A stretch of DNA of 64,000 bases from Squalus acanthias (Eukaryota): the NCBI GenBank assembly GCA_030390025.1, contig CM059432.1, positions 1,798,001 to 1,862,000 on the forward strand, in the 5' to 3' direction. Both the position numbers and the translations under genes were made by a program. Numbering within the stretch: position 1 is the stretch's first letter; each line of letters opens with the position of its first letter. Shown here in pieces: positions 1 to 64,000 of this stretch. The notes beneath the pieces were generated by a model. It saw nothing but the letters and a program-made list of their open reading frames with translations, had not been told where the DNA came from and ran no database searches.

Positions 1-541
1 GAGATATTAGGGCAGGTGACCAAAAGCTTAGTCAAAGAGGTAGGTTTTAAGGAGCGTCTTAAAGGAGGAAAGAGAGGTAGCGAGGCGGAGAGGTTTAGGC
101 AGGGAATTCCAGAGCTTAGGGCCCAGGCAACAGAAGGCACGGCCACCAATGGTTGAGCGATTATAATCAGGGATGCTCAAGAGGCCAGAATTAGAGGAGC
201 GCAGAGATCTCGGGGGGTTGTGCGGCTGAAGAAGATTACAGAGATAGGAAGGGGCGAGGCCATGGAGGGATTTGAAAACAAGGATGGGAATTTTGAAATC
301 GAGGCATTGCTTAACCGGGAGCCAATGTAGGTCAGCGAGCACAGGGGTAATGGGCGAACAGGACTTGGTGCGAGTTAGGACACGGGGCAGCCGAGTTTTG
401 GATGACCTCAAGTTTACGTAGGGTGGAATGTGGGAGGCCAGCCAGGAGTGCGTTGGAATAGTCAAGTCTAGAGGTAACAAAGGCATGGATGAGGGTTTCA
501 GCAGCGGATGAGCTGAGGCAAGGGCGGAGACAGGCGATGTT
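1..541 (-). mobile_element. L2-clade LINE, 3' fragment (end of ORF2)
   Basis: Minus ORFs 28..486 and 332..556 give the typical L2 C-terminus (FVTSRLDYSN, LHWLPV, RSLRSS, GGRAFC, LWNSLP, FKTLLKTYLF) with a frameshift. Confidence 0.9.
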
Positions 542-696
542 AGGGATAGTCAGCATCGCTTAATGCACTTCTGAGTGTCTGACCAACCACCAGGAAAACC
601 CATTTCACTTTATTTTTCGTACGGGCGACATTACTTTAAAAAAAATCTTCCCTAATGGCTCCACAGGTTTAGGCAGCAAGTGGCTGATTGTAAAGA

Positions 697-1160
697 ATCA
701 GAGAAATTCAGGACACAAAGGAGGCCATTCGGCCCATCGTGTCCGTGCTGGCCGACAAAGAGCTATCCACCCTAATCCCACTTTCCAGCTCTTGGTCCGT
801 AGCCCTGCAGGTTACAGCACTTCAAGTGCACATCGAAGCACTTTTTAAATGCGATGAGGGTTTCTGCCTCTACCACCCTTTCAGGCAGTGAGTTCCAGAC
901 CCCCACCACCCTCTGGGTGAAAAAAGTTCTCCTCAAATCCCCTCTAATCCTTCTACCAATTACTTTAAATCTCTGCCCCCTGGTTACTGACCACTCTGCT
1001 AAGGGAAATAGGTCCTTCCTATCCACACTATCTAGGCCCCTCATAATTTTATACACCTCAATCAAGTCTCCCCTCAGCCTCCTCTGTTCCAAAGAAAACA
1101 ACCCCAGCCTATCCAATCTTTCCTCACAGCTAAAATTCTCCAGTCCCGGGAACATCCTCG
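697..1160 (-). mobile_element. CR1 (HER1-like) LINE 3' fragment
   Basis: ORF 772..1155: LFSLEQRRLRGDLIEVYKIM...FFTQRVVGVWNSLP; CR1 3' UTR hairpin GGGCCGAATGGCC. Confidence 0.9.
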
Positions 1161-1261
1161 TCTGTAGAATTTTGAGAGAATGAAGAGCAGGAAGATCGCA
1201 GGATTAGTTCCCCAGCCTGTGCCGAGTTAGTTAGGGCAGAGTTACAGATGATATAAGAGAG

Positions 1262-1465
1262 TCAGCAATAAATGCAATCGGGAATTCAGGAGAAACTTCT
1301 TTCCCCAGAGAGTGGTGAGAATGTGGAACTCGCTACCACAGGGAGTGGTTGAGGCGAATAGTATAGATACATTTAAGGGGAAGCTAGATAAACACGTGAG
1401 GGAGAAAGGAATCGAAGGATATGTTGATGGGGTGAGGTGAAGAGGGGTGGGAGGAGGCTCGTGTG
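1262..1465 (+). mobile_element. CR1 3' fragment
   Basis: cagagagtggtgagaatgtggaactcgctacca (QRVVRMWNSLP) motif shared with many other copies in the window. Confidence 0.8.
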
Positions 1466-1735
1466 GAGGTGAGAGAGGCGGAGAGGTTTAGGGAGGGAAT
1501 TCCAGAGCTTAGGGCCGAGGCAGCTGAAGACACGGACGCCAATGGTGGGGCGAAGGAAACCGAGGCCAGAACTGGAGATGTGCAGAGATCTCGGAGGGTT
1601 GTGGGCTGGAGGAAGTTACAGAGAAACGGAGGGGGGCGAGGCCATGGACGGATTTGAAAACAAGGATGAGAATTTTTAAATCAAGGCGTTGCCAGACTGG
1701 GAGCCAATGTGGGTCAGCGAGCACAGGGGGTGACG
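1466..1735 (-). mobile_element. L2 3' fragment
   Basis: ORF 1509..1724 HWLPVWQRLDLKILILVFKSVHGLAP. Confidence 0.8.
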
Positions 1736-1946
1736 GCCCCTTGTGTATGTAAATGAGGGTCCTAAAGCATGTTCCAGGACCCCTCTGGGAAATTTGGCAG
1801 CACAGAGCAGAGCTGACCTACAATACCTGGTCTACACTTTTAACGGAGGTGCAGTGACAGAGAGACCTGGGGGTGTATGCACACAAATCCTTGAAGGTCG
1901 CAGGACAAGTTGATAAGCATACGGGATCCTGGGCTTTATAAATAGA

Positions 1947-2169
1947 CATGATGTGGAGATGCCGGTGTTGGACTGGGGTGGACAAATGTGAGAAGTCGCA
2001 CAACACCAGGTTATAGTCCAACAGTTTTATTTGAAATCACAAGCTTTCGGAGCGCTGCTCCTTCGTCAGGTGAAGTCTTCACCTGACGAAGGAGCAGCAG
2101 CTCCGAAAGCTTGTGATTTCAAATAAAACTGTTGGATTACAACCTGCTGTTGTGCGACTTCTCACATTT
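1947..2169. mobile_element. Non-autonomous Penelope-like palindromic mini-element (family A)
   Basis: Inverted arms 1984-2075 / 2077-2169 around a 1-nt centre; ~36-nt unpaired extension ATGATGTGGAGATGCCGG...; 12-bp TSD TTTATAAATAGA (1935-1946 / 2167-2178); termini match the PLE at 36178. Confidence 0.85.
2078..2117 (+). ncRNA. Minimal type I hammerhead ribozyme motif (PLE family A); mirror copy on minus at 2036-2074
   Basis: TCAC-CTGACGA-A-GGAGC(AGCA)GCTCC-GAAA-GC-TT-GTGA: conserved core, stem II, stem I TCAC/GTGA, palindromic AGCT in place of stem III. Confidence 0.75.
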
Positions 2170-2184
2170 ATAAATAGAAACATA

Positions 2185-3075
2185 GGGGGAAAAATTCAGT
2201 TGGTTGCGCCTCCCGTTAGCGCCTTAAGAGGGCGCTAATGGGGCGCAAAGCAACTAGCACCCGGGCGCGGCGATGTTTGCGCCGCTCGCGAAATTAACTA
2301 GACATTTTGCGGCAGCGCTAAACAGTACCGCCACGATCTCCTGCGCCGGCAGATCGTGACGTCAGTCGAGTGCGCAACGCCCCGGTAGTGCCCCGGTGCG
2401 GATACTGAGTGGCGCCCCCTGCCTTGCCGCCTGCCACTAGCAATGACAGGTTGAGGGGAGCGTTTTGCAGTCAGGAAGGGACTGGGGGAGCGCTATTTAA
2501 AGGCGACCGCTTCCTGCCTTTTTTTGTTGCCGACATTTTTGAACCACGCATTCTGAGAGAGAGAGAGAGACTTCTGGAGAGATTCAACGCTGTGTGAAGG
2601 AATTTTGGGTACTGAGCAGCACTTTGCAGATTCATTTTGATTTGCCCTTCCTTGTATCGATTTAGAAGAGACTGTGGGGGCTGCACTCTGAGCTCTTTCC
2701 CTGGGCCTCTCCATTGTTCTTTCCAGCAGATTTGATGTACTGGTATCTCCAGGCCGAGATTCAAGGCTGCAATGAGCAGAATGTGGATGGAAAGCAAGAT
2801 CAACCCTCCCCTTTAAGAACTGGCCGGGGCCATTGTGTGTGTGTTCCATTGCTGACTGACATCACATGAGCTTCGCCAGCGCTCTGAGTTAGTGCCTCGC
2901 TCCTCGGCCTTTGCGCCTTAAGACAGATGTGTAGCGCCTGATTTAGCGCTCCAATCACCTCCAGGGGCGATAAAAGTCAAGTTTGCAGTCGGAGGCGATA
3001 ATTAGCGCCAGGTGCTAATCTTTGCGCCCGGCCGATAATTGTGCCCCAAACGGGGCGATACTGAATTTTTCCCCC
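2185..3075. mobile_element. PIF/Harbinger-like non-autonomous DNA transposon (MITE family 1)
   Basis: TIR GGGGGAAAAATTCAG / CTGAATTTTTCCCCC; 3-bp TSD ATA; repeated GGCGC subterminal motifs; second copy at 34162-35512 in opposite orientation. Confidence 0.75.
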
Positions 3076-3829
3076 ATAGAGTACTAAAGCAAGGAAGTTA
3101 TGCTAAACCTTTATAATTCACTGGTTAGGCCTCAGCTGGAGTATTGTGTCCAATTCTGGGCACCACACTTTAGGAAGGATGGCAAGGCCTTGGAGCGGGT
3201 GCAGAGGAGATTTACCAGGATGGGACCAGGGATGAGGGACTTCAGTTATGTGGAGAGACTGGAGAAGCTGGGATTGTTCTCCTTGGAGCCGAGAAGGTTA
3301 AGGGGAGATTTAATAGAGGTGTTCGAAATGATGAAGGGTTTTGATGGAGTAGATGGGGAGAAACTATTTCCAGTGGCAGGAGGGTTGGTAACCAGAGGAC
3401 ACAGATTTAAAGTGATTGGCAAAAGAACCAGAGGGGAGATGAAGAGAATTTTTTTTACACAGCGAGTTGTTGTGATCTGGAACGCGCTGCCTGAAAGGGC
3501 GGTGGAAGCAGATTCAATAGTAACTTTCAAAAGGAAATTGGATAAATACTTGAAAAGGAAAAAATTTGCAGGGCTATGGGGAAATAGAAGATGGAGTAGG
3601 ACTAATTGGAGAGCTCTTTGAAAGAGCCAGCACAGGCACGATGGGCCGAATGGCCTCTTGCTGTGCTGTATGAATCTATGATTCTACGAGAAGCCGGATC
3701 AGCGGTCCATAAAGGGATTGGTGGAGGCACTCGTCAATCTTGGAAGTTTTTTTTTATATGTGGTGCCTTGAGGAGCAGGATTGCAATAGCACTACGCGCA
3801 GGATTGGAGGAGCACCGAGACCTCGGAGG

Positions 3830-5172
3830 ATTGTGGGGCTGGAGGAGGTTACAGAGATAGGGAGGGTTGTAGGGGGCTGGAGGAGGTTACAGAGATAGGG
3901 AGGGTTGTAGGGCTGGAGGAGGTTACAGAGATAGGGATGGTTGTAGGGCTAGAGGAGGTTACAGAGATAGGGAGGGTTGTAGGGGCTGGAGGAGGTTACA
4001 GAGATAGGGAGGGTTGTAGGGCTGGAGGAGGTTACAGAGATAGGGAGGGTCGTAGGGCTGGAGGAGGTTACAGAGGTAGGGAGGGTTGTAGGGCTGGAGG
4101 AGGTTACAGAGATAGGGAGGGTTGTAGGGGGCTGGAGGAGGTTACAGAGATAGGGAGGGTCGTAGGGGCTGGAGGAGGTTACAGAGGTAGGGAGGGTTGT
4201 AGGGCTGGAGGAGGTTACAGAGATAAGGAGGGTCGTAGGGGCTGGAGGAGGTTACAGAGGTAGGGAGGGTTGTAGGGCTGGAGGAGGTTACAGAGATAAG
4301 GAGGGTCGTAGGGGCTGGAGGAGGTTACAGAGATAGGGAGGGTAGTCGGGCCGGAGGAGGTTACAGAGATAGGGAGGGTTAGAGGGCTGGAGGAGGTTAC
4401 AGAGATAGGGAGGGTCGTAGGGGCTGGAGGAGGTTACAGAGATAGGGAGGGTTGTAGGGCTGGAGGAGGTTACAGAGATAGGGAGGGTGGTAGGGGCTGG
4501 AGGAGGTTACAGAGATAGGGAGGGTAGTCGGGCCGGAGGAGGTTACAGAGATAGGGAGGGTCGTAGGGGCTGGAGGAGGTTACAGAGATAGGAAGGGCAG
4601 TCGGGCTGGAGGAGGTTACAGAGATAGGGAGGGTTGTAGGGCTGGAGGAGGTTACAGAGATAGGGAGGGTTGTAGGGCTGGAGGAGGTTACAGAGATAGG
4701 AAGGGCAGTCGGGCTGGAGGAGGTTACAGAGATAGGGAGGGTTGTAGGGCTGGAGGAGGTTACAGAGATAGGGAGGGTTGTAGGGCTGGAGGAGGTTACA
4801 GAGATAGGGAGGGTTGTAGGGCTGGAGGAGGTTACAGAGATAGGGAGGGTTGTAGGGCTGGAGGAGGTTACAGAGGTAGGGAGGGTCGTAGGGGCTGGAG
4901 GAGGTTACAGAGGTAGGGAGGGTTGTAGGGCTGGAGGAGGTTACAGAGGTAGGGAGGGTTGTAGGGCTGGAGGAGGTTACAGAGATAGGGAGGGTTGTAG
5001 GGGCTGGAGGAGGTTACAGAGATAGGGAGGGTCGTAGGGGCTGGAGGAGGTTACAGAGATAGGGAGGGCAGTCGGGCCGGAGGAGGTTACAGAGATAGGG
5101 AGGGTCGTAGGGGCTGGAGGAGGTTACAGAGGTAGGGAGGGTTGTAGGGCTGGAGGAGGTTACAGAGATAGG
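3830..5172 (+). repeat. 36-38 bp minisatellite derived from an L2 segment (~36 units)
   Basis: Unit GGGCTGGAGGAGGTTACAGAGATAGGGAGGGTTGTA; the same sequence occurs once in ordinary L2 copies (e.g. 32055-32095). Confidence 0.95.
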
Positions 5173-5454
5173 GAAAGTTTCATGGCCAAGTCTCCCATTG
5201 AAGAGCAACGAAAAGCTAAATCTGTAAAGAATGATTGCAGGCCAGGGAAATAGCTACCAATCATGATAGTTGGTTTTAGAGGCAGCATTTCCTTCAAGAC
5301 TGTTTGTTCTAAAGTCATGTTGGTGGCTGTGCATATCAAATATCAGCAATTGGTTGGAAGACTAAATCGATGAGAGAATATAGGATTTCTTTGAGAACAA
5401 ATTTTCATTAAGGCAGGCAGCTGAGGCTGTGATCTTTCTCTGGGCTTGCATAAG

Positions 5455-6325
5455 GACTGGAGGAGGTTACAGAGATAGGGAGGGGCGGGGGCATGCAGGG
5501 ACTTGAAAACAAGAATGAGAATTTAAAAATCGAGGCAGTGCTAGACCTGAAGCCAAAGAAGGTCAGCGAGCACAGGGGTGATGGGTGAACGGGATTTGCT
5601 GCGAGTTAGGACAGGGGCAGCAGAGTTTTGGATGAGCTCAAGTCTGCGCAAGGTGGAAGATGGAAAATCTGTCGGGAGAGCGTTGGTGAGTCTGGAGGTA
5701 ACAAAGACATGGACGAGGGTTTCAGCAGCAGATGAGCTGAGGCAGGGTGGAGACGGGCGATGGAGAAGGAGGTGGAAGTAGGCGGTCTTGGTGAAGGAGA
5801 GGATATGGGGTTGGAAGCTCAGCTCAGCTCAGCGACACATAGGACGTCAAGATTGCGAACAGTCTGGTTCAGCCTCAGACAGTGAGCAGGGAGAGGGATG
5901 GAGTCGGTGGCGAGGAAACGGAGTCTGAGTCGTGGGCTGAAGACAGCGAATTTGGTCTTGCCTATATTTAACTGGAAGAAATTTCTGCTCATCCAATACT
6001 GGATGTTGGACAAGCAGTGTAACAAACCAGAGAGAGTGGAGGTGTTGAGAGAGAGGTGGGGGTTGAGGTAGAGCTGGGTGTGGTCAGCGCACATGTGGAA
6101 CCTGACGCTGTGTTTTCGGATGAAGTCGCCGAGGGGCAGCGTGTAGATGGGAAACAGGAGGGGGATCCAAGGATAGATCCTTGGGGGGACACCAGAGGTA
6201 ACGATGCGGGAGTGGGAAGGCAAGCCGTTGCAGGAGATTCTCTGGCTACGATTAGGTAGAGAAGAATGGAACCAGGCGAGTGCAGTCCCACCCAGCTGGG
6301 CGACGGAGGAGAGGCGTTGGACGGT
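5455..6325 (-). mobile_element. L2 LINE fragment including degenerate RT region
   Basis: ORF 5819..6352: AWFHSSLPNRSQ, VTSGVP, FHMCADHTQLY (degenerate YADD), WMSRNFFQLNIGKT. Confidence 0.85.
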
Positions 6326-6804
6326 GGGAATACTGGCTTGAGTTTCCCCCACTGTGGGCTACACCAGTTGTACCAGCTGAACAGAGCACTAACGTTAATT
6401 GTCGTGATCCTAGGCCAAGAACGTAGGAAATTCTAAGAGCTCATTTCAATCACAACTGTACTGATTAGACCATAGCAGTTTTCTAAATGGAAGACAATAA
6501 AGAGGCCACTGTTATATGGAGTAATATATTTCACAGAAGCAGATGGGCGATTAATGAACCACGCTCACTGTTGCATGTAGATTCACTGAAGTGTCCCCAC
6601 CACTGGCCACACTGCACTATTACAGCCTGGCGAATGTACAACCCCACTATTGTGAATGGAAATGGCAGGCATCTTTATTTCACCTCATTAACCGGAGAAT
6701 GAACATGAAAAATAACTACCGCGTGCCTGTGACTAAAAGCTGCCTTGCACTTCACTCATGAGAAACAGCCCGATCGTTCGCGCATTGCACTTTTAAAGTA
6801 AAGA

Positions 6805-7697
6805 GAGACTGGCATTTCTACAGCCCCTTTCACAACCTCAGGACGTCCCGAAGCCCTTTACAGCCAATGAAGTACTTTTTGAAGTGGAGTCACTGTTGTA
6901 ATGTAGGAAACGCGGCAGCCAATTGCGCACAGCAAGCTCCCACAAACAGCAATGTGATAATGACCAGATAATCTGTTTTTTGTGATGTTGATTGAGGGAT
7001 AAACATTGGCCCAAGACACCGGGGAGAACTCTCCCTGCTCTTCTTCAACATAGTGGCCATGGGATCTTTTACATCCACCTGAGAGAGCAGACGGGGCCTC
7101 GGTTTAACGTCTCATCTGAAAGACAGCACCTCCGACAGTGCAGCACTCCCTCGGTACTGCACCTTCGACAGCACAGCGCTGACTCAGTACTGCCCCTCCG
7201 ATAGTGCGGCGCTCTCTCAGTACCGCCCGTCCGACAGTGCGGCACTCCCTCAGTACAGCCCCTCTGACAGTGCGGCGCTCCCTCAGTACTGCCCCTCCGA
7301 CAGTGCGGCGCTCCCTCAGTACTGCCCCTCCGACAGTGCAGCACTCCCTCAGTACTGCCCCTCCGACAGTGCGGCGCTCCCTCAGTACTGCCCCTCTGAC
7401 AGTGCAGCGCTCCCTCAGTACTGACCCTCCGACAGTGCGGCGCTCTCTCAGTACTGCCCCTCCGACAGTGCAGCACTCCCTCAGTACTGCCCCTCCGACA
7501 GTGCGGCGCTCCCTCAGTACTGCCCCTCCGACAGTGCGGCGCTCCCTCAGTACTGCCCCTCCGACAGTGCAGCACTCCCTCAGTACTGCAGTGGGAGGGT
7601 CAGCCTGGATTTTGTGCTCAGATCTCTGGAGTGGGACTTGAACCCACGACCTCCTGCCTCAGAGGCGAGGGCGCCGCCCACCGAGCCACGGCTGACA
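6805..7697 (-). mobile_element. Deu-domain SINE (SacSINE1-like) with internal 33-bp minisatellite
   Basis: Reverse complement of tRNA-like head (TGGCTCGGTGG...GGTTCAAGTCC), Deu core GTCTTTCAGATGAGACGTTAAACCGAGG and L2-like tail. Confidence 0.85.
7128..7588 (+). repeat. 33-bp SINE-derived minisatellite (~14 units)
   Basis: Unit CAGTACTGCCCCTCCGACAGTGCGGCGCTCCCT. Confidence 0.95.
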
Positions 7698-9364
7698 ATT
7701 TCCTGACGGTGTCGCCACCGATAAGATGGAGCGATTGGGCTTTTCTCCATCTCCTTCCATCTCCAGTCTCCTTCACCGTATCATAATACAGTTCGACATC
7801 ATCTTTGGCCATTAACCATCAACCTTTTAAACCTCACTGCAGGTTCTTTATCCGCAAAGCAATCGGTTTCTCCAACAGGCACGATAATAAGTCATTTGAC
7901 CTGTCTGGATCTTTCAGGCCCATTAAAGGTTCTCCGTGCGTGTGTGCGTGTGCGGGGCTTTTAAAAGCAGACTTCGAAAATGCCTGCAAGTTCTGCATGT
8001 TATCTTCAGCCGAGAAGAAAAGGAAAAAGCCTCTTTAAATGTGTCTGTCTGGTTCCCCGAAGGCAAAGGCAGATATCCCTGTAGTGGGCAATGGAAGGAC
8101 AGAAGCTGTAGCCTTATTAATGAATGCGGACTATTACGAGACTGCCTGACTCCTGCACGGCTCCCAGAAGCATGTACTGTACGTGACTAAAAACGCCAGA
8201 ATATTGACACAAAGCAAGCCACGCACCCCTAAGGAGAATTACTCCTTGGATATAATGTAGGCTCGTAACAGCTATTAGAGTACTAACGAAAATCCTTGGG
8301 GGATCAAGCTGACATATACTGTATTCTGCCTTTCTCCAAACATTAGGAGAATTGCCTTCTAAAGGCATTCTCAAGGACAAGATTCAAAGGACTTTCGCTC
8401 GCACTCGACATGCCTGCAGCCTTTAGCACAGTACCAATAGCCTCTCGTTTCCAATCAATAAAAAACTGGCTCTGTTGCAAGATCCGCACAACCGCCTTAT
8501 TTAGAGGATTCAATCCCATTGAAGCGGTTCAATTCAGACGGTAATTAACATCTGAATGATGACAGTGCAACAAGAAAAAGTATAAAGATAGGATTAAAAG
8601 AAAAAAAAAAGGAGAGGAAATAAAGCGAATAAAGCCGGACATGAACGCCTGCAATCCAGGCAAGACAAGACTAAAGGCGAGGGAAAAAAATACAATACAT
8701 TGCAGGGTTTCAGCTGCCATTAGTCAAATAGCCAAACACTGCATCACAGCTTCCTTGGGCGAAAGGCTATTGTCACTGGGGAATTTCTGCCTTGCATGCC
8801 AGAAATTCCTGCTTGTAAACAGGGATCAGTGGCACAGTCAGAGAGAGAAAGGAAGACACACATTTCTCCAGCGCCTTTCACCACCACCGGACGTCCCAAA
8901 GCGCTTTACAGCCAATGAAGTATTTTTGAAGTGCAGTCACTGCTGTAATGTGGGAAACGCAGCAGCTAGTTGGTGCACAGCAAACTCCCACAAATAGCAA
9001 TGTGATAATGACCAGATAATCTGCTTTAGTGATGTTGGTTGAGGGATAAATATTGACCAGGACACTGGGGAGAACTCCCCCTGCTCTTCTTCGAAATAGG
9101 GCCATAGAATCTTTTACGTCCACCTGAGAGAGCAGACGGGGCCTCGGTTTAACGTCTCATCTGACAGACGGCCCCTCCGACTGTACGGCGCTCCCTCAGT
9201 ACTGCCCCTCCGACAGTGTGGCGCTCCCTCAGTACTGCCCCTCTGACAGTGCAGCGCTCCCTCAGTACTGCCCCTCCGACAGTGCGGTGCTCCCTCAGTA
9301 CTGCCCCTCCGACAGTGCAGCGCTCCCTCAGTACTGCTCCTCCAACAGTGCAGTGCTCCCTCAG

Positions 9365-10530
9365 TTCTTTTTCTTTTTCTTAGGCAGTCCCTCAGAACCG
9401 AGGATGACTTGCTTCCACACTAAAAATGAATTCTCAGGTGACTGATGAGTCCAATGCGGGACCTACAGTCTCTGTCACAGGTGGGGCAGACGGTGGTTGA
9501 AGGGGCGGGTGGGTGGGGTGCTTGGGTTGACGTGCGCTCCTTCCGCTGTTTGCGCTTGGCTTCCGCTTACTCCCGGCGAAGAGACTCGAGGTGTTCGGCG
9601 CCTTCCCGGATGCTTCTCCTCCACTTTGTGTGGTCTTGGGCCAGGGATGTTGCACTTTTTCAAGGAGGCTTTGAGGGTGTCCTTGAAGCGTTTCCTCTGC
9701 CCACCTGGGGCTCTCCTGCCATGCCCGAGCTCTGAGTAGAGCGCTTGTTTTGGGAGTCTCGTATTGGGCATGCGGACGATGTGACCCGCCCATCGGAGTT
9801 GATCGAGCGTGGTCAAAGCTTCGATGCTGGGGGTGTTGGCCTGAGCGAGAACACTGACATTGGTGCGCCTATCCTGCCAATGGATTTGCAGGATCTTGCG
9901 GAGGCAGCGTTGGTGGTACCTCTCCAGTGCTTTGAGGTGCCTGCTGTACATGGTCCATGTCTCTGAGGCATAGAGCAGGGTGGGTATCACTGCTGCTCTG
10001 TAGACCATAGTGCCGGGTTTGAGGTCCTGGTCTTCAAACACTCTCTTCCTCAGGCGACCGAAGGCTGCACTGGCACACTGAAGGCGGTGTTGGACTTCGT
10101 CATCGACGTCTGCCCTTGTTGATAGTAGGCTCCCGAGGTATGGAAATTGGTCCACGTTGTCCAAGGCCTCGTCATGGATTTTGATAATTGGGGGGCAGTA
10201 CTGTGTGGCTGGGGCAAGTTGGTAGAGGACCTTCGTCTTACGGATGTTTAGTGTAAGGCCCAAGCTCTCGTACGCTTCGGTGAAGGTGTTGACGATGGTT
10301 TGGAGTTCGACCTCCGAGTGAGCGCAGACGTCGTCTGCATACTGTAATTTGACGACAGAGGATGGGACGACCTTGGATCTGGACTGGAGGCGACGGAGGT
10401 TGAACAGTTTCCCGTTTGTTCTGTAGATTAGCTCCACTCCAGCGGGGAGCTTACTGAGGGTGAGATGGAGCATTGCAGCCAGGAATATCGAGAAGAGCGT
10501 TGGTGCGATGACACAGCCTTGCTTGACCCT
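9365..10530 (-). mobile_element. RTE-clade LINE (BovB/RTE-like), 5'-truncated
   Basis: ORF 9475..11076 from KQGCVIAPTLFSIF through QYADD, FPYLGS, LLYASETWT, QLRWAGHIVRM, GGQRKRFKDTLK; GAA-rich 3' tail at 9365-9380. Confidence 0.9.
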
Positions 10531-11575
10531 AGTGCGGCGCTCCCTCAGTACTGCCCCTCCGACAGTGCGGCGCTCCCTCAGTACTGCCCCTCCGACAGTG
10601 CGGCACTCCCTCAGTACTGCCCCTCCGACAGTGCAGCACTCCCTCAGTACTGCCCCTCCAACAGTGCGGCGCTCCCTCAGTACCACCCCTCCGACAGTGC
10701 AGTGCTCCCTCAGTACTGCCACTCCGACAGTGCGGCGCTCCCTCAGTACTGCCCCTCCGACAGTGCGGTTCTCCCTCAGTACTGCCCCTCCGACAGTGCG
10801 GCTCTCCCTCAGTACTGCCCCTCCGACAGTGCGGCACTTCCTCAGTATCACCCCTCTGACAGTGCGGCGCTCCCTCAGTACTGCCCCTCCGACAGTGCGG
10901 CGCTCCCTCAGTACCACCCCTCCGACAGTGCGGCGCTCCCCCAGTACTGCCCCTCCGACAGTGCGGCTCTCCCTCAGTACTGCCCCTCCGACAGTGCGGC
11001 GCTCCCTCAGTACTGCCCCTCCGACAGTGCGGCACTTCCTCAGTATCACCCCTCTGACAGTGCGGCGCTCCCTCATTACTGCCCCTCCGACAGTGCGGCG
11101 CTCCCTCAGTACTGCCCCTCCGACAGTGTGGCGCTCCCTCAGTACTGCCCCTCCGACAGTGCGGCGCTCCCTCAGTACTGCCCCTCTGACAGAGCGGCGC
11201 TCCCTCAGTACTGCCCCTCCGACAGTGCGGCGCTCCCTCAGTACTGCCCCTCCGACAGAGCGGCGCTCCCTCAGTACTGCCCCTCCGACAGTGTGGCACT
11301 CCCTCAGTACTGCCCCTCCGACAGTGTGGCGCTCCCTCAGTACTGCCCCTCCGACAGTGTGGCACTCCCTCAGTACTGCCCCTCCGACAGTGCGGCGCTC
11401 CCTCAGTACTGCCCCTCTGACAGTGCAGCGCTCCCTCAGTACTGCCCCTCCGACAGTGCAGCACTCCCTCAGTACCGCCCCTCCGACAGTGCAGCACTCC
11501 CTCAGTACTGCCCCTCCGACAGTGCAGCACTCCCTCAGTACTGCCTCTCCGACAGTGTGGCGCTCCCTCAGTATT
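10531..11575 (+). repeat. 33-bp SINE-derived minisatellite (~32 units)
   Basis: Same unit as at 7128; gives 11-aa repeat ORFs in several frames. Confidence 0.95.
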
Positions 11576-12002
11576 GCACTGGAGTGTCAGCCTGGATTTT
11601 TGTTCTCAAGTCTCTGGAGTGGGATTTGAACCCTGAACTTTCTGACTCAGAGGCGAGAGCGCTACCCACTGAGCCACGGCTGACACTGAGACGTATACCG
11701 TATACATCCGCTGCCCGTCTCTGCAAGATAGTGAAGTGTTTTAACGCTCCCCCCCCCCCCCGCCCCCTCCAGCCCCAGCCCCCCTCCCGAAGACGGCTTT
11801 TTATTGTGGAGAGTTCCGTCTCTACCTGGGTTTCCATTCCTTCTCTCTCCAAGCCAGACATAACTAACGACAGCAAAAACAAAAGCATACTGCCAACCGT
11901 GAGAAACACTCAGCAGGTCTGGCAGGATCTGCGGGGAGAGAAACAGGGTTAACCTTTCAGGTCTGTGACCTTCCGTCGGAACTGGAAGAAGATAGAGATT
12001 TA

Positions 12003-12325
12003 ACCTCCAGCCCTACAACTCTCCGAGATCTCTGCGCTCCCCTAATTCTGGCCTCTTGCGCGTTCCCGATTTTATTCGCTCCACCACTGGCGGCCGTGCC
12101 TTCAGCTGCCAAGGCCCCAAGCTCTGGAATTTCCTCCCTAAATCTCTCCGCCTCTCTCTCTCTCCTCCTTTAAAACCTACCTCTTTGACCAAGCTTTTGG
12201 CCATCTGCCCTAATAGCTCCTTATGTGGCTCGGTGTCAAATTTTGTTTGATAATCGCTCCTGTGAAGCGCCTTGGGACGTTTTACTACGTTAAAGGCGCT
12301 GTATAAATACAAGTTGTTGTTGTTT
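12003..12325 (+). mobile_element. L2 3' end
   Basis: GGRAFSCQGPKLWNFLP; tail GTGAAGCGCCTTGGGACG...ATAAATACAAGTTGTTGTTG. Confidence 0.85.
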
Positions 12326-12397
12326 TTAAGCAAGTGCAGAGGCAGGGAAAGGGGGGGAGGAGAGGAAAGAACAAAAGGGAAGGTCTGTGATAGGGCG

Positions 12398-12623
12398 TGA
12401 CATGAATCTGTCATTCATGAAAGAAGACTTATGAAATAATACTGAGTGGCCTGCGGGTGGCGCTGTCCAGGGAGAGTATAAATACTCGGGCACGGGCCCA
12501 GCTTGCGAGGGACATTCTTAACAGGAACTAGTGAAGGACGCAACTTGACCTCCATGTTGTAAAACAGTTGATTAAAGCTTTGTTTAATGCTTAGACCAAG
12601 TGCCTAGTAGTTTTCTTAAGTCA
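12398..12623 (+). mobile_element. Small solo LTR (226 bp)
   Basis: TGAC...GTCA termini; 5-bp TSD GGGCG/GGGTG; TATAAATA at ~12477; ATTAAA at ~12571; interrupts a PLE UTR that is contiguous at 63200-63240. Confidence 0.6.
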
Positions 12624-12862
12624 GGGTGGAGAGATTAAATGACAAAAGGGATGATGGTACGAGGTGAAAAGGAGATGATAATGGGACAAGTAAAGGAACT
12701 AAAAACGGTCGCAGAGGAGCTGTAAATATCAACTGCGGAACACTACCAGCACCTGCTGTCTGAGAAAATGGGAGCAGTGATTATGATCTGAAGTTATTGA
12801 AATCAATGTTGAAGCCGGAAGTGTAAAGACCTGAAACGTTAACTCTGTTTCTCTCTGCACAG

Positions 12863-14060
12863 GAAGAATAAAGAGGCCACATACTCCTTGTAAAATAAGT
12901 GTCTAAATGGGGTAGAGGAACAAAGGGTCGGGGGATACAGAAACACATATCAGTAAAAGTAGCAATGCAGGTTAATAAGGTCATAAAAAAAAGAAAACAC
13001 TGCACTGGGGTTCATTTCTAGAGAGATAGCATTGAAAAGAGAGAAGTTATATTAAACTTGTATAGAACCTTGGTTAGGCCACACTCTTGAGTACTGTGCA
13101 CAGTTCAGGTCTCCATATTATAATAGGTACATGGAAGCACTGGAGAAGGTGCAAAAAAGATTTACAAGAATGATGCCAGAACCGAGAGGTTATAACTATC
13201 AAGAAAGACTGAACAGGCTGGAGCTCCTTTCTCAAGAAAAGAGAAGGCTGAGGGGTGACCTGATTATGAAGGGGTTCGATAGGGTAGATGTAGAGAGAAT
13301 GTTTCCACTTGTGGGCAGACCAGAACTAGGGGCCATGAATATAAGACGGTCACTAATAAATCCAATAGGGAATTTAGGAGAAACTTCTTCCCCAGAGAGT
13401 GGTGAGAATGTGGAACTCGCTACCACAGGGAGTGGTTGAGGCGAATAGTATGGATGCATTAAAGGGGAAGCTCGATAAAGGCTGGGGGGGTCTAGAACGA
13501 GGGGGTCACAGTCTCAGGATACGGGGTAGGACATTTAGGACTGAGATGAGGAGAAATTTCTTCACTCAGAGGGTGGTGAACCTGTGGAATTCTCTACCAC
13601 AGAAGGCTGTGGAGGCCAAGTCACTGAATATATTGAAGAAGGAGATCGATAGATTTCTAGACACAAAAGGAATCAAGGGGTATGGGGAGAGCGCGGGAAT
13701 ATGGTATTGAGATAGAGGATCAGCCACGATCATATTGAATGGCGGAGCAGGCTCGAAGGGCCGAATGGCCGACTCCTGCTCCTATTTTTCTATGTTTCTA
13801 ATAAATCCAACAAGGAAAGGTCTTCGACCTGAAACATTGACTCTGTTTCTCTCTCCACGGATGCTGCCTGACCTGCTGAGTTTTTCCAGCATTTTTCTGT
13901 TGTTATTAAGGAAATAACTTTACCCAGAGAGTGGTGAGAATGTGGAACTCGCTACCACAGGGAGTGGTTGAGGCGAATAGTATAGATGCATTTAAGGGGA
14001 AGCTGGATAAACACATGAGCGAGAAAGGAATAGAAGGATATGCTGATAGGGTGAGATGAA
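12863..14060 (+). mobile_element. Nested CR1 fragments (second CR1 at ~13480-13800; PLE family B fragment at 13817-13907)
   Basis: ORFs 13131..13439 and 13399..13710 with CR1 C-terminal motifs. Confidence 0.8.
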
Positions 14061-14134
14061 GAAGGAGGAACCAAACTCAATTTAACCAGCTTCTGGAGCT
14101 AAATGTCAAGTTGCTCTGGTCATCGTGTGTGCTT

Positions 14135-14399
14135 TTTAAAAATCGTTCCTGGGATGTGGGCATCACTGGCAAGGCCGGCATTTATTGCCCATCCCTAATT
14201 GCCCCTCGAGAAGGTGGTGGTGAGCCGCCTTCTTGAACCGCTGCAGTCCGTGTGGTGAAGGTGCTCCCACAGTGCTGTTAGGGAGGGAGTTCCAGGATTT
14301 TGACCCAGCGACGATGAAGGAATGGCCGATATATTTCCAAGTCAGGATGGTGCGTGTGACTTGGATGGGAACTTGGAGGTGGTGGTGTTCCCATGCGCC

Positions 14400-14400
<1 letters not shown>
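14135..14400 (-). mobile_element. Crack/Daphne-like (CR1-group) LINE 3' end
   Basis: ORF 14163..14489 ...SFIVAGSKSWNSLPNSTV...LQRFKKAAHHHLL; same family as 21550-22150. Confidence 0.7.

Positions 14401-14403
<3 letters not shown>

Positions 14404-14432
<29 letters not shown>
14404..14432 (+). repeat. (GT)n microsatellite
   Basis: Direct observation. Confidence 0.95.
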
Positions 14433-14434
<2 letters not shown>

Positions 14435-14437
14435 GAA

Positions 14438-15062
14438 GGAATGTAGGAGCAGGAGGAGGCCATTCAGCCCCTCGAGCCTGTTCCGCCATTCAATTAGATC
14501 GTGGCTGATCTGTGTCTTAACTGTATTCGCCTCAACTACTCCCTGTGGTAGCGAGTTCCACATTCTCACCACTCTCTGGGTAAAGAAACTGCTCCTGAAT
14601 TCCTTATTGGATTTATTAGTGACCATCTTAAAGGACTTACATTTTTAAGGGGCTTGACAGGGTCGATACAGGGAGGATGTTTCTCCTGGCTGGGGAGTCT
14701 AGAACCAGGGGTCACAGTCTCAGAATAAGGGGCCGGCCATTTAGGAATGAGATGAGGAGGAATTTCTTCACTCAGAGGGTGGTGAATCTTTGGAATATAT
14801 TCAAGACAGAGATCGATAGATGTTTGGATACTAAGGGACTCAAGAGATATGGGGAAAGTGGAGATGAGGTAGAAGATCAGATATGATCTTATTGAATGGC
14901 GGAGCAGGCTCGAGGGTGGCCTACTCCTGCTCCTATTTCTTATGTTATCATATATTTATGGACTTCTAGTTTTGGTTTCCCTTACAAGTGGAAACATCTT
15001 CTCTACGTCTACCCTATCAAACCCGTTCATCATTTTAAAGACCTCTATTAGGTCACCCTTCA
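14438..15062. mobile_element. Nested CR1 fragments (minus host, plus insert ~14630-14946)
   Basis: ORFs 14399..14626 (-) and 14677..14886 (+) with FFTQRVV motifs. Confidence 0.75.
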
Positions 15063-15869
15063 GGTACGGAGTTATCCTTTCAATAGTTCCTTAGTAAGCC
15101 TTTGTTCTTTAATGCTTTTCCTTACTGTACCATAGCACTTATAAATCTTGCACACGTCAATTGAACCATTGAACTGCCCATAAATCTCCAGTGGAAAAAT
15201 AGGAAAGTTTTATATGTGTACATGTACCATTTTATGTATCTTCATGAACCGGTTAGAGTTGAACTTGCAGACTGTGAAACCCATTAAGGAATTAACTCAA
15301 GTTAACACTGCAGCGATTGTGAACATATCGGTAAATTAATATATGCCTGCGTTCAGCCATTTCCATTTCTGCGAGATAATGTGCCGTGTTTGGAGGTATA
15401 AATCAGAGGCGTGTGGGGTTGGGGAATGGGGCGGGTAGAGGAAACCAATTCTTCTTGAAGCATTTGTGCAGCACTTTCCCTGTTTAAGAGGTTTGTGCAC
15501 AGTAATGGGTGCTGTAGATGTCATTAAACCTAATGGAGCCTGTTCTTTCTCTGTTCTGTAATGTGACTTAACAGTGCACCAGGGGTTTCCTGACTAGCAA
15601 ATTTATGTAGTTTAATAGTCTTAACTGACATTAATCAACTAATTGTATTGTGATGTTTCTGCAGTGGTGACTTGTAAAGGTGCTGATGTTTGTATTGTTG
15701 TGATCACAGAGACCAAACCGTCGACATCTCAGAGAATTGTACGGATGTCACCGATTGGGTGAAGGGACTGCGCGCGATTGAAGGAACAGCCTGCAGACTA
15801 AGTGAAGAAATGCTAAAGTAGTTACAAAGAAGTGATGGTGGATATTTTATGAAGGTCTTTTTTCTTTTA

Positions 15870-16904
15870 TGCATCCCGATTTCCTTCGCTCCACCATTGG
15901 CGGCCGTGCCTTCAGCTGCCTGGGCCCTAAACTCTGGAATTCCCTCCCTAAACCTCTCCGCCTCTCTAACTCTCTCTCCTCCGTTCAGACGCTCCTTAAA
16001 ACCTACCTCTCATCTGTACTCAACTCCACCTCTCTCCACCCCTCCACTCTCTCTGATTTGTCTGACATCCAGAACTGGATGAGCAGAAATTTCCTCCAAT
16101 TAAATATTGGGAAGACCAAAGCCATTGTTTTCGGTCCCAGCCACAAACTTTGTTCCCTAGCCACTGACTCCGTCCCTCTCCCTGGCAACTGTCTAAGGCT
16201 GAACCAGACCGTTCGCAACCTTGGCGTCCTATTTGACCCTGAGATGAGCTTCCGACCACATACCCTCTCCATCATCAAGACTGCCCACTTCCACCTCGGT
16301 AACATCGCCCGTCTCCGCCCCTGCCTCAGCTCATCCGCTTCTGAAACCCTCAACCATGCTTTTGTTACCTCTAGACTCGACTGTTCCAATGCACTCCTGG
16401 CCGGCCTCCCACATTCCACCCTACGTAAACTTGAGCTCATCCAAAACTCGGCTGCCCGTGTCCTAACTCGCACCGAGTCCCGTTATCCCATCACCCCCTG
16501 TGCTCGTTGACCTACATTGGCTCCGAGTTCAGCAACGCCTCGATTTTAGAATTCTCATCCTTTATTATAAATCCCTCCACGGTCTCGCCCCTCCCGATCT
16601 CTGAAACCTTCTCCAGCCCCACAAACCACCCCCCCCCCCACCCCGAGATCTCTGCGCTCCTCCAATTCTGGCCTCTTGCCCATCCCTGATTTCCATCGCT
16701 CCACCATTGGCGGCCGTGCCTTCAGCTGCCTGGGCCCCAAGCTCTGGAATTCCCTCCCTAAACCTCTCCGCCTCACTACCTCTCTTTCCTCCTTTAAGAC
16801 GCTCCTTAAATCCTTGTGAAAGCTGTTGGTCACCTTTCCTAATATCTTATGTGGCTCGGTGTCAAATTTTGTTTGATAATCGCTCCTGTGAAGCGCCTTG
16901 GGAC
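15870..16904 (+). mobile_element. L2 3' fragments; tail resumes at ~19472-19516 after a CR1 insertion
   Basis: ORF 15869..16510: WMSRNFLQLNIGKT, VRNLGVLFD, FVTSRLDCSN, IQNSAARVL. Confidence 0.85.
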
Positions 16905-19471
16905 ATAGAAACATAGAAGATAGGAGCAGGAGTAGGCCATTCAGCCCCTCGAGCCTTGCTCTGCCATTCGATGAGATCATGGCTGATCATCCAAATTCAG
17001 TACCCTGTCCCTGCCTTCTCCCCATATCCCTTGATCCCTTTAGTTTTAAGAAATATATCTAACTCCTTCTTGAATATATTTAATGAATTGGCCTCTACTG
17101 CCTTCTGTGGTAGAGAATTCCACAGGTTCACCACTCTCTGGGTGAAGAAATTCCTCCTCATCTCAGTCCTAAATGGCTTACCCCTTATCCTTAGACTGTG
17201 ACCCCTGGTTCTGAACTCCCCGGCCATCGGGAACATCCTTCCTGCATCTAGTCTGTCTAGTCCTGTTAGAATTTTATAAGTTTCAATGAGATCCCCTCTC
17301 ATTCTTCTAAACTCCAGTGAGTATAAGCCCAATCGACCCAATCTCTCCTCATACGCCATTCCTGCCATCCCGGGTATCAGCCTGGTGAATCTTCGCTGCA
17401 CTCCCTCCATGGCAAGAACATCCTTCCTCAGATAAGGCGACCAAAACTGCACACAATACTCAAGGTGTGGTCTCACCAAGGCCCTGTACAACTGCAGCAA
17501 GACATCATTGTTCCTGTACTCGAACCCTTTCGCTACGAAGGCCAACATACCATTTGCCTTCTTAACCGCCTGCTGCACCTGCATGCTTACCTTCAGCGAT
17601 TGGTGCACAAGGACACCCAGGTCTCGTTGCACTTCCCCTTCTCCCAATCTATTACCATTCAGATAATAATCTGCCTTCCTGTTTTTGACACCAAAGTGGA
17701 TAACCTCGCATTTATCCACATTATATTGCATCTGCCATGCTTCTGCCCAATCACCCAACCTGTCCAAATCATACTGGAGTTTCTCGGCATCCTCCTCACG
17801 GCACACACTCCCACCCAGCTTTGTGTCTTCTGCAAACTTGGAGATATTACATCCAATTCGATCGTCCAGATCATTAATATATATTGTGAATAGCTGGGGT
17901 CCTAGGACCGATCCCTGCGGTACCCCACTAGTCACCGCCTGCCACTCGGAAAAAGACCCATTTATTCCAACTCTTTGCTTTCTGTCTGCCAGCCAGTTCT
18001 CTATCCATGTCAATACCTTGCCCCCAATCCCATGTGCCTTAACTTTACACGCTAATCTCTTATGCGGGACCTTATCGAAAGCCTTCTGAAAGTCCAAATA
18101 CACCACATCCACTGGTTCTCCCTTATCCATTTTACCAGTTACATCCTCAAAAAATAGCAGTAGATTAGTCAAGCACGATTTGCCTTTTGTAAATCCATGT
18201 TGACTTTGTCCGATCCTGTCACTGTTTTCCAAGTGCTCTGCTATTACATCTTTTATAATGGACTCTAGCATTTTCCCCACTACCGATGTCAGGCCTACTG
18301 GTCTATAATTCCCCGTTTTCTCTCTACCACCTTTTTTGAATAGTGGGGTTACATTAGCTACCCTCCAATCCATGGGTACTGTTCCAGAGTCTATAGAATT
18401 TTGGAAGATGGCCAGCAATGCATCTACTATTTCTAGGGCCACTTCCTTAAGTACCCGAGGATGTAGATTATCAGGCCCTGGGGATTTATCGGCCTTCAAT
18501 CCCATCAATTTCCCTAACACTATTTCCCTACAAATACTGATTTCTTTCAGTTCCTCCCTCTCATTAGACCCTATGTTCCCCGACATCTCTGGGAGGTTAT
18601 TTGTGTCCTCCTTTGTGAAGACAGAACCAAAGTATGTATTTAATTGGTCTGCCATTTCTTTGTTCCCCATTATAAATTCCCCTGATTCTGACTGCAAGGG
18701 ACCTACGCTTGACTTCACCAATCTTTTTCTCTTCACATATCTATAAAAGCTTTTACAGTCAGTTTTTATGTTCCTCGCAAGCTTACTCTCATACTCTATT
18801 TTCCCCCTCTTAATTAATCCCTTTGTCCTTCTTTGCTGAATCCTATTCTGCTCCCAATCCTCAGGTTTTCTGCTTTTTCTGGCCAATTTATATGTCCTTT
18901 CCTTGGATCTTATGCTATCCCTAATTTCCTTTGTTAGCCACGGTTGAGTCACCTTTTTTGTTTTATTTTTATGCCAAACTGGGATGAACAAATTCTGTAG
19001 TTCATTCATGCAGTCTTTGAATGCTTGCCATTGCTTCTCCACCGTCAACCCTTTGAGTGACATTCCCCAATCAATCCTAGCCAACTCGCGCCTCATACCA
19101 TCGTAGTTTCCTTTATTTAAATTCAGGACCCTAGTCTCTGAGTCAACTACTTCACTCTCCATCTTAATGAAGAATTTTATCATATTATGATCGCTCCTCC
19201 CCAAGGGGCCTCGCACAACAAGATTGCTAATTAATCCTTTCTCATTACATAATACCCAGTCTAAGATGGCCTGATCTCTAGTTGGTTCCTCGACATATTG
19301 GTCCAGGAAACCATCCCATATACACTCTAGGAATTCCTCCTCCACAGTATTGTTACTAATTTGGTTAGCCCAATCTATATGTAGATTAAAGTCGCCCATG
19401 ATAACTGCAGTGCTCTTATTGCACGCTTCTCTAATTTCCCTTTTAATGCCATCCCCAACCTCCGTATTGCT
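16905..19471 (-). mobile_element. CR1 LINE, 5'-truncated, with uninterrupted ORF2 (partial APE + RT + C-terminus)
   Basis: ORF 16997..19513 (838 aa): IMGDFN, SDHN, KSPGPD, NYRPVGLTS, YLDFQKAFDKV, GVPQGSVLGP, KFAEDTKL; TSD-like TTGGGAC/TTGGGAT; first ~14 aa derive from the L2 flank. Confidence 0.95.
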
Positions 19472-19516
19472 GTTGGGATGTTTTACTACATTAAAGGTGC
19501 TATATAAATACAACTT

Positions 19517-20970
19517 AGGGGTGTAGTTAAATCAGAGAAGGACTGCAACAAAATTCAGGAAAACATTAATAAACTTGCAGAATGGGCATGTAATTGGCAA
19601 ATGAACTTCAATATAGATAAGTGTGAGGAACAATAAGGAGGCCACATAATCCTTGGAACATAGGGGGTCAAACTGGGTGCCTTCGCGCCTCCCGTTAGTG
19701 CCCCAAACGGGGCTAAAATGAATTTCTCCCCCTCTGTGTCTAAATGGGGTAGAGTAACAGAGCAATCTAGGGGTACAGATACACAAGTCAGTAAAAGTAG
19801 TGACGCAGGTTAATAAGGCCATTAAAAAAACAAAGCACTGGGGGTCATTTCTAGAGAGATAGAATTGAAAAGCAGAGACGTTGTGTTAAGCCTGTATCGA
19901 ACCTTGGTTAGACCCCACTTGGAGCACCGTGAACAGTGCTGGTCTCCATATTACAAAAAGGTTGTAGAGACACTGGAGAAGGTGCAAAAAAGATTTACGA
20001 GAATGACAGCAGAGGTTCTGCTATCAGGAAAGATTGAACAGGCTGGGACTCTATTCTCTAGAAAAGAGAAGGCTGAGGGGTGACCTGATAGAGATCTTTA
20101 AGATGATGAAAGGGTTTGATAGGGTAGACCTAAAGAAGATGTTTCCACTTGCGGAGGAGACCAGAACCAGAGGCCATAAATATAAGATAGTCACTAATAA
20201 ATCCAATAGGGAATTCAGGAGAAACTTCTTTATCCAGAGAGTGGTGAGAATGTGGAACTCACTACCACAGGGAGTGGTTGAGGCGAATAGCACAGATATA
20301 CTTGCCATAGAGGGAGTGCAGCAAAGGTTCACCAGACTGATTCCTGGGATGGCAGGACTGTCGTATTAGGAGAGATTGGGTCGACTAGGCCTGTATTCAC
20401 TAGAGTTTAGAAGAATGAGAGGGGATCTCATTGAAACGTATAAAATTCTGACAGGGCTAGACAGACTGGATGCAGGGAGGATGTTTCCCCTGGCTGGGGG
20501 GTCTAGAACGAGGGGTCACAGTCTCAGGATACGGGGTAGGACATTTAGGACTGAGATGAGGAGAAATTTCTTCACTCAGAGGGTGGTGAACCTGTGGAAT
20601 TCTCTACCACAGAAGGCTGTGGAGGCCAAGTCACTGAATATATTTAAGAAGGAGATCGATAGATTTCTAGACACAAAAGGCATCAAGGGGTATGGGGAGA
20701 GAGCGGGAATATGGTTTTGAGATAGAGGATCAGCCATGATCATATTGAATGGCGGAGCAGGCTCGAAGGGCCGAATGGCCGACCCCTGCTCCTATTTTTC
20801 TATGTTTCTAAGATGCATTTAATGGGAAGCTAGATAAACACATGAGGGAGAAAGGAACAGAAGGACAGGGTGATGGGGGGAGATGGAGTAGGATGTGAGG
20901 AGGCGCGTGTGGAGCGTAAACACGGCACGGCATGGACCTGTTGGGCCGAATGGCTTGTTTCTCTGCTGTA
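19517..20970 (+). mobile_element. Nested CR1 fragments (insert ~20295-20809)
   Basis: ORFs 19865.., 20034.. and 20376.. with CR1 motifs; host resumes at AGATGCATTTAATGGGAAG. Confidence 0.8.
19663..19732. mobile_element. 70-bp deletion derivative of Harbinger-like MITE family 1
   Basis: Left end GGGGG...GCGCCTCCCGTTAG joined to right end GCCCCAAACGGGGC...GAATTTCTCCCCC of the 2185-3075 element. Confidence 0.7.
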
Positions 20971-21549
20971 AATGCTTCGTAATACTTTGTACGTTGCTGT
21001 CCCCACTTTGTGAAGGAGATCCGCCGTTCCTCCATTTTGTAGCACTGCCGGGTAATCCTCCCTTTAAGCTGTGTGGCCGAGCAGCGATCTGAAGGAGCCG
21101 CGCGGCCGGCTGCGAGGCGCTCGAACGGCAAAAACCCGCGCTCCAATGGCGGTAACTTGAAATGGGCCGCGCACCCAAAAAAAAAATGAGCGGGAGCATT
21201 GGTGCAGGGGGCTGAGTGGAGTATGTCACACTGCAATCCACTGAGCCGGAATTCACATTTCAAAGCACAGGACTTAACTGAAGGAAAAAAAAACCCATCA
21301 TCTCAACTCCCGAAAACATTACAAAAATGGCTTATATATTATTTAGCTTAAGACGCTGCTACAGAATTTGTCACAGCAGCTGTCGGAGCAGAAGCTGCCG
21401 AGTAAGGACCTTGCACACACCTGCACACTTCACAATGGTCGTTAGGATGTCTAATTGTTGAGCTGAAGGAAAAATAAATTAAACTAAGTGCCAGAAAGTC
21501 GAGGGAAATAACGGCACTCGTTCCTGTTCAGGTTTGGCCCAGAGAAGAA

Positions 21550-22150
21550 TTTTTTTTTATTCATTCCTGGGATGTGGGCGTCGCTGGCAAGGCCAGCATT
21601 TATTGCCCATCCCTAATGGCCCTCGAGAAGGTGGTGGTGAGCCGCCTTCTTGAACCGCTGCAGTCCGTGTGGTGAAGGTGCTCCCACAGTGCTGTTAGGG
21701 AGCGAGTTCCAGGATTTTGACCCAGCGACGATGAAGGAACGGCCGATATATTTCCAAGTCAGGATGGTGTGTGTGACTTGGAGGTGGAACTTGGAGGTGG
21801 TGGTGTTCCCATGCGCCTGCTGCCCTTGTCCTTCTAGGTGGAAGAGGTCGCGGGTTTGGGAGGTGCTGTCGAAGAAGCCTTGGCGAGTTGCTGCAGTGCA
21901 TCTTGTAGATGGTACACACTGCAGCCACGGTGCGCCGGTGGTGGAGGGAGTGAAGGGTTAAGGTGGTGGATGGGGTGCCGAGCAAGCGGGCTGCTTTGTC
22001 CTGGATGGTGTCGAGCTTCTTGAGTGTTGTTGGAGCTGCACTCATCCAGGCAAGTGGAGAGTATTCCATCACACTCCTGACTTGTGCCTTGTAGATGGTG
22101 GAAAGGCTTTGGGGAGTCAGGAGGTGAGACACTCTCTGCAGAATACCCAA
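21550..22150 (-). mobile_element. Crack/Daphne-like (CR1-group) LINE 3' fragment
   Basis: ORF 21695..22150 LSTIYKAQVRSVMEYSPLAW...LDTIQDKAARL...LHHRRTVAAVCTIYKMH. Confidence 0.75.
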
Positions 22151-22259
22151 ATTTAGTGTGTTTCATGTTCTGTCATTGACTTTATTCTCCTTTCTCTCCC
22201 ACCATCACGCCTTAATTTCCCCCTCTCCTCTCTGGAAACCAGTGATTCATCCTGAGAGC

Positions 22260-22712
22260 TTCTCCTCGCCGGCCTCCCATCTTCCACTCTCCGTAAAATT
22301 GAGCTCATCCGAAACTCGGCTGCCCGTGTCCTAACTCGCACCAAGTCCCGTTCGCCTATCACCCCTGTGCTCACTGACCTACATGGGCTCCCGGTTAAGC
22401 AGCGCCTCGATTTCAAAATTCTTATCCTTGTGTTCAAATCCCTCCGTGGCCTCACCCCACCCCCCCCCCACCTCCCTAACTTTGCAGCCTCCTCCAGCCC
22501 CACAACCCACTGAGATCTCTGCGCTCCTCCAATTCTGGCCTCTTGCGCATCTCCGAGTTTCATCGCTCCACCATTGGTGGCCGTGCCTTCAGCTGTGTTT
22601 AAAATAGTAAGCGTCCCAAGAAGCTTCAGAGGAGCGATTTGACACCGAGCCACATCGGGAGATTTTAGGACAGGTGACCAAAAGCTCGGTCAAAGGGGTA
22701 AGGTTTTAAGGC
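22260..22712 (+). mobile_element. L2 fragments (plus 22260-22595, short minus piece 22615-22712)
   Basis: Nucleotide match to other L2 copies in the window. Confidence 0.75.
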
Positions 22713-23104
22713 TTTGCCTATTGAATATTAGCAATTAGTTGCAAGATTAAATCGACGAGAGAATATAGGATTTCTTTGGGAGCGATTTTCCATTGAGGCT
22801 GTGATCTTTCTGTAGTACAAGTCCTCTTATGAAAAATGTGCCTGGGTAAGGGTTATCCTTATTTCCCTGGGCACTACCAATACATCGCCCGTACAAGCAG
22901 CCTGCTGCAGCCTTATTCATTGGTACAATTCACATTCTTTGCTCAGGAAGATCTTGACTGACCCGGTGATGTTTGGACAGACGGCAAAAGAAAACCCAGC
23001 AACCAAGATTCTGTGGTGCTGTTGGGTTCAAGACTTCAGATCATCCATCTCCTGATAGGTCCAGGCGGTGGAAGGGTCTGCTCGGCATCTCATGCATTCT
23101 TTTA

Positions 23105-23668
23105 GTCACTGCCTCAGCCCATCTGCTGCTGAAACCTTCCTCCACGCGTTTGTTACCTCCAGACACGACTATTCCCCAACGCTCCCCTGGCCACCCTCCC
23201 ACCTCGCACCCTCAGTACACTTAGAGCTCATCCAGAACTCTGCTGCCCCGTCTCCCAACTCGCACCAAATCCCGCTCACCCATCACCCCCCTGTGCTCGT
23301 TGGTCTACACTGGCTCCCGGTCCGGCAACGCCTCAATTTTAAAATTCTCATCCTTTATTATAAATCCCTCCATGGCCTCGCCTCCTCCCTATCTCTGTAA
23401 CCTCCTCCAGCCCTACAACCCTCTGAGATCTCTGCGCTCCTCCAATCCTGGCCTCTTGCCCATTCCCGATTTTAATCTCTCCACCATTGGCGGCCGTGCC
23501 TTCAGCTGCCTGGGCCCTAAGCTCTGGAATTCCCTCCCTAAACCTCTCCACCTCTCTACCTCTCTCCTTCTTTCAGACGCTCCTTAAAACCTCCCTCTTT
23601 GACCAAGCTTTTGGTCACCTGTCCTAATATCTCCTTATGTGGCTCGGTGTCAAATTCTGTCTGATAAT
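23105..23668 (+). mobile_element. L2 3' fragment; tail resumes at 25966-26035
   Basis: ORFs 23068.. and 23300.. with L2 motifs; GATAATC|GCTCCTGTGAAG split by CR1. Confidence 0.85.
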
Positions 23669-25965
23669 CATAGAATCATAGAAAGTTACAGCACGGAAGG
23701 AGGCCATTTCGGCCCATCGTGTCCGCGCCGGCCAACAAAGAGCTATCCAGCCTAATCCCACTTCCCAGCTCTTGGTCCGTAGCTCTGCAGGTTAGAGCAT
23801 CCCAAGTGCACATCCAAGTACTTTTTAAATGTGGTTAGGGTTCCTGCCTCTATCACCCTTTCAGGCAGTGAGTTCCAGACCCCCACAACCCTCTGGGTGA
23901 AGAAATTTCCCCTCAAATCCCCTCTAAACCTTCCCCCAATTGCTTTAAATCTGTGCCCCCTGGTTTTTGACCCCTCTGCTAAGGGAAATAGGTCCTTTCT
24001 ATCCACTTTATCTACGCCCCTCATAATTTTATACACCTCAATAAGGTCTCCCCTCAGCCTCCTCTGTTCCAAGGAAAACAGACTCAGCCTATCCAGTCTT
24101 TCCTCATAGCTAAGATTCTCTACTCCCGGCAACATCCTTGTAAATCTCCTCTGTACCCTCTCTAGTGCAATCACATCTTTCCTGTAATGTGGTGACCAGA
24201 ACTGCACGCAGTACTCTAGCTGAAGCCTAACTAGTGTTTTATACAGTTGAAGCATAACCCCCCTGCTCTTGTATTCTATGCCACGGCTAATAAAGGCAAG
24301 CATTCCGTATGCCTTCTTAACCACCTTATCTACTTGGCCTGCTACCTTCAGGGATCTGTGGACATGCACTCCAAGGTCCCTTTGTTCCTCTACGCTACTC
24401 AGTGTCCTACCATTTAATGTGTATTCCCTTTCCTTGTTAGCCCGCCTCATTACCTCACACTTCTCCGGATTGATTCCATTTGCCACTGTTCTGCCCACCT
24501 GACCAATTTATTGATATCTTCCTGCAGTCTACAGCTTCCTTCTTCAGTATCAACCACACAGCCGATTTTAGTATCATCTGCAAACTTCTTAATCATACCC
24601 CCGATATTCAAGTCTCGATCATACCACAAAAAGCAAGGGACCTTGTACTGAGCCCTGCGGAACCCCACTGGAAACAGCCTTCCAGTCACAAAAACACCCA
24701 TCAACCATTACCCTCTGCTTCCTGTCTCTGAGCCAGTTTTGAATCCAACTTGACACTTTGCCCTGGATCCCATGGGCTTTTAACTTCTTGACCAGTCTGC
24801 CATGTGAAACCTTATCAAAAGTCTTGCTAAAGTCCATATACACTACATCAAACGCACTACCCTCATCTACCCTCCTTGTTACCTCCTCAAAAAATTCAAT
24901 CAAGTTTGTCAGACACGACCTTCCCTTAACAAATCCGTGCTGACTATCCTTGATTAATCCGTGTCTTTCTAAATGAAGATTTATCCTGTCCTTCAGAATT
25001 CTTTCCAATAATTGTCCCACCACCGAGGTTAGGCTGACTGGCCTGTAATTATTCGGTCTATCCTTTTCTCCCTTTTTAAACAAGGGTACCACATTAGCAG
25101 TCCTCCAGTCCTCCGGCACCACACCTGAAGCCAGAGAGGATTGAAAAATGATGGTCAGGGCCTCTGCTATTTCCTCTTTTGCTTCGCTTAACAGCCTGGG
25201 ATACATTTCATCCGGGCCTGGGGATTTATCCACTTTTAAAGCTGCTAAACCCCTTAATACAGTACTTCCTCTCTCACTATGTTTATTTCATCTAATATTT
25301 CACACTCCTCCCCCCGATAGCAATGTCTGCTTCGCCCCTCTCCTTTGTGAAAACAGACGCAAAGTATTCATTAAGAACCCTACCGACGTCTCCCGCCTCC
25401 ACACACAGATTACCCTCATGATCTCTAATAGGCCCTACCCTTTCTTTAGTTATCCTCTTACTCTTAATATATTTATAAAACATCTTTGGGTTTTCCTTGA
25501 TTTTACTTGCCAAGAATTTTTCATGCTCTCTCTTTGCTTTCCTAATATCATTTTTAATTGCACCCCTGTACTTTCTGTACTCCTCTAAAGATTCTGGAGT
25601 ATTTAGCCCTCGGTATCTGTCTTACACCTCCCTTTTTTTCTTTATCCTACCCTGTATGTCTCTAGACATCCAGGGGGCTCTAGATTTGTTCGTCCCACCT
25701 TTTTTCTTGAAGGGCACATGTTTGGTCTGAACCCTCTGGATCTCCTCCTTGAATGCCTCCCACTGCTCTGACACTGATTTACCTTCAAGTAGCTGTTTCC
25801 AGTCCACTATGGCTAAATCCCCTCTGAGCTTAGCAAAATTTGCTTTTCCCCAATTTAGAATTTTTATTCCTGGTCTATCCTTGTCCTTTTCTATAACTAC
25901 CTTAAATCTAACAGAATTATGGTCACTAGCACCAAAATGCTCCCCCACTGATACGACTTCTACCT
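23669..25965 (-). mobile_element. CR1 LINE, 5'-truncated, frameshifted ORF2
   Basis: ORFs 25622, 25292, 24619, 24450 and 23752 tile SDHN, KSPGPD, NYRPVSLTS, GVPQGS, KFADDTK and the C-terminus; (TCTATGAT)n tail at ~23669-23681. Confidence 0.95.
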
Positions 25966-26169
25966 GCTCCTGTGAAGCACCCTGGGACGTTTCACTACGT
26001 TAAAGGCGCTGTATAAATGCAAGTTGTTGTTGTTGTGTCAGTCATTGACCACCTGGTCTTATGCGTTTCATTATATTTGTTTTCTGCAGGGGGTTTTGTG
26101 AATTATGTGACACAAAGTCGAAAGTTAAGACTTGATGAAGTATCCACAAACACCCCAACAGCAATCCAT

Positions 26170-26520
26170 CTGTTCAAAATTATGAAAAGAGTAGATGGGG
26201 AGAAATTGTTTCCACTGGCAGGAGGGTCGGTAACCAGGGGACACAGAATTAAGATAATTGGCAAAAGAACCAGAGGGGGAGATGGGGAGAAATGTTTTTT
26301 ACGCAGTGAGTTGTTGTGATCTGGAATGCGCTGCCTGAAAGGGCGGTGGAAGCAGATTCAATAGTAACTTTCAAAAGGGGAATTGGATAAATACTTGAAA
26401 AGGAAAAAGGGCTATAGGGAAAGAGCAGGGGGCAGTGGGACTAATTGGAGAGCTCTTTCAAAGAGCCGGCACAGGCACGATGGGCCGAATGGCCTCCTTC
26501 TGTGCTGTGCCATTCTATGA
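26170..26520 (+). mobile_element. CR1 3' fragment
   Basis: LFPLAGGSVTRGHR; tail ATTCTATGA. Confidence 0.8.
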
Positions 26521-27004
26521 TCTGAGCGAACGAACAGAAGAACCAACAGTGCGCACAGCGAGTCGCTCTAGCACACGCTGAAACAAGGGTTTTAGTTCAA
26601 AACCAAGAAAAATAAAGACCTTGTGTGACAAGCTGCAAAGATTAAGAGATCTGTGCAGCAGACTGAGGCCTGGTATTCAGGGGGAAGTTACCATCTGGTC
26701 CAGCAGCCTGCCCATGTTCAACATGAATCTCACTAACCAGCATTTAGACAAGCAGAGAATGCTTACGGTGAGGGTGCGTGAAGTGTGTGTTAATCTACCG
26801 TCAGCCCATTAACACATCTGCTGGTGGCTTCTTCCAGAGTAACCGGAATCGGGCGAGTAGGGAGCCTGAGGAACATCAGCACAGGTTTTTTTTTTAATCT
26901 CGTGGAGCATGTGGGAGAGTTTTTTTCCCAATTTGAAAAAAAGTCAAGGCTCCATGACTGTATTAGCAGGCCTAGTAACCCAATCCGTTGTTTCACCTGT
27001 GCAG

Positions 27005-27440
27005 TCACTCCAAGTCCCGTTCGCCCATCACCGCCCCCCCCCCCCCACCATGTGCTCGCTGACCTACATTGACTCCCGGTCCGGCAATGCCTCAATTTAA
27101 AAATTCTCATCCTTGTTTTCAAATCGTTCATCCCTCCCTATCTCCGTAACCTCCTCCAGCCCTGCAACCCCCCCCCCACCCCCCCCGAGATCTCTGCCCT
27201 CCTGAAATTCTAGCCTCTTGCCCATCCCCCGATTTCCATCGCTCCACCATTGGCGGCCGTGCCTTCAGCTGCCTGGGCCCCAAGCTCTGGAATTCCCTCC
27301 CTAAACCTCTCCGCCTCTCTCTCCTCCTTTAAGACGCTCCTTAAATCCTCCCTCTTTGACCAACCTTTTGGTCACCTGTCCTAATATCTCCTTAAGTGGC
27401 TCAGTGTCAAATTTTGTTTGATAATCGCTCCTGTGAAGCA
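27005..27440 (+). mobile_element. L2 3' fragment
   Basis: Nucleotide match to other L2 copies in the window. Confidence 0.8.
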
Positions 27441-27551
27441 TTTTTTAATTGGAAATCCTCTCTCTCTCCTCCCCCTCCCTCTCCACAATTAGTCATAGAA
27501 TCACACAGTACAGAAAGGGGCTATTTGGCCCATCGTGCCTGTGCTAGCTCT

Positions 27552-29020
27552 GTGTCAGCTGTGGCTCAGTGGGCAGCACCCTCGCCTCTGAGTCAGAAGG
27601 TTGTGGGTTCAAGTCCCACTCCAGAGACTCGAGCACAAAAATCCAGGCTGACACTCCCAGCGCAGTGCTGAGGGAGCACCGCACTGTCGGAGGTGACGTC
27701 TTTCAGATGAGACGTTAAACCGGGGCCCCGTCTGCCCTCTCAGGACAGGATTGAGTTTTAAATATTCCTGGATATAAGGTGTTCGGGAAGGAAGGAAAGA
27801 AAGAAAGGAGGTGGGGTGGCAGTATTGGTTAAGGAGAATGTTACAGTGCTGGAGAGGGAGGATGTCCTGGAGGGGTCAAGGACAGAATCTATTTGGTTAG
27901 AGTAAGAAATAATAGAGGTGCCATTACACTACTAGGTGTATTCTATAGGCCACCAACTAGTGGGAAGGATATAGAGAAGCAAATTTGCAGGGAAATTACA
28001 GAGAAGTGCAAGAACTATAGAGTAGTGATAATGGGAGACTTCAACTATCCTAATATAGACTGGGATAGTAATAGTGTAAAGGGCAGAGAGAGGGGGAAGA
28101 ATTTCTGAAGTGTGTTCAGGAGAACTTTCTTGATCAGTATGTTTCCAGCCCAATGAGGAAGGAGGCATTGCTGGATCTGGTTCTATGGAATGAACTGGGT
28201 CAAGTGGAACAAGTGTCAGTAGGGGAACATTTAACAGTTATCATAAGGTTTAGGTTAGCTATGGAAAAATACAAAGAGAAAATCTAGAGTAAAAATACTT
28301 AATTGGAGGAAGGCCAATTTCAGTGGGTTGAGAACAGATTTGGCCCGGGTAAATTGGAATTAAAGATTGGTAGGCAAAACTGTAATTGAACAAGCCTTTA
28401 AAGAGATAGTTCGGGTACAGTTGAGGTACATTCCCACTAGGGGGAAAGGTAGGGCAACTAAAGTCAGAGCTCCCTGGATGACGAAAGAGATAGAAAGCAA
28501 GATGAGGCAGAAAAAGAGCGTGTATGACAGATGTCAGGTTGAGAATACAAGTGAGAACCAGGCTGAATATAGACAGTTCAGAGGGGAAATGAAAAAGCAA
28601 ATAAAAGGGGCACAGAGAGAGCATGAGAATAGATTGGCAGCTAACATAAAAAGGAGTCCAAAAGTCTTCTATAGGCATGTAAATCGTAAAGTCCAAATGG
28701 CCTCCTGCTGTGCTGTAATGATTCTATCATTCTATGATTCTCAGCCGGACGTAAAAGATCCCACGGCACTATTTCGAAGAAGAGCAGGGGAGTTCTCCCC
28801 GGTGTCCTGGGGCCAATATTTATCCCTCAACCATCATCACTAAAACAGATGATCTGGTCATTATCACATTGCTGTTTGTGGGATCTTGCTGGGCGCTAAT
28901 TGGCTGCCGTGTTTCCTACATTACAACAGTGACTACACTTCAAAAAGTACTTCATTGGCTGTAAAGCGCTTTGGGACGTCCTGAGGTTGTGAAAGGCGCT
29001 ATAGAAATGCAGGTCTCTCT
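27552..29020 (+). mobile_element. Deu-SINE interrupted by an internally deleted CR1 (APE region, ~27745-28740)
   Basis: SINE head and core 27552-27745 resume at 28740; insert encodes GVFYRPP, IMGDFNYPNIDW and ends in ATTCTATCATTCTATGATTC. Confidence 0.8.
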
Positions 29021-29149
29021 TTCTCTTTGAATGAGCTATAAAATGAGTCCCACTCCGCCTGCTCGTTCTCCATAGTTCTTCAGGTTTTTCCTGTTTCAGT
29101 ATATATCCAATTCCTTTTAGAAAGTTACGGTTGAAGCATTTAAAATGAA

Positions 29150-29512
29150 TCAAAATCATGAAGGGTTTTGATGGAGTAAATAAGGAGAAGCTGTTTCCAG
29201 TGGCAGGAGGGTCGGTAACCAGAGGACACAGATTGAAAGTAATCGGCAAAAGAACCAGAGGGAGAGAGGAGGAGAATGTTTTTCACACAGCGAGTTGTTG
29301 TGATCTGGAATGCGCTGCCTGAAAGGGCGGTGGAGGCAGATTCAATCGTAACTTTCAAAAGGGAATTGGATAAATACTTGATGGGGAGAAAATTTGCAGG
29401 GCTATGGGGAAGGAACAGGGGGGAGTGGGACTAATTGGAGAGCTCGTTCAAAGAGCCGGCACAGGCACGATGGGCCGAATGGCCTCCTTCGGTGCTGCAT
29501 CATTCTATGAAT
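29150..29512 (+). mobile_element. CR1 3' fragment
   Basis: Match to other CR1 copies; CATTCTATGA tail. Confidence 0.8.
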
Positions 29513-29539
29513 CTGCTCCCACCAACCTTTTAGGCTGTG

Positions 29540-29945
29540 CAAATTCTCATCCTTGTTTTCAAATCCCTCCACGGCCTCGGCCCTCCCTATCTCTGGAACC
29601 TCCTCCTCCAGCCCCACAACCTCCCGAGATCTCTGCGCTCCTCCAATTCTGCCCTCTCGCACATCCCTGATTATAATCGCTCAACCATTGGTGGCTGTGC
29701 CTTCAGCTGCCTGGGCCCTAAACTCTGGAATTCCCTCCCTAAACCTCTCTGCCTCTCCCTGCCTCTCTCTCCTCCTTTAAGACGCTCCTTAAAACCTCCC
29801 TCTTTGACCAAGCCTTTGGTCACCTGCCCTAATTTCTCTTTCTGTGGCTCGGTGACAAATTTTGTTTGATAATCGCTCCTGTGACACGCCTTGGGAACGT
29901 GTTGCTTCGTTAAAGGCGCTGTGTTAAACACATGTTGTCGTTGCA
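29540..29945 (+). mobile_element. L2 3' end
   Basis: ORF 29537..29869 with L2 motifs. Confidence 0.85.
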
Positions 29946-30854
29946 TTCCACGCCGTAACAGTGCGCTGCGTAAAAAAAAGGTTCTCCGATTCCACCTGTT
30001 TTTTCATTCAGTTTCCGAAATTGGCGGGTTTTCTTTTTAGCTGCAAGGTATTGTTAGCTCTGTGCGCTTCCAGAGAGGTGGAATGCAGGCTCCTCCAGCG
30101 TGTGAATAGCTTAATCCTTCATACAGAAGAAAGCAAGCTAGCTAGCCTTTACCGCCCCCCGGGTACCCCGGCACACCCCTCCCCAGCACACTTCCCTTTG
30201 TTTCATTGCGGACTCCAGCCGCAGCCAGCCAGGCTAATTAAAGATGTGCTAAAGTATTCTTAAGCTGATCTTGCTGAGATCTGCATTTCCCACTCATGTC
30301 CTGAGGAAAGTGCGCAGACATGTCAATGAGTTTAATGATCAGGTGCCCTTCTCATCCCGCTCAGAGACTGAAACCGGAGAAGCAAAGAGGCAGGATCGAG
30401 TTACAAGCTTCAGAATCCGTTGCTGCTGATCACACACACACACACACAGCTCTGGTAATTATCCTCCTGCCCCTGTACATTCCATCCTGCTTCACTCCCT
30501 CCTCCCCTCTACCCTCAGTGCAAACATTTTCAGAATGCGACCGAATGAGTTTCTGGCACATCTTACGTTCCAGGCGGAATCAGTGTCCCAGACCAATAAA
30601 ACAGAACAAAAGCAATCTCGCTGAAACGTTCGACAGCACAGATACACGCAGCCCTGGTCACTATCGGGGATGACACGCCGGGCTATTTTACGACAAAAAA
30701 AACATTCGAGCAGGAAAAAGCCACGTTGGGATTTTTTTTTATTTCCAACTAATTTTTCCCAGTAAACAAATTCCTGCGCTCTCGGCCCCCAGAATCTTCT
30801 GGGAAAATGGTGGTGAGTTTAATATGCGCTCTGGTATTAGGACAGGTGCAAAAA

Positions 30855-31510
30855 ACCTGATGTTACAGGTTAATGGAATGTTGCCCTTTATCCCGAGGGC
30901 TGGATTACAAAGGGCTGGAAGTGATGCTACAGCTGCACAAAGCTCTGCTCAGACCCCATCCGGAGTAACTGCGTTCAGTTCTGGGTCCCGCACCTCAGGA
31001 AGGATATATCGGCCTTGGAGGGGGAGCAGCGCAGATTCACCAGAATGATACCGGGGCTGAAAGGGTTAAATTACGAGGACAGGTTGCACAGACTAGGCTT
31101 GTATTCCCTCGAGTGTAGAAGATTAAGGGGTGATCTAATCGAGGTGTTTAAGATGATTAAAGGAGTTGATAGGGTAGATAGAGAGAAACTATTTCCTCTG
31201 GTGGGGGAGTCCAGAACAAGGGGGGCAGAACCTTAAAATTAGAGCCAGGCCGTTCAGGGGTGATGTCAGGAAGCACTTCTTCACACAAAGGGTGGTGGAA
31301 ATCTGGAACTCTCTCCCCCAAAGAGCTGTTGAGGCTGGTGGGGCCAATTGAAGATTACAAAACTGAGAGTGATAGATTTTTGCTGGGTAAGGGTATTAAG
31401 GGTTATGGACCCAAGGCGGGTAGATTAAGCTAAGATACAGATCAGCCCTGATCTGATTGAATGGCGGAATAGGCTCGAGGGGCCGAATGGCCTCCTTCCT
31501 GTTCCTATGT
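30855..31510 (+). mobile_element. CR1 3' fragment
   Basis: ORF 31015..31236 RRFTRMIPG...LYSLECRRLRGDLIEVFK. Confidence 0.85.
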
Positions 31511-31736
31511 GAAGAAAGTGTCATCAAGACGTCAGGCTGGTAAATATAATTCCTGGATTAAGGATTCCGCTTTTGTTGTTTTGCAGCTACTGATTTCTAA
31601 ATCTGTAAACGACAGAGCAATTCATATATAAAGATTGATATCAATGGCAAGAAGTCTGTGATCAAACCCAAGTGCCTGCTTGTGTCCGTGAAAGGTTTTC
31701 GCATCTCAGAATGTGATTGGCTTTGATCGATGTCTA

Positions 31737-32575
31737 AAACAACAACTTGTATTTATATATCGCCTTTAACCTAAAATATCGCCTAAAACGTCCCAAGGCG
31801 CTTCACAGGAACGTTATAAAACACAATCTGACACCGAGCCACATCAGGAGATATTAGGACAGGTGACCTAAAGCTTGGTCAAAGAGGGAGGTTTTAAGGA
31901 ACATCTTAAAGGAGGAGAGAGAGAGGTGGAGAGGTTTAGGGAGGGAATTCCAGAGCTTGGGGCCCAGGCAGCTGAAGGCACGGCCGCCAATGGTGGAGCG
32001 ATTAAAATCGAGGATGCGCAAGAGGCCAGAATTGGAAGCACACAGAGATCCCCGAGGGCTGTAGGGCTGGAGGAGGTTACAGAGATAGGGAGGGGGCGAG
32101 GGCCATGGAGGGATTTGAAAACAAGGATGAGAATTTTAAGATTGAGGCGTTGCCGGACTGGGAGCCAATGTCTTCTTCTCCTTCTTAGGCAGTCCCTCGG
32201 AACCGAGGATGACTTACTTCCACATTAAAAATGAGTTCTCAGGTGGTTGATGAGTCCAATGCGGGACCTACAGTCTCTGTCACAGGTGGGGCAGACGGTG
32301 GTTGAAGGGGCAGGTGGGTGGGGTGCTTGGGTTGACGTGCGCTCCTTCCGCTGCCTGCGCTTGGCTTCCGCTTGCTCCCGGCGAAGAGACTCGAGGTGTT
32401 TGCCGCTTTCCCGGATGCTTCTCCTCCACTTTGTACGGTCTTGTAGGTCGGCGAGCACAGGGGAGATGGGTGAACAGGACTGGGTACGAGTTAGAACACA
32501 GGCAGCAGAGTTTTGGATGAGCTGTAGTTTATGGAGGGTGCAAAGTTGTAGGCCAGCAAGGAGAGCGCTGGAATA
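31737..32575 (-). mobile_element. L2 3' fragment containing an RTE 3' fragment
   Basis: L2 split at GAGCCAATGT|...|TGTAGGTCGGCGAGC. Confidence 0.8.
32172..32440 (-). mobile_element. RTE 3' fragment (same family as 9365-10530)
   Basis: ORF 32225..32458 DRTKWRRSI...CPTCDRDCRSRIGLINHLRTH; near-identical to 9380-9630. Confidence 0.85.
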
Positions 32576-32952
32576 AACCAGCAGAATATTAATTCTGACG
32601 GAAAATGCAAGCGAATGTGCGGTTAGTTCGCTAACCTCTTTTTTTCTTCAGTAATCTAATGATTGGCAAAGTTCCCAAGTGCTCACAATATCCGAGATGT
32701 TGTCATTTGTCGCGCAAAGGCAAGGCAACATTTCTAGGTGAGGCATCAATGTCTTTATGAAAGGTTTCCCAAATTCAATCGCTTGGTTGCTCAGTGATCT
32801 TCGAGCCTGTGTTTCAGCCACTGGGGCAGTCGGGCCAACAGGGTTTGAGTGCCCAGGTCACACAAGACATCACTGTGAATTTTAATGACACTGTACGCTC
32901 AGAAAATGTGGGGGTGGGGGATGTGCATTAATGAGCACCGCATCTTCTCATA

Positions 32953-33390
32953 GTGTCAGCCTGTGGCTCAGTGGGCAGCACCCTTGCCTCTGAGTCAGAG
33001 GGTTGTGGGTTCAAGTCCCACTCCAGAGACTTGAGCACAAAAATCTAGGCTGACACTCTCAGTGCAGTACTGAGGGAGTGCTGCACTGTCCGAGGTGCCG
33101 TCTTTCGGATGAGACGTTAAACCAAGGCCCCGTCTGCTCTCTCAGGTGGATGTAAGAAGAATAGCAGGTGAGTTCTCCCCGGTGTCCCGGCCAATATTTA
33201 TCCCTCAATCAACATCACTAAAAAACAGATGATCTGGTCATTAACACATTGCTGTTTGTGGGAGCTTGCTGTGTGCAATTTGGCTGCCGTGTTTCCTACA
33301 TTACAACAGTGACCACACTTCAAAAAGTACTTCATTGGCTGTAAAGCGCTTTGGGACGTCCTGAGGTTGTGAAATGCGAGTCTTTCTTTC
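32953..33390 (+). mobile_element. Deu-SINE (SacSINE1-like)
   Basis: A box TGGCTCAGTGG, B box GGTTCAAGTCC, Deu core, L2-like tail. Confidence 0.9.
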
Positions 33391-33504
33391 ATGCACTGAA
33401 ACTTCACAATTAAACATAAATGATATTTCTCAACTTAGCCCCCCTACAGCAGGCAAATGAAACATCATTGTGCAAGGGTGCAAGCCATGCTTCCCCTTAC
33501 GTAC

Positions 33505-34125
33505 CATAGGAGCAGGAGGAGGCCATTCAGCCCCTCGAGCCTGTTCCGCCATTCAATGGGATCATGGCTGATCTGTATCTTAACTCCATCTATCCGCCTT
33601 GGTTCCATAACCCTTAATACCCCTACCCAAGAAAAATCTATCCATCTCAGTTTTGAATTTTCAATTGACCTCCCACAGCCTCAACAGCTTTTTGGGGGAG
33701 AGAGTTCCAGATTTCCACCACCCTTCCTGAACGGCCTGGCTCTAATTTTAAGGTCATACCCCCTTGTTCTGGACTCCCCCCATCAGAGGAAATAGTTTCT
33801 CTCTCTCTACCCTATCGAATCCTTTAATCATCTTAAACACCTCGATTAGATCACACCTTAATCTTCTATACTCGAGGGAATACAAGCCCAGTCTGTGCAA
33901 CCTGTCCTCATAATTGAACCCTTTCTGCCCCGGTATCATTCTGGTGAATCTGCGCTGCTCCCCCTCCGAGGTCAATATATCCTTCCTGAGGTGCGGGGCC
34001 CAGAACGGAACGCAGTTACTCCAGGTGGGGTCTAACCAGAGCTCTGTACAGCTGTAGCATCACTTCCACCCCTCTGTATTCCAGCCCTCTTGTGATAAAG
34101 GCCAATATTCCATTAACCTTTTAAA
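33505..34125 (-). mobile_element. CR1 3' fragment
   Basis: ORF 33754..33975; same subfamily as 30855-31510. Confidence 0.85.
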
Positions 34126-34161
34126 ATGATATTTTCATGCCAGTTCCAAACACATCTTTAA

Positions 34162-35512
34162 GGGGAAGAAATTCGGTATCGCCCTGTTTGGGGCGCAATT
34201 ATCAGCCGGGCGCAAAGTTTAGCGCCTGGCGCTAATTATCGCCTCCGACTGAAAGGGTTCAATTATGAATCTTAGCTATGAGGAAAGACTGGATAGGCTG
34301 GGTCTGTTTTCCTTGGAACAGAGGAGGCTGAGGGGAGACCTTATTGAGGTGTATAAAATTATGAGGGGCATAGATAAAGTGGATAGAAAGGACCTATTTC
34401 CCTTAGCAGAGGGGTCAAAAAAAAGGGGGGAACAGATTTAAAGTAATTGGTGGAAGGTTTGGAGGGGATTTGAGGGGAAATTTCTTCACCCAGAGGGTTG
34501 TGGGGGTCTGGAACTCACTGCCTGAAAGGGTGGTAGAGGCAGGAACCCTAATCACATTTAAAAAGTACTTGGATGTGCACTTGGGATGCTCTAACCTGCA
34601 GGGCTACGGACCAAGAGCTGGGAAGTGGGATTAGGCTGGATAGCTCTTTGTTGGCTGGCGCGGACACGATGGGCCGAAATGGCCTCCTTCCGTGCTGTAA
34701 CTTTCTTTGATTCGATGACTACAAACTTGACTTTTATCGCCCCTGGAGGTGATTGGAGCGCTAAATCAGGCGCTACACACCTCTCTTAAGGCGCTAACGC
34801 CGAGGAGCGAGGCGCAACCTCAGAGCGCTGCCGAAGCTCATGTGATGTCAGTCAGCAATGGAATACAGACACACTGGCGCCGGTCAGTTCTTAAAGGGGA
34901 GGGTTGATCTTGCTCTCCATCCACAACCTGCTCACTGCAGCCTTGAATCTCGGCCTGGAGAGTCCTGTACATCAAATCTGCTGGAAAGAACAATGGAGAG
35001 AAACAGGGAAAGAGCTCAGACTGCAGCCCCCACAGTCTCTTCTAAATCGATGCAAGGAAGGTCAAATCAAAATGAACCTGCAAAGTGCTGCTCACTACCC
35101 AAAACTCCTTCACACAGCATTGAATCTCTCCAGAAGTCTCTCTCTCTCTCTCAGAATGCGTGGTGCAAAAATGTCGCCGACAAAAAAAGGAAGGAAGCGG
35201 TCGCCTTTAAATAGCGCTCCCCCAGTCCCTTCCCGACTGCAAAATGCTCCCCTCAACTTGTCGTTGCTAGTGGCAGGCGGTAAGGCAGGGGGCGCCACTC
35301 AATATCGCTCCGGGGCGATACTGGGGCGTTGTGCACTCGACTGACGTCACGATCTGCGGGCGCAGGAGATCGTGGCGGTAGTGTTTAGCGCCGCCGCAAA
35401 ATGTCTAGTTAATTTCGCGAGCGGCGCAAACATTGCCGCGCCCGGCGCGCTAGTTGCTTTGCGACCTCTTAGGGCACTAACGGGAGGCGCAAAGCAACCG
35501 AATTTCTCCCCC
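34162..35512. mobile_element. Harbinger-like MITE family 1, second copy (opposite orientation) with CR1 insertion
   Basis: TIR GGGGAAGAAATTCGG / CCGAATTTCTCCCCC; colinear reverse complement of 2185-3075. Confidence 0.8.
34252..34716 (+). mobile_element. CR1 3' fragment inserted in MITE
   Basis: Near-identical to 23669-24125; flanked by GACT duplication. Confidence 0.85.
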
Positions 35513-36686
35513 ATGATCTTCTGCGGGTGTGTGTGGTGGGGGGGGGGGGGGGGAATTTTGGAGCTGTGAGGTACAAGAATTCTGGATTCTAAAGCAATTC
35601 TGCTAGTTCAACATCCTTTTGCAATATGAAGTTTGATATAAGAGACTGCTTTAAGTGGAAATAGGTGCAGATTTAGGAGCTGGCGACAATCAATAGATCT
35701 TTTTTATTGGTCTATCACAGATTACATACAAAATGCAACTCTATCAAACCACACGCAGATCAGAATGATCCGCATTGAAGATTCCAAACCCAGCTTGGAG
35801 AATGATGGATGGGTCTGAGAGGATTCTGGTGGTTTCTGATGTGTTGCTATTGACAACATCAAACAAATGCAGTTAATTCAAGCACTGGACAAGAGATTAC
35901 ATCGAATTTACAGCACAGAAACAGGCCATTCGGCCCATGCTGGTGTTTATGCGCCACACGAGCCTCCTCCTATCCTTCTGCATCTTACCCTGTCAGCATA
36001 TCATAAGAACATAGGAATTAGGAGCAGGAGTCGGCCATTCGGCCCCTCGAGCCTGCTCCGCCATTCAATAAGATCATGGCTGATCTTCGACCTCAACTCC
36101 ACTTTCCCGCCCGATCTCCATATCCCTCGATTCCCCAAGAGTCCAAAAATCTATCGATCTCAGCCTTGAATATACTCATGATGTGGAGATGCCGGCGTTG
36201 GACTGGGGTGGACAAAAATGAGAAGTCGCACAACACCAGGTTATAGTCCAACAGATTTATTTAATTTTACAAGCTTTCGGAGCTGTCGCTCCTTCCTCAG
36301 GTAGGGTAGCAGTGAGAGAATCTCCCAGAATTCACAATTTAAACACAGACAAAATCTATTCAAATATTTCCCTACATCAAAGACACACTAAGAGCACAGC
36401 CAAGACAATGAGATGTGTCCCAGGGGGTCCAACGTGTCAAACCACCTGCTGGCTGCATATCCTGTCAATTTGTGTTGGTTTCTTGTGTTAGTCTTTTTAA
36501 AAAAAAACACCTGGGACGACCGGCCATGATGTCAAGTCACGTTCTGTATCGTGACATGAACCCGATATCGCGATTGAGGCCATCCTCATGAGTGCGGAAC
36601 TTGGCTATCAGTTTCTGCTCTATGATTTTGCGCTGTCGTGTATCCCGAAGGCTGCCTTGGAGGACGCTTACCCGCAGATCCGAGGC

Positions 36687-36851
36687 AGCCAGGGGCATTC
36701 AGCCTCGGATCTGCGGGTAAGCGTCCTCCAAGGCGGCCTTCGGGATACACGACAGCGCAAAATCATAGAGCAGAAACTGATGGCCAAGTTCCGCACTCAT
36801 GAGGATGGCCTCAATCGCGATATCGGGTTCATGTCACGATACAGAACGTGA
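36687..36851 (+). pseudogene. C-terminal fragment of the PLE GIY-YIG endonuclease domain
   Basis: SQGHSASDLRVSVLQGGLRDTRQRKIIEQKLMAKFRTHEDGLNRD fits the PLE H..D....L...R...E......T...GLN pattern. Confidence 0.8.
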
Positions 36852-37084
36852 CTTGACATCATGGCCGGTCGTCCCAGGTGTTTTTTTTTAAAAAGACTAA
36901 CACAAGAAACCAACACAAATTGACAGGATATGCAGCCAGCAGGTGGTTTGACACGTTGGACCCCCTGGGACACATCTCATTGTCTTGGCTGTGCTCTTAG
37001 TGTGTCTTTGATGTAGGGAAATATTTGAATAGATTTTGTCTGTGTTTAAATTGTGAATTCTGGGAGATTCTCTCACTGCTACCC

Positions 37085-37120
37085 TACCTGAGGAAGGAGC
37101 GACAGCTCCGAAAGCTTGTA
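37085..37120 (+). ncRNA. Minimal hammerhead ribozyme motif (family A); mirror copy on minus at 36268-36303
   Basis: TAC-CTGAGGA-A-GGAGC(GACA)GCTCC-GAAA-GC-TT-GTA. Confidence 0.75.
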
Positions 37121-38317
37121 AAATTAAATAAATCTGTTGGACTATAACCTGGTGTTGTGCGACTTCTCATTTTTGAATATACTCAACGACTGAGGATCCA
37201 CAGCCCTTTGGGGTAGAGAATTCCAAAGATTCACCACCCTCTGAGTGAAGAAATTGCTCCTCATCTCAGTCCTAAATGGCCGACCCCTTATCCTGAGACT
37301 GTGGCCCCTGGTTCTAGACACTCCAGCCAGGGGAAACATCCTGGAACTCCCTCCCTAACAGCACTGTGGGAGCACCTTCACCGCACGGACTGCAGCGGTT
37401 CAAGAAGGCGGCTCACCACCACCTTCTCAAGGGCCAACTAGGGATGGGCAATAAATGTCGGCCTTGCCAGCGACGCCCACATCCCATGAACGAATAAAAA
37501 AAAAGAAACACCCTCCCTGCATCTACCCTGTCAAGCCCTGTGAGAATTCTATACGTTTCAATGAGATCACCTCTCCTTCTTCTAAACGCTGGGGAATACA
37601 GGCCTAGTCTCCTCAATCTCTCCTCATAGGACAATCGCCCCATCCCAGGAATCAGTCTGGTGAACCTTCGTTGCCCTCCCTCTAAGGCAAGCCTATCCTT
37701 CCTTGAGTAAGGAGACCAAAACTGTCTCCTTTCTCCCTCATGTACTTATCGAGCCTCTCCTTAAATGCATCGATGCTATTCGCCTCAACCACTCCCTGTG
37801 GTAGCGAGTTCCACATTCCGTAGAACTGATTTTCAATAACTTATTGTTGTAACTCAGCCCACCAGCTTTACTATGTGGTCAATGCTGTCAAGTTACAGCA
37901 TTAAAGAAGAACTCCAGGAAGGTTCCTGATACAATCTGAGCCAGCTACCCTCCACTGAGACAGCAACAAGGGGTGGTACAATTGGTTGTCGGGCAGCCTC
38001 GGTTAGGGAGAGGAAAAATCCTGCCAAGGCTTCCGTCCTGAGGAATGCAGAAAGCCTCCTACTGGGAGTGTGCGTGCGGATGGAAGGTGAGGGCGAGGTC
38101 AAGCTTGGGTGTAATGTTCTTCACAGCTGGACAACCTTCCAAGAACATCGTTGAAATTAACATTTGAATAACAGTCACTTAGGTGAGGTACAAAAGGGTG
38201 ATCGTTACCCATGAAATCATCTCTCAAATAAGTAGAAACCTTTGAGAGAGAGACAGAGAGAGATAGAAGAGGGGAGAGATTCAAATCAAAAAAACGTAAA
38301 GGTAAACCTTTACTCAT

Positions 38318-38878
38318 TCGGCCTCAGCTAGAGTATTGTGTCCAATTCTGGGCACCGCACTTTAGGAAGGATGTGAAGGCCTTGGAGAGGGGGCAGAGGA
38401 GATTTACTAGAATGGTACCAGGGATGAGGGACTTCAGTTATGTGGAGAGACTGGAGAAGCTGAGATTGTTCTCCTTAGAGCAGAGAAGGTTAAGGGGAGA
38501 TTTAATAGAGGTGTTCAAAATTATGAGCGGTTTTGACAGAGTAAATAAGGAGAAACTGTTTCCAGTGGCAGGAGGGTCGGTAACCAGAGGACACAGATTT
38601 AAGGTAATTGGCAAAAGAACCAGAGGGAGGAGATGAGGAGAATTTTTTTTTACACGGCGAGTTGTTGTGATCTGCAATGCGCTGCCTGAAAGGGTGGTGG
38701 AAGCAGATTCAATAGTAACTTTCAAAAGGGAATTGAATAAATTTTTGAAAAGGAAAAAATTTGCAGGGCTAAGGGGGAAAGAGCAGGGGAGAGTGGGACT
38801 AGTTGGAGAGCTCTTTCAAAGAGCCGGCACAGGCACGATGGGCCAAATGGCCTCCTTCTGTGCTGTATGATTCTATGA
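38318..38878 (+). mobile_element. CR1 3' fragment
   Basis: ORFs 38373.. and 38667..; tail ATGATTCTATGAT. Confidence 0.9.
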
Positions 38879-39534
38879 TCCTCTGTATTCAACAGTTCAG
38901 GTATGAAGGAAACTAGTCAAGAGGGCAACGGATATGAGTATTTTCAAAGTTAATTAATATGGGACTGTGAGGGTTCACGTCAAAGACCTTATACTACTCA
39001 GAAGTGACTGAGCAGTAATGATAAGTGCAGGTTGTGAAGGGAATCGCACCTGGGGTGAAGAACTAACAATAGAATGTCCAAGTGCGAGAACTGGGAAGAA
39101 AATCTCAAACTGATTTTGAGAGAAAAGCAAGTTTCTTTGAAAAAGGGGAAGGCAAGAGAGAAAAACAACAAAGAAAGCTCTAAAAAAATCCCTTGTCGTC
39201 TCAGGTTTGAAGCGGCCCCTCTTTTTGACACACCTATAGGTTAGAATAATGGCGTTGAGGAAAGGCCGACAGCTGCTCTGGCGTATCTGGTATCTGCAAA
39301 AAAAAACTGCAGGGATACGGGGAAGGAGCCGGGGGGGAGTGGGACTAACTGGATTGCTCTTCAACAGAGCCCGCGCAGACTCAATGGGCCGAACGGCCTC
39401 CTTCTGTGCTGTGCTGTTCGATGATTCTACGATATGCTATTGGCTTGGCAAAGTATAACTAACACTTTTCACCAAACCATAATTTTATTCACTGGGGACT
39501 TCTTTTTATCAAGTATTGTTCTCCAAATTCACTC

Positions 39535-39670
39535 ACAACAACAACTTCTAGTTATATAGCGCCTTTAACAACAACTTGCATTTATATAGTGCCTTGAACA
39601 ACAACTTGCATTTATATAGCGCCTTGAACAACAACTTACATTTATATAGTGCCTTTAACAACAACAACAA
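39535..39670 (+). repeat. 30-bp tandem repeat (~4 units) of the L2 3' terminus
   Basis: Unit ACAACTTGCATTTATATAGCGCCTTGAACA. Confidence 0.85.
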
Positions 39671-39679
39671 CGCACATAT

Positions 39680-40078
39680 ATTTGACACCGAGCCACACAA
39701 GGAGATATTAGGGCAGGTGACCAAAAGCTTGGTCAAAGAGGGAGGTTTTAAGGAGCGTATTTAATTGGACAAATTTCTACTCATCCAGAATTGGATGTTG
39801 GATAAGCGGTCTGACAATTTAGAGACCGTGGAGGGGTCGAGAGAAGAGGTGGTGCTGAGGTAGAGCTGGGTGTCGTCAGCGTTCACGTGGAAACTGACGC
39901 TGTGTTTTCGGATGATGTCGCCAAGGGGCAACATGTAGATGAGAAATAGGAGGGGGGGCCAAGGAAAGATCCTGGGAGTGTCAGCCTACATTTTGTGCTC
40001 AAGTCTCATGGAGCGGGACTATGAACCTACAATCTTCTGAGACAGAGGCGAGAGTGCTACCCACTGAGCCACGGCTGA
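39680..40078 (-). mobile_element. L2 fragments plus SINE head
   Basis: Match to L2 at 5975-6180 and to the SINE 5' end. Confidence 0.7.
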
Positions 40079-40954
40079 TGGCTGGGGCAAAGCAAGGTGC
40101 GGTTATGTACACGGGAAAAGGAGTAAGAGCCTGGCAGGCTAGCAGTGGAATCGACAAGAGTGAAAGGATGATAAGGAGGGAAGTAGAATTCGAGACCAGT
40201 GACAGCGGTGGTGGAAAAAGAACTGGAAGGAATGGTAGGAGAGAGAGAGAGAGAGAGAGTAAACGAGATAGGGAAAGGCAACATTACACAGCTTTACACC
40301 TCTGCTGTATTTCAGCTTGCTGTGTTATAATAACAGATTGCAGAGGTTTGACATCGCTGGAAAAGACATTAATATATGTGCTGCACAGCCTCTGAAGACT
40401 TCCTTCAGAGATGCCATTTGACATCACTTGGGAAAGTCTACAGGGGGAAACTGTGATCGTGTGGATGCAGCGATCAGCCAGAGAATGAGGTAATCACAGA
40501 ATCCGATGGAGGCTGATTGCAAGATGCACCCTGCCTTTTCTCGTTCCAAAATTTGCTGCATAAAGAACTCAGAAACGGGCCATAAATCACAACTTGTACG
40601 AAGCGTGACTGGTTATCGCGCGCGCTCGCTTCCACAATAGAAGCAAAGTGGCTGTGATCGCGGGTTCTGATCCCACGTAACTGTGAGAGTTTTCTCTCGA
40701 GATTAGGGGGCTTCTTCCTCCCCTGTATTTGCAGCATTGATGTCTGGAAGGTATATTGTTCATGGTACTAAGATCGTTCCGTCTAAAACGTGGAATCATA
40801 CAGCCAGCACAGAAGGAGGCCATTCGGCCCATCGTACCTGTGCCGGGTCTTTTGAAAGAGCTCTCCAATGAGTCCCACTCTCTCCCCCATTCCCCCCCCA
40901 CCCCACCGCCTCCTCGCTCTTTCCCCCGTAGCCGTACAACTTTTTCCTTACGTG

Positions 40955-41420
40955 ATCAGCCGTGGCTCAGTGGGTAGCACTCCCACCTCTCAGTCAGAAG
41001 GTTGTGGGTTCGAGTCCCACTCCAGATAATTGAGCACAGAAATCTAGGCTGACGCTCCCAGTGCAGTGCTGAGGGAGTGCTGCACTGTCGGAGGGGCCGT
41101 CTTTCGGATGAGACATTAAACCGAGGCCCCGTCTGCTCTCTCAGGTGGACGTAAAAGATCCCACGGCACTATTTCGAAGAAGAGCAGGGGGGAGTTATCC
41201 CTGGTGTCCTGGGGCCAATATTTATCCCTCAACCAACATCATCAAAACAGATTATCTGGTAATTATCACATTGCTGTTTGTGGGAGCTTGCTGTGCGTAA
41301 AATGGCTGCTACATTACAACAGTGACTACACTTCAAAAAGTACTTCATTGGTTGTAAAGCGCTTTGGGACGTCCGGTGGTTGTAAACAGCGCTATAGAAA
41401 TGTAAGTCTTTCTTTTCTTT
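40955..41420 (+). mobile_element. Deu-SINE (full length)
   Basis: tRNA-like head, Deu core, tail. Confidence 0.9.
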
Positions 41421-41889
41421 TTGATTATGTCTTCAAATTGGAACCGTTTACAGATTTCATTGTAGCGGAAAACAAGGCTTTGTTGCACATTTCTTGATTT
41501 TAAGATTAGAAGGATGGCAACAGGAGCCATCGACGTAAGGGATGGGTGAATGGCTCCCAAAACCATCAGGCCCAATCCAGACCAAATCTCAAGCACTTGA
41601 AAAAAAAAATAATCAAAAAATGAAATCGCTATTTCCTCCTCCAGCTCAGTAGCAACGTGAAAGCTGGCTCAGCCCTCGGTTTCCACTCTCCCCACTGGGA
41701 ATAGCACTATCCCAGCTTCAGGCCAGCCAAGCTCTGCTTTCCTGCTCAGTTCCACTGATTTCAGCTGAACCCGGATTGTCGGCCCGGATCTGCAGTCAGC
41801 CCATCAGGTTGCACATGTCCTTCACACAGTTGCATCAGCAGAAGCCACTTGCACCGTTAACTCTTCCACCTTTCAGCACCAAGTGTTTT

Positions 41890-42240
41890 TTAGACGGAGT
41901 AAATAAGGAGAAGCGGTTTCCACTGAGGGGAGGGTCGGTAACCGGAGGGCACAGATTTAAGGTCATTGGCAACGGAGCCAAAGGGGGGGGAGAGGAGGAG
42001 AATCGTTTTTACGCAGCGAGTTGTTGTGATCTGGAACACGCTGCCTGAAAGGGCGGTGGGAGCAGATTCAATAGTAACTTTCAAAAGGATAAATACTCGA
42101 AGGGGAGAAACTTGCAGGGCTATGGGGAAAGAGCGGGGGGGGGAGGGGGGGGAGCGGGACTAATTGGAGAGCTCGGCCAAAGAGCCGGCAGAGACAGGAT
42201 GGGACAAATGGCCTCCCTCTGTGCTGCATCATTCTGTGAT
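41890..42240 (+). mobile_element. CR1 3' fragment
   Basis: FTQRVVVIWNTLP; ATTCTGTGA tail. Confidence 0.8.
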
Positions 42241-42370
42241 TTGTTGTGCATTCCTCTTTGTTGAGCAGGGCAAGGAGCCATTGCAAGTCCTCAACAGGGA
42301 GGTCGATTACCAGAGGACACAGGTTTAGGGTAATTTTATTCTATTTAAGGTAAGGCTATTCCATTGTTCC

Positions 42371-42869
42371 ATCGAGGAATAGCACCTCATCTTTCGTTTA
42401 GGCACTCTACAGCCCTCTGGACTCAACATAGAGTTCTACAATTTCAGATCATAACCACGGCCCCGATCACATATATATATATTTTTATTTTATTTTTTCA
42501 TCCACCCTTTTGTTTGGCCCCTTTTTTACTTCCCTCCCTGAAGCTGGCAGCTGTCCTTCATTTTGCCAGCGCATTTCACACTTCATCCAGCCTCAACCTG
42601 TCACATTACCACCTCCTCTTGCCTTGAATATCTTTTAATGTCTCTCAATGTCTCTTAATCTCTCCTGCCTTCTATCCCACCACTGACCTTCCCCTTTGTT
42701 CTTTCATCCCCTCCCCCTTTTCCCAGCATTATACTTGCTTTAAATCTATTTCATTTCCTGCTTTTTTCCAGTTCTGATGAAAGGTCTTCGACCTGAAACG
42801 TTAACTCTGTTTCTCTCTCCACGGATGCTGCCTGACCTGCTGAGTTTTTCCAGCGTTTTCTGTTGTTAT
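42371..42869 (+). mobile_element. Penelope-like element family B, 5'-truncated
   Basis: EE*HLIFRLGTLQPSGLNIEFYNFRS* GIY-YIG end; pyrimidine-rich UTR; hammerhead; flanking duplication TAAGGCTATTCCATTG (42351-42366 / 42870-42885). Confidence 0.8.
42770..42806 (+). ncRNA. Minimal hammerhead ribozyme motif (family B)
   Basis: AGTT-CTGATGA-A-AGGTC(TTC)GACCT-GAAA-CG-TT-AACT. Confidence 0.75.
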
Positions 42870-43311
42870 TAAGGCTATTCCATTGCTCCCCTGGCCGGCC
42901 TCCCACCTTGAACCCTCCATCAACTTCAGTTCATCCATAAACTGTGCCGCCCCGTGACCTAACTCGCACCAAGTCCCGTTCACCCATCTCCCCCTGTGCT
43001 CGCTGACCTATGCCATGCTCTATGATTCAACACTCAGCAGCTGGCCAAGATTCTGCCATCCTGGTCTCCAAGTATGAAGGGCTATTAAAGTTGGGGTTGT
43101 AACCTGAGTGGACCAACCTGTGCCATCAGTTTGTTGGTCTATTACAACACTGACTCCATTTCAAAAGTACTTCATTGGCTGTGAAGCACTTTGAGGCGTC
43201 CGGTGGTGGTGAAAGGCGCTATAGAAATGCAAGTATTTCTTTCTTTTCTTTCTGTGATGTGTGTTTTCAAGTGATGAGTGCTTTTAAGACTAGTATTGTA
43301 GTAAGAGCCGT

Positions 43312-43787
43312 CAGAATCGTACAGCACAGGGGGAGGCCATTCGGCCCATCGAGCCTGTGCCGGCTCTTTGGAAGAGCTCTCCAATTAGTCCCACTCCCCC
43401 TGCTCTTTCCCCATTAGTCCTGCAAATTTTTCATCTTCAAGTATTTATCCAATTCCCCTTTTGAAAGTTACTATTGAATCTGCTTCCACCGCCCTTTCAG
43501 GCAGCGCGTTCCAGATCACAACAACTCGCTGCGTAATTTTTTCCCCCCTCTGGTTCTTTTGCCAACAACAACAACAACTTGTATTTATACAGCGCCTTTA
43601 ACGTAGTAAAACGTCCCAAGGCGCTTCACAGGAGCGATTATCAAAATAAATTTGACACCGAGCCACATAAGGAGATATTGGGACAGGTGACCAAAAGCCT
43701 GGTCGAAGAGGTCGGCTTTAAGGAGCGTCTTAAAGGAGGAGAGAGAGGCGGGGAGGTTTAGGGAGGGAATTCCAGAGCTTAGGGCCT
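43312..43787 (-). mobile_element. CR1 3' fragment followed by L2 3' fragment
   Basis: Nucleotide match to family copies. Confidence 0.75.
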
Positions 43788-43999
43788 TGAGGTTAGGAAC
43801 TTTCTGCTCTGTTCTGACTCTGGTACTTGCTAGATAAACTTATTGAGGCATCAAGAGTGCCAATGGTTGAGAGCTGTTAATGAGACAGAAAGCGTTTGGC
43901 ATGAAAGAGGTAACCAAACGTCTTTAGCAACACAAGAAGTGTAGGGCCACCATTTCAGATCAGAGGAGGTAGAGACCGCCCCTTCAGCCAATCAATTCG

Positions 44000-44682
44000 T
44001 TGAAGGTGGCAGGGCAGGTAGAGAAAGCGGTTAAAAAAGCTTTCGGAATCCTGGGCTTCATAAATAGAGGTATAGAGCACAAAAGCGTGGAAATTATGAT
44101 GAACCTGTATAAAACACTGGTTCGGCCTCAACTGGAGTATTGTGTCCAATTCTGGGCACCGCACTTTAGGAAGGATGTGAAGGCCTTAGAGAGGGTGCAG
44201 AAAAGATTTAGGAGAATGATTCCAGGGATGAGGGACTTCAGTTACGTGGATAGACTGGAGAAGCTGGGGTTGTTCTCCTTAGAGCAGAGAAGATTGAGAG
44301 GAGATTTGATAGAGGTGTTCAAAATCATGAGGGGTCTGGACAGAGTAGATAGAGAGAAACTGTTCCCATTGGCGGAAGGGTCGAGAACCAGAGGTCACAG
44401 ATTTAAGGTGATTGGCAGAAGAACCAAAGGCGACACGAGGAAAAACCTTTTTACGCAGTGAGTGGTTAGGATCTGGAATGCACTGCCTGAAAAGGTGGTG
44501 GAGGCAGACTCAATCGTGGCTTTCAAAAGGGAGTTGGATAAGTACCTGAAGGAAAAAAATTCGCAGGGCTACGGGGAAAGGGCGGGGGAGTGGGACTAGC
44601 TGAAGTGCTCTTGCAGAGAGCCGGCACGGGCTCGACGGGCTGAATGGCCTCCTTCTGTGCTGTAACCATTCTATGATTCGAT
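44000..44682 (+). mobile_element. CR1 3' fragment
   Basis: ORF 44000..44461; tail CATTCTATGATTCGATGA. Confidence 0.9.
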
Positions 44683-44969
44683 GAATTCAACTCTTGACTG
44701 TCAGCGAACACGAATCGTGTTCCTCTAGGTTTCACCTGTAAGTAAGATTTTCTTGTCACACAATCCAGCCATGCTAACCAGACAGTGGCGTCCTGTCCTC
44801 CAGGTGGCATGATTGCAGCAGGCAAGTGGGGTTTATAGTTCCTATTAACCTTTTGACTTTCGCATTTATGAGATCCTTGCTGAACTATGTATAATGCAAT
44901 TTTGCTAAGCCATGTACAATTTCATGATAGCTCATCACATTAACGAGACGCCAAAATACAGACAGTAAA

Positions 44970-45190
44970 TTACACCATCCTGACTTGGAAATATATCGGC
45001 CGTTCCTTCATCGTCACTGGGTCAAAATCCTGGAACTCCCTCCCTAAAAGCACTGTGGGAGTACCTTCACCACACGGACTGCAGCGGTTTAAGAAGGCGG
45101 CTCACCACCACCTTCTCAAGGGCAATTAGGGATGGGCAATAAATGCTGGGCCTTGCCAGCGACGCCCACATCCTGTGAATGAATTTTAAA
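44970..45190 (+). mobile_element. Crack/Daphne-like LINE 3' end
   Basis: Reverse complement of 21550-21770. Confidence 0.75.
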
Positions 45191-45294
45191 AAATGCATAA
45201 ATGCTAACTTATTAGTCTTGCTTTCAACTAAGTTTAAAGGACCAGAATTTAGTTATAACCTAACCTGCTCAACTAATTAACAGTATAGCTGTTC

Positions 45295-45720
45295 TAAAGA
45301 AAGACTTGCATTTCTATAGCGCCTTTCACCGCACCGGACATCCCAAAGCGCTTTACAGCCAATGAAGTACTTTTTGAAGTGTGGTCACTGTTGTAATGTA
45401 GGAAACGCGGCAGACAATTTGTGCACAGCAAGCTCCCACAATGTGATAATGACCAGATAATCTGTTTTAGTGATGTTGGTTGAGGGATAAATATTGGCCA
45501 GGACACCGGGGAGAACTCCCCCTGCTCTTCTTCAAATAGTGCCGTGGGATCTTTTACGTCCACCTGAGAGAGCACACAGGGCCTCGGTTTAACGTCTCAT
45601 CTGAAACACGGCACCTCTGACAGTGCGGCACTCCCTCAGTACTGCCCCTCCAACAGTGTAGCGCTCCCTCAGCACTGCACTGGGAGTGTCAACCTGGATT
45701 TTTGTGCTCAAGTCTCTGGA
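45295..45720 (-). mobile_element. Deu-SINE with a single duplication of the 33-bp unit
   Basis: Deu core; two units at 45610-45675. Confidence 0.85.
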
Positions 45721-45774
45721 CAATCTGACAGAGATTGCGCGACAGTGACAAACTCACACTGATGAGCAGGGGTA

Positions 45775-46290
45775 CATAGGAACAGGAGTAGACCATCCAA
45801 CCCCTCGAACCTGTTCCGCCATTCAGTTAGATCATGGCTGATCAGTATCTTAGCTCCATCCACCTGTCTTGGTTCCCTTAATACCGTTGCCTAACAAAAG
45901 TTTTGAAATTTTCAGCTTACCCCCAGCCGCCACAGCTTTTTGGGGGGAGAGAGTTCCAGATTTCCACCACCCTTTGTGTGAAGAAGTGCTTCCTGACATC
46001 ACCCCTGAACGGCCTGGCTCTAATTTTAAGGTTCAAGATCCCACGGCCACTATTTTGAAGAAGAGCAGGGGAGTTTGTCCTGGTCAACATTCATCCCTCA
46101 ACCAACATCACTGAAAGAGGTTATCTGCTCTTATTTCTCAGTGCTGTTTGTGGGAGCTTGCTGTGCACAAATTGGCTGCCGCGTTTCCTGCATTACAACA
46201 GTGACCACACTTCAAAAAGATACTTAATTGGCTGTAAAGCGCTTTGGGATGTCCTGAGGTCGTGAAAGGCGCTGTAGAAATGCGTTATCT
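45775..46290. mobile_element. CR1 3' fragment (minus, to ~46030) followed by Deu-SINE 3' half (plus)
   Basis: Match to family copies. Confidence 0.75.
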
Positions 46291-46335
46291 CTTTCTTTCT
46301 TTCCTTAGTTTCTCATGTTTGACTCGTGTGGAGCA

Positions 46336-48470
46336 TAAACACCAGCACAATACAAACACCAGCACAATATAAACACCAGCACAATACAAACACCACACAA
46401 TATAAACACCAGCACAATACAAACACCAGCAGAATACAAACACCAGCAGAATACAAACACCAGCACAATACAAACACCAGCAGAATACAAACACCAGCAC
46501 AATATAAACACCAGCACAATACAAACACCACACAATATAAACACCAGCACAATACAAACACCAGCACAATATAAACACCAGCACAATACAAACACCAGCA
46601 CAATACAAACACCACACAATATAAACACCAGCACAATATAAACACCAGCACAATACAAACACCACACAATATAAACACCAGCACAATATAAACACCAGCA
46701 CAATACAAACACCACACAATATAAACACCAGCACAATATAAACACCAGCACAATATAAACACCAGCACAATACAAACACCAGCACAATATAAACACCAGC
46801 ACAATATAAACACCAGCACAATACAAACACCAGCACAATATAAACACCAGCACAATACAAACACCAGCACAATACAAACACCACACAATACAAACACCAC
46901 ACAATATAAACACCAGCACAATATAAACACCAGCACAATACAAACACCAGCACAATATAAACACCAGCACAATATAAACACCAGCACAATACAAACACCA
47001 GCACAATATAAACACCAGCACAATATAAACACCAGCACAATACAAACACCAGCACAATATAAACACCAGCACAATACAAACACCAGCACAATATAAACAC
47101 CAGCACAATACAAACACCAGCACAATACAAACACCACACAATACAAACACCACACAATATAAACACCAGCACAATATAAACACCACACAATATAAACACC
47201 AGCACAATATAAACACCAGCACAATACAAACACCAGCACAATATAAACACCACACAATACAAACACCAGCACAATATAAACACCAGCACAATACAAACAC
47301 CAGCACAATATAAACACCAGCACAATATAAACACCACACAATACAAACACCAGCACAATACAAACACCAGCACAATACAAACACCAGCACAATACAAACA
47401 CCAGCACAATACAAACACCAGCACAATACAACACCAGCACAATATAAACACCAGCACAATACAAACACCAGCACAATACAAACACCAGCACAATACAAAC
47501 ACCAGCACAATACAACACCAGCACAATATAAACACCAGCACAATACAAACACCAGCACAATATAAACACCACACAATACAAACACCAGCACAATACAAAC
47601 ACCAGCACAATACAAACACCAGCACAATACAACACCAGCACAATATAAACACCAGCACAATACAAACACCAGCACAATACAAACACCAGCACAATACAAA
47701 CACCAGCACAATACAAACACCAGCACAATACAAACACCAGCACAATACAAACACCACACAATACAAACACCAGCACAATACAAACACCAGCACAATACAA
47801 ACACCAGCACAATACAAACACCAGCACAATACAAACACCAGCACAATACAAACACCAGCACAATACAAACACCAGCACAATACAAACACCAGCACAATAC
47901 AACACCAGCACAATACAAACACCAGCACAATACAAACACCAGCACAATACAAACACCAGCACAATACAAACACCAGCACAATACAAACACCAGCACAATA
48001 TAAACACCAGCACAATACAAACACCAGCACAATACAAACACCAGCACAATATAAACACCAGCACAATATAAACACCAGCACAATACAAACACCAGCACAA
48101 TATAAACACCAGCACAATACAAACACCAGCACAATACAAACACCAGCACAATACAAACACCAGCACAATACAAACACCAGCACAATACAAACACCAGCAC
48201 AATACAACACCAGCACAATACAAACACCAGCACAATACAAACACCACACAATACAACACCAGCACAATACAAACACCAGCACAATACAAACACCAGCACA
48301 ATATAAACACCAGCACAATATAAACACCAGCACAATACAAACACCAGCACAATACAAACACCAGCACAATATAAACACCAGCACAATACAAACACCAGCA
48401 CAATATAAACACCAGCACAATACAAACACCAGCACAATATAAACACCAGCACAATACAAACACCAGCACA
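46336..48470 (+). repeat. 17-bp satellite (~125 units) expanded inside a CR1 3' UTR
   Basis: Unit AAACACCAGCACAATAY with 16-bp variants; flanks CTCGTGTGGAGCAT / CCAGTTGGGCCGAATGGCC are contiguous in the CR1 at 49458-49510. Confidence 0.95.
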
Positions 48471-48849
48471 GCCCAGTTGGGCCGAATGGCCTGTTTCTGT
48501 GCTGCATGTAATTCTATGCCTTCCTCTTCAATTCTTGTGTTTCTAAGTTCTGTATTTATCCACAGCATTCTGAAACTTGAAGTAGTCTCTTTTTTAAAAA
48601 AAAGCTTCCATTTATTCTGCAGCCTTACAATATCCGTTTTAAAAATATCCTGTTATTGATCTGCAGTCCTTTCTGCCAGATTCTCTTTCCACCTCAGCTC
48701 ACCTCAGCTCACTCCTAATCTTTCTAAAATCTAACCTATTCTAAACTGGCGCCCTCGTTTCAGTATTAAATTTTTCCCCTTTCCATTTGGACATTAAACC
48801 GTAACATATTACAACCACTGCTCCCAAGGTGCTAACCCACATTGAACTA

Positions 48850-49530
48850 ACGCCTCGATTTTAAAATTCTCATCCTTGTTTTCAAATCCCTCCATGGCCT
48901 CGCCCCTCCCTATCTCTCTAATCTCCTCCAGCCCCACAACCCCCCCGAGATCTCTGCGCTCCTCCAATTCTGGCCTCTTGAGCATCCCCCGATTTCCATC
49001 GCTCCACCATTGGCGGCCGTGCCTTCAGCTGCCTGGGCCCTAAGCTCTGGAATTCCCTCCCTAAACCTCTCCGCCTCTCCACCTCTCTCTCCTCCTTTAA
49101 GACGCTCCTTAAAACCTCCCTCTCTGACCAAGCGTTTGGTCACTGTCCTAATATCTCTTTATGTGGCTCGGTGTGAAATTTTGTTTGATAATCGCTCCTG
49201 TGAAGCGCCTTGGGACGTTTTACTACATTAAAGGCGCTATATAAATACAAGTTGTTGCTGTTGTTGAACTCATCTACCTGATCGATTTCATCATTCATAA
49301 TCACCCAGAGAGTGGTGAGAATGTGGAACTCGCTACCACAGGGAGTGGTTGAGGCGAATAGTATAGATGCATTTAAGGGGAAGCTAGACAAGCACATGCG
49401 GGAGAAAGGAATAGAAGGTTATGGTGATGGAGTGAGCTGAAGAGGGGTGGGAGGAGGCTCGTGTGGAGCAGAAACACCGGCACGGACCAGTTGGGCCGAA
49501 TGGCCTGTTTCTGTGCTGTAAATTCTATAT
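48850..49530 (+). mobile_element. L2 3' end (48850-49265) and CR1 3' end (49300-49530)
   Basis: Match to family copies. Confidence 0.8.
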
Positions 49531-49639
49531 ATTTCTATGTAAAATACACATTACGATAAGGGGCGGATTATGCAAAACATAATCACTTCTGATGCCGCTG
49601 ACATAAGTGGTTTGTGGTTGTGAATGACATAGAATGCAC

Positions 49640-50134
49640 AGAATGCTCATCCAGGCAAGTGGAGAGTATTCCATCACACTCCTTACTTGTGCCTTGTAGA
49701 TGGTGGAAAGGCTTTGGGGAGTCAGGAGGTGAGACACTCATCGCAGAATAACCAGACTCTGACCTGCTCTTGTTGCCACAGTATTTATGTGGCTGGTCCA
49801 GTTAAGTTTCTGGTCAATGGTGACACCCCCCCAGGATGTTGATGGTGGGGGATTCGGCGATGGTAATGTCATTGAATGTCAAGGGGCAGTGGTTAGACTC
49901 TCGCTTGTTGGAGATAGTCATTGCCTGGCACTTCTGTGGCGCGAATGTTACCTGCCACTTATCAGCCCAAGCCTGAACGTCGTCCAGGTCTTGTTGCATG
50001 CGGGCATGGACTGCTTCATTATCTGAGGAGTTGTGAATGGCGCTGAACACTGTGCAGTCATCAGCGAACGTCCCCACTTCTGACCTTATGTTGGAGGGAA
50101 GGTCATTGATGAAGCAGCTGAAGATGGTTGGGCC
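49640..50134 (-). mobile_element. Crack/Daphne-like LINE RT fragment
   Basis: GPTIFSCFINDLP...TFADDCTV...WADKWQVTF; LSTIYKAQVRSVMEY. Confidence 0.8.
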
Positions 50135-50998
50135 ATGGAGACATGTTCCTTTTGTATTGATATAACTACCCCAGATATGAGTCTTGATGGTCAAAAACAG
50201 ATGATGTCAGGGTGTCATCAGACTAGAGCCCGCGTGAGCCAAGGCGCCACCAACGTGGCATCTTTACGATTGGATTTTGGGTTTGGGTGTCAGCCAGTGA
50301 TTGGTTCAGGAGGACTACATAGGTTTTGAATGAGAGTAAGGGTATAAGAAGGGGGTCTTAACAGCCACAAATTGTAGAAGATTTCAGGAGTAGAAGATTA
50401 TGAGACGAATCAAGGAGAAACCCGGGAGACGGAGAGAGAGAGAGACAAAAGACACAGGGTGCAGCCTGCTCACGGTTGCGGCTCCTACCCAGAGTATAAG
50501 GGGTAATATAAGTCTCAATTATACTCTGTAAACTGCTGCTCGAATACTGTAATGTATTAAGTCTTGCTTGTGTTGAATAAAGTTAAATCGTTGTCCCCAA
50601 TACGGGTCAACCTCGAATCATTTGGAACCCGGGTCCCTCTGGGATCTTATAGTGCTCAGTCCCACCCCCCCCGCTGTTTGTCCGTAACCCTGTAGGTTCC
50701 CCACCCTCAAGTACCCGTCCAACTCCCTTTCAAAATCACTTGTGGATTCAGCCTCCCCGACGCGCATCCTTTACCGAGACTGCACGGGTTTCTCGGAAGT
50801 TCAAACCGCTACATGCCGTGCTGATACACGCTCGAATATTCAACCGAATCCCATCTCCTACTGAAAACCTGGCGGGGTCAAAAATATTGAAAGCGATGGC
50901 TTCAATCAGAATCAGAGTGCACTGCAAAAACAGGCAAGTCAGACCGGAGAGACATCTTCTGCACAAATGCAGTGCGTTTTGGCACGAGGCCACACAAT

Positions 50999-51272
50999 GG
51001 GCTGGATTTTGTCTTGGGGTCGGGTTGGGGTCGTGTCATCTGCATTCCGTGTTTCCCCCCCGACTCCAGATTAATGATGCAATTTTCACTTAATTGGGCA
51101 ATTGAGTTCCAGCATGTGGGAACCCATGAACTAATTAGTGGTTTCAGTCTGAAAGTCGCCTCTGATGATGTCATCATTGCTGACTGCCTAGTCTCAGAGA
51201 CTGTTGGTGAGAGAGGACCTGCCTGGCTTGCTTTTGATGTGAGTGGACCTGGATGCAAAAATGGGGGGGGGG

Positions 51273-51320
<48 letters not shown>

Positions 51321-51677
51321 CTACTACTACCTTCATCACATCTCCGTTGTAATAGTGGACCTGCAGCTGATAGTCAGCTGTCCACTTGTGCTCCCGCCAG
51401 GTTTCACTGGAGTGTTTCACACCAGGCGTACTTCACGCCAGAAAAGGGTTAAACTAGCTAAAACGTTTCAAAATGGCATTACAGAGCCAATTTAGGGCTT
51501 GTTAAGGGCTTTAATGGCCTCTCCCTGCCTCTTGGAGGCGGGACGGAGTCGGGAACCCCGCGACTGATTTTGTCAAAATTGCGTGGAGGCGGGATGGAGT
51601 CGGGACCCCCGACCCCGCAACTTTAACCCCCCACACGCCTCCAAACCCGACTCCACGGGTCATTGAAAATCCAGCCC
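50999..51677. mobile_element. Harbinger-like MITE family 2
   Basis: TIR GGGCTGGATTTT / AAAATCCAGCCC; 3-bp flanks AAT/ATT; repeated subterminal GAGTCGGG/CCCGACTC motifs; internal (GA)n at 51276-51318. Confidence 0.7.
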
Positions 51678-51896
51678 ATTTGAGTCCGATTTTAAATTCT
51701 GTTGTATGAATATTTCAGTGCAATTGTTCCGTGTGTGATTTTTTTCCTTTGGCATCCAAATGGTCCCAGACTTAAAAACACATCGATTGAGAAATCAGCA
51801 GCGAATATTAAGTTATTCTTACAAAATTAAAATTTACAAATAAAGCCAATTCAACATGGATGTAAACAGTGTTAAACATTTACTCTACTCTATCTA

Positions 51897-53560
51897 GTGT
51901 CAGCCGTGGCTCAGTGGGCAGCACCCTCGCCTCTGAGTTCTAGAAGGTTGTGGGTTCAAGTCCCACCCCAGAGACTTGAGGACAAAATCCAGGCTGACAC
52001 TCCCAGTGCAGTACTGAGGGAGCGCCGCACTGTCGGAGGGGCAGTACTGAGGGAGCGTCGCACTGTCGGAGGGGCAGTACTGAGGGAGCGCTGCACTGTC
52101 GGAGGGGCAGTACTGAGGGAGCGTCGCACTGTCGGAGGGGCAGTACTGAGGGAGCGTCGCACTGTCGGAGGGGCAGTACTGAGGGAGCGCCGCACTGTCG
52201 GAGGGGCAGTACTGAGGGAGCGCCGCACTGGTGGAGGGGCAGTACTGAGGGAGCCTCCACTGCACTGTCGGAGGGGCAGTACTGAGCGAGCGCTGCACTG
52301 TCGGAGGGGCAGTACTGAGGGAGCGCTGCACTGTCGGAGGGGCAGTACTGAGGGAGCGCCGCACTGTCGGAGGGGCAGTACTGAGGGAGCCTCCACTGCA
52401 CTGTCGGAGGGTCAGTACTGAGGGAGCCTCCACTGCACTGTCGGTGGGGCAGTATTGAGGAAGTGCTGCACTGTTGGAGGTGCCGTTGGTCGGATGAGAC
52501 ATTAAACCGAGGCCCCGTCTGCTCTCTCAGGTGGACGAAAACGATCCCATGGGCACTATTTCGAAGAAGAGCAGGGGAGAGTTCTTTCCCAGTGTCCAGG
52601 CCAATATTTATCCCTCAATCAACATCACTTAATAAAAAAAACAGAGGATCTGGTCATTATCACGCTGCTATCTGTGGGAGCTTGCTGTGTGCGAATTGGC
52701 TGCCGCGTTTCCTACATTACTACACTCCAAAAAAAATACTTCAGGGACAGAGGGACCTGGGAGTTAATGTGCATAGGTCCCTGAAGGTGGCAGGACATAT
52801 TGAGAGAGTTAGCAAAGCATATGGGATCTTGGGCTTCATAAATAGAGGTATTGAGTACAAAAGTAGAGAAGTTATGCTGAACCTTTATAAAGCGCTGGTT
52901 AGATGACAACTGGAGTATTGCGTCCAGTCTGGTCACCACACTTTAGGAAGGATGTGAAGGCCCTTGAGAGGGTGCAGAGGAGATTTACCAGAATGGTTCC
53001 GGGGATGGGGGATCTTAGCTACAAGGACAGGTTGGAGAAGCTGGTTTTAATTAGAGCAAAGGAGGTTGAGGGGTGATGTGATAGAGGTGTTCAAAATCAT
53101 GAGGGGTCTGGACAGAGTAGATAGAGAGTTGTACAAGATTATGACGGGTTTGGATAGGCTAGACGGGGGAAGGCTGTTCCCACTAGTTGATGGTACAAGG
53201 ACTGGGGGGACACAGATTTAAGGTTTTGGGCAAGAGATACAGGGGGGATGTGAGGAAAAACTTTTTTACGCAGCGAGTGGCGAGGACCTGGAACTCGCTG
53301 CCGATGGAAGTGGTGGAAGCGGAGACACTCAATGTTTTCAAGGGGAGACTGGAGAGGCACTTGAGGGAAATAAACTTGCAGGGCTACGGGGATAGAGCGG
53401 GAGGAATGGGACTGACTGGATTGCTCTACAGAGAGCCGGCACGGACTCGATGGGCCAAATGGCCTCCTTCTGTGCCGTTATGACTCTGTGGCTGTAAAGC
53501 GCTTTGGGACGTCTGGTGGTTGTGAAAGGCGCGATAGAAATGTAAGGCCTTTCTTCTTTC
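51897..53560 (+). mobile_element. Deu-SINE with 33-bp minisatellite (52008-52475) and CR1 insertion (~52742-53490)
   Basis: Head at 51897; repeat units; core at 52480; tail resumes at ~53490. Confidence 0.8.
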
Positions 53561-53642
53561 TTTTCTTAACAACTTCCTAGCATAGGTCTTAACTACATCC
53601 ATCTTCTAGTATGCTCAGATCCTCCAGGGAGGGTAAAATATT

Positions 53643-53857
53643 AGCTGAAAACTGACTCCCGTGTCAGTCTGCACGATACTGCTTGCCTCAGGACCTTTAC
53701 TGATGGAAGCGGGGTGGAGTGGGGGGGGGGGGGGGGGGGTGGGGGGGGCTGGGGGAAGAGGCCCAGGAGTTAATCATTCAGCTCAAGACTCTGGGGCAGA
53801 GCATGTGTCCTTTGAGGACTGATTATAAAGCAGCCCTCCTCTGCTCAATAAAAAAAA
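53643..53857 (+). repeat. Arm 1 of a diverged inverted duplication (partner 54749-54933)
   Basis: 41-bp identical core 53655-53695 versus reverse complement of 54881-54921; similarity across ~200 bp. Confidence 0.85.
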
Positions 53858-54748
53858 CCACAAGAGGCAGGAAAAAAAAAATGAGCAGCCTCTTACAAAC
53901 TGGCGATTGCTGGAAAGACATTTCACCTGTCATGGATCCTGTCAGGGTTTTAAAATTTCAGTTCGTACAAAAAAAAAAATAATAACTGACCGAGTTTGAG
54001 GTTGAGCTGCACAACTGCACCATCTCAAATGATTCTCCACACCCTGGAGAATGCTGAAACATATCTAAAGCATGTCCTTTCTGTCCTGATTTTACTGTTG
54101 GCTTGAGTGCAAGAGAAATGAGCATGTCCTCGCTTTGGGTTATCAAAATGCTGCTTCACATCCCCTTTGAGAAATTCTACCTGTCATAGATCTGTCAAGA
54201 GTTCAGAATTTGCAGTCTGCTGAGGCAGTCAGTGTCCTTCATCTCTGGAGACATGTTGGGTTCAATAGCCAACAAAAGAATGAGAGGAGGTGGTTGATGG
54301 TTAGAGGCCCCCGTGTTGTCTTTTTTATTTCTGTCTTGTAGTACGCGAGGAATGAGCGGAGTAACAACCTGATATGATGCTGTTGTCACTGCGCAATGGA
54401 GAGATCATATCGTCCTCCGGTCGTGCCCGGTGATAGAGGGGGGGGATGTGGGGGGGAATGGGGCAGGCGGGGGGGGGGGGGCCATGTGCCGTGGGTAGTC
54501 TCGCACCGAGTGGGCAAACCGCTGGCGCTGTTCAAGGGCTTGTGTCTTCGGTCACAAAGGCTGTGGAGGGAGCGCAGGGGGGCCCGTATCCTCCCCGCCA
54601 GCAAGAGGCCCAGCTTCCACCTCCACAACACCGCCCGTCTCCGCCCCTGCCTCAGCTCGCCCGCTGCTGAAACCCTCATCCGTGTCTTTAGTTACCTCCG
54701 GACCCCGCTCGCACCCTCCGTAAACTTCAGCTCATCCAAGCCTCCGTG

Positions 54749-54933
54749 TTTTTTTTATGAGCAGAGGAGGACCGCTTTATAATCCGTCCTCAAAGGACCC
54801 GTGCGCTGCCCCAGAGACCTCAACTGAGTGAATAACTCCTGGGCCTCGCCCGCAGCCCCTGCCCCCCACCCCCCGGGCAGGGTCCTGAGGCAAGCAGTAT
54901 CGTGCAGACTGACACGGGAGTGAGTTTTCAGCT
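54749..54933 (-). repeat. Arm 2 of the diverged inverted duplication
   Basis: Reverse-complement match to 53643-53857. Confidence 0.85.
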
Positions 54934-54941
54934 GCTATGTT

Positions 54942-55805
54942 GTGTCAGCCGTGGTAGCACTCTCACCTCTAGAGTCAGAAGGTCGTGGGTTCAAGTCCCA
55001 CTCCAGAGACTTGAGCACAAAAATCCAGGCTAACACTCCAGTGCAGTGCTGAGGGAGCACCACACTGTCGGAGGTGCCGTCTTTCGGATGAGTTGCTAAA
55101 CCAAAGCCCCGTCTGCTCTCTCAGGTGGACGTAAATGATCCCAAGGCACTATTCCGAAGAAGAGCAGGGGAGTTCTCCCCGGTGTCCTGGCCGATATTTA
55201 TCCCTCAATCAACATAACTTAAACAGATATAACAACAGAAAATGCTGGAAAAACTCAGCAGGCCAGGCAGCATCCGTGCAGAGAGAAACAGGGTTAACGT
55301 TTCAGATCGAAGACCTTTCGTCAGAACTCACGTCAACCACGTTTAATGCCCTTTATCTCTGTGAGAAAGGGCTTTAAACGTAGTAAAACATCCCAAGACG
55401 CTTCACAGGAGCGATTATCAAACAGCCTCAGCTGCCTGGGCCCTAAGCTCAGAGAGAAAGGGCTTTAAACGTGGTTGACGTGAGTTCTGACGAAAGCTCT
55501 TCGACCTGAAACGTTAACTCTGTTTCTCTCTCCACGGATGCTGCCTGGCCTGCTGAGTTTTTCCAGCGTTTTCTGTTGTTATTTCGGATTTCCAGCATCC
55601 GCAGTATTTTGCTATTGTAACATAAACAGATTATCTGGCCATTATCACATTGCTGTTTGTGGGAGCTTGCTGTGCGCAAATTGGCTGCCGTGTTTCCTAC
55701 ATTACAACAGTGACTACACTTCAAAAAGTGCTTCATTGGCTGTAAAGCGCTTTGGGACGTCTGGTGGTCGTGAAAGGTGCTGTAGAAATGCAAGTCTTTC
55801 TTTCA
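54942..55805 (+). mobile_element. Deu-SINE interrupted by an inverted PLE family B insertion
   Basis: SINE broken at TAAACAGAT, which is duplicated (55220-55228 / 55623-55631). Confidence 0.8.
55229..55620. mobile_element. PLE family B inverted pseudo-LTR with two hammerhead motifs (55292-55329 minus, 55482-55520 plus)
   Basis: Arms 55229-~55361 / ~55448-55582; ~38-nt extension; GAGTT-CTGACGA...GAAA-CG-TT-AACTC. Confidence 0.75.
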
Positions 55806-56260
55806 ATAAACTCGGCTGCCCGTGTCCTTACTCGCACCAAGTCCCATTCACCCATCACTCCTCGATTTAAAAATTCTCATTCTTGTTTTCAAATCCCTCC
55901 ACGGCCTCACCCCTTCCCTATCTCTGTAATCTCCTCCAGCCCCACAACCCCCCGAGATCTCTGCGCTCCTCTAATTCTGTCCTCTTGAGCATCCCCGATT
56001 ATAATCGCTCCACCATTGGTGGCCGTGCCTTCAGCTGCCTGGGCCCCAAGCTCTGGAATTCCTCCCTAAACCTCTCCACCTCTCTCTCCTCCTTTAAGAC
56101 GCTCCTTAAAACCGACCTCTTCGACCAGCTTTTGGTCACCTGTCCTAATATTTCCTTCTGTGGCTCGGTGTCAAATTTTGTCTGATAATCGTTCCTGTGA
56201 AGCGCCTTGGGACGTTTTACTACGTTAAAGGCGCTGTATAAATGCAGGGTGTTGTTGTTG
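55806..56260 (+). mobile_element. L2 3' end
   Basis: ORF 55883..56185; (GTT)n tail. Confidence 0.85.
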
Positions 56261-56819
56261 AAGAATCTCACGTGAGAGGAGTCCGGACGCGTTTGTGAAT
56301 AATCTTGAGCGTGTCCACAGTGCCAGGCTGCTCCGTCAGCAGAGTCAGCAGCTTTCCGAGGAGAGGTTTGCGAAAGTGGAGCATGTAAATGTCAGTGGTA
56401 CTTCGGGGAGTGCTCTTAATCTTCGCGGCTGAGCTGGAGCCAGGCACTGACACTTGAGTTGGAACGCTAGCCAAAGAATACCAAAAGCGCACAGCGAACG
56501 TAATCAAGAGCCTGGTGGATTGCTGCCTTCTGTTCTGGCCTCTCTCTTCAATACTTTCAAATATTCGCACATTCTTACCACACGAACCAGAGGGGACATT
56601 GTTTTCACGCAGCGAGTTGTTGTGATGTGGGATGTGGGCGTTGCCGGCAAGGCCGGCATTTATTGCCCGGCCCTAATCGCCCTTGAGAAGGTGGTGGTGA
56701 GTCGCCATTTCAGAGGGCAGTTAAGAGTCAACCACATTGCTGTGGGTCTGGAGTTACATATAGGCCCAGGCTGGGTAAGGGCGGCAGATTTGTCTTCTTC
56801 CAAATGTTTATTTTTAAAA

Positions 56820-57257
56820 GACTTGCCTCTCACGACCACCGGACATCCTAAAGCGCTTTACAACCAATGAAGTACAGTCACTGTTGTAATGTAGGAAACA
56901 TGACAGCCAAGTTGCGCACAGCAAGCTCCCACAAACAGCAATGTGATAATGACCAGATAATCTGCTTTAGTGATGTTGGTTTGAGGGATAAATATTGGCC
57001 CAGGACACCGGGGAGAACTCCCCAGCTCTTTTTTGAAATAGTGCCATGGGATCTTTTACGTCCACCTGAGAGAGCAAACGGGGCCTCGGTTTAACGTCTC
57101 ATCCGAAAGACAGCACGTCCGACAGTGCAGCACTCCCTCAGCACTGCACTGGAGTGTCAGCCTAGATCTTTGTGCTCAAGTCCCTGGAGTAGGGACTCGA
57201 ACCCACAACCTTCTGACTCAGAGGCAAGAGTGCGACCCACTGAGCCACGGCTGACAC
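56820..57257 (-). mobile_element. Deu-SINE
   Basis: Reverse complement of head, core and tail. Confidence 0.9.
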
Positions 57258-57392
57258 TACTTTTAATCACACTTCATAATTACGTGTGAATCTATCTGCG
57301 GAGAAAGGATTAAGCAATAAAAAAAAGGCTGTCTCCTGATGTGATTAGATATACTGTGAGGGATGAAGGATTGGTTTCCAAATGCATTTCTA

Positions 57393-57685
57393 AGAATCAT
57401 AGAAATTTACAGCACAGAAGGAGGCCACTCGGCCCATCGTGTCCGTGCCGGCCGACAAAGAGCTCTCCAGCCTAATCCCACTTTCCAGCTCTTGGTCCGT
57501 AGCCCTGCAGGTTACGGCACTTCAAGTGCATATCCAAGTACTTTTTAAATGTGATGGGGGTTTCTGCCTCTCCCACCCTTTCAGGCAGTGAGTTCCAGAC
57601 CCCCACCACCCTCTGGGTGAAAAAAGTTCTCCTCAACTCCCCTCTAATCCTTCTACCAGTTAATTTAAATCTATGCCCCCTGGTT
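57393..57685 (-). mobile_element. CR1 3' fragment
   Basis: ORF 57472..57717; near-identical to 697-985. Confidence 0.85.
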
Positions 57686-58067
57686 GACTGCAATTGTCTC
57701 TTTGCAAGATATTGCATTCTCTAATAATTTTTAGACACTGAAATGTAAATGAATTTCTGGTTTAAAGTAAAGTGTTTTAATGTGATTTTTCTTGAGTCTC
57801 TGTTCGACAACTGGTCTATAAGGACTGTAAATATCATTCTCTCCAGGTTTGCTGCTCCCAAGGTATGAATTATCCAGCACTCACATCTCACGCCTCCAAT
57901 ATGAAAAATGCTACATACAGTGACAACACATAAACTTCCAACAGAGTGCTCCGCTTCCATTAAATCCTAATGTTTCGAACACAATTGCAGAATTGATTAG
58001 GGTACACAGACACAAAAAAATACCCCGCACAAGGTTGCAGCGTACGCATTGCTGCAGGTTCATTACA

Positions 58068-58645
58068 AATATCCTCCTTCCTGTGTTCAAATCCCTCCAC
58101 AGCCTCGCCCCACCTCCCCCCCTCTCTATCTCTGCAACCTCCTCCAGCCCCACAACCAACGCTCCCGCTAACCTGCGCGGCAGCGCAGTCACCTGCTCAG
58201 GTCCCGGGGCGGGCCACTCGCCGGCTTTTACACCGTAGGTACCGCGTGCGCGCAAACATTTTGAATGGGCCGCGCATTGGGCAAGGCGGGCCGCGCAGGA
58301 GGCGGTGAAGCTTACGGGGGACATTGCCTACAACCCACCGAGATCTCTGCCCTCCTCCAATTCCGGCCTCTTGCGCATCCCCCGATTTCCATCGCTCCAC
58401 CATTGGCGGCCGTGCCTTCAGCTGCCCAGGCCCTAAGCTCTGGAATTCCCTCCCTAAACCTCTCCGCCTCTCTCTCCGCCTTTAAGACGCTCCTTAAAAC
58501 TTCCCTCTTTGACCCAGCTTTTGGTCACCTGTCCTAATTTCTCCTTCTGCGGTTCGGTGTCAAATTTTGTCTAAAAATACTCCTGTGCAGCGCCTTGAGA
58601 CATTTTACTACGTTAAAGGCGCTATATAAATACAAGTTGTTGTTG
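58068..58645 (+). mobile_element. L2 3' end hosting a hAT-like MITE
   Basis: L2 split at CAGCCCCACAAC. Confidence 0.8.
58157..58326. mobile_element. hAT-like MITE (170 bp)
   Basis: 8-bp TSD CCCACAAC/CCTACAAC; imperfect TIR CAACGCTCCCGCTAA / TTACGGGGGACATTG; GCCGCGCA subterminal motifs. Confidence 0.7.
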
Positions 58646-58689
58646 ATGTGAGTGAATTTGCAGACAAAAAACATAGATAAAAGAAAAAG

Positions 58690-59270
58690 AGAGACTAGCA
58701 TTTCTATAGCGTCTTTCACAACCTCGGGACGTCCCAAATCGCTTCACAGCCAATGAAGTACTTTTTGAAGTGTAGTCACTGTTGTAATGTAGGAAACGCG
58801 GCAGCCAATTTGTGCACAGCAAGCTCCCACAAACAGCAATCAGATAAATGACCAGATCATCTATTTTTTGTTTCGTGATGTTGATTGAGGGATAGATATT
58901 GGCCGGGACACCGGGGGAGAACTCCCCTGCTCTTCTTCAAAATAGTACATTTAATAGTTCGGTTTCAACAGCAACATTTATACAGCGCCTTCAATGTAGT
59001 GAAACGTCCCAAGGCGCTGCACAGGAGCGATTATTAAACATAAATTTGACACCGAGCCAATAAGGAGCTATTAGAGCAGGTGACCAAAAGCTTGGTCAAA
59101 GAGGTAGGTTTTAAGGAGGGGAGAGAGGTGGAGAGGTTTAGGGAGGGAATTCCAGAGCTTAGGGCCCAGGCAGCTGAAGACACGGCCGCCAATGGCGGAG
59201 CGATGGAAATCGGGGATGTGCAAGAAGCCAGAATTGGAGGAGCGCAGAGATCTCGGAGGGTTGTAGGACT
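58690..59270 (-). mobile_element. Deu-SINE 3' half (58690-58945) and L2 3' end (58966-59270)
   Basis: Match to family copies. Confidence 0.8.
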
Positions 59271-59667
59271 ATGCAAGGTTGGATTAATGCTGCAGAGTTT
59301 TGCTTTGTTGGGAGTGTGGGCAAGGGCTCGGGAAACGTTTCCCCGAACTTCAACTGCTTGGAGGCTCAGTCCTGGCTACTCATCTCAAACAGCAGACAGA
59401 GTGGGTTGGATAGAGCACACATGGTCTGTGGGGGCAATGGGCAAGAATTTTTCTCCATTTCAATCTCACCTACCTGGCATTGACCGACATTGACCAGAAA
59501 TGGAAATACTAAAGGATACCATGGAAAAAACAATAGTCAAGGGAAGAATTACAGAAAGCAATGAGTAGGGATAGCTTGAATTATTGGCTTGAATTTTATG
59601 TGGATAAATGGCATTGAACTTGAGACTCCAGGTTCAGTAAGTTTGTGTCTCTAGCTCATCCACGATT

Positions 59668-60270
59668 AGGCGTGTATTCCCTGGAATATAGAAGGTTAAG
59701 GGGTGATTTGATTGAGGTTTTTAGCACTTTGAAGGGAATTGATGGGTGGTAGAGGCAGGAACCCTCACAACATTCAAGAAGCATTTAGATGAGCACTTGA
59801 AACGCCATAGCATACAAGGCTACGGACCAAGTGCTGGAAAATGGGATTAGAATAGACAGGGCTTGATGGCCGGCGCAGACACGATGGGCCGAAGGGCCTC
59901 TTTCTGTGCTGTATAACTCTATGACTCTATGATGGGATGGATAGAGACAAACATTTTCCACTGGGGGAGGAGTCTAGGACAGGGGGGGCATCACCTTAAA
60001 AATCAGAGCCAGGCCATTCAGGAGAGAAGTTAGGAAACACTTCTTCGCACACAGGGTGGTAGGAGTGAGGAACTCTCTCCCACAAAAAGCAGTAGATGCT
60101 GGGGCTCAATTAATAATTATAAATCTGAGATCGATAGATTTTTTTCCAACCCAAGGGTATTAAGGGATATGGAGCCAAGGCGGGTGGATGGTGTTGGGAT
60201 ACAGATCAGCCATGATCTCATTGGATGGCGGAATGGGCTCGAGGGGCTGAATGGCCTCTTCCCGCTCCTA
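59668..60270 (+). mobile_element. Nested CR1 fragments
   Basis: Insert ~59745-59932 ending in ACTCTATGACTCTATGAT. Confidence 0.75.
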
Positions 60271-60400
60271 CGATCAGTCTATGCATCTCTGCTGTCCAGA
60301 ATAAAGTCGACACTATGGAGCGTCTTTTCGAAAGAGGATGGTTTATGGATTCGGGAGGAGTCGGGTCATAAATAACACGCGTTGTCATCGAAGAGGCTTA

Positions 60401-60622
<222 letters not shown>

Positions 60623-60632
60623 CTACAACCTA

Positions 60633-60634
<2 letters not shown>

Positions 60635-60662
<28 letters not shown>
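60635..60662 (+). repeat. (CA)n microsatellite
   Basis: Direct observation. Confidence 0.95.
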
Positions 60663-60663
<1 letters not shown>

Positions 60664-60890
60664 TCTTCTGTAACAGCACAGTGTGAAGTTACATAGAATT
60701 TACAGCACGGTTATAACAGGCCACTCGGCACAACTGGTCCATGCCCGAGTTGAATTATTTTTGATTCGTCCTTTCGTCTTTTTTCCTTTAACCAATTTTC
60801 CGCTTTTCTTTTCTTTCTAACATTTCCAGACACTCCATTTGTTTTCCACTTCTCGCACGCTATCCAGCTACTTTGCCAATCATTTCTGCA

Positions 60891-61355
60891 GTGTCAGCCG
60901 TGGCTCAGTGGGCAGCACTCTCGCCTCTCTGAGTCAGAAGGTCGTGGGTTCAAGTCCCACTCCAAGGACTTGAGCACATAAAGCTAGGCTGACACTCCCA
61001 GTGCCAGTACCGAGGGAGCTGCCGCACTGTCGGAGGTGCCGTCTTTCAGATGAGACGTTAAACCGAGGCCCCGTCTGCTCTCTCAGGTGGACGTAAAAGA
61101 TCCCACGGCCACTATTTCGAAGAAGAGCAGGGGAGTTCTCCCCCGGTGTCCTGGGGTCAATATTTATCCCTCAATCAACATAACAAAAACAGATTATCTG
61201 GTCATTATCACAGTGCTGTTTGTGGGAGCTTGCTGTGTGCAAATTGACATTTCCTACATTACAACAGTGACTACACTTCAAAAAGTACTTCATTGGCTGT
61301 AAAGCACTTTGGGACGTCCTGAGGTCGTGAAAGACGCTGTAGAAATGAAAGTCTA
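60891..61355 (+). mobile_element. Deu-SINE (full length)
   Basis: tRNA-like head, Deu core, tail. Confidence 0.9.
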
Positions 61356-61492
61356 TTTTTCATCTGCTTCTTTGCAGCTTGCAATATTGCTCTGGTCTAT
61401 CGTTTGTTGATCCTGCTCCAGTCTTTGAGTTACTGCTGAACGTTGACGCTTCACCTGTTTAACAGTTACTAACTGTTGTCAGGGCTACACTC

Positions 61493-61830
61493 TATAGAAC
61501 CTCAAAGCACAGAAGGAGGCCACTCAGCCCATCGAGCCTGTGCCGGCTCTTTGAACGAGCTCTCCAATTAGTCCCCCCCGCCCCTGCTCTTTCCCCACAG
61601 CCCTGCAAATTTCTCCTCTTCAAGTATTTATCCAATTCCCTTTTGAAAGTTACTGTTGAATCTGCTTCCACCGCCCTTTCAGGCAGCGCATTCCAGGTCA
61701 CAACAACTCGCCGCGTCTTCAACAAAAAATTCTCCTCCTCTCCCCCCTCTGGTTCTTTTGCCAATTATACTTAAATCTGTGTCCTCTGGTTAACGACCCT
61801 CCTGCCAGTGGAAACAGTTTCTCCTGATTT
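61493..61830 (-). mobile_element. CR1 3' fragment
   Basis: ORF 61492..61764 RVVVTWNALP. Confidence 0.8.
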
Positions 61831-62584
61831 ATTCTGATCTAAACCCTTGTCAGAGCAGCAAAGACGTAGCAGCCACCGCTCCCCACTCTCGGGCTATCTG
61901 TCTCAGACTCCTACTTTTAACTGATGTGAACCCAGCCTGGCCCAGGGAGTTCTTTGCTGGAATCTTCGCTGCTCATCAGGCAGTGGCTACAGCTGGTGGC
62001 ACAGGGGGCAGGACTCCATCCCGGCTTTAGTCTGCTAATTGAAGTGGCTGCGGATCACCGTAATGAGGTGGACAGCGGAGGTGATCGAGGAGCGTCTGTG
62101 GGCCGAGGGTGGGAGTTCGGAGAGGCAGGAAACAGGCCCGAGGCAGGAGACCTGAGGAAGACCTTTGGTCCGGCCTGTCTCCTCCACCTCTGACAGCGAA
62201 TTCCAGAGCAGCCACAATAGTAATGCTTTCAATTTTAATGAATACAAACACGGCCTGAAAAAACCGAAGGGAAGTTTACCAGAGAGACACGCCATTAATA
62301 ATTAAATGGTCTACGCCACAGGCACTGTTTGGGTTGGGAAAAGAGATTTTCTGAAGGATGTCTGATGCACTGTGACCTAGAAAGTTTGTATACACAATAT
62401 CATTACGGGTAGATGGGCGAAGCGTGATGGAAGAGCGTGTGCCGAACAGCAAAAAATAAACGTCATTAATTAAAAACCCAGCCTCCTGTCAGCCACTGCA
62501 GCAAATTGAAATGGTAGGAGTCTTTGAAAACCCATAAACATCTTATAAATATTAATCTGACGCTAGCAAAGAGATGGGGGCTCA

Positions 62585-63320
62585 ACGTAAGCTCGAGGAA
62601 CAGCACCACATCGTTCGATCAGGCACTTTACAGCCTTCTGGACTCAACATCGAGTTCAACAATTTCAAATCATAACCTCCGCCCCTATTTTTTCGGACGG
62701 CCGCTGTTGATGATTCTGCCATTCCCATTGACATCTCCTCTAGACCCATCCTTTGTTCCTTTACTTGTCCCATTACAGGAAACTCTTGATTAACCGGGAC
62801 CGGCGTGGTGCCGGTTTATCGAAAGTACCGGATAACGGAGAGTTATATCTACCGAGGCTATTTTTAACAAAGAAAAATAAATAAATCAAGTAATGTGCAG
62901 TATACTTCCGACAGCGCCAGGAGGCCGAGTAGTGGCACTTTTCAAAAGTACCCCTACTGACTAAATCGCCGTTCGCGGACTCGGACTCAGGATCGGCAAC
63001 ATTGCCGGTTATTTGAGAGGAGTTTTCGGAGTACTCGGCGTTCGCGGAGACTCGACTGCGACTCGGCAACATTGCCGGTTATTTGAGAGGAGTTTTCGGA
63101 GGATGATTTTTGCCGGTTAAGCGAGAATTCCGGATATTTGGGTGCCGGATAAACTAAAGTTTCCTGTACCATCTCCTTTCGCCTTTGCACCATCATCCCT
63201 TTTGTTATTTAATCTCTCCTGCCTTCCACCCGATCACAGACCTTCCCTTTTGTTCTTTCCCTGCCCCCCGCACTTGCTTAAAAACCTGTTACGTCTCTAA
63301 CTTTTTCCAGTTCGGATGAG
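62585..63320 (+). mobile_element. PLE family B remnant interrupted by a Tigger/pogo-like MITE
   Basis: LEEQHHIVRSGTLQPSGLNIEFNNFKS*; UTR matches 12330-12780; truncated at CCAGTTCGGATGA (start of the hammerhead). Confidence 0.75.
62776..63166. mobile_element. Tc1/mariner (Tigger/pogo-like) MITE, 391 bp
   Basis: TA TSD; TIR CAGGAAACTCTTGATTAACCGG / CCGGATAAACTAAAGTTTCCTG; empty site visible in the paralogous PLE at ~12668-12692; internal ~38-bp direct repeat 62993-63030 / 63063-63100. Confidence 0.75.
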
Positions 63321-64000
63321 GCACTGGAGGAAGTGCAAAATAGATTTCTAAGGACGATACCAGAACTGAGAGGTTATAACTATCAGGAGAGACTGAACCT
63401 GGGATACCTGGGATGGCAGGAATGACGTATGAGAGAGATTGGGTCGATTGAGCTTATACTCGCTGGAGTTTAGAAGAATGAGAGGGGGTCTCATTGAAAC
63501 TTATAAAATTCTAACAGGACTGGACAGACTAGATGCAGGAAGGATGTTCCGGAGTCCAGAACCAGGGGTCACAGTCTAAGGATAAAGGGTAAGCCATTTA
63601 GGACTGAGATGAGGAGGAATTTCTTCACCCAGAGAGTGGTGAACCTGTGGAATTCTCTACCACAGAAGGCAGTAGAGGCCAAATCATTAAATATATTCAA
63701 GAAGGAGTTGGATATATTTCTTAAGGCTAAAGGGATCAAGGGATATGGGGAGAAAGCAGGGACAGGGTACTGAATTTGGATGATCAGCCATGATCTCATT
63801 AAATGGCGGAGCAGGCTAGAGGGGCCGAATGGCCTACTCCTGCTCCTATCTTCTATGTTAACAGGCTTTGGGGCTCTTTTCTCTAGAAAAGTGAAGACTG
63901 AGGGGTGACCTGATAGAGGTCTTTGAAATTATGAACGTATTTGATAGGGTAGACGTGGAGAAGATGTTTCCACTTGTGGACGAGACCAAAACTAAGGGCC
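63321..64000 (+). mobile_element. Nested CR1 fragments
   Basis: Insert ~63400-63858 is closely similar to the 3' end of the 16905 CR1. Confidence 0.8.

Follow-up and report, generated by a model that had tools for sequence, protein, structure and literature searches.

The 64,000-nucleotide stretch of the spiny dogfish (Squalus acanthias) genome analyzed here (contig CM059432.1, positions 1,798,001 to 1,862,000; referred to as the window and numbered from its first letter) carries at 36179-37175 a large inverted repeat that is almost certainly a head-to-head insertion of a Penelope-like element (PLE) into a LINE. The locus is made up of the following features, from left to right:

36010-36178, minus strand: 3' part of the host LINE, left of the insertion, matched by tblastn to residues 818-841 of the LINE ORF2 of the window (16997-19531), with 10 other matches in the window.
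36166-36178: left copy of the target-site duplication (TSD), 13 bp, 77% A+T; the last 2 nt coincide with the end of the element (microhomology).
36179-36212, minus strand: PLE "tail" of 34 nt (36 including the 2-nt microhomology), at the left end only; the same tail lies on one end of the copy at 1947-2169.
36213-36686, minus strand: left arm, a tail-bearing 5'-truncated PLE copy with ORF end (36537-36686), 3' UTR, hammerhead motif and a derived Gly-to-Ser change at a CpG (36653).
36268-36303, minus strand: minimal type I hammerhead motif by the descriptor given in PMC4209133, predicted cut after 36271.
36685-36686: 2-nt microhomology at the head-to-head junction; in one X6 contig the native upstream letters stop directly before 36685.
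36687-36701, plus strand: 15-nt "spacer" that belongs to the right, tail-less copy and encodes SQGHS in its frame, as judged by translation and by the tblastn match of P0002 residues 590-642 across 36684-36842.
36702-37175, plus strand: right arm, a tail-less 5'-truncated PLE copy with ORF up to the stop (36849-36851), 3' UTR, hammerhead motif and a derived Ile-to-Met change (36782).
37085-37120, plus strand: minimal type I hammerhead motif; cleavage is predicted after 37117, at a distance of 55-58 nt from the tail-less end.
37173-37185: right copy of the TSD; its first 3 nt also fit the right arm.
37173-37345, minus strand: host LINE, right of the insertion, matched by tblastn to ORF2 residues 765-820 with 82% identity.

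The two arms are 474 nt each and agree at 472 of 474 positions (99.6%), with mismatches at 36606/36782 and 36653/36735. An earlier note on this DNA had described a perfect palindrome of about 1 kb, with 473-bp arms free of mismatches. The near-identical inverted arms are real, but on alignment they are one nucleotide longer than described and differ twice, so the palindrome is not perfect. Its 15-nt spacer and its one-sided extension of 36 nt were both recovered, 34 nt of the latter falling outside the TSD and 2 nt being shared with the TSD end. The 36-nt tail and the TSD of 12-13 bp had been reported in that form because the TSD ends fit both the element end (2 nt) and the last 3 nt of the right arm. 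The 34 nt between the left TSD and the left arm have no mirror image. Both PLE copies have their 3' ends facing outward, one reaching the tail and the other ending 34-36 nt short of it, which agrees with the inverted pseudo-LTR layout with a one-sided tail that had been proposed. Within an arm, about 230 nt of UTR follow the stop before the hammerhead motif is reached. In both copies of this family in the window (family A), the tail ends on a sense-strand ATG (36177-36180 and 1947-1950), which in a tandem arrangement could serve to start the following ORF.

Read in the plus-strand frame, the spacer and the right arm give a 56-aa peptide, which matched 15 proteins among 23 candidates, all named matches being from sharks. 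The best match, P0002, is a Heptranchias perlo protein of 643 aa whose C-terminus is 91% identical to the 53 residues of the ORF end present at the locus. It carries an RVT_1 domain, a CX4CxxC linker and the motif VYLIRCxxxC..WYIG (GIY-YIG with two inserted cysteines) with His residues downstream; another homologue, P0005, scores above the Pfam GIY-YIG cut-off. The claim that the arms carry the end of a GIY-YIG ORF is borne out by this homology, and the PLE match whose absence would have spoken against the earlier reading was found. The 56-aa piece itself gave no GIY-YIG match in Pfam, no RT was found at the locus, no relative of P0002 was found in the PDB, and the search of metagenome and viral contigs returned no related DNA loci. 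The combination of an RT with a C-terminal GIY-YIG domain and CCHH motif, by which endonuclease-bearing (EN+) PLEs are recognized, is seen in the homologues, only the last 53 residues being present at the locus. A CX2-5CxxC linker precedes the endonuclease in all 7 longer homologues (in one with a changed last Cys); the linker region is absent from the locus. This linker is described as marking Neptune and Nematis as against Penelope and Poseidon (Craig 2021, PMC8557442), and its presence in the homologues points to a Neptune/Nematis-type clade. Three shark gene models at NCBI (P0003, P0009 and P0013) fuse the PLE endonuclease to XRCC5, a PYRIN domain and FAM210B, by exonisation or annotation error.

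Besides the protein traits, the locus shows a further set of EN+ PLE features: an inverted pseudo-LTR with 5' truncation (direct or inverted ones being characteristic), a tail at one end that falls in the range of 30-40 bp (34-36 nt here, 37 nt at 1947-1983), and an AT-rich TSD. The earlier note had given the TSD as 12-13 bp, and 13 bp was confirmed; a match of this length was reached in 2 of 5000 random position pairs of the same spacing when tandem arrays were skipped (1058 draws skipped), and in 69 of 5000 when they were not, a figure inflated by the arrays. Together with the next base, the TSD forms a 14-bp quasi-palindrome (2 mismatches to its own reverse complement), and the target lies inside an imperfect inverted repeat of the LINE (36154-36178 plus 37186-37197). 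LINE-paralogue contigs continue unbroken across the site (loose ends at 36178; X1, X3 and X6). That the insertion sits inside a CR1 had also been stated; the flank matches to ORF2 show a LINE host, which we take to be CR1-like. The ORF2 stretch at 16997-19531 is open over 844 aa and holds endonuclease and RT Pfam domains. Among 40 of the 109 window ORFs of at least 110 aa that were scanned for host genes, 3 matched LINE domains and none a host family, in a scan that short exons would escape, so that the insertion may lie in an intron.

A palindrome of this kind could be a fold-back artefact of sequencing or assembly, and among the 32 contig pieces listed (137094 more unlisted) none bridges the centre of the locus or either of its junctions. 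However, the mirror symmetry is confined to the element and stops at its ends, where a single LINE, split in two and bordered by a 13-bp TSD, takes over. Only one end has a tail, native codons make up the spacer, the arms have each acquired a different derived change, and the same plan recurs in two older palindromes of the window. We therefore regard an artefact as scarcely credible.

These other palindromes, and the fragments related to one of them, are:

1947-2169 (within 1935-2178): second family-A palindrome with a 37-nt tail on the left, arms identical at 88/92 positions and a 12-bp AT-rich TSD.
55229-55617 (within 55215-55631): palindrome of family B, a second hammerhead-bearing family, with arms identical at 128/136 positions, a tail-like stretch of about 35 nt extra on the right and a 14-bp TSD with one mismatch.
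42770-42875, 13815-13911, 11903-11990 and 12828-12860: single fragments of family B, with an intact hammerhead core at 42774.

The second family-A palindrome has a loop of 1 nt, located 8 nt upstream of its hammerhead core, and the 2 nt outside its own TSD at its start are the same 2 nt as the left microhomology of the locus. At the centre of the family-B palindrome, about 70 nt of another repeat lie between two 19-bp direct repeats, perhaps as a later insertion. Other repeats in the window include two inverted copies of a 590-nt sequence (2401-2990 and 34717-35306; 93% alike, 31.7 kb apart) and minisatellite arrays at 3760-5251, 7005-11582, 46278-48600 and 51942-52463, whose units measure 36-37, 33 and 17 nt, the 33-nt one recurring at several sites in both orientations.

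Public contigs of the same organism contain at least 15 joints (89 more unlisted) that involve the element. From the LINE into an element end lead 11 of the 15, one at the tail end (36178), nine at 36207-36219 and one at 36239, and 14 X1 contigs with unlike flanks end at 36213. Three joints fuse an antisense arm to a sense copy at 36685-36690. With sides of 20-28 letters and 94% likeness, the listed joints are read as other copies of the family and not as the locus itself. The family reads show both kinds of end and so lend support to two start sites. One contig, found in X1 and X3 at a depth of about 80, joins 36176 to 36213, which suggests another, tail-less insertion at the same LINE position. 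Summed over contigs, the depth in the arm exceeds that of the unique flank by a factor of 10^4-10^5, which is not a copy number. Run X5, from a second sample, gave no cover on the unique flank in the 55% of the run examined, and run X6, which we guess to be RNA, gave none there either.

The two mismatches between the arms were polarized with the homologous proteins, of which 13 of 15 were aligned after two host-gene chimeras had been set aside. All 13 have Gly at the codon of 36735/36653, and 12 of the 13 have Ile at that of 36782/36606; the Ser of the left arm (a CpG transition) and the Met of the right arm are therefore the derived states. Contig variants could not polarize the mismatches, because neither 36606 nor 36653 has a row among them and no transition is listed anywhere. 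A-to-I editing was considered as the source of both mismatches, each being A versus G in the sense strand, and was rejected; the G at 36735 is ancestral (Gly 13/13). In the epaulette shark, the mutation rate is given as 7e-10 per base per generation (95% interval 1.4-14.1e-10). At that rate, 2 changes in 474 bp correspond to 3.0 million generations (0.36-10.9), or 1.5 (0.04-8.4) without the CpG, for arms that were identical at birth, with a rate borrowed from another species and with the reservation that hairpins may mutate faster and that the differences may be older than the insertion. It is fair to state that the copy is younger than the other two palindromes in the window. The earlier note had gone further, to a very recent insertion or arm-to-arm gene conversion, and to a family A that may be active. 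Two mismatches and slow shark mutation lend no support to a very recent insertion, one derived change in each arm speaks against recent conversion of a whole arm, and nothing shows activity, which had been deduced from the identity of the arms.

Each hammerhead motif combines the core boxes with an extra A that follows position 9; helix I has 3 bp, helix II has 5 bp and begins with a G-C pair, and a palindromic 4-nt stand-in replaces helix III. All 4 family-A motifs share the minimal hammerhead traits (core, extra base 9/10.1, G10.1-C11.1, palindromic 15.2-16.2, helices I and II), and helix I shows a compensatory change, a U-A versus a C-G pair, between the locus and the copy at 1947-2169. In family B, the 3 motifs show A-U at 10.1-11.1. 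In their core boxes, extra base, G10.1-C11.1 pair, palindromic 15.2-16.2 and lack of helix III, the motifs of the locus resemble the minimal hammerheads of metazoan PLEs as described in PMC4209133, from which they differ in a helix I of only 3 bp and a helix II of 5 bp. The same source reports opposite-strand hammerhead pairs 100-700 bp apart in Schistosoma, whereas the cores start about 790 bp apart here. Rfam gave no hammerhead at the gathering score in the whole window, nor at E<=10 in 36100-37300; below the gathering score, only miRNA-hairpin matches were obtained, as any long stem gives. When the motif was folded freely, helix II alone was formed (z -0.97).

There is indeed a motif in each arm, but to speak of two hammerheads, as had been done, overstates the count: on either strand there is a single sense motif, and its own antisense comes before it. 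Monomeric minimal hammerheads are reported to be inactive (Cervera and de la Pena 2014, PMC4209133), and a second motif on the same RNA is absent here, the one sense motif per strand being paired in the predicted fold of the whole insertion. The two motifs cannot dimerise in cis, because they are on opposite strands. With a single sense motif per strand that would be transcribed after its antisense, the hammerheads are probably silent. A non-LTR retrozyme, described as tandem head-to-tail units each with a type I hammerhead (bioRxiv 10.64898/2026.07.22.740005), was considered and rejected; the units here are inverted, not tandem.

The ends and the centre of the insertion bear on how it was made. 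By its reading frame, the spacer is native sense coding sequence and not foreign DNA, and the native upstream letters of the X6 contig agree with the PVGEHFSS protein motif of the homologues. Both outer ends are element 3' ends with target microhomology (2 nt left, 3 nt right), the polarity that results when first strands are primed on each of the two target strands. As the spacer is the sense of the tail-less copy, the strand whose start lacks the tail contains the loop as antisense. One simple fold-back was rejected as an explanation: a tail-less strand holds no template for a tail, and had the tailed strand folded back, the spacer would have the opposite orientation. With a single fold-back excluded by spacer sense and tail side, priming at both target ends is the likely course of events. 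In vitro, the PLE protein of Anolis is reported to cut and extend both strands, to prefer AT-rich DNA and to begin reverse transcription at two sites that bracket the tail (Frangieh 2024, PMC11167929); that work concerns a Poseidon element, which belongs to another clade than the PLE of the locus.

We hypothesize that the GIY-YIG domain would cut both target strands, 13 bp apart, and that reverse transcription would be primed by both target 3' ends, from the tail start site on the top strand and from the internal start site on the bottom strand. At the centre, the tail-less cDNA would fold back on itself, with the 2-nt microhomology as stem and 15 nt as loop. Pairing of the sense strand thus made with the tail-primed cDNA would follow, and repair would seal the insertion. 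If both target ends did prime, a fold-back at the centre is on balance the better account of the junction. The short loops (15 nt here; 1 nt at 2076) favour it over independent truncation; against it stand the weak 2-bp stem and the absence of the folded-back 3' end from the 12 lowest predicted DNA structures.

In L1 twin priming, both target ends prime and a central microhomology is involved, and a different part of the RNA is inverted; at the present locus, the same 474 nt are present twice. Twin priming, with both target ends primed on two RNAs or two pLTR copies, could have given two independent cDNAs that were joined by the central 2-nt microhomology, without any fold-back. The end anatomy would be the same, the Anolis PLE protein is predicted to be a dimer (PMC11167929), and head-to-head joints in reads from other loci are offset by about 60 nt (36636-36690) and about 280 nt (36424-36685), which, on joint sides of only 20-28 letters, fits independent cDNAs as well. 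The mismatches could in that case predate the insertion. However, in each of the two family-A palindromes of the window the copies break off at nearly the same point, with differences of 15 and 1 nt. In addition, at 36366 both arms carry a base that is at odds with 89-100% of the depth in the four runs, and so derive from one source. Independent cDNAs are therefore an unlikely origin, though one to be taken seriously.

Self-priming has been proposed for head-to-head junction palindromes with a tail (Arkhipova 2013, PMC3846280; Craig 2021, PMC8557442): a hairpin is formed from an antisense template, cut asymmetrically by the endonuclease and then integrated. Short loops fit this model as well. 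In its simple form it predicts an antisense loop on the tail-bearing strand, the reverse of what the locus shows, and the tail has later been tied to two RT start sites (PMC11167929), so that we consider it improbable. More improbable still is that the palindrome was copied whole, as a non-autonomous element, from a palindromic master. The tail would be nearly the sole part outside the long duplex of a read-through RNA, and hence could be primed. On the other hand, no second copy with the same centre was found in the window, the other family-A palindrome differs in centre and length, and the RT would have to unwind 474 bp. Taken as a whole, the account that we prefer, somewhat to the probable side, combines two-ended priming with a fold-back at the centre and sees the insertion as a dead, non-coding product of an abundant endonuclease-bearing Neptune/Nematis-type PLE, with nothing usable encoded today.

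The layout itself is already published for PLEs: Craig 2021 (PMC8557442) describes an inverted 5'-truncated copy and a 30-40-bp tail at one end, and Arkhipova 2013 (PMC3846280) head-to-head junctions, tail and TSD. The insertion resembles these complex EN+ PLE insertions in its inverted head-to-head copies, one-end tail, short TSD, junction palindrome and retroelement target. It differs from them in that no full ORF lies between the repeats, two stumps of about 0.5 kb forming one 474-bp hairpin, and its TSD is 13 bp as compared with 8-10 bp in the PLEs of Adineta. Poseidon_Ac of Anolis, as presented in PMC11167929, likewise has a hammerhead upstream of two 3' end points that bracket the tail, an AT-rich target and use of both strands; Poseidon is, however, described there without the linker zinc finger that the homologues of the present family possess, and the Poseidon_Ac hammerhead overlaps the ORF start. 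What is new, as read from frame and junction, is that the spacer is the in-frame sense of the tail-less copy, joined by a 2-nt microhomology. Further literature considered in this analysis is PMC10587355 and PMC7999016.

The predicted RNA fold of the whole insertion has -973 kcal/mol on the plus strand (968 of 997 nt paired) and -959 kcal/mol on the minus strand; both mismatches are G-U pairs on plus-strand RNA and unpaired on the minus. This agrees with the earlier expectation that about 470 bp of dsRNA would form in a read-through transcript; the insertion would give dsRNA only if transcribed. The further suggestions of the earlier note, an endo-siRNA or ADAR substrate and the extrusion of a cruciform, are conjectural. 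Such a transcript would make the antisense arm first and bury the lone sense hammerhead. As DNA, the palindrome is a candidate hairpin or fragile site, and a lagging-strand hairpin is plausible by analogy. According to a review, a spacer lowers the risk, yet fork stalling and breakage still occur in yeast and primate cells at inverted Alu pairs separated by 12 bp. An inverted repeat of 474 bp with 99.6% identity and a 15-nt spacer may be likened to such Alu pairs, and its apparent persistence bears on the tolerance of palindromes in sharks.

As one of many dead PLE stumps, the locus matters little in itself. It is, however, a clean specimen, in which every base of the TSD, of both ends and of the centre is legible, and these constrain the mechanism of transposition. 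We tentatively propose, as a possibility that we hold at less than even, that spacer polarity is a record of PLE integration: it would always be the tail-less, internally primed cDNA that folds back, the tail being derived from a second priming on the opposite target strand. The loop polarity has been determined for one insertion. This argument was not found in the literature searched, and reviews beyond that search may hold it. If it is true, shark palindromes, of which there are several per 64 kb, would allow counting at scale and could settle how the inverted repeats of PLEs are formed.
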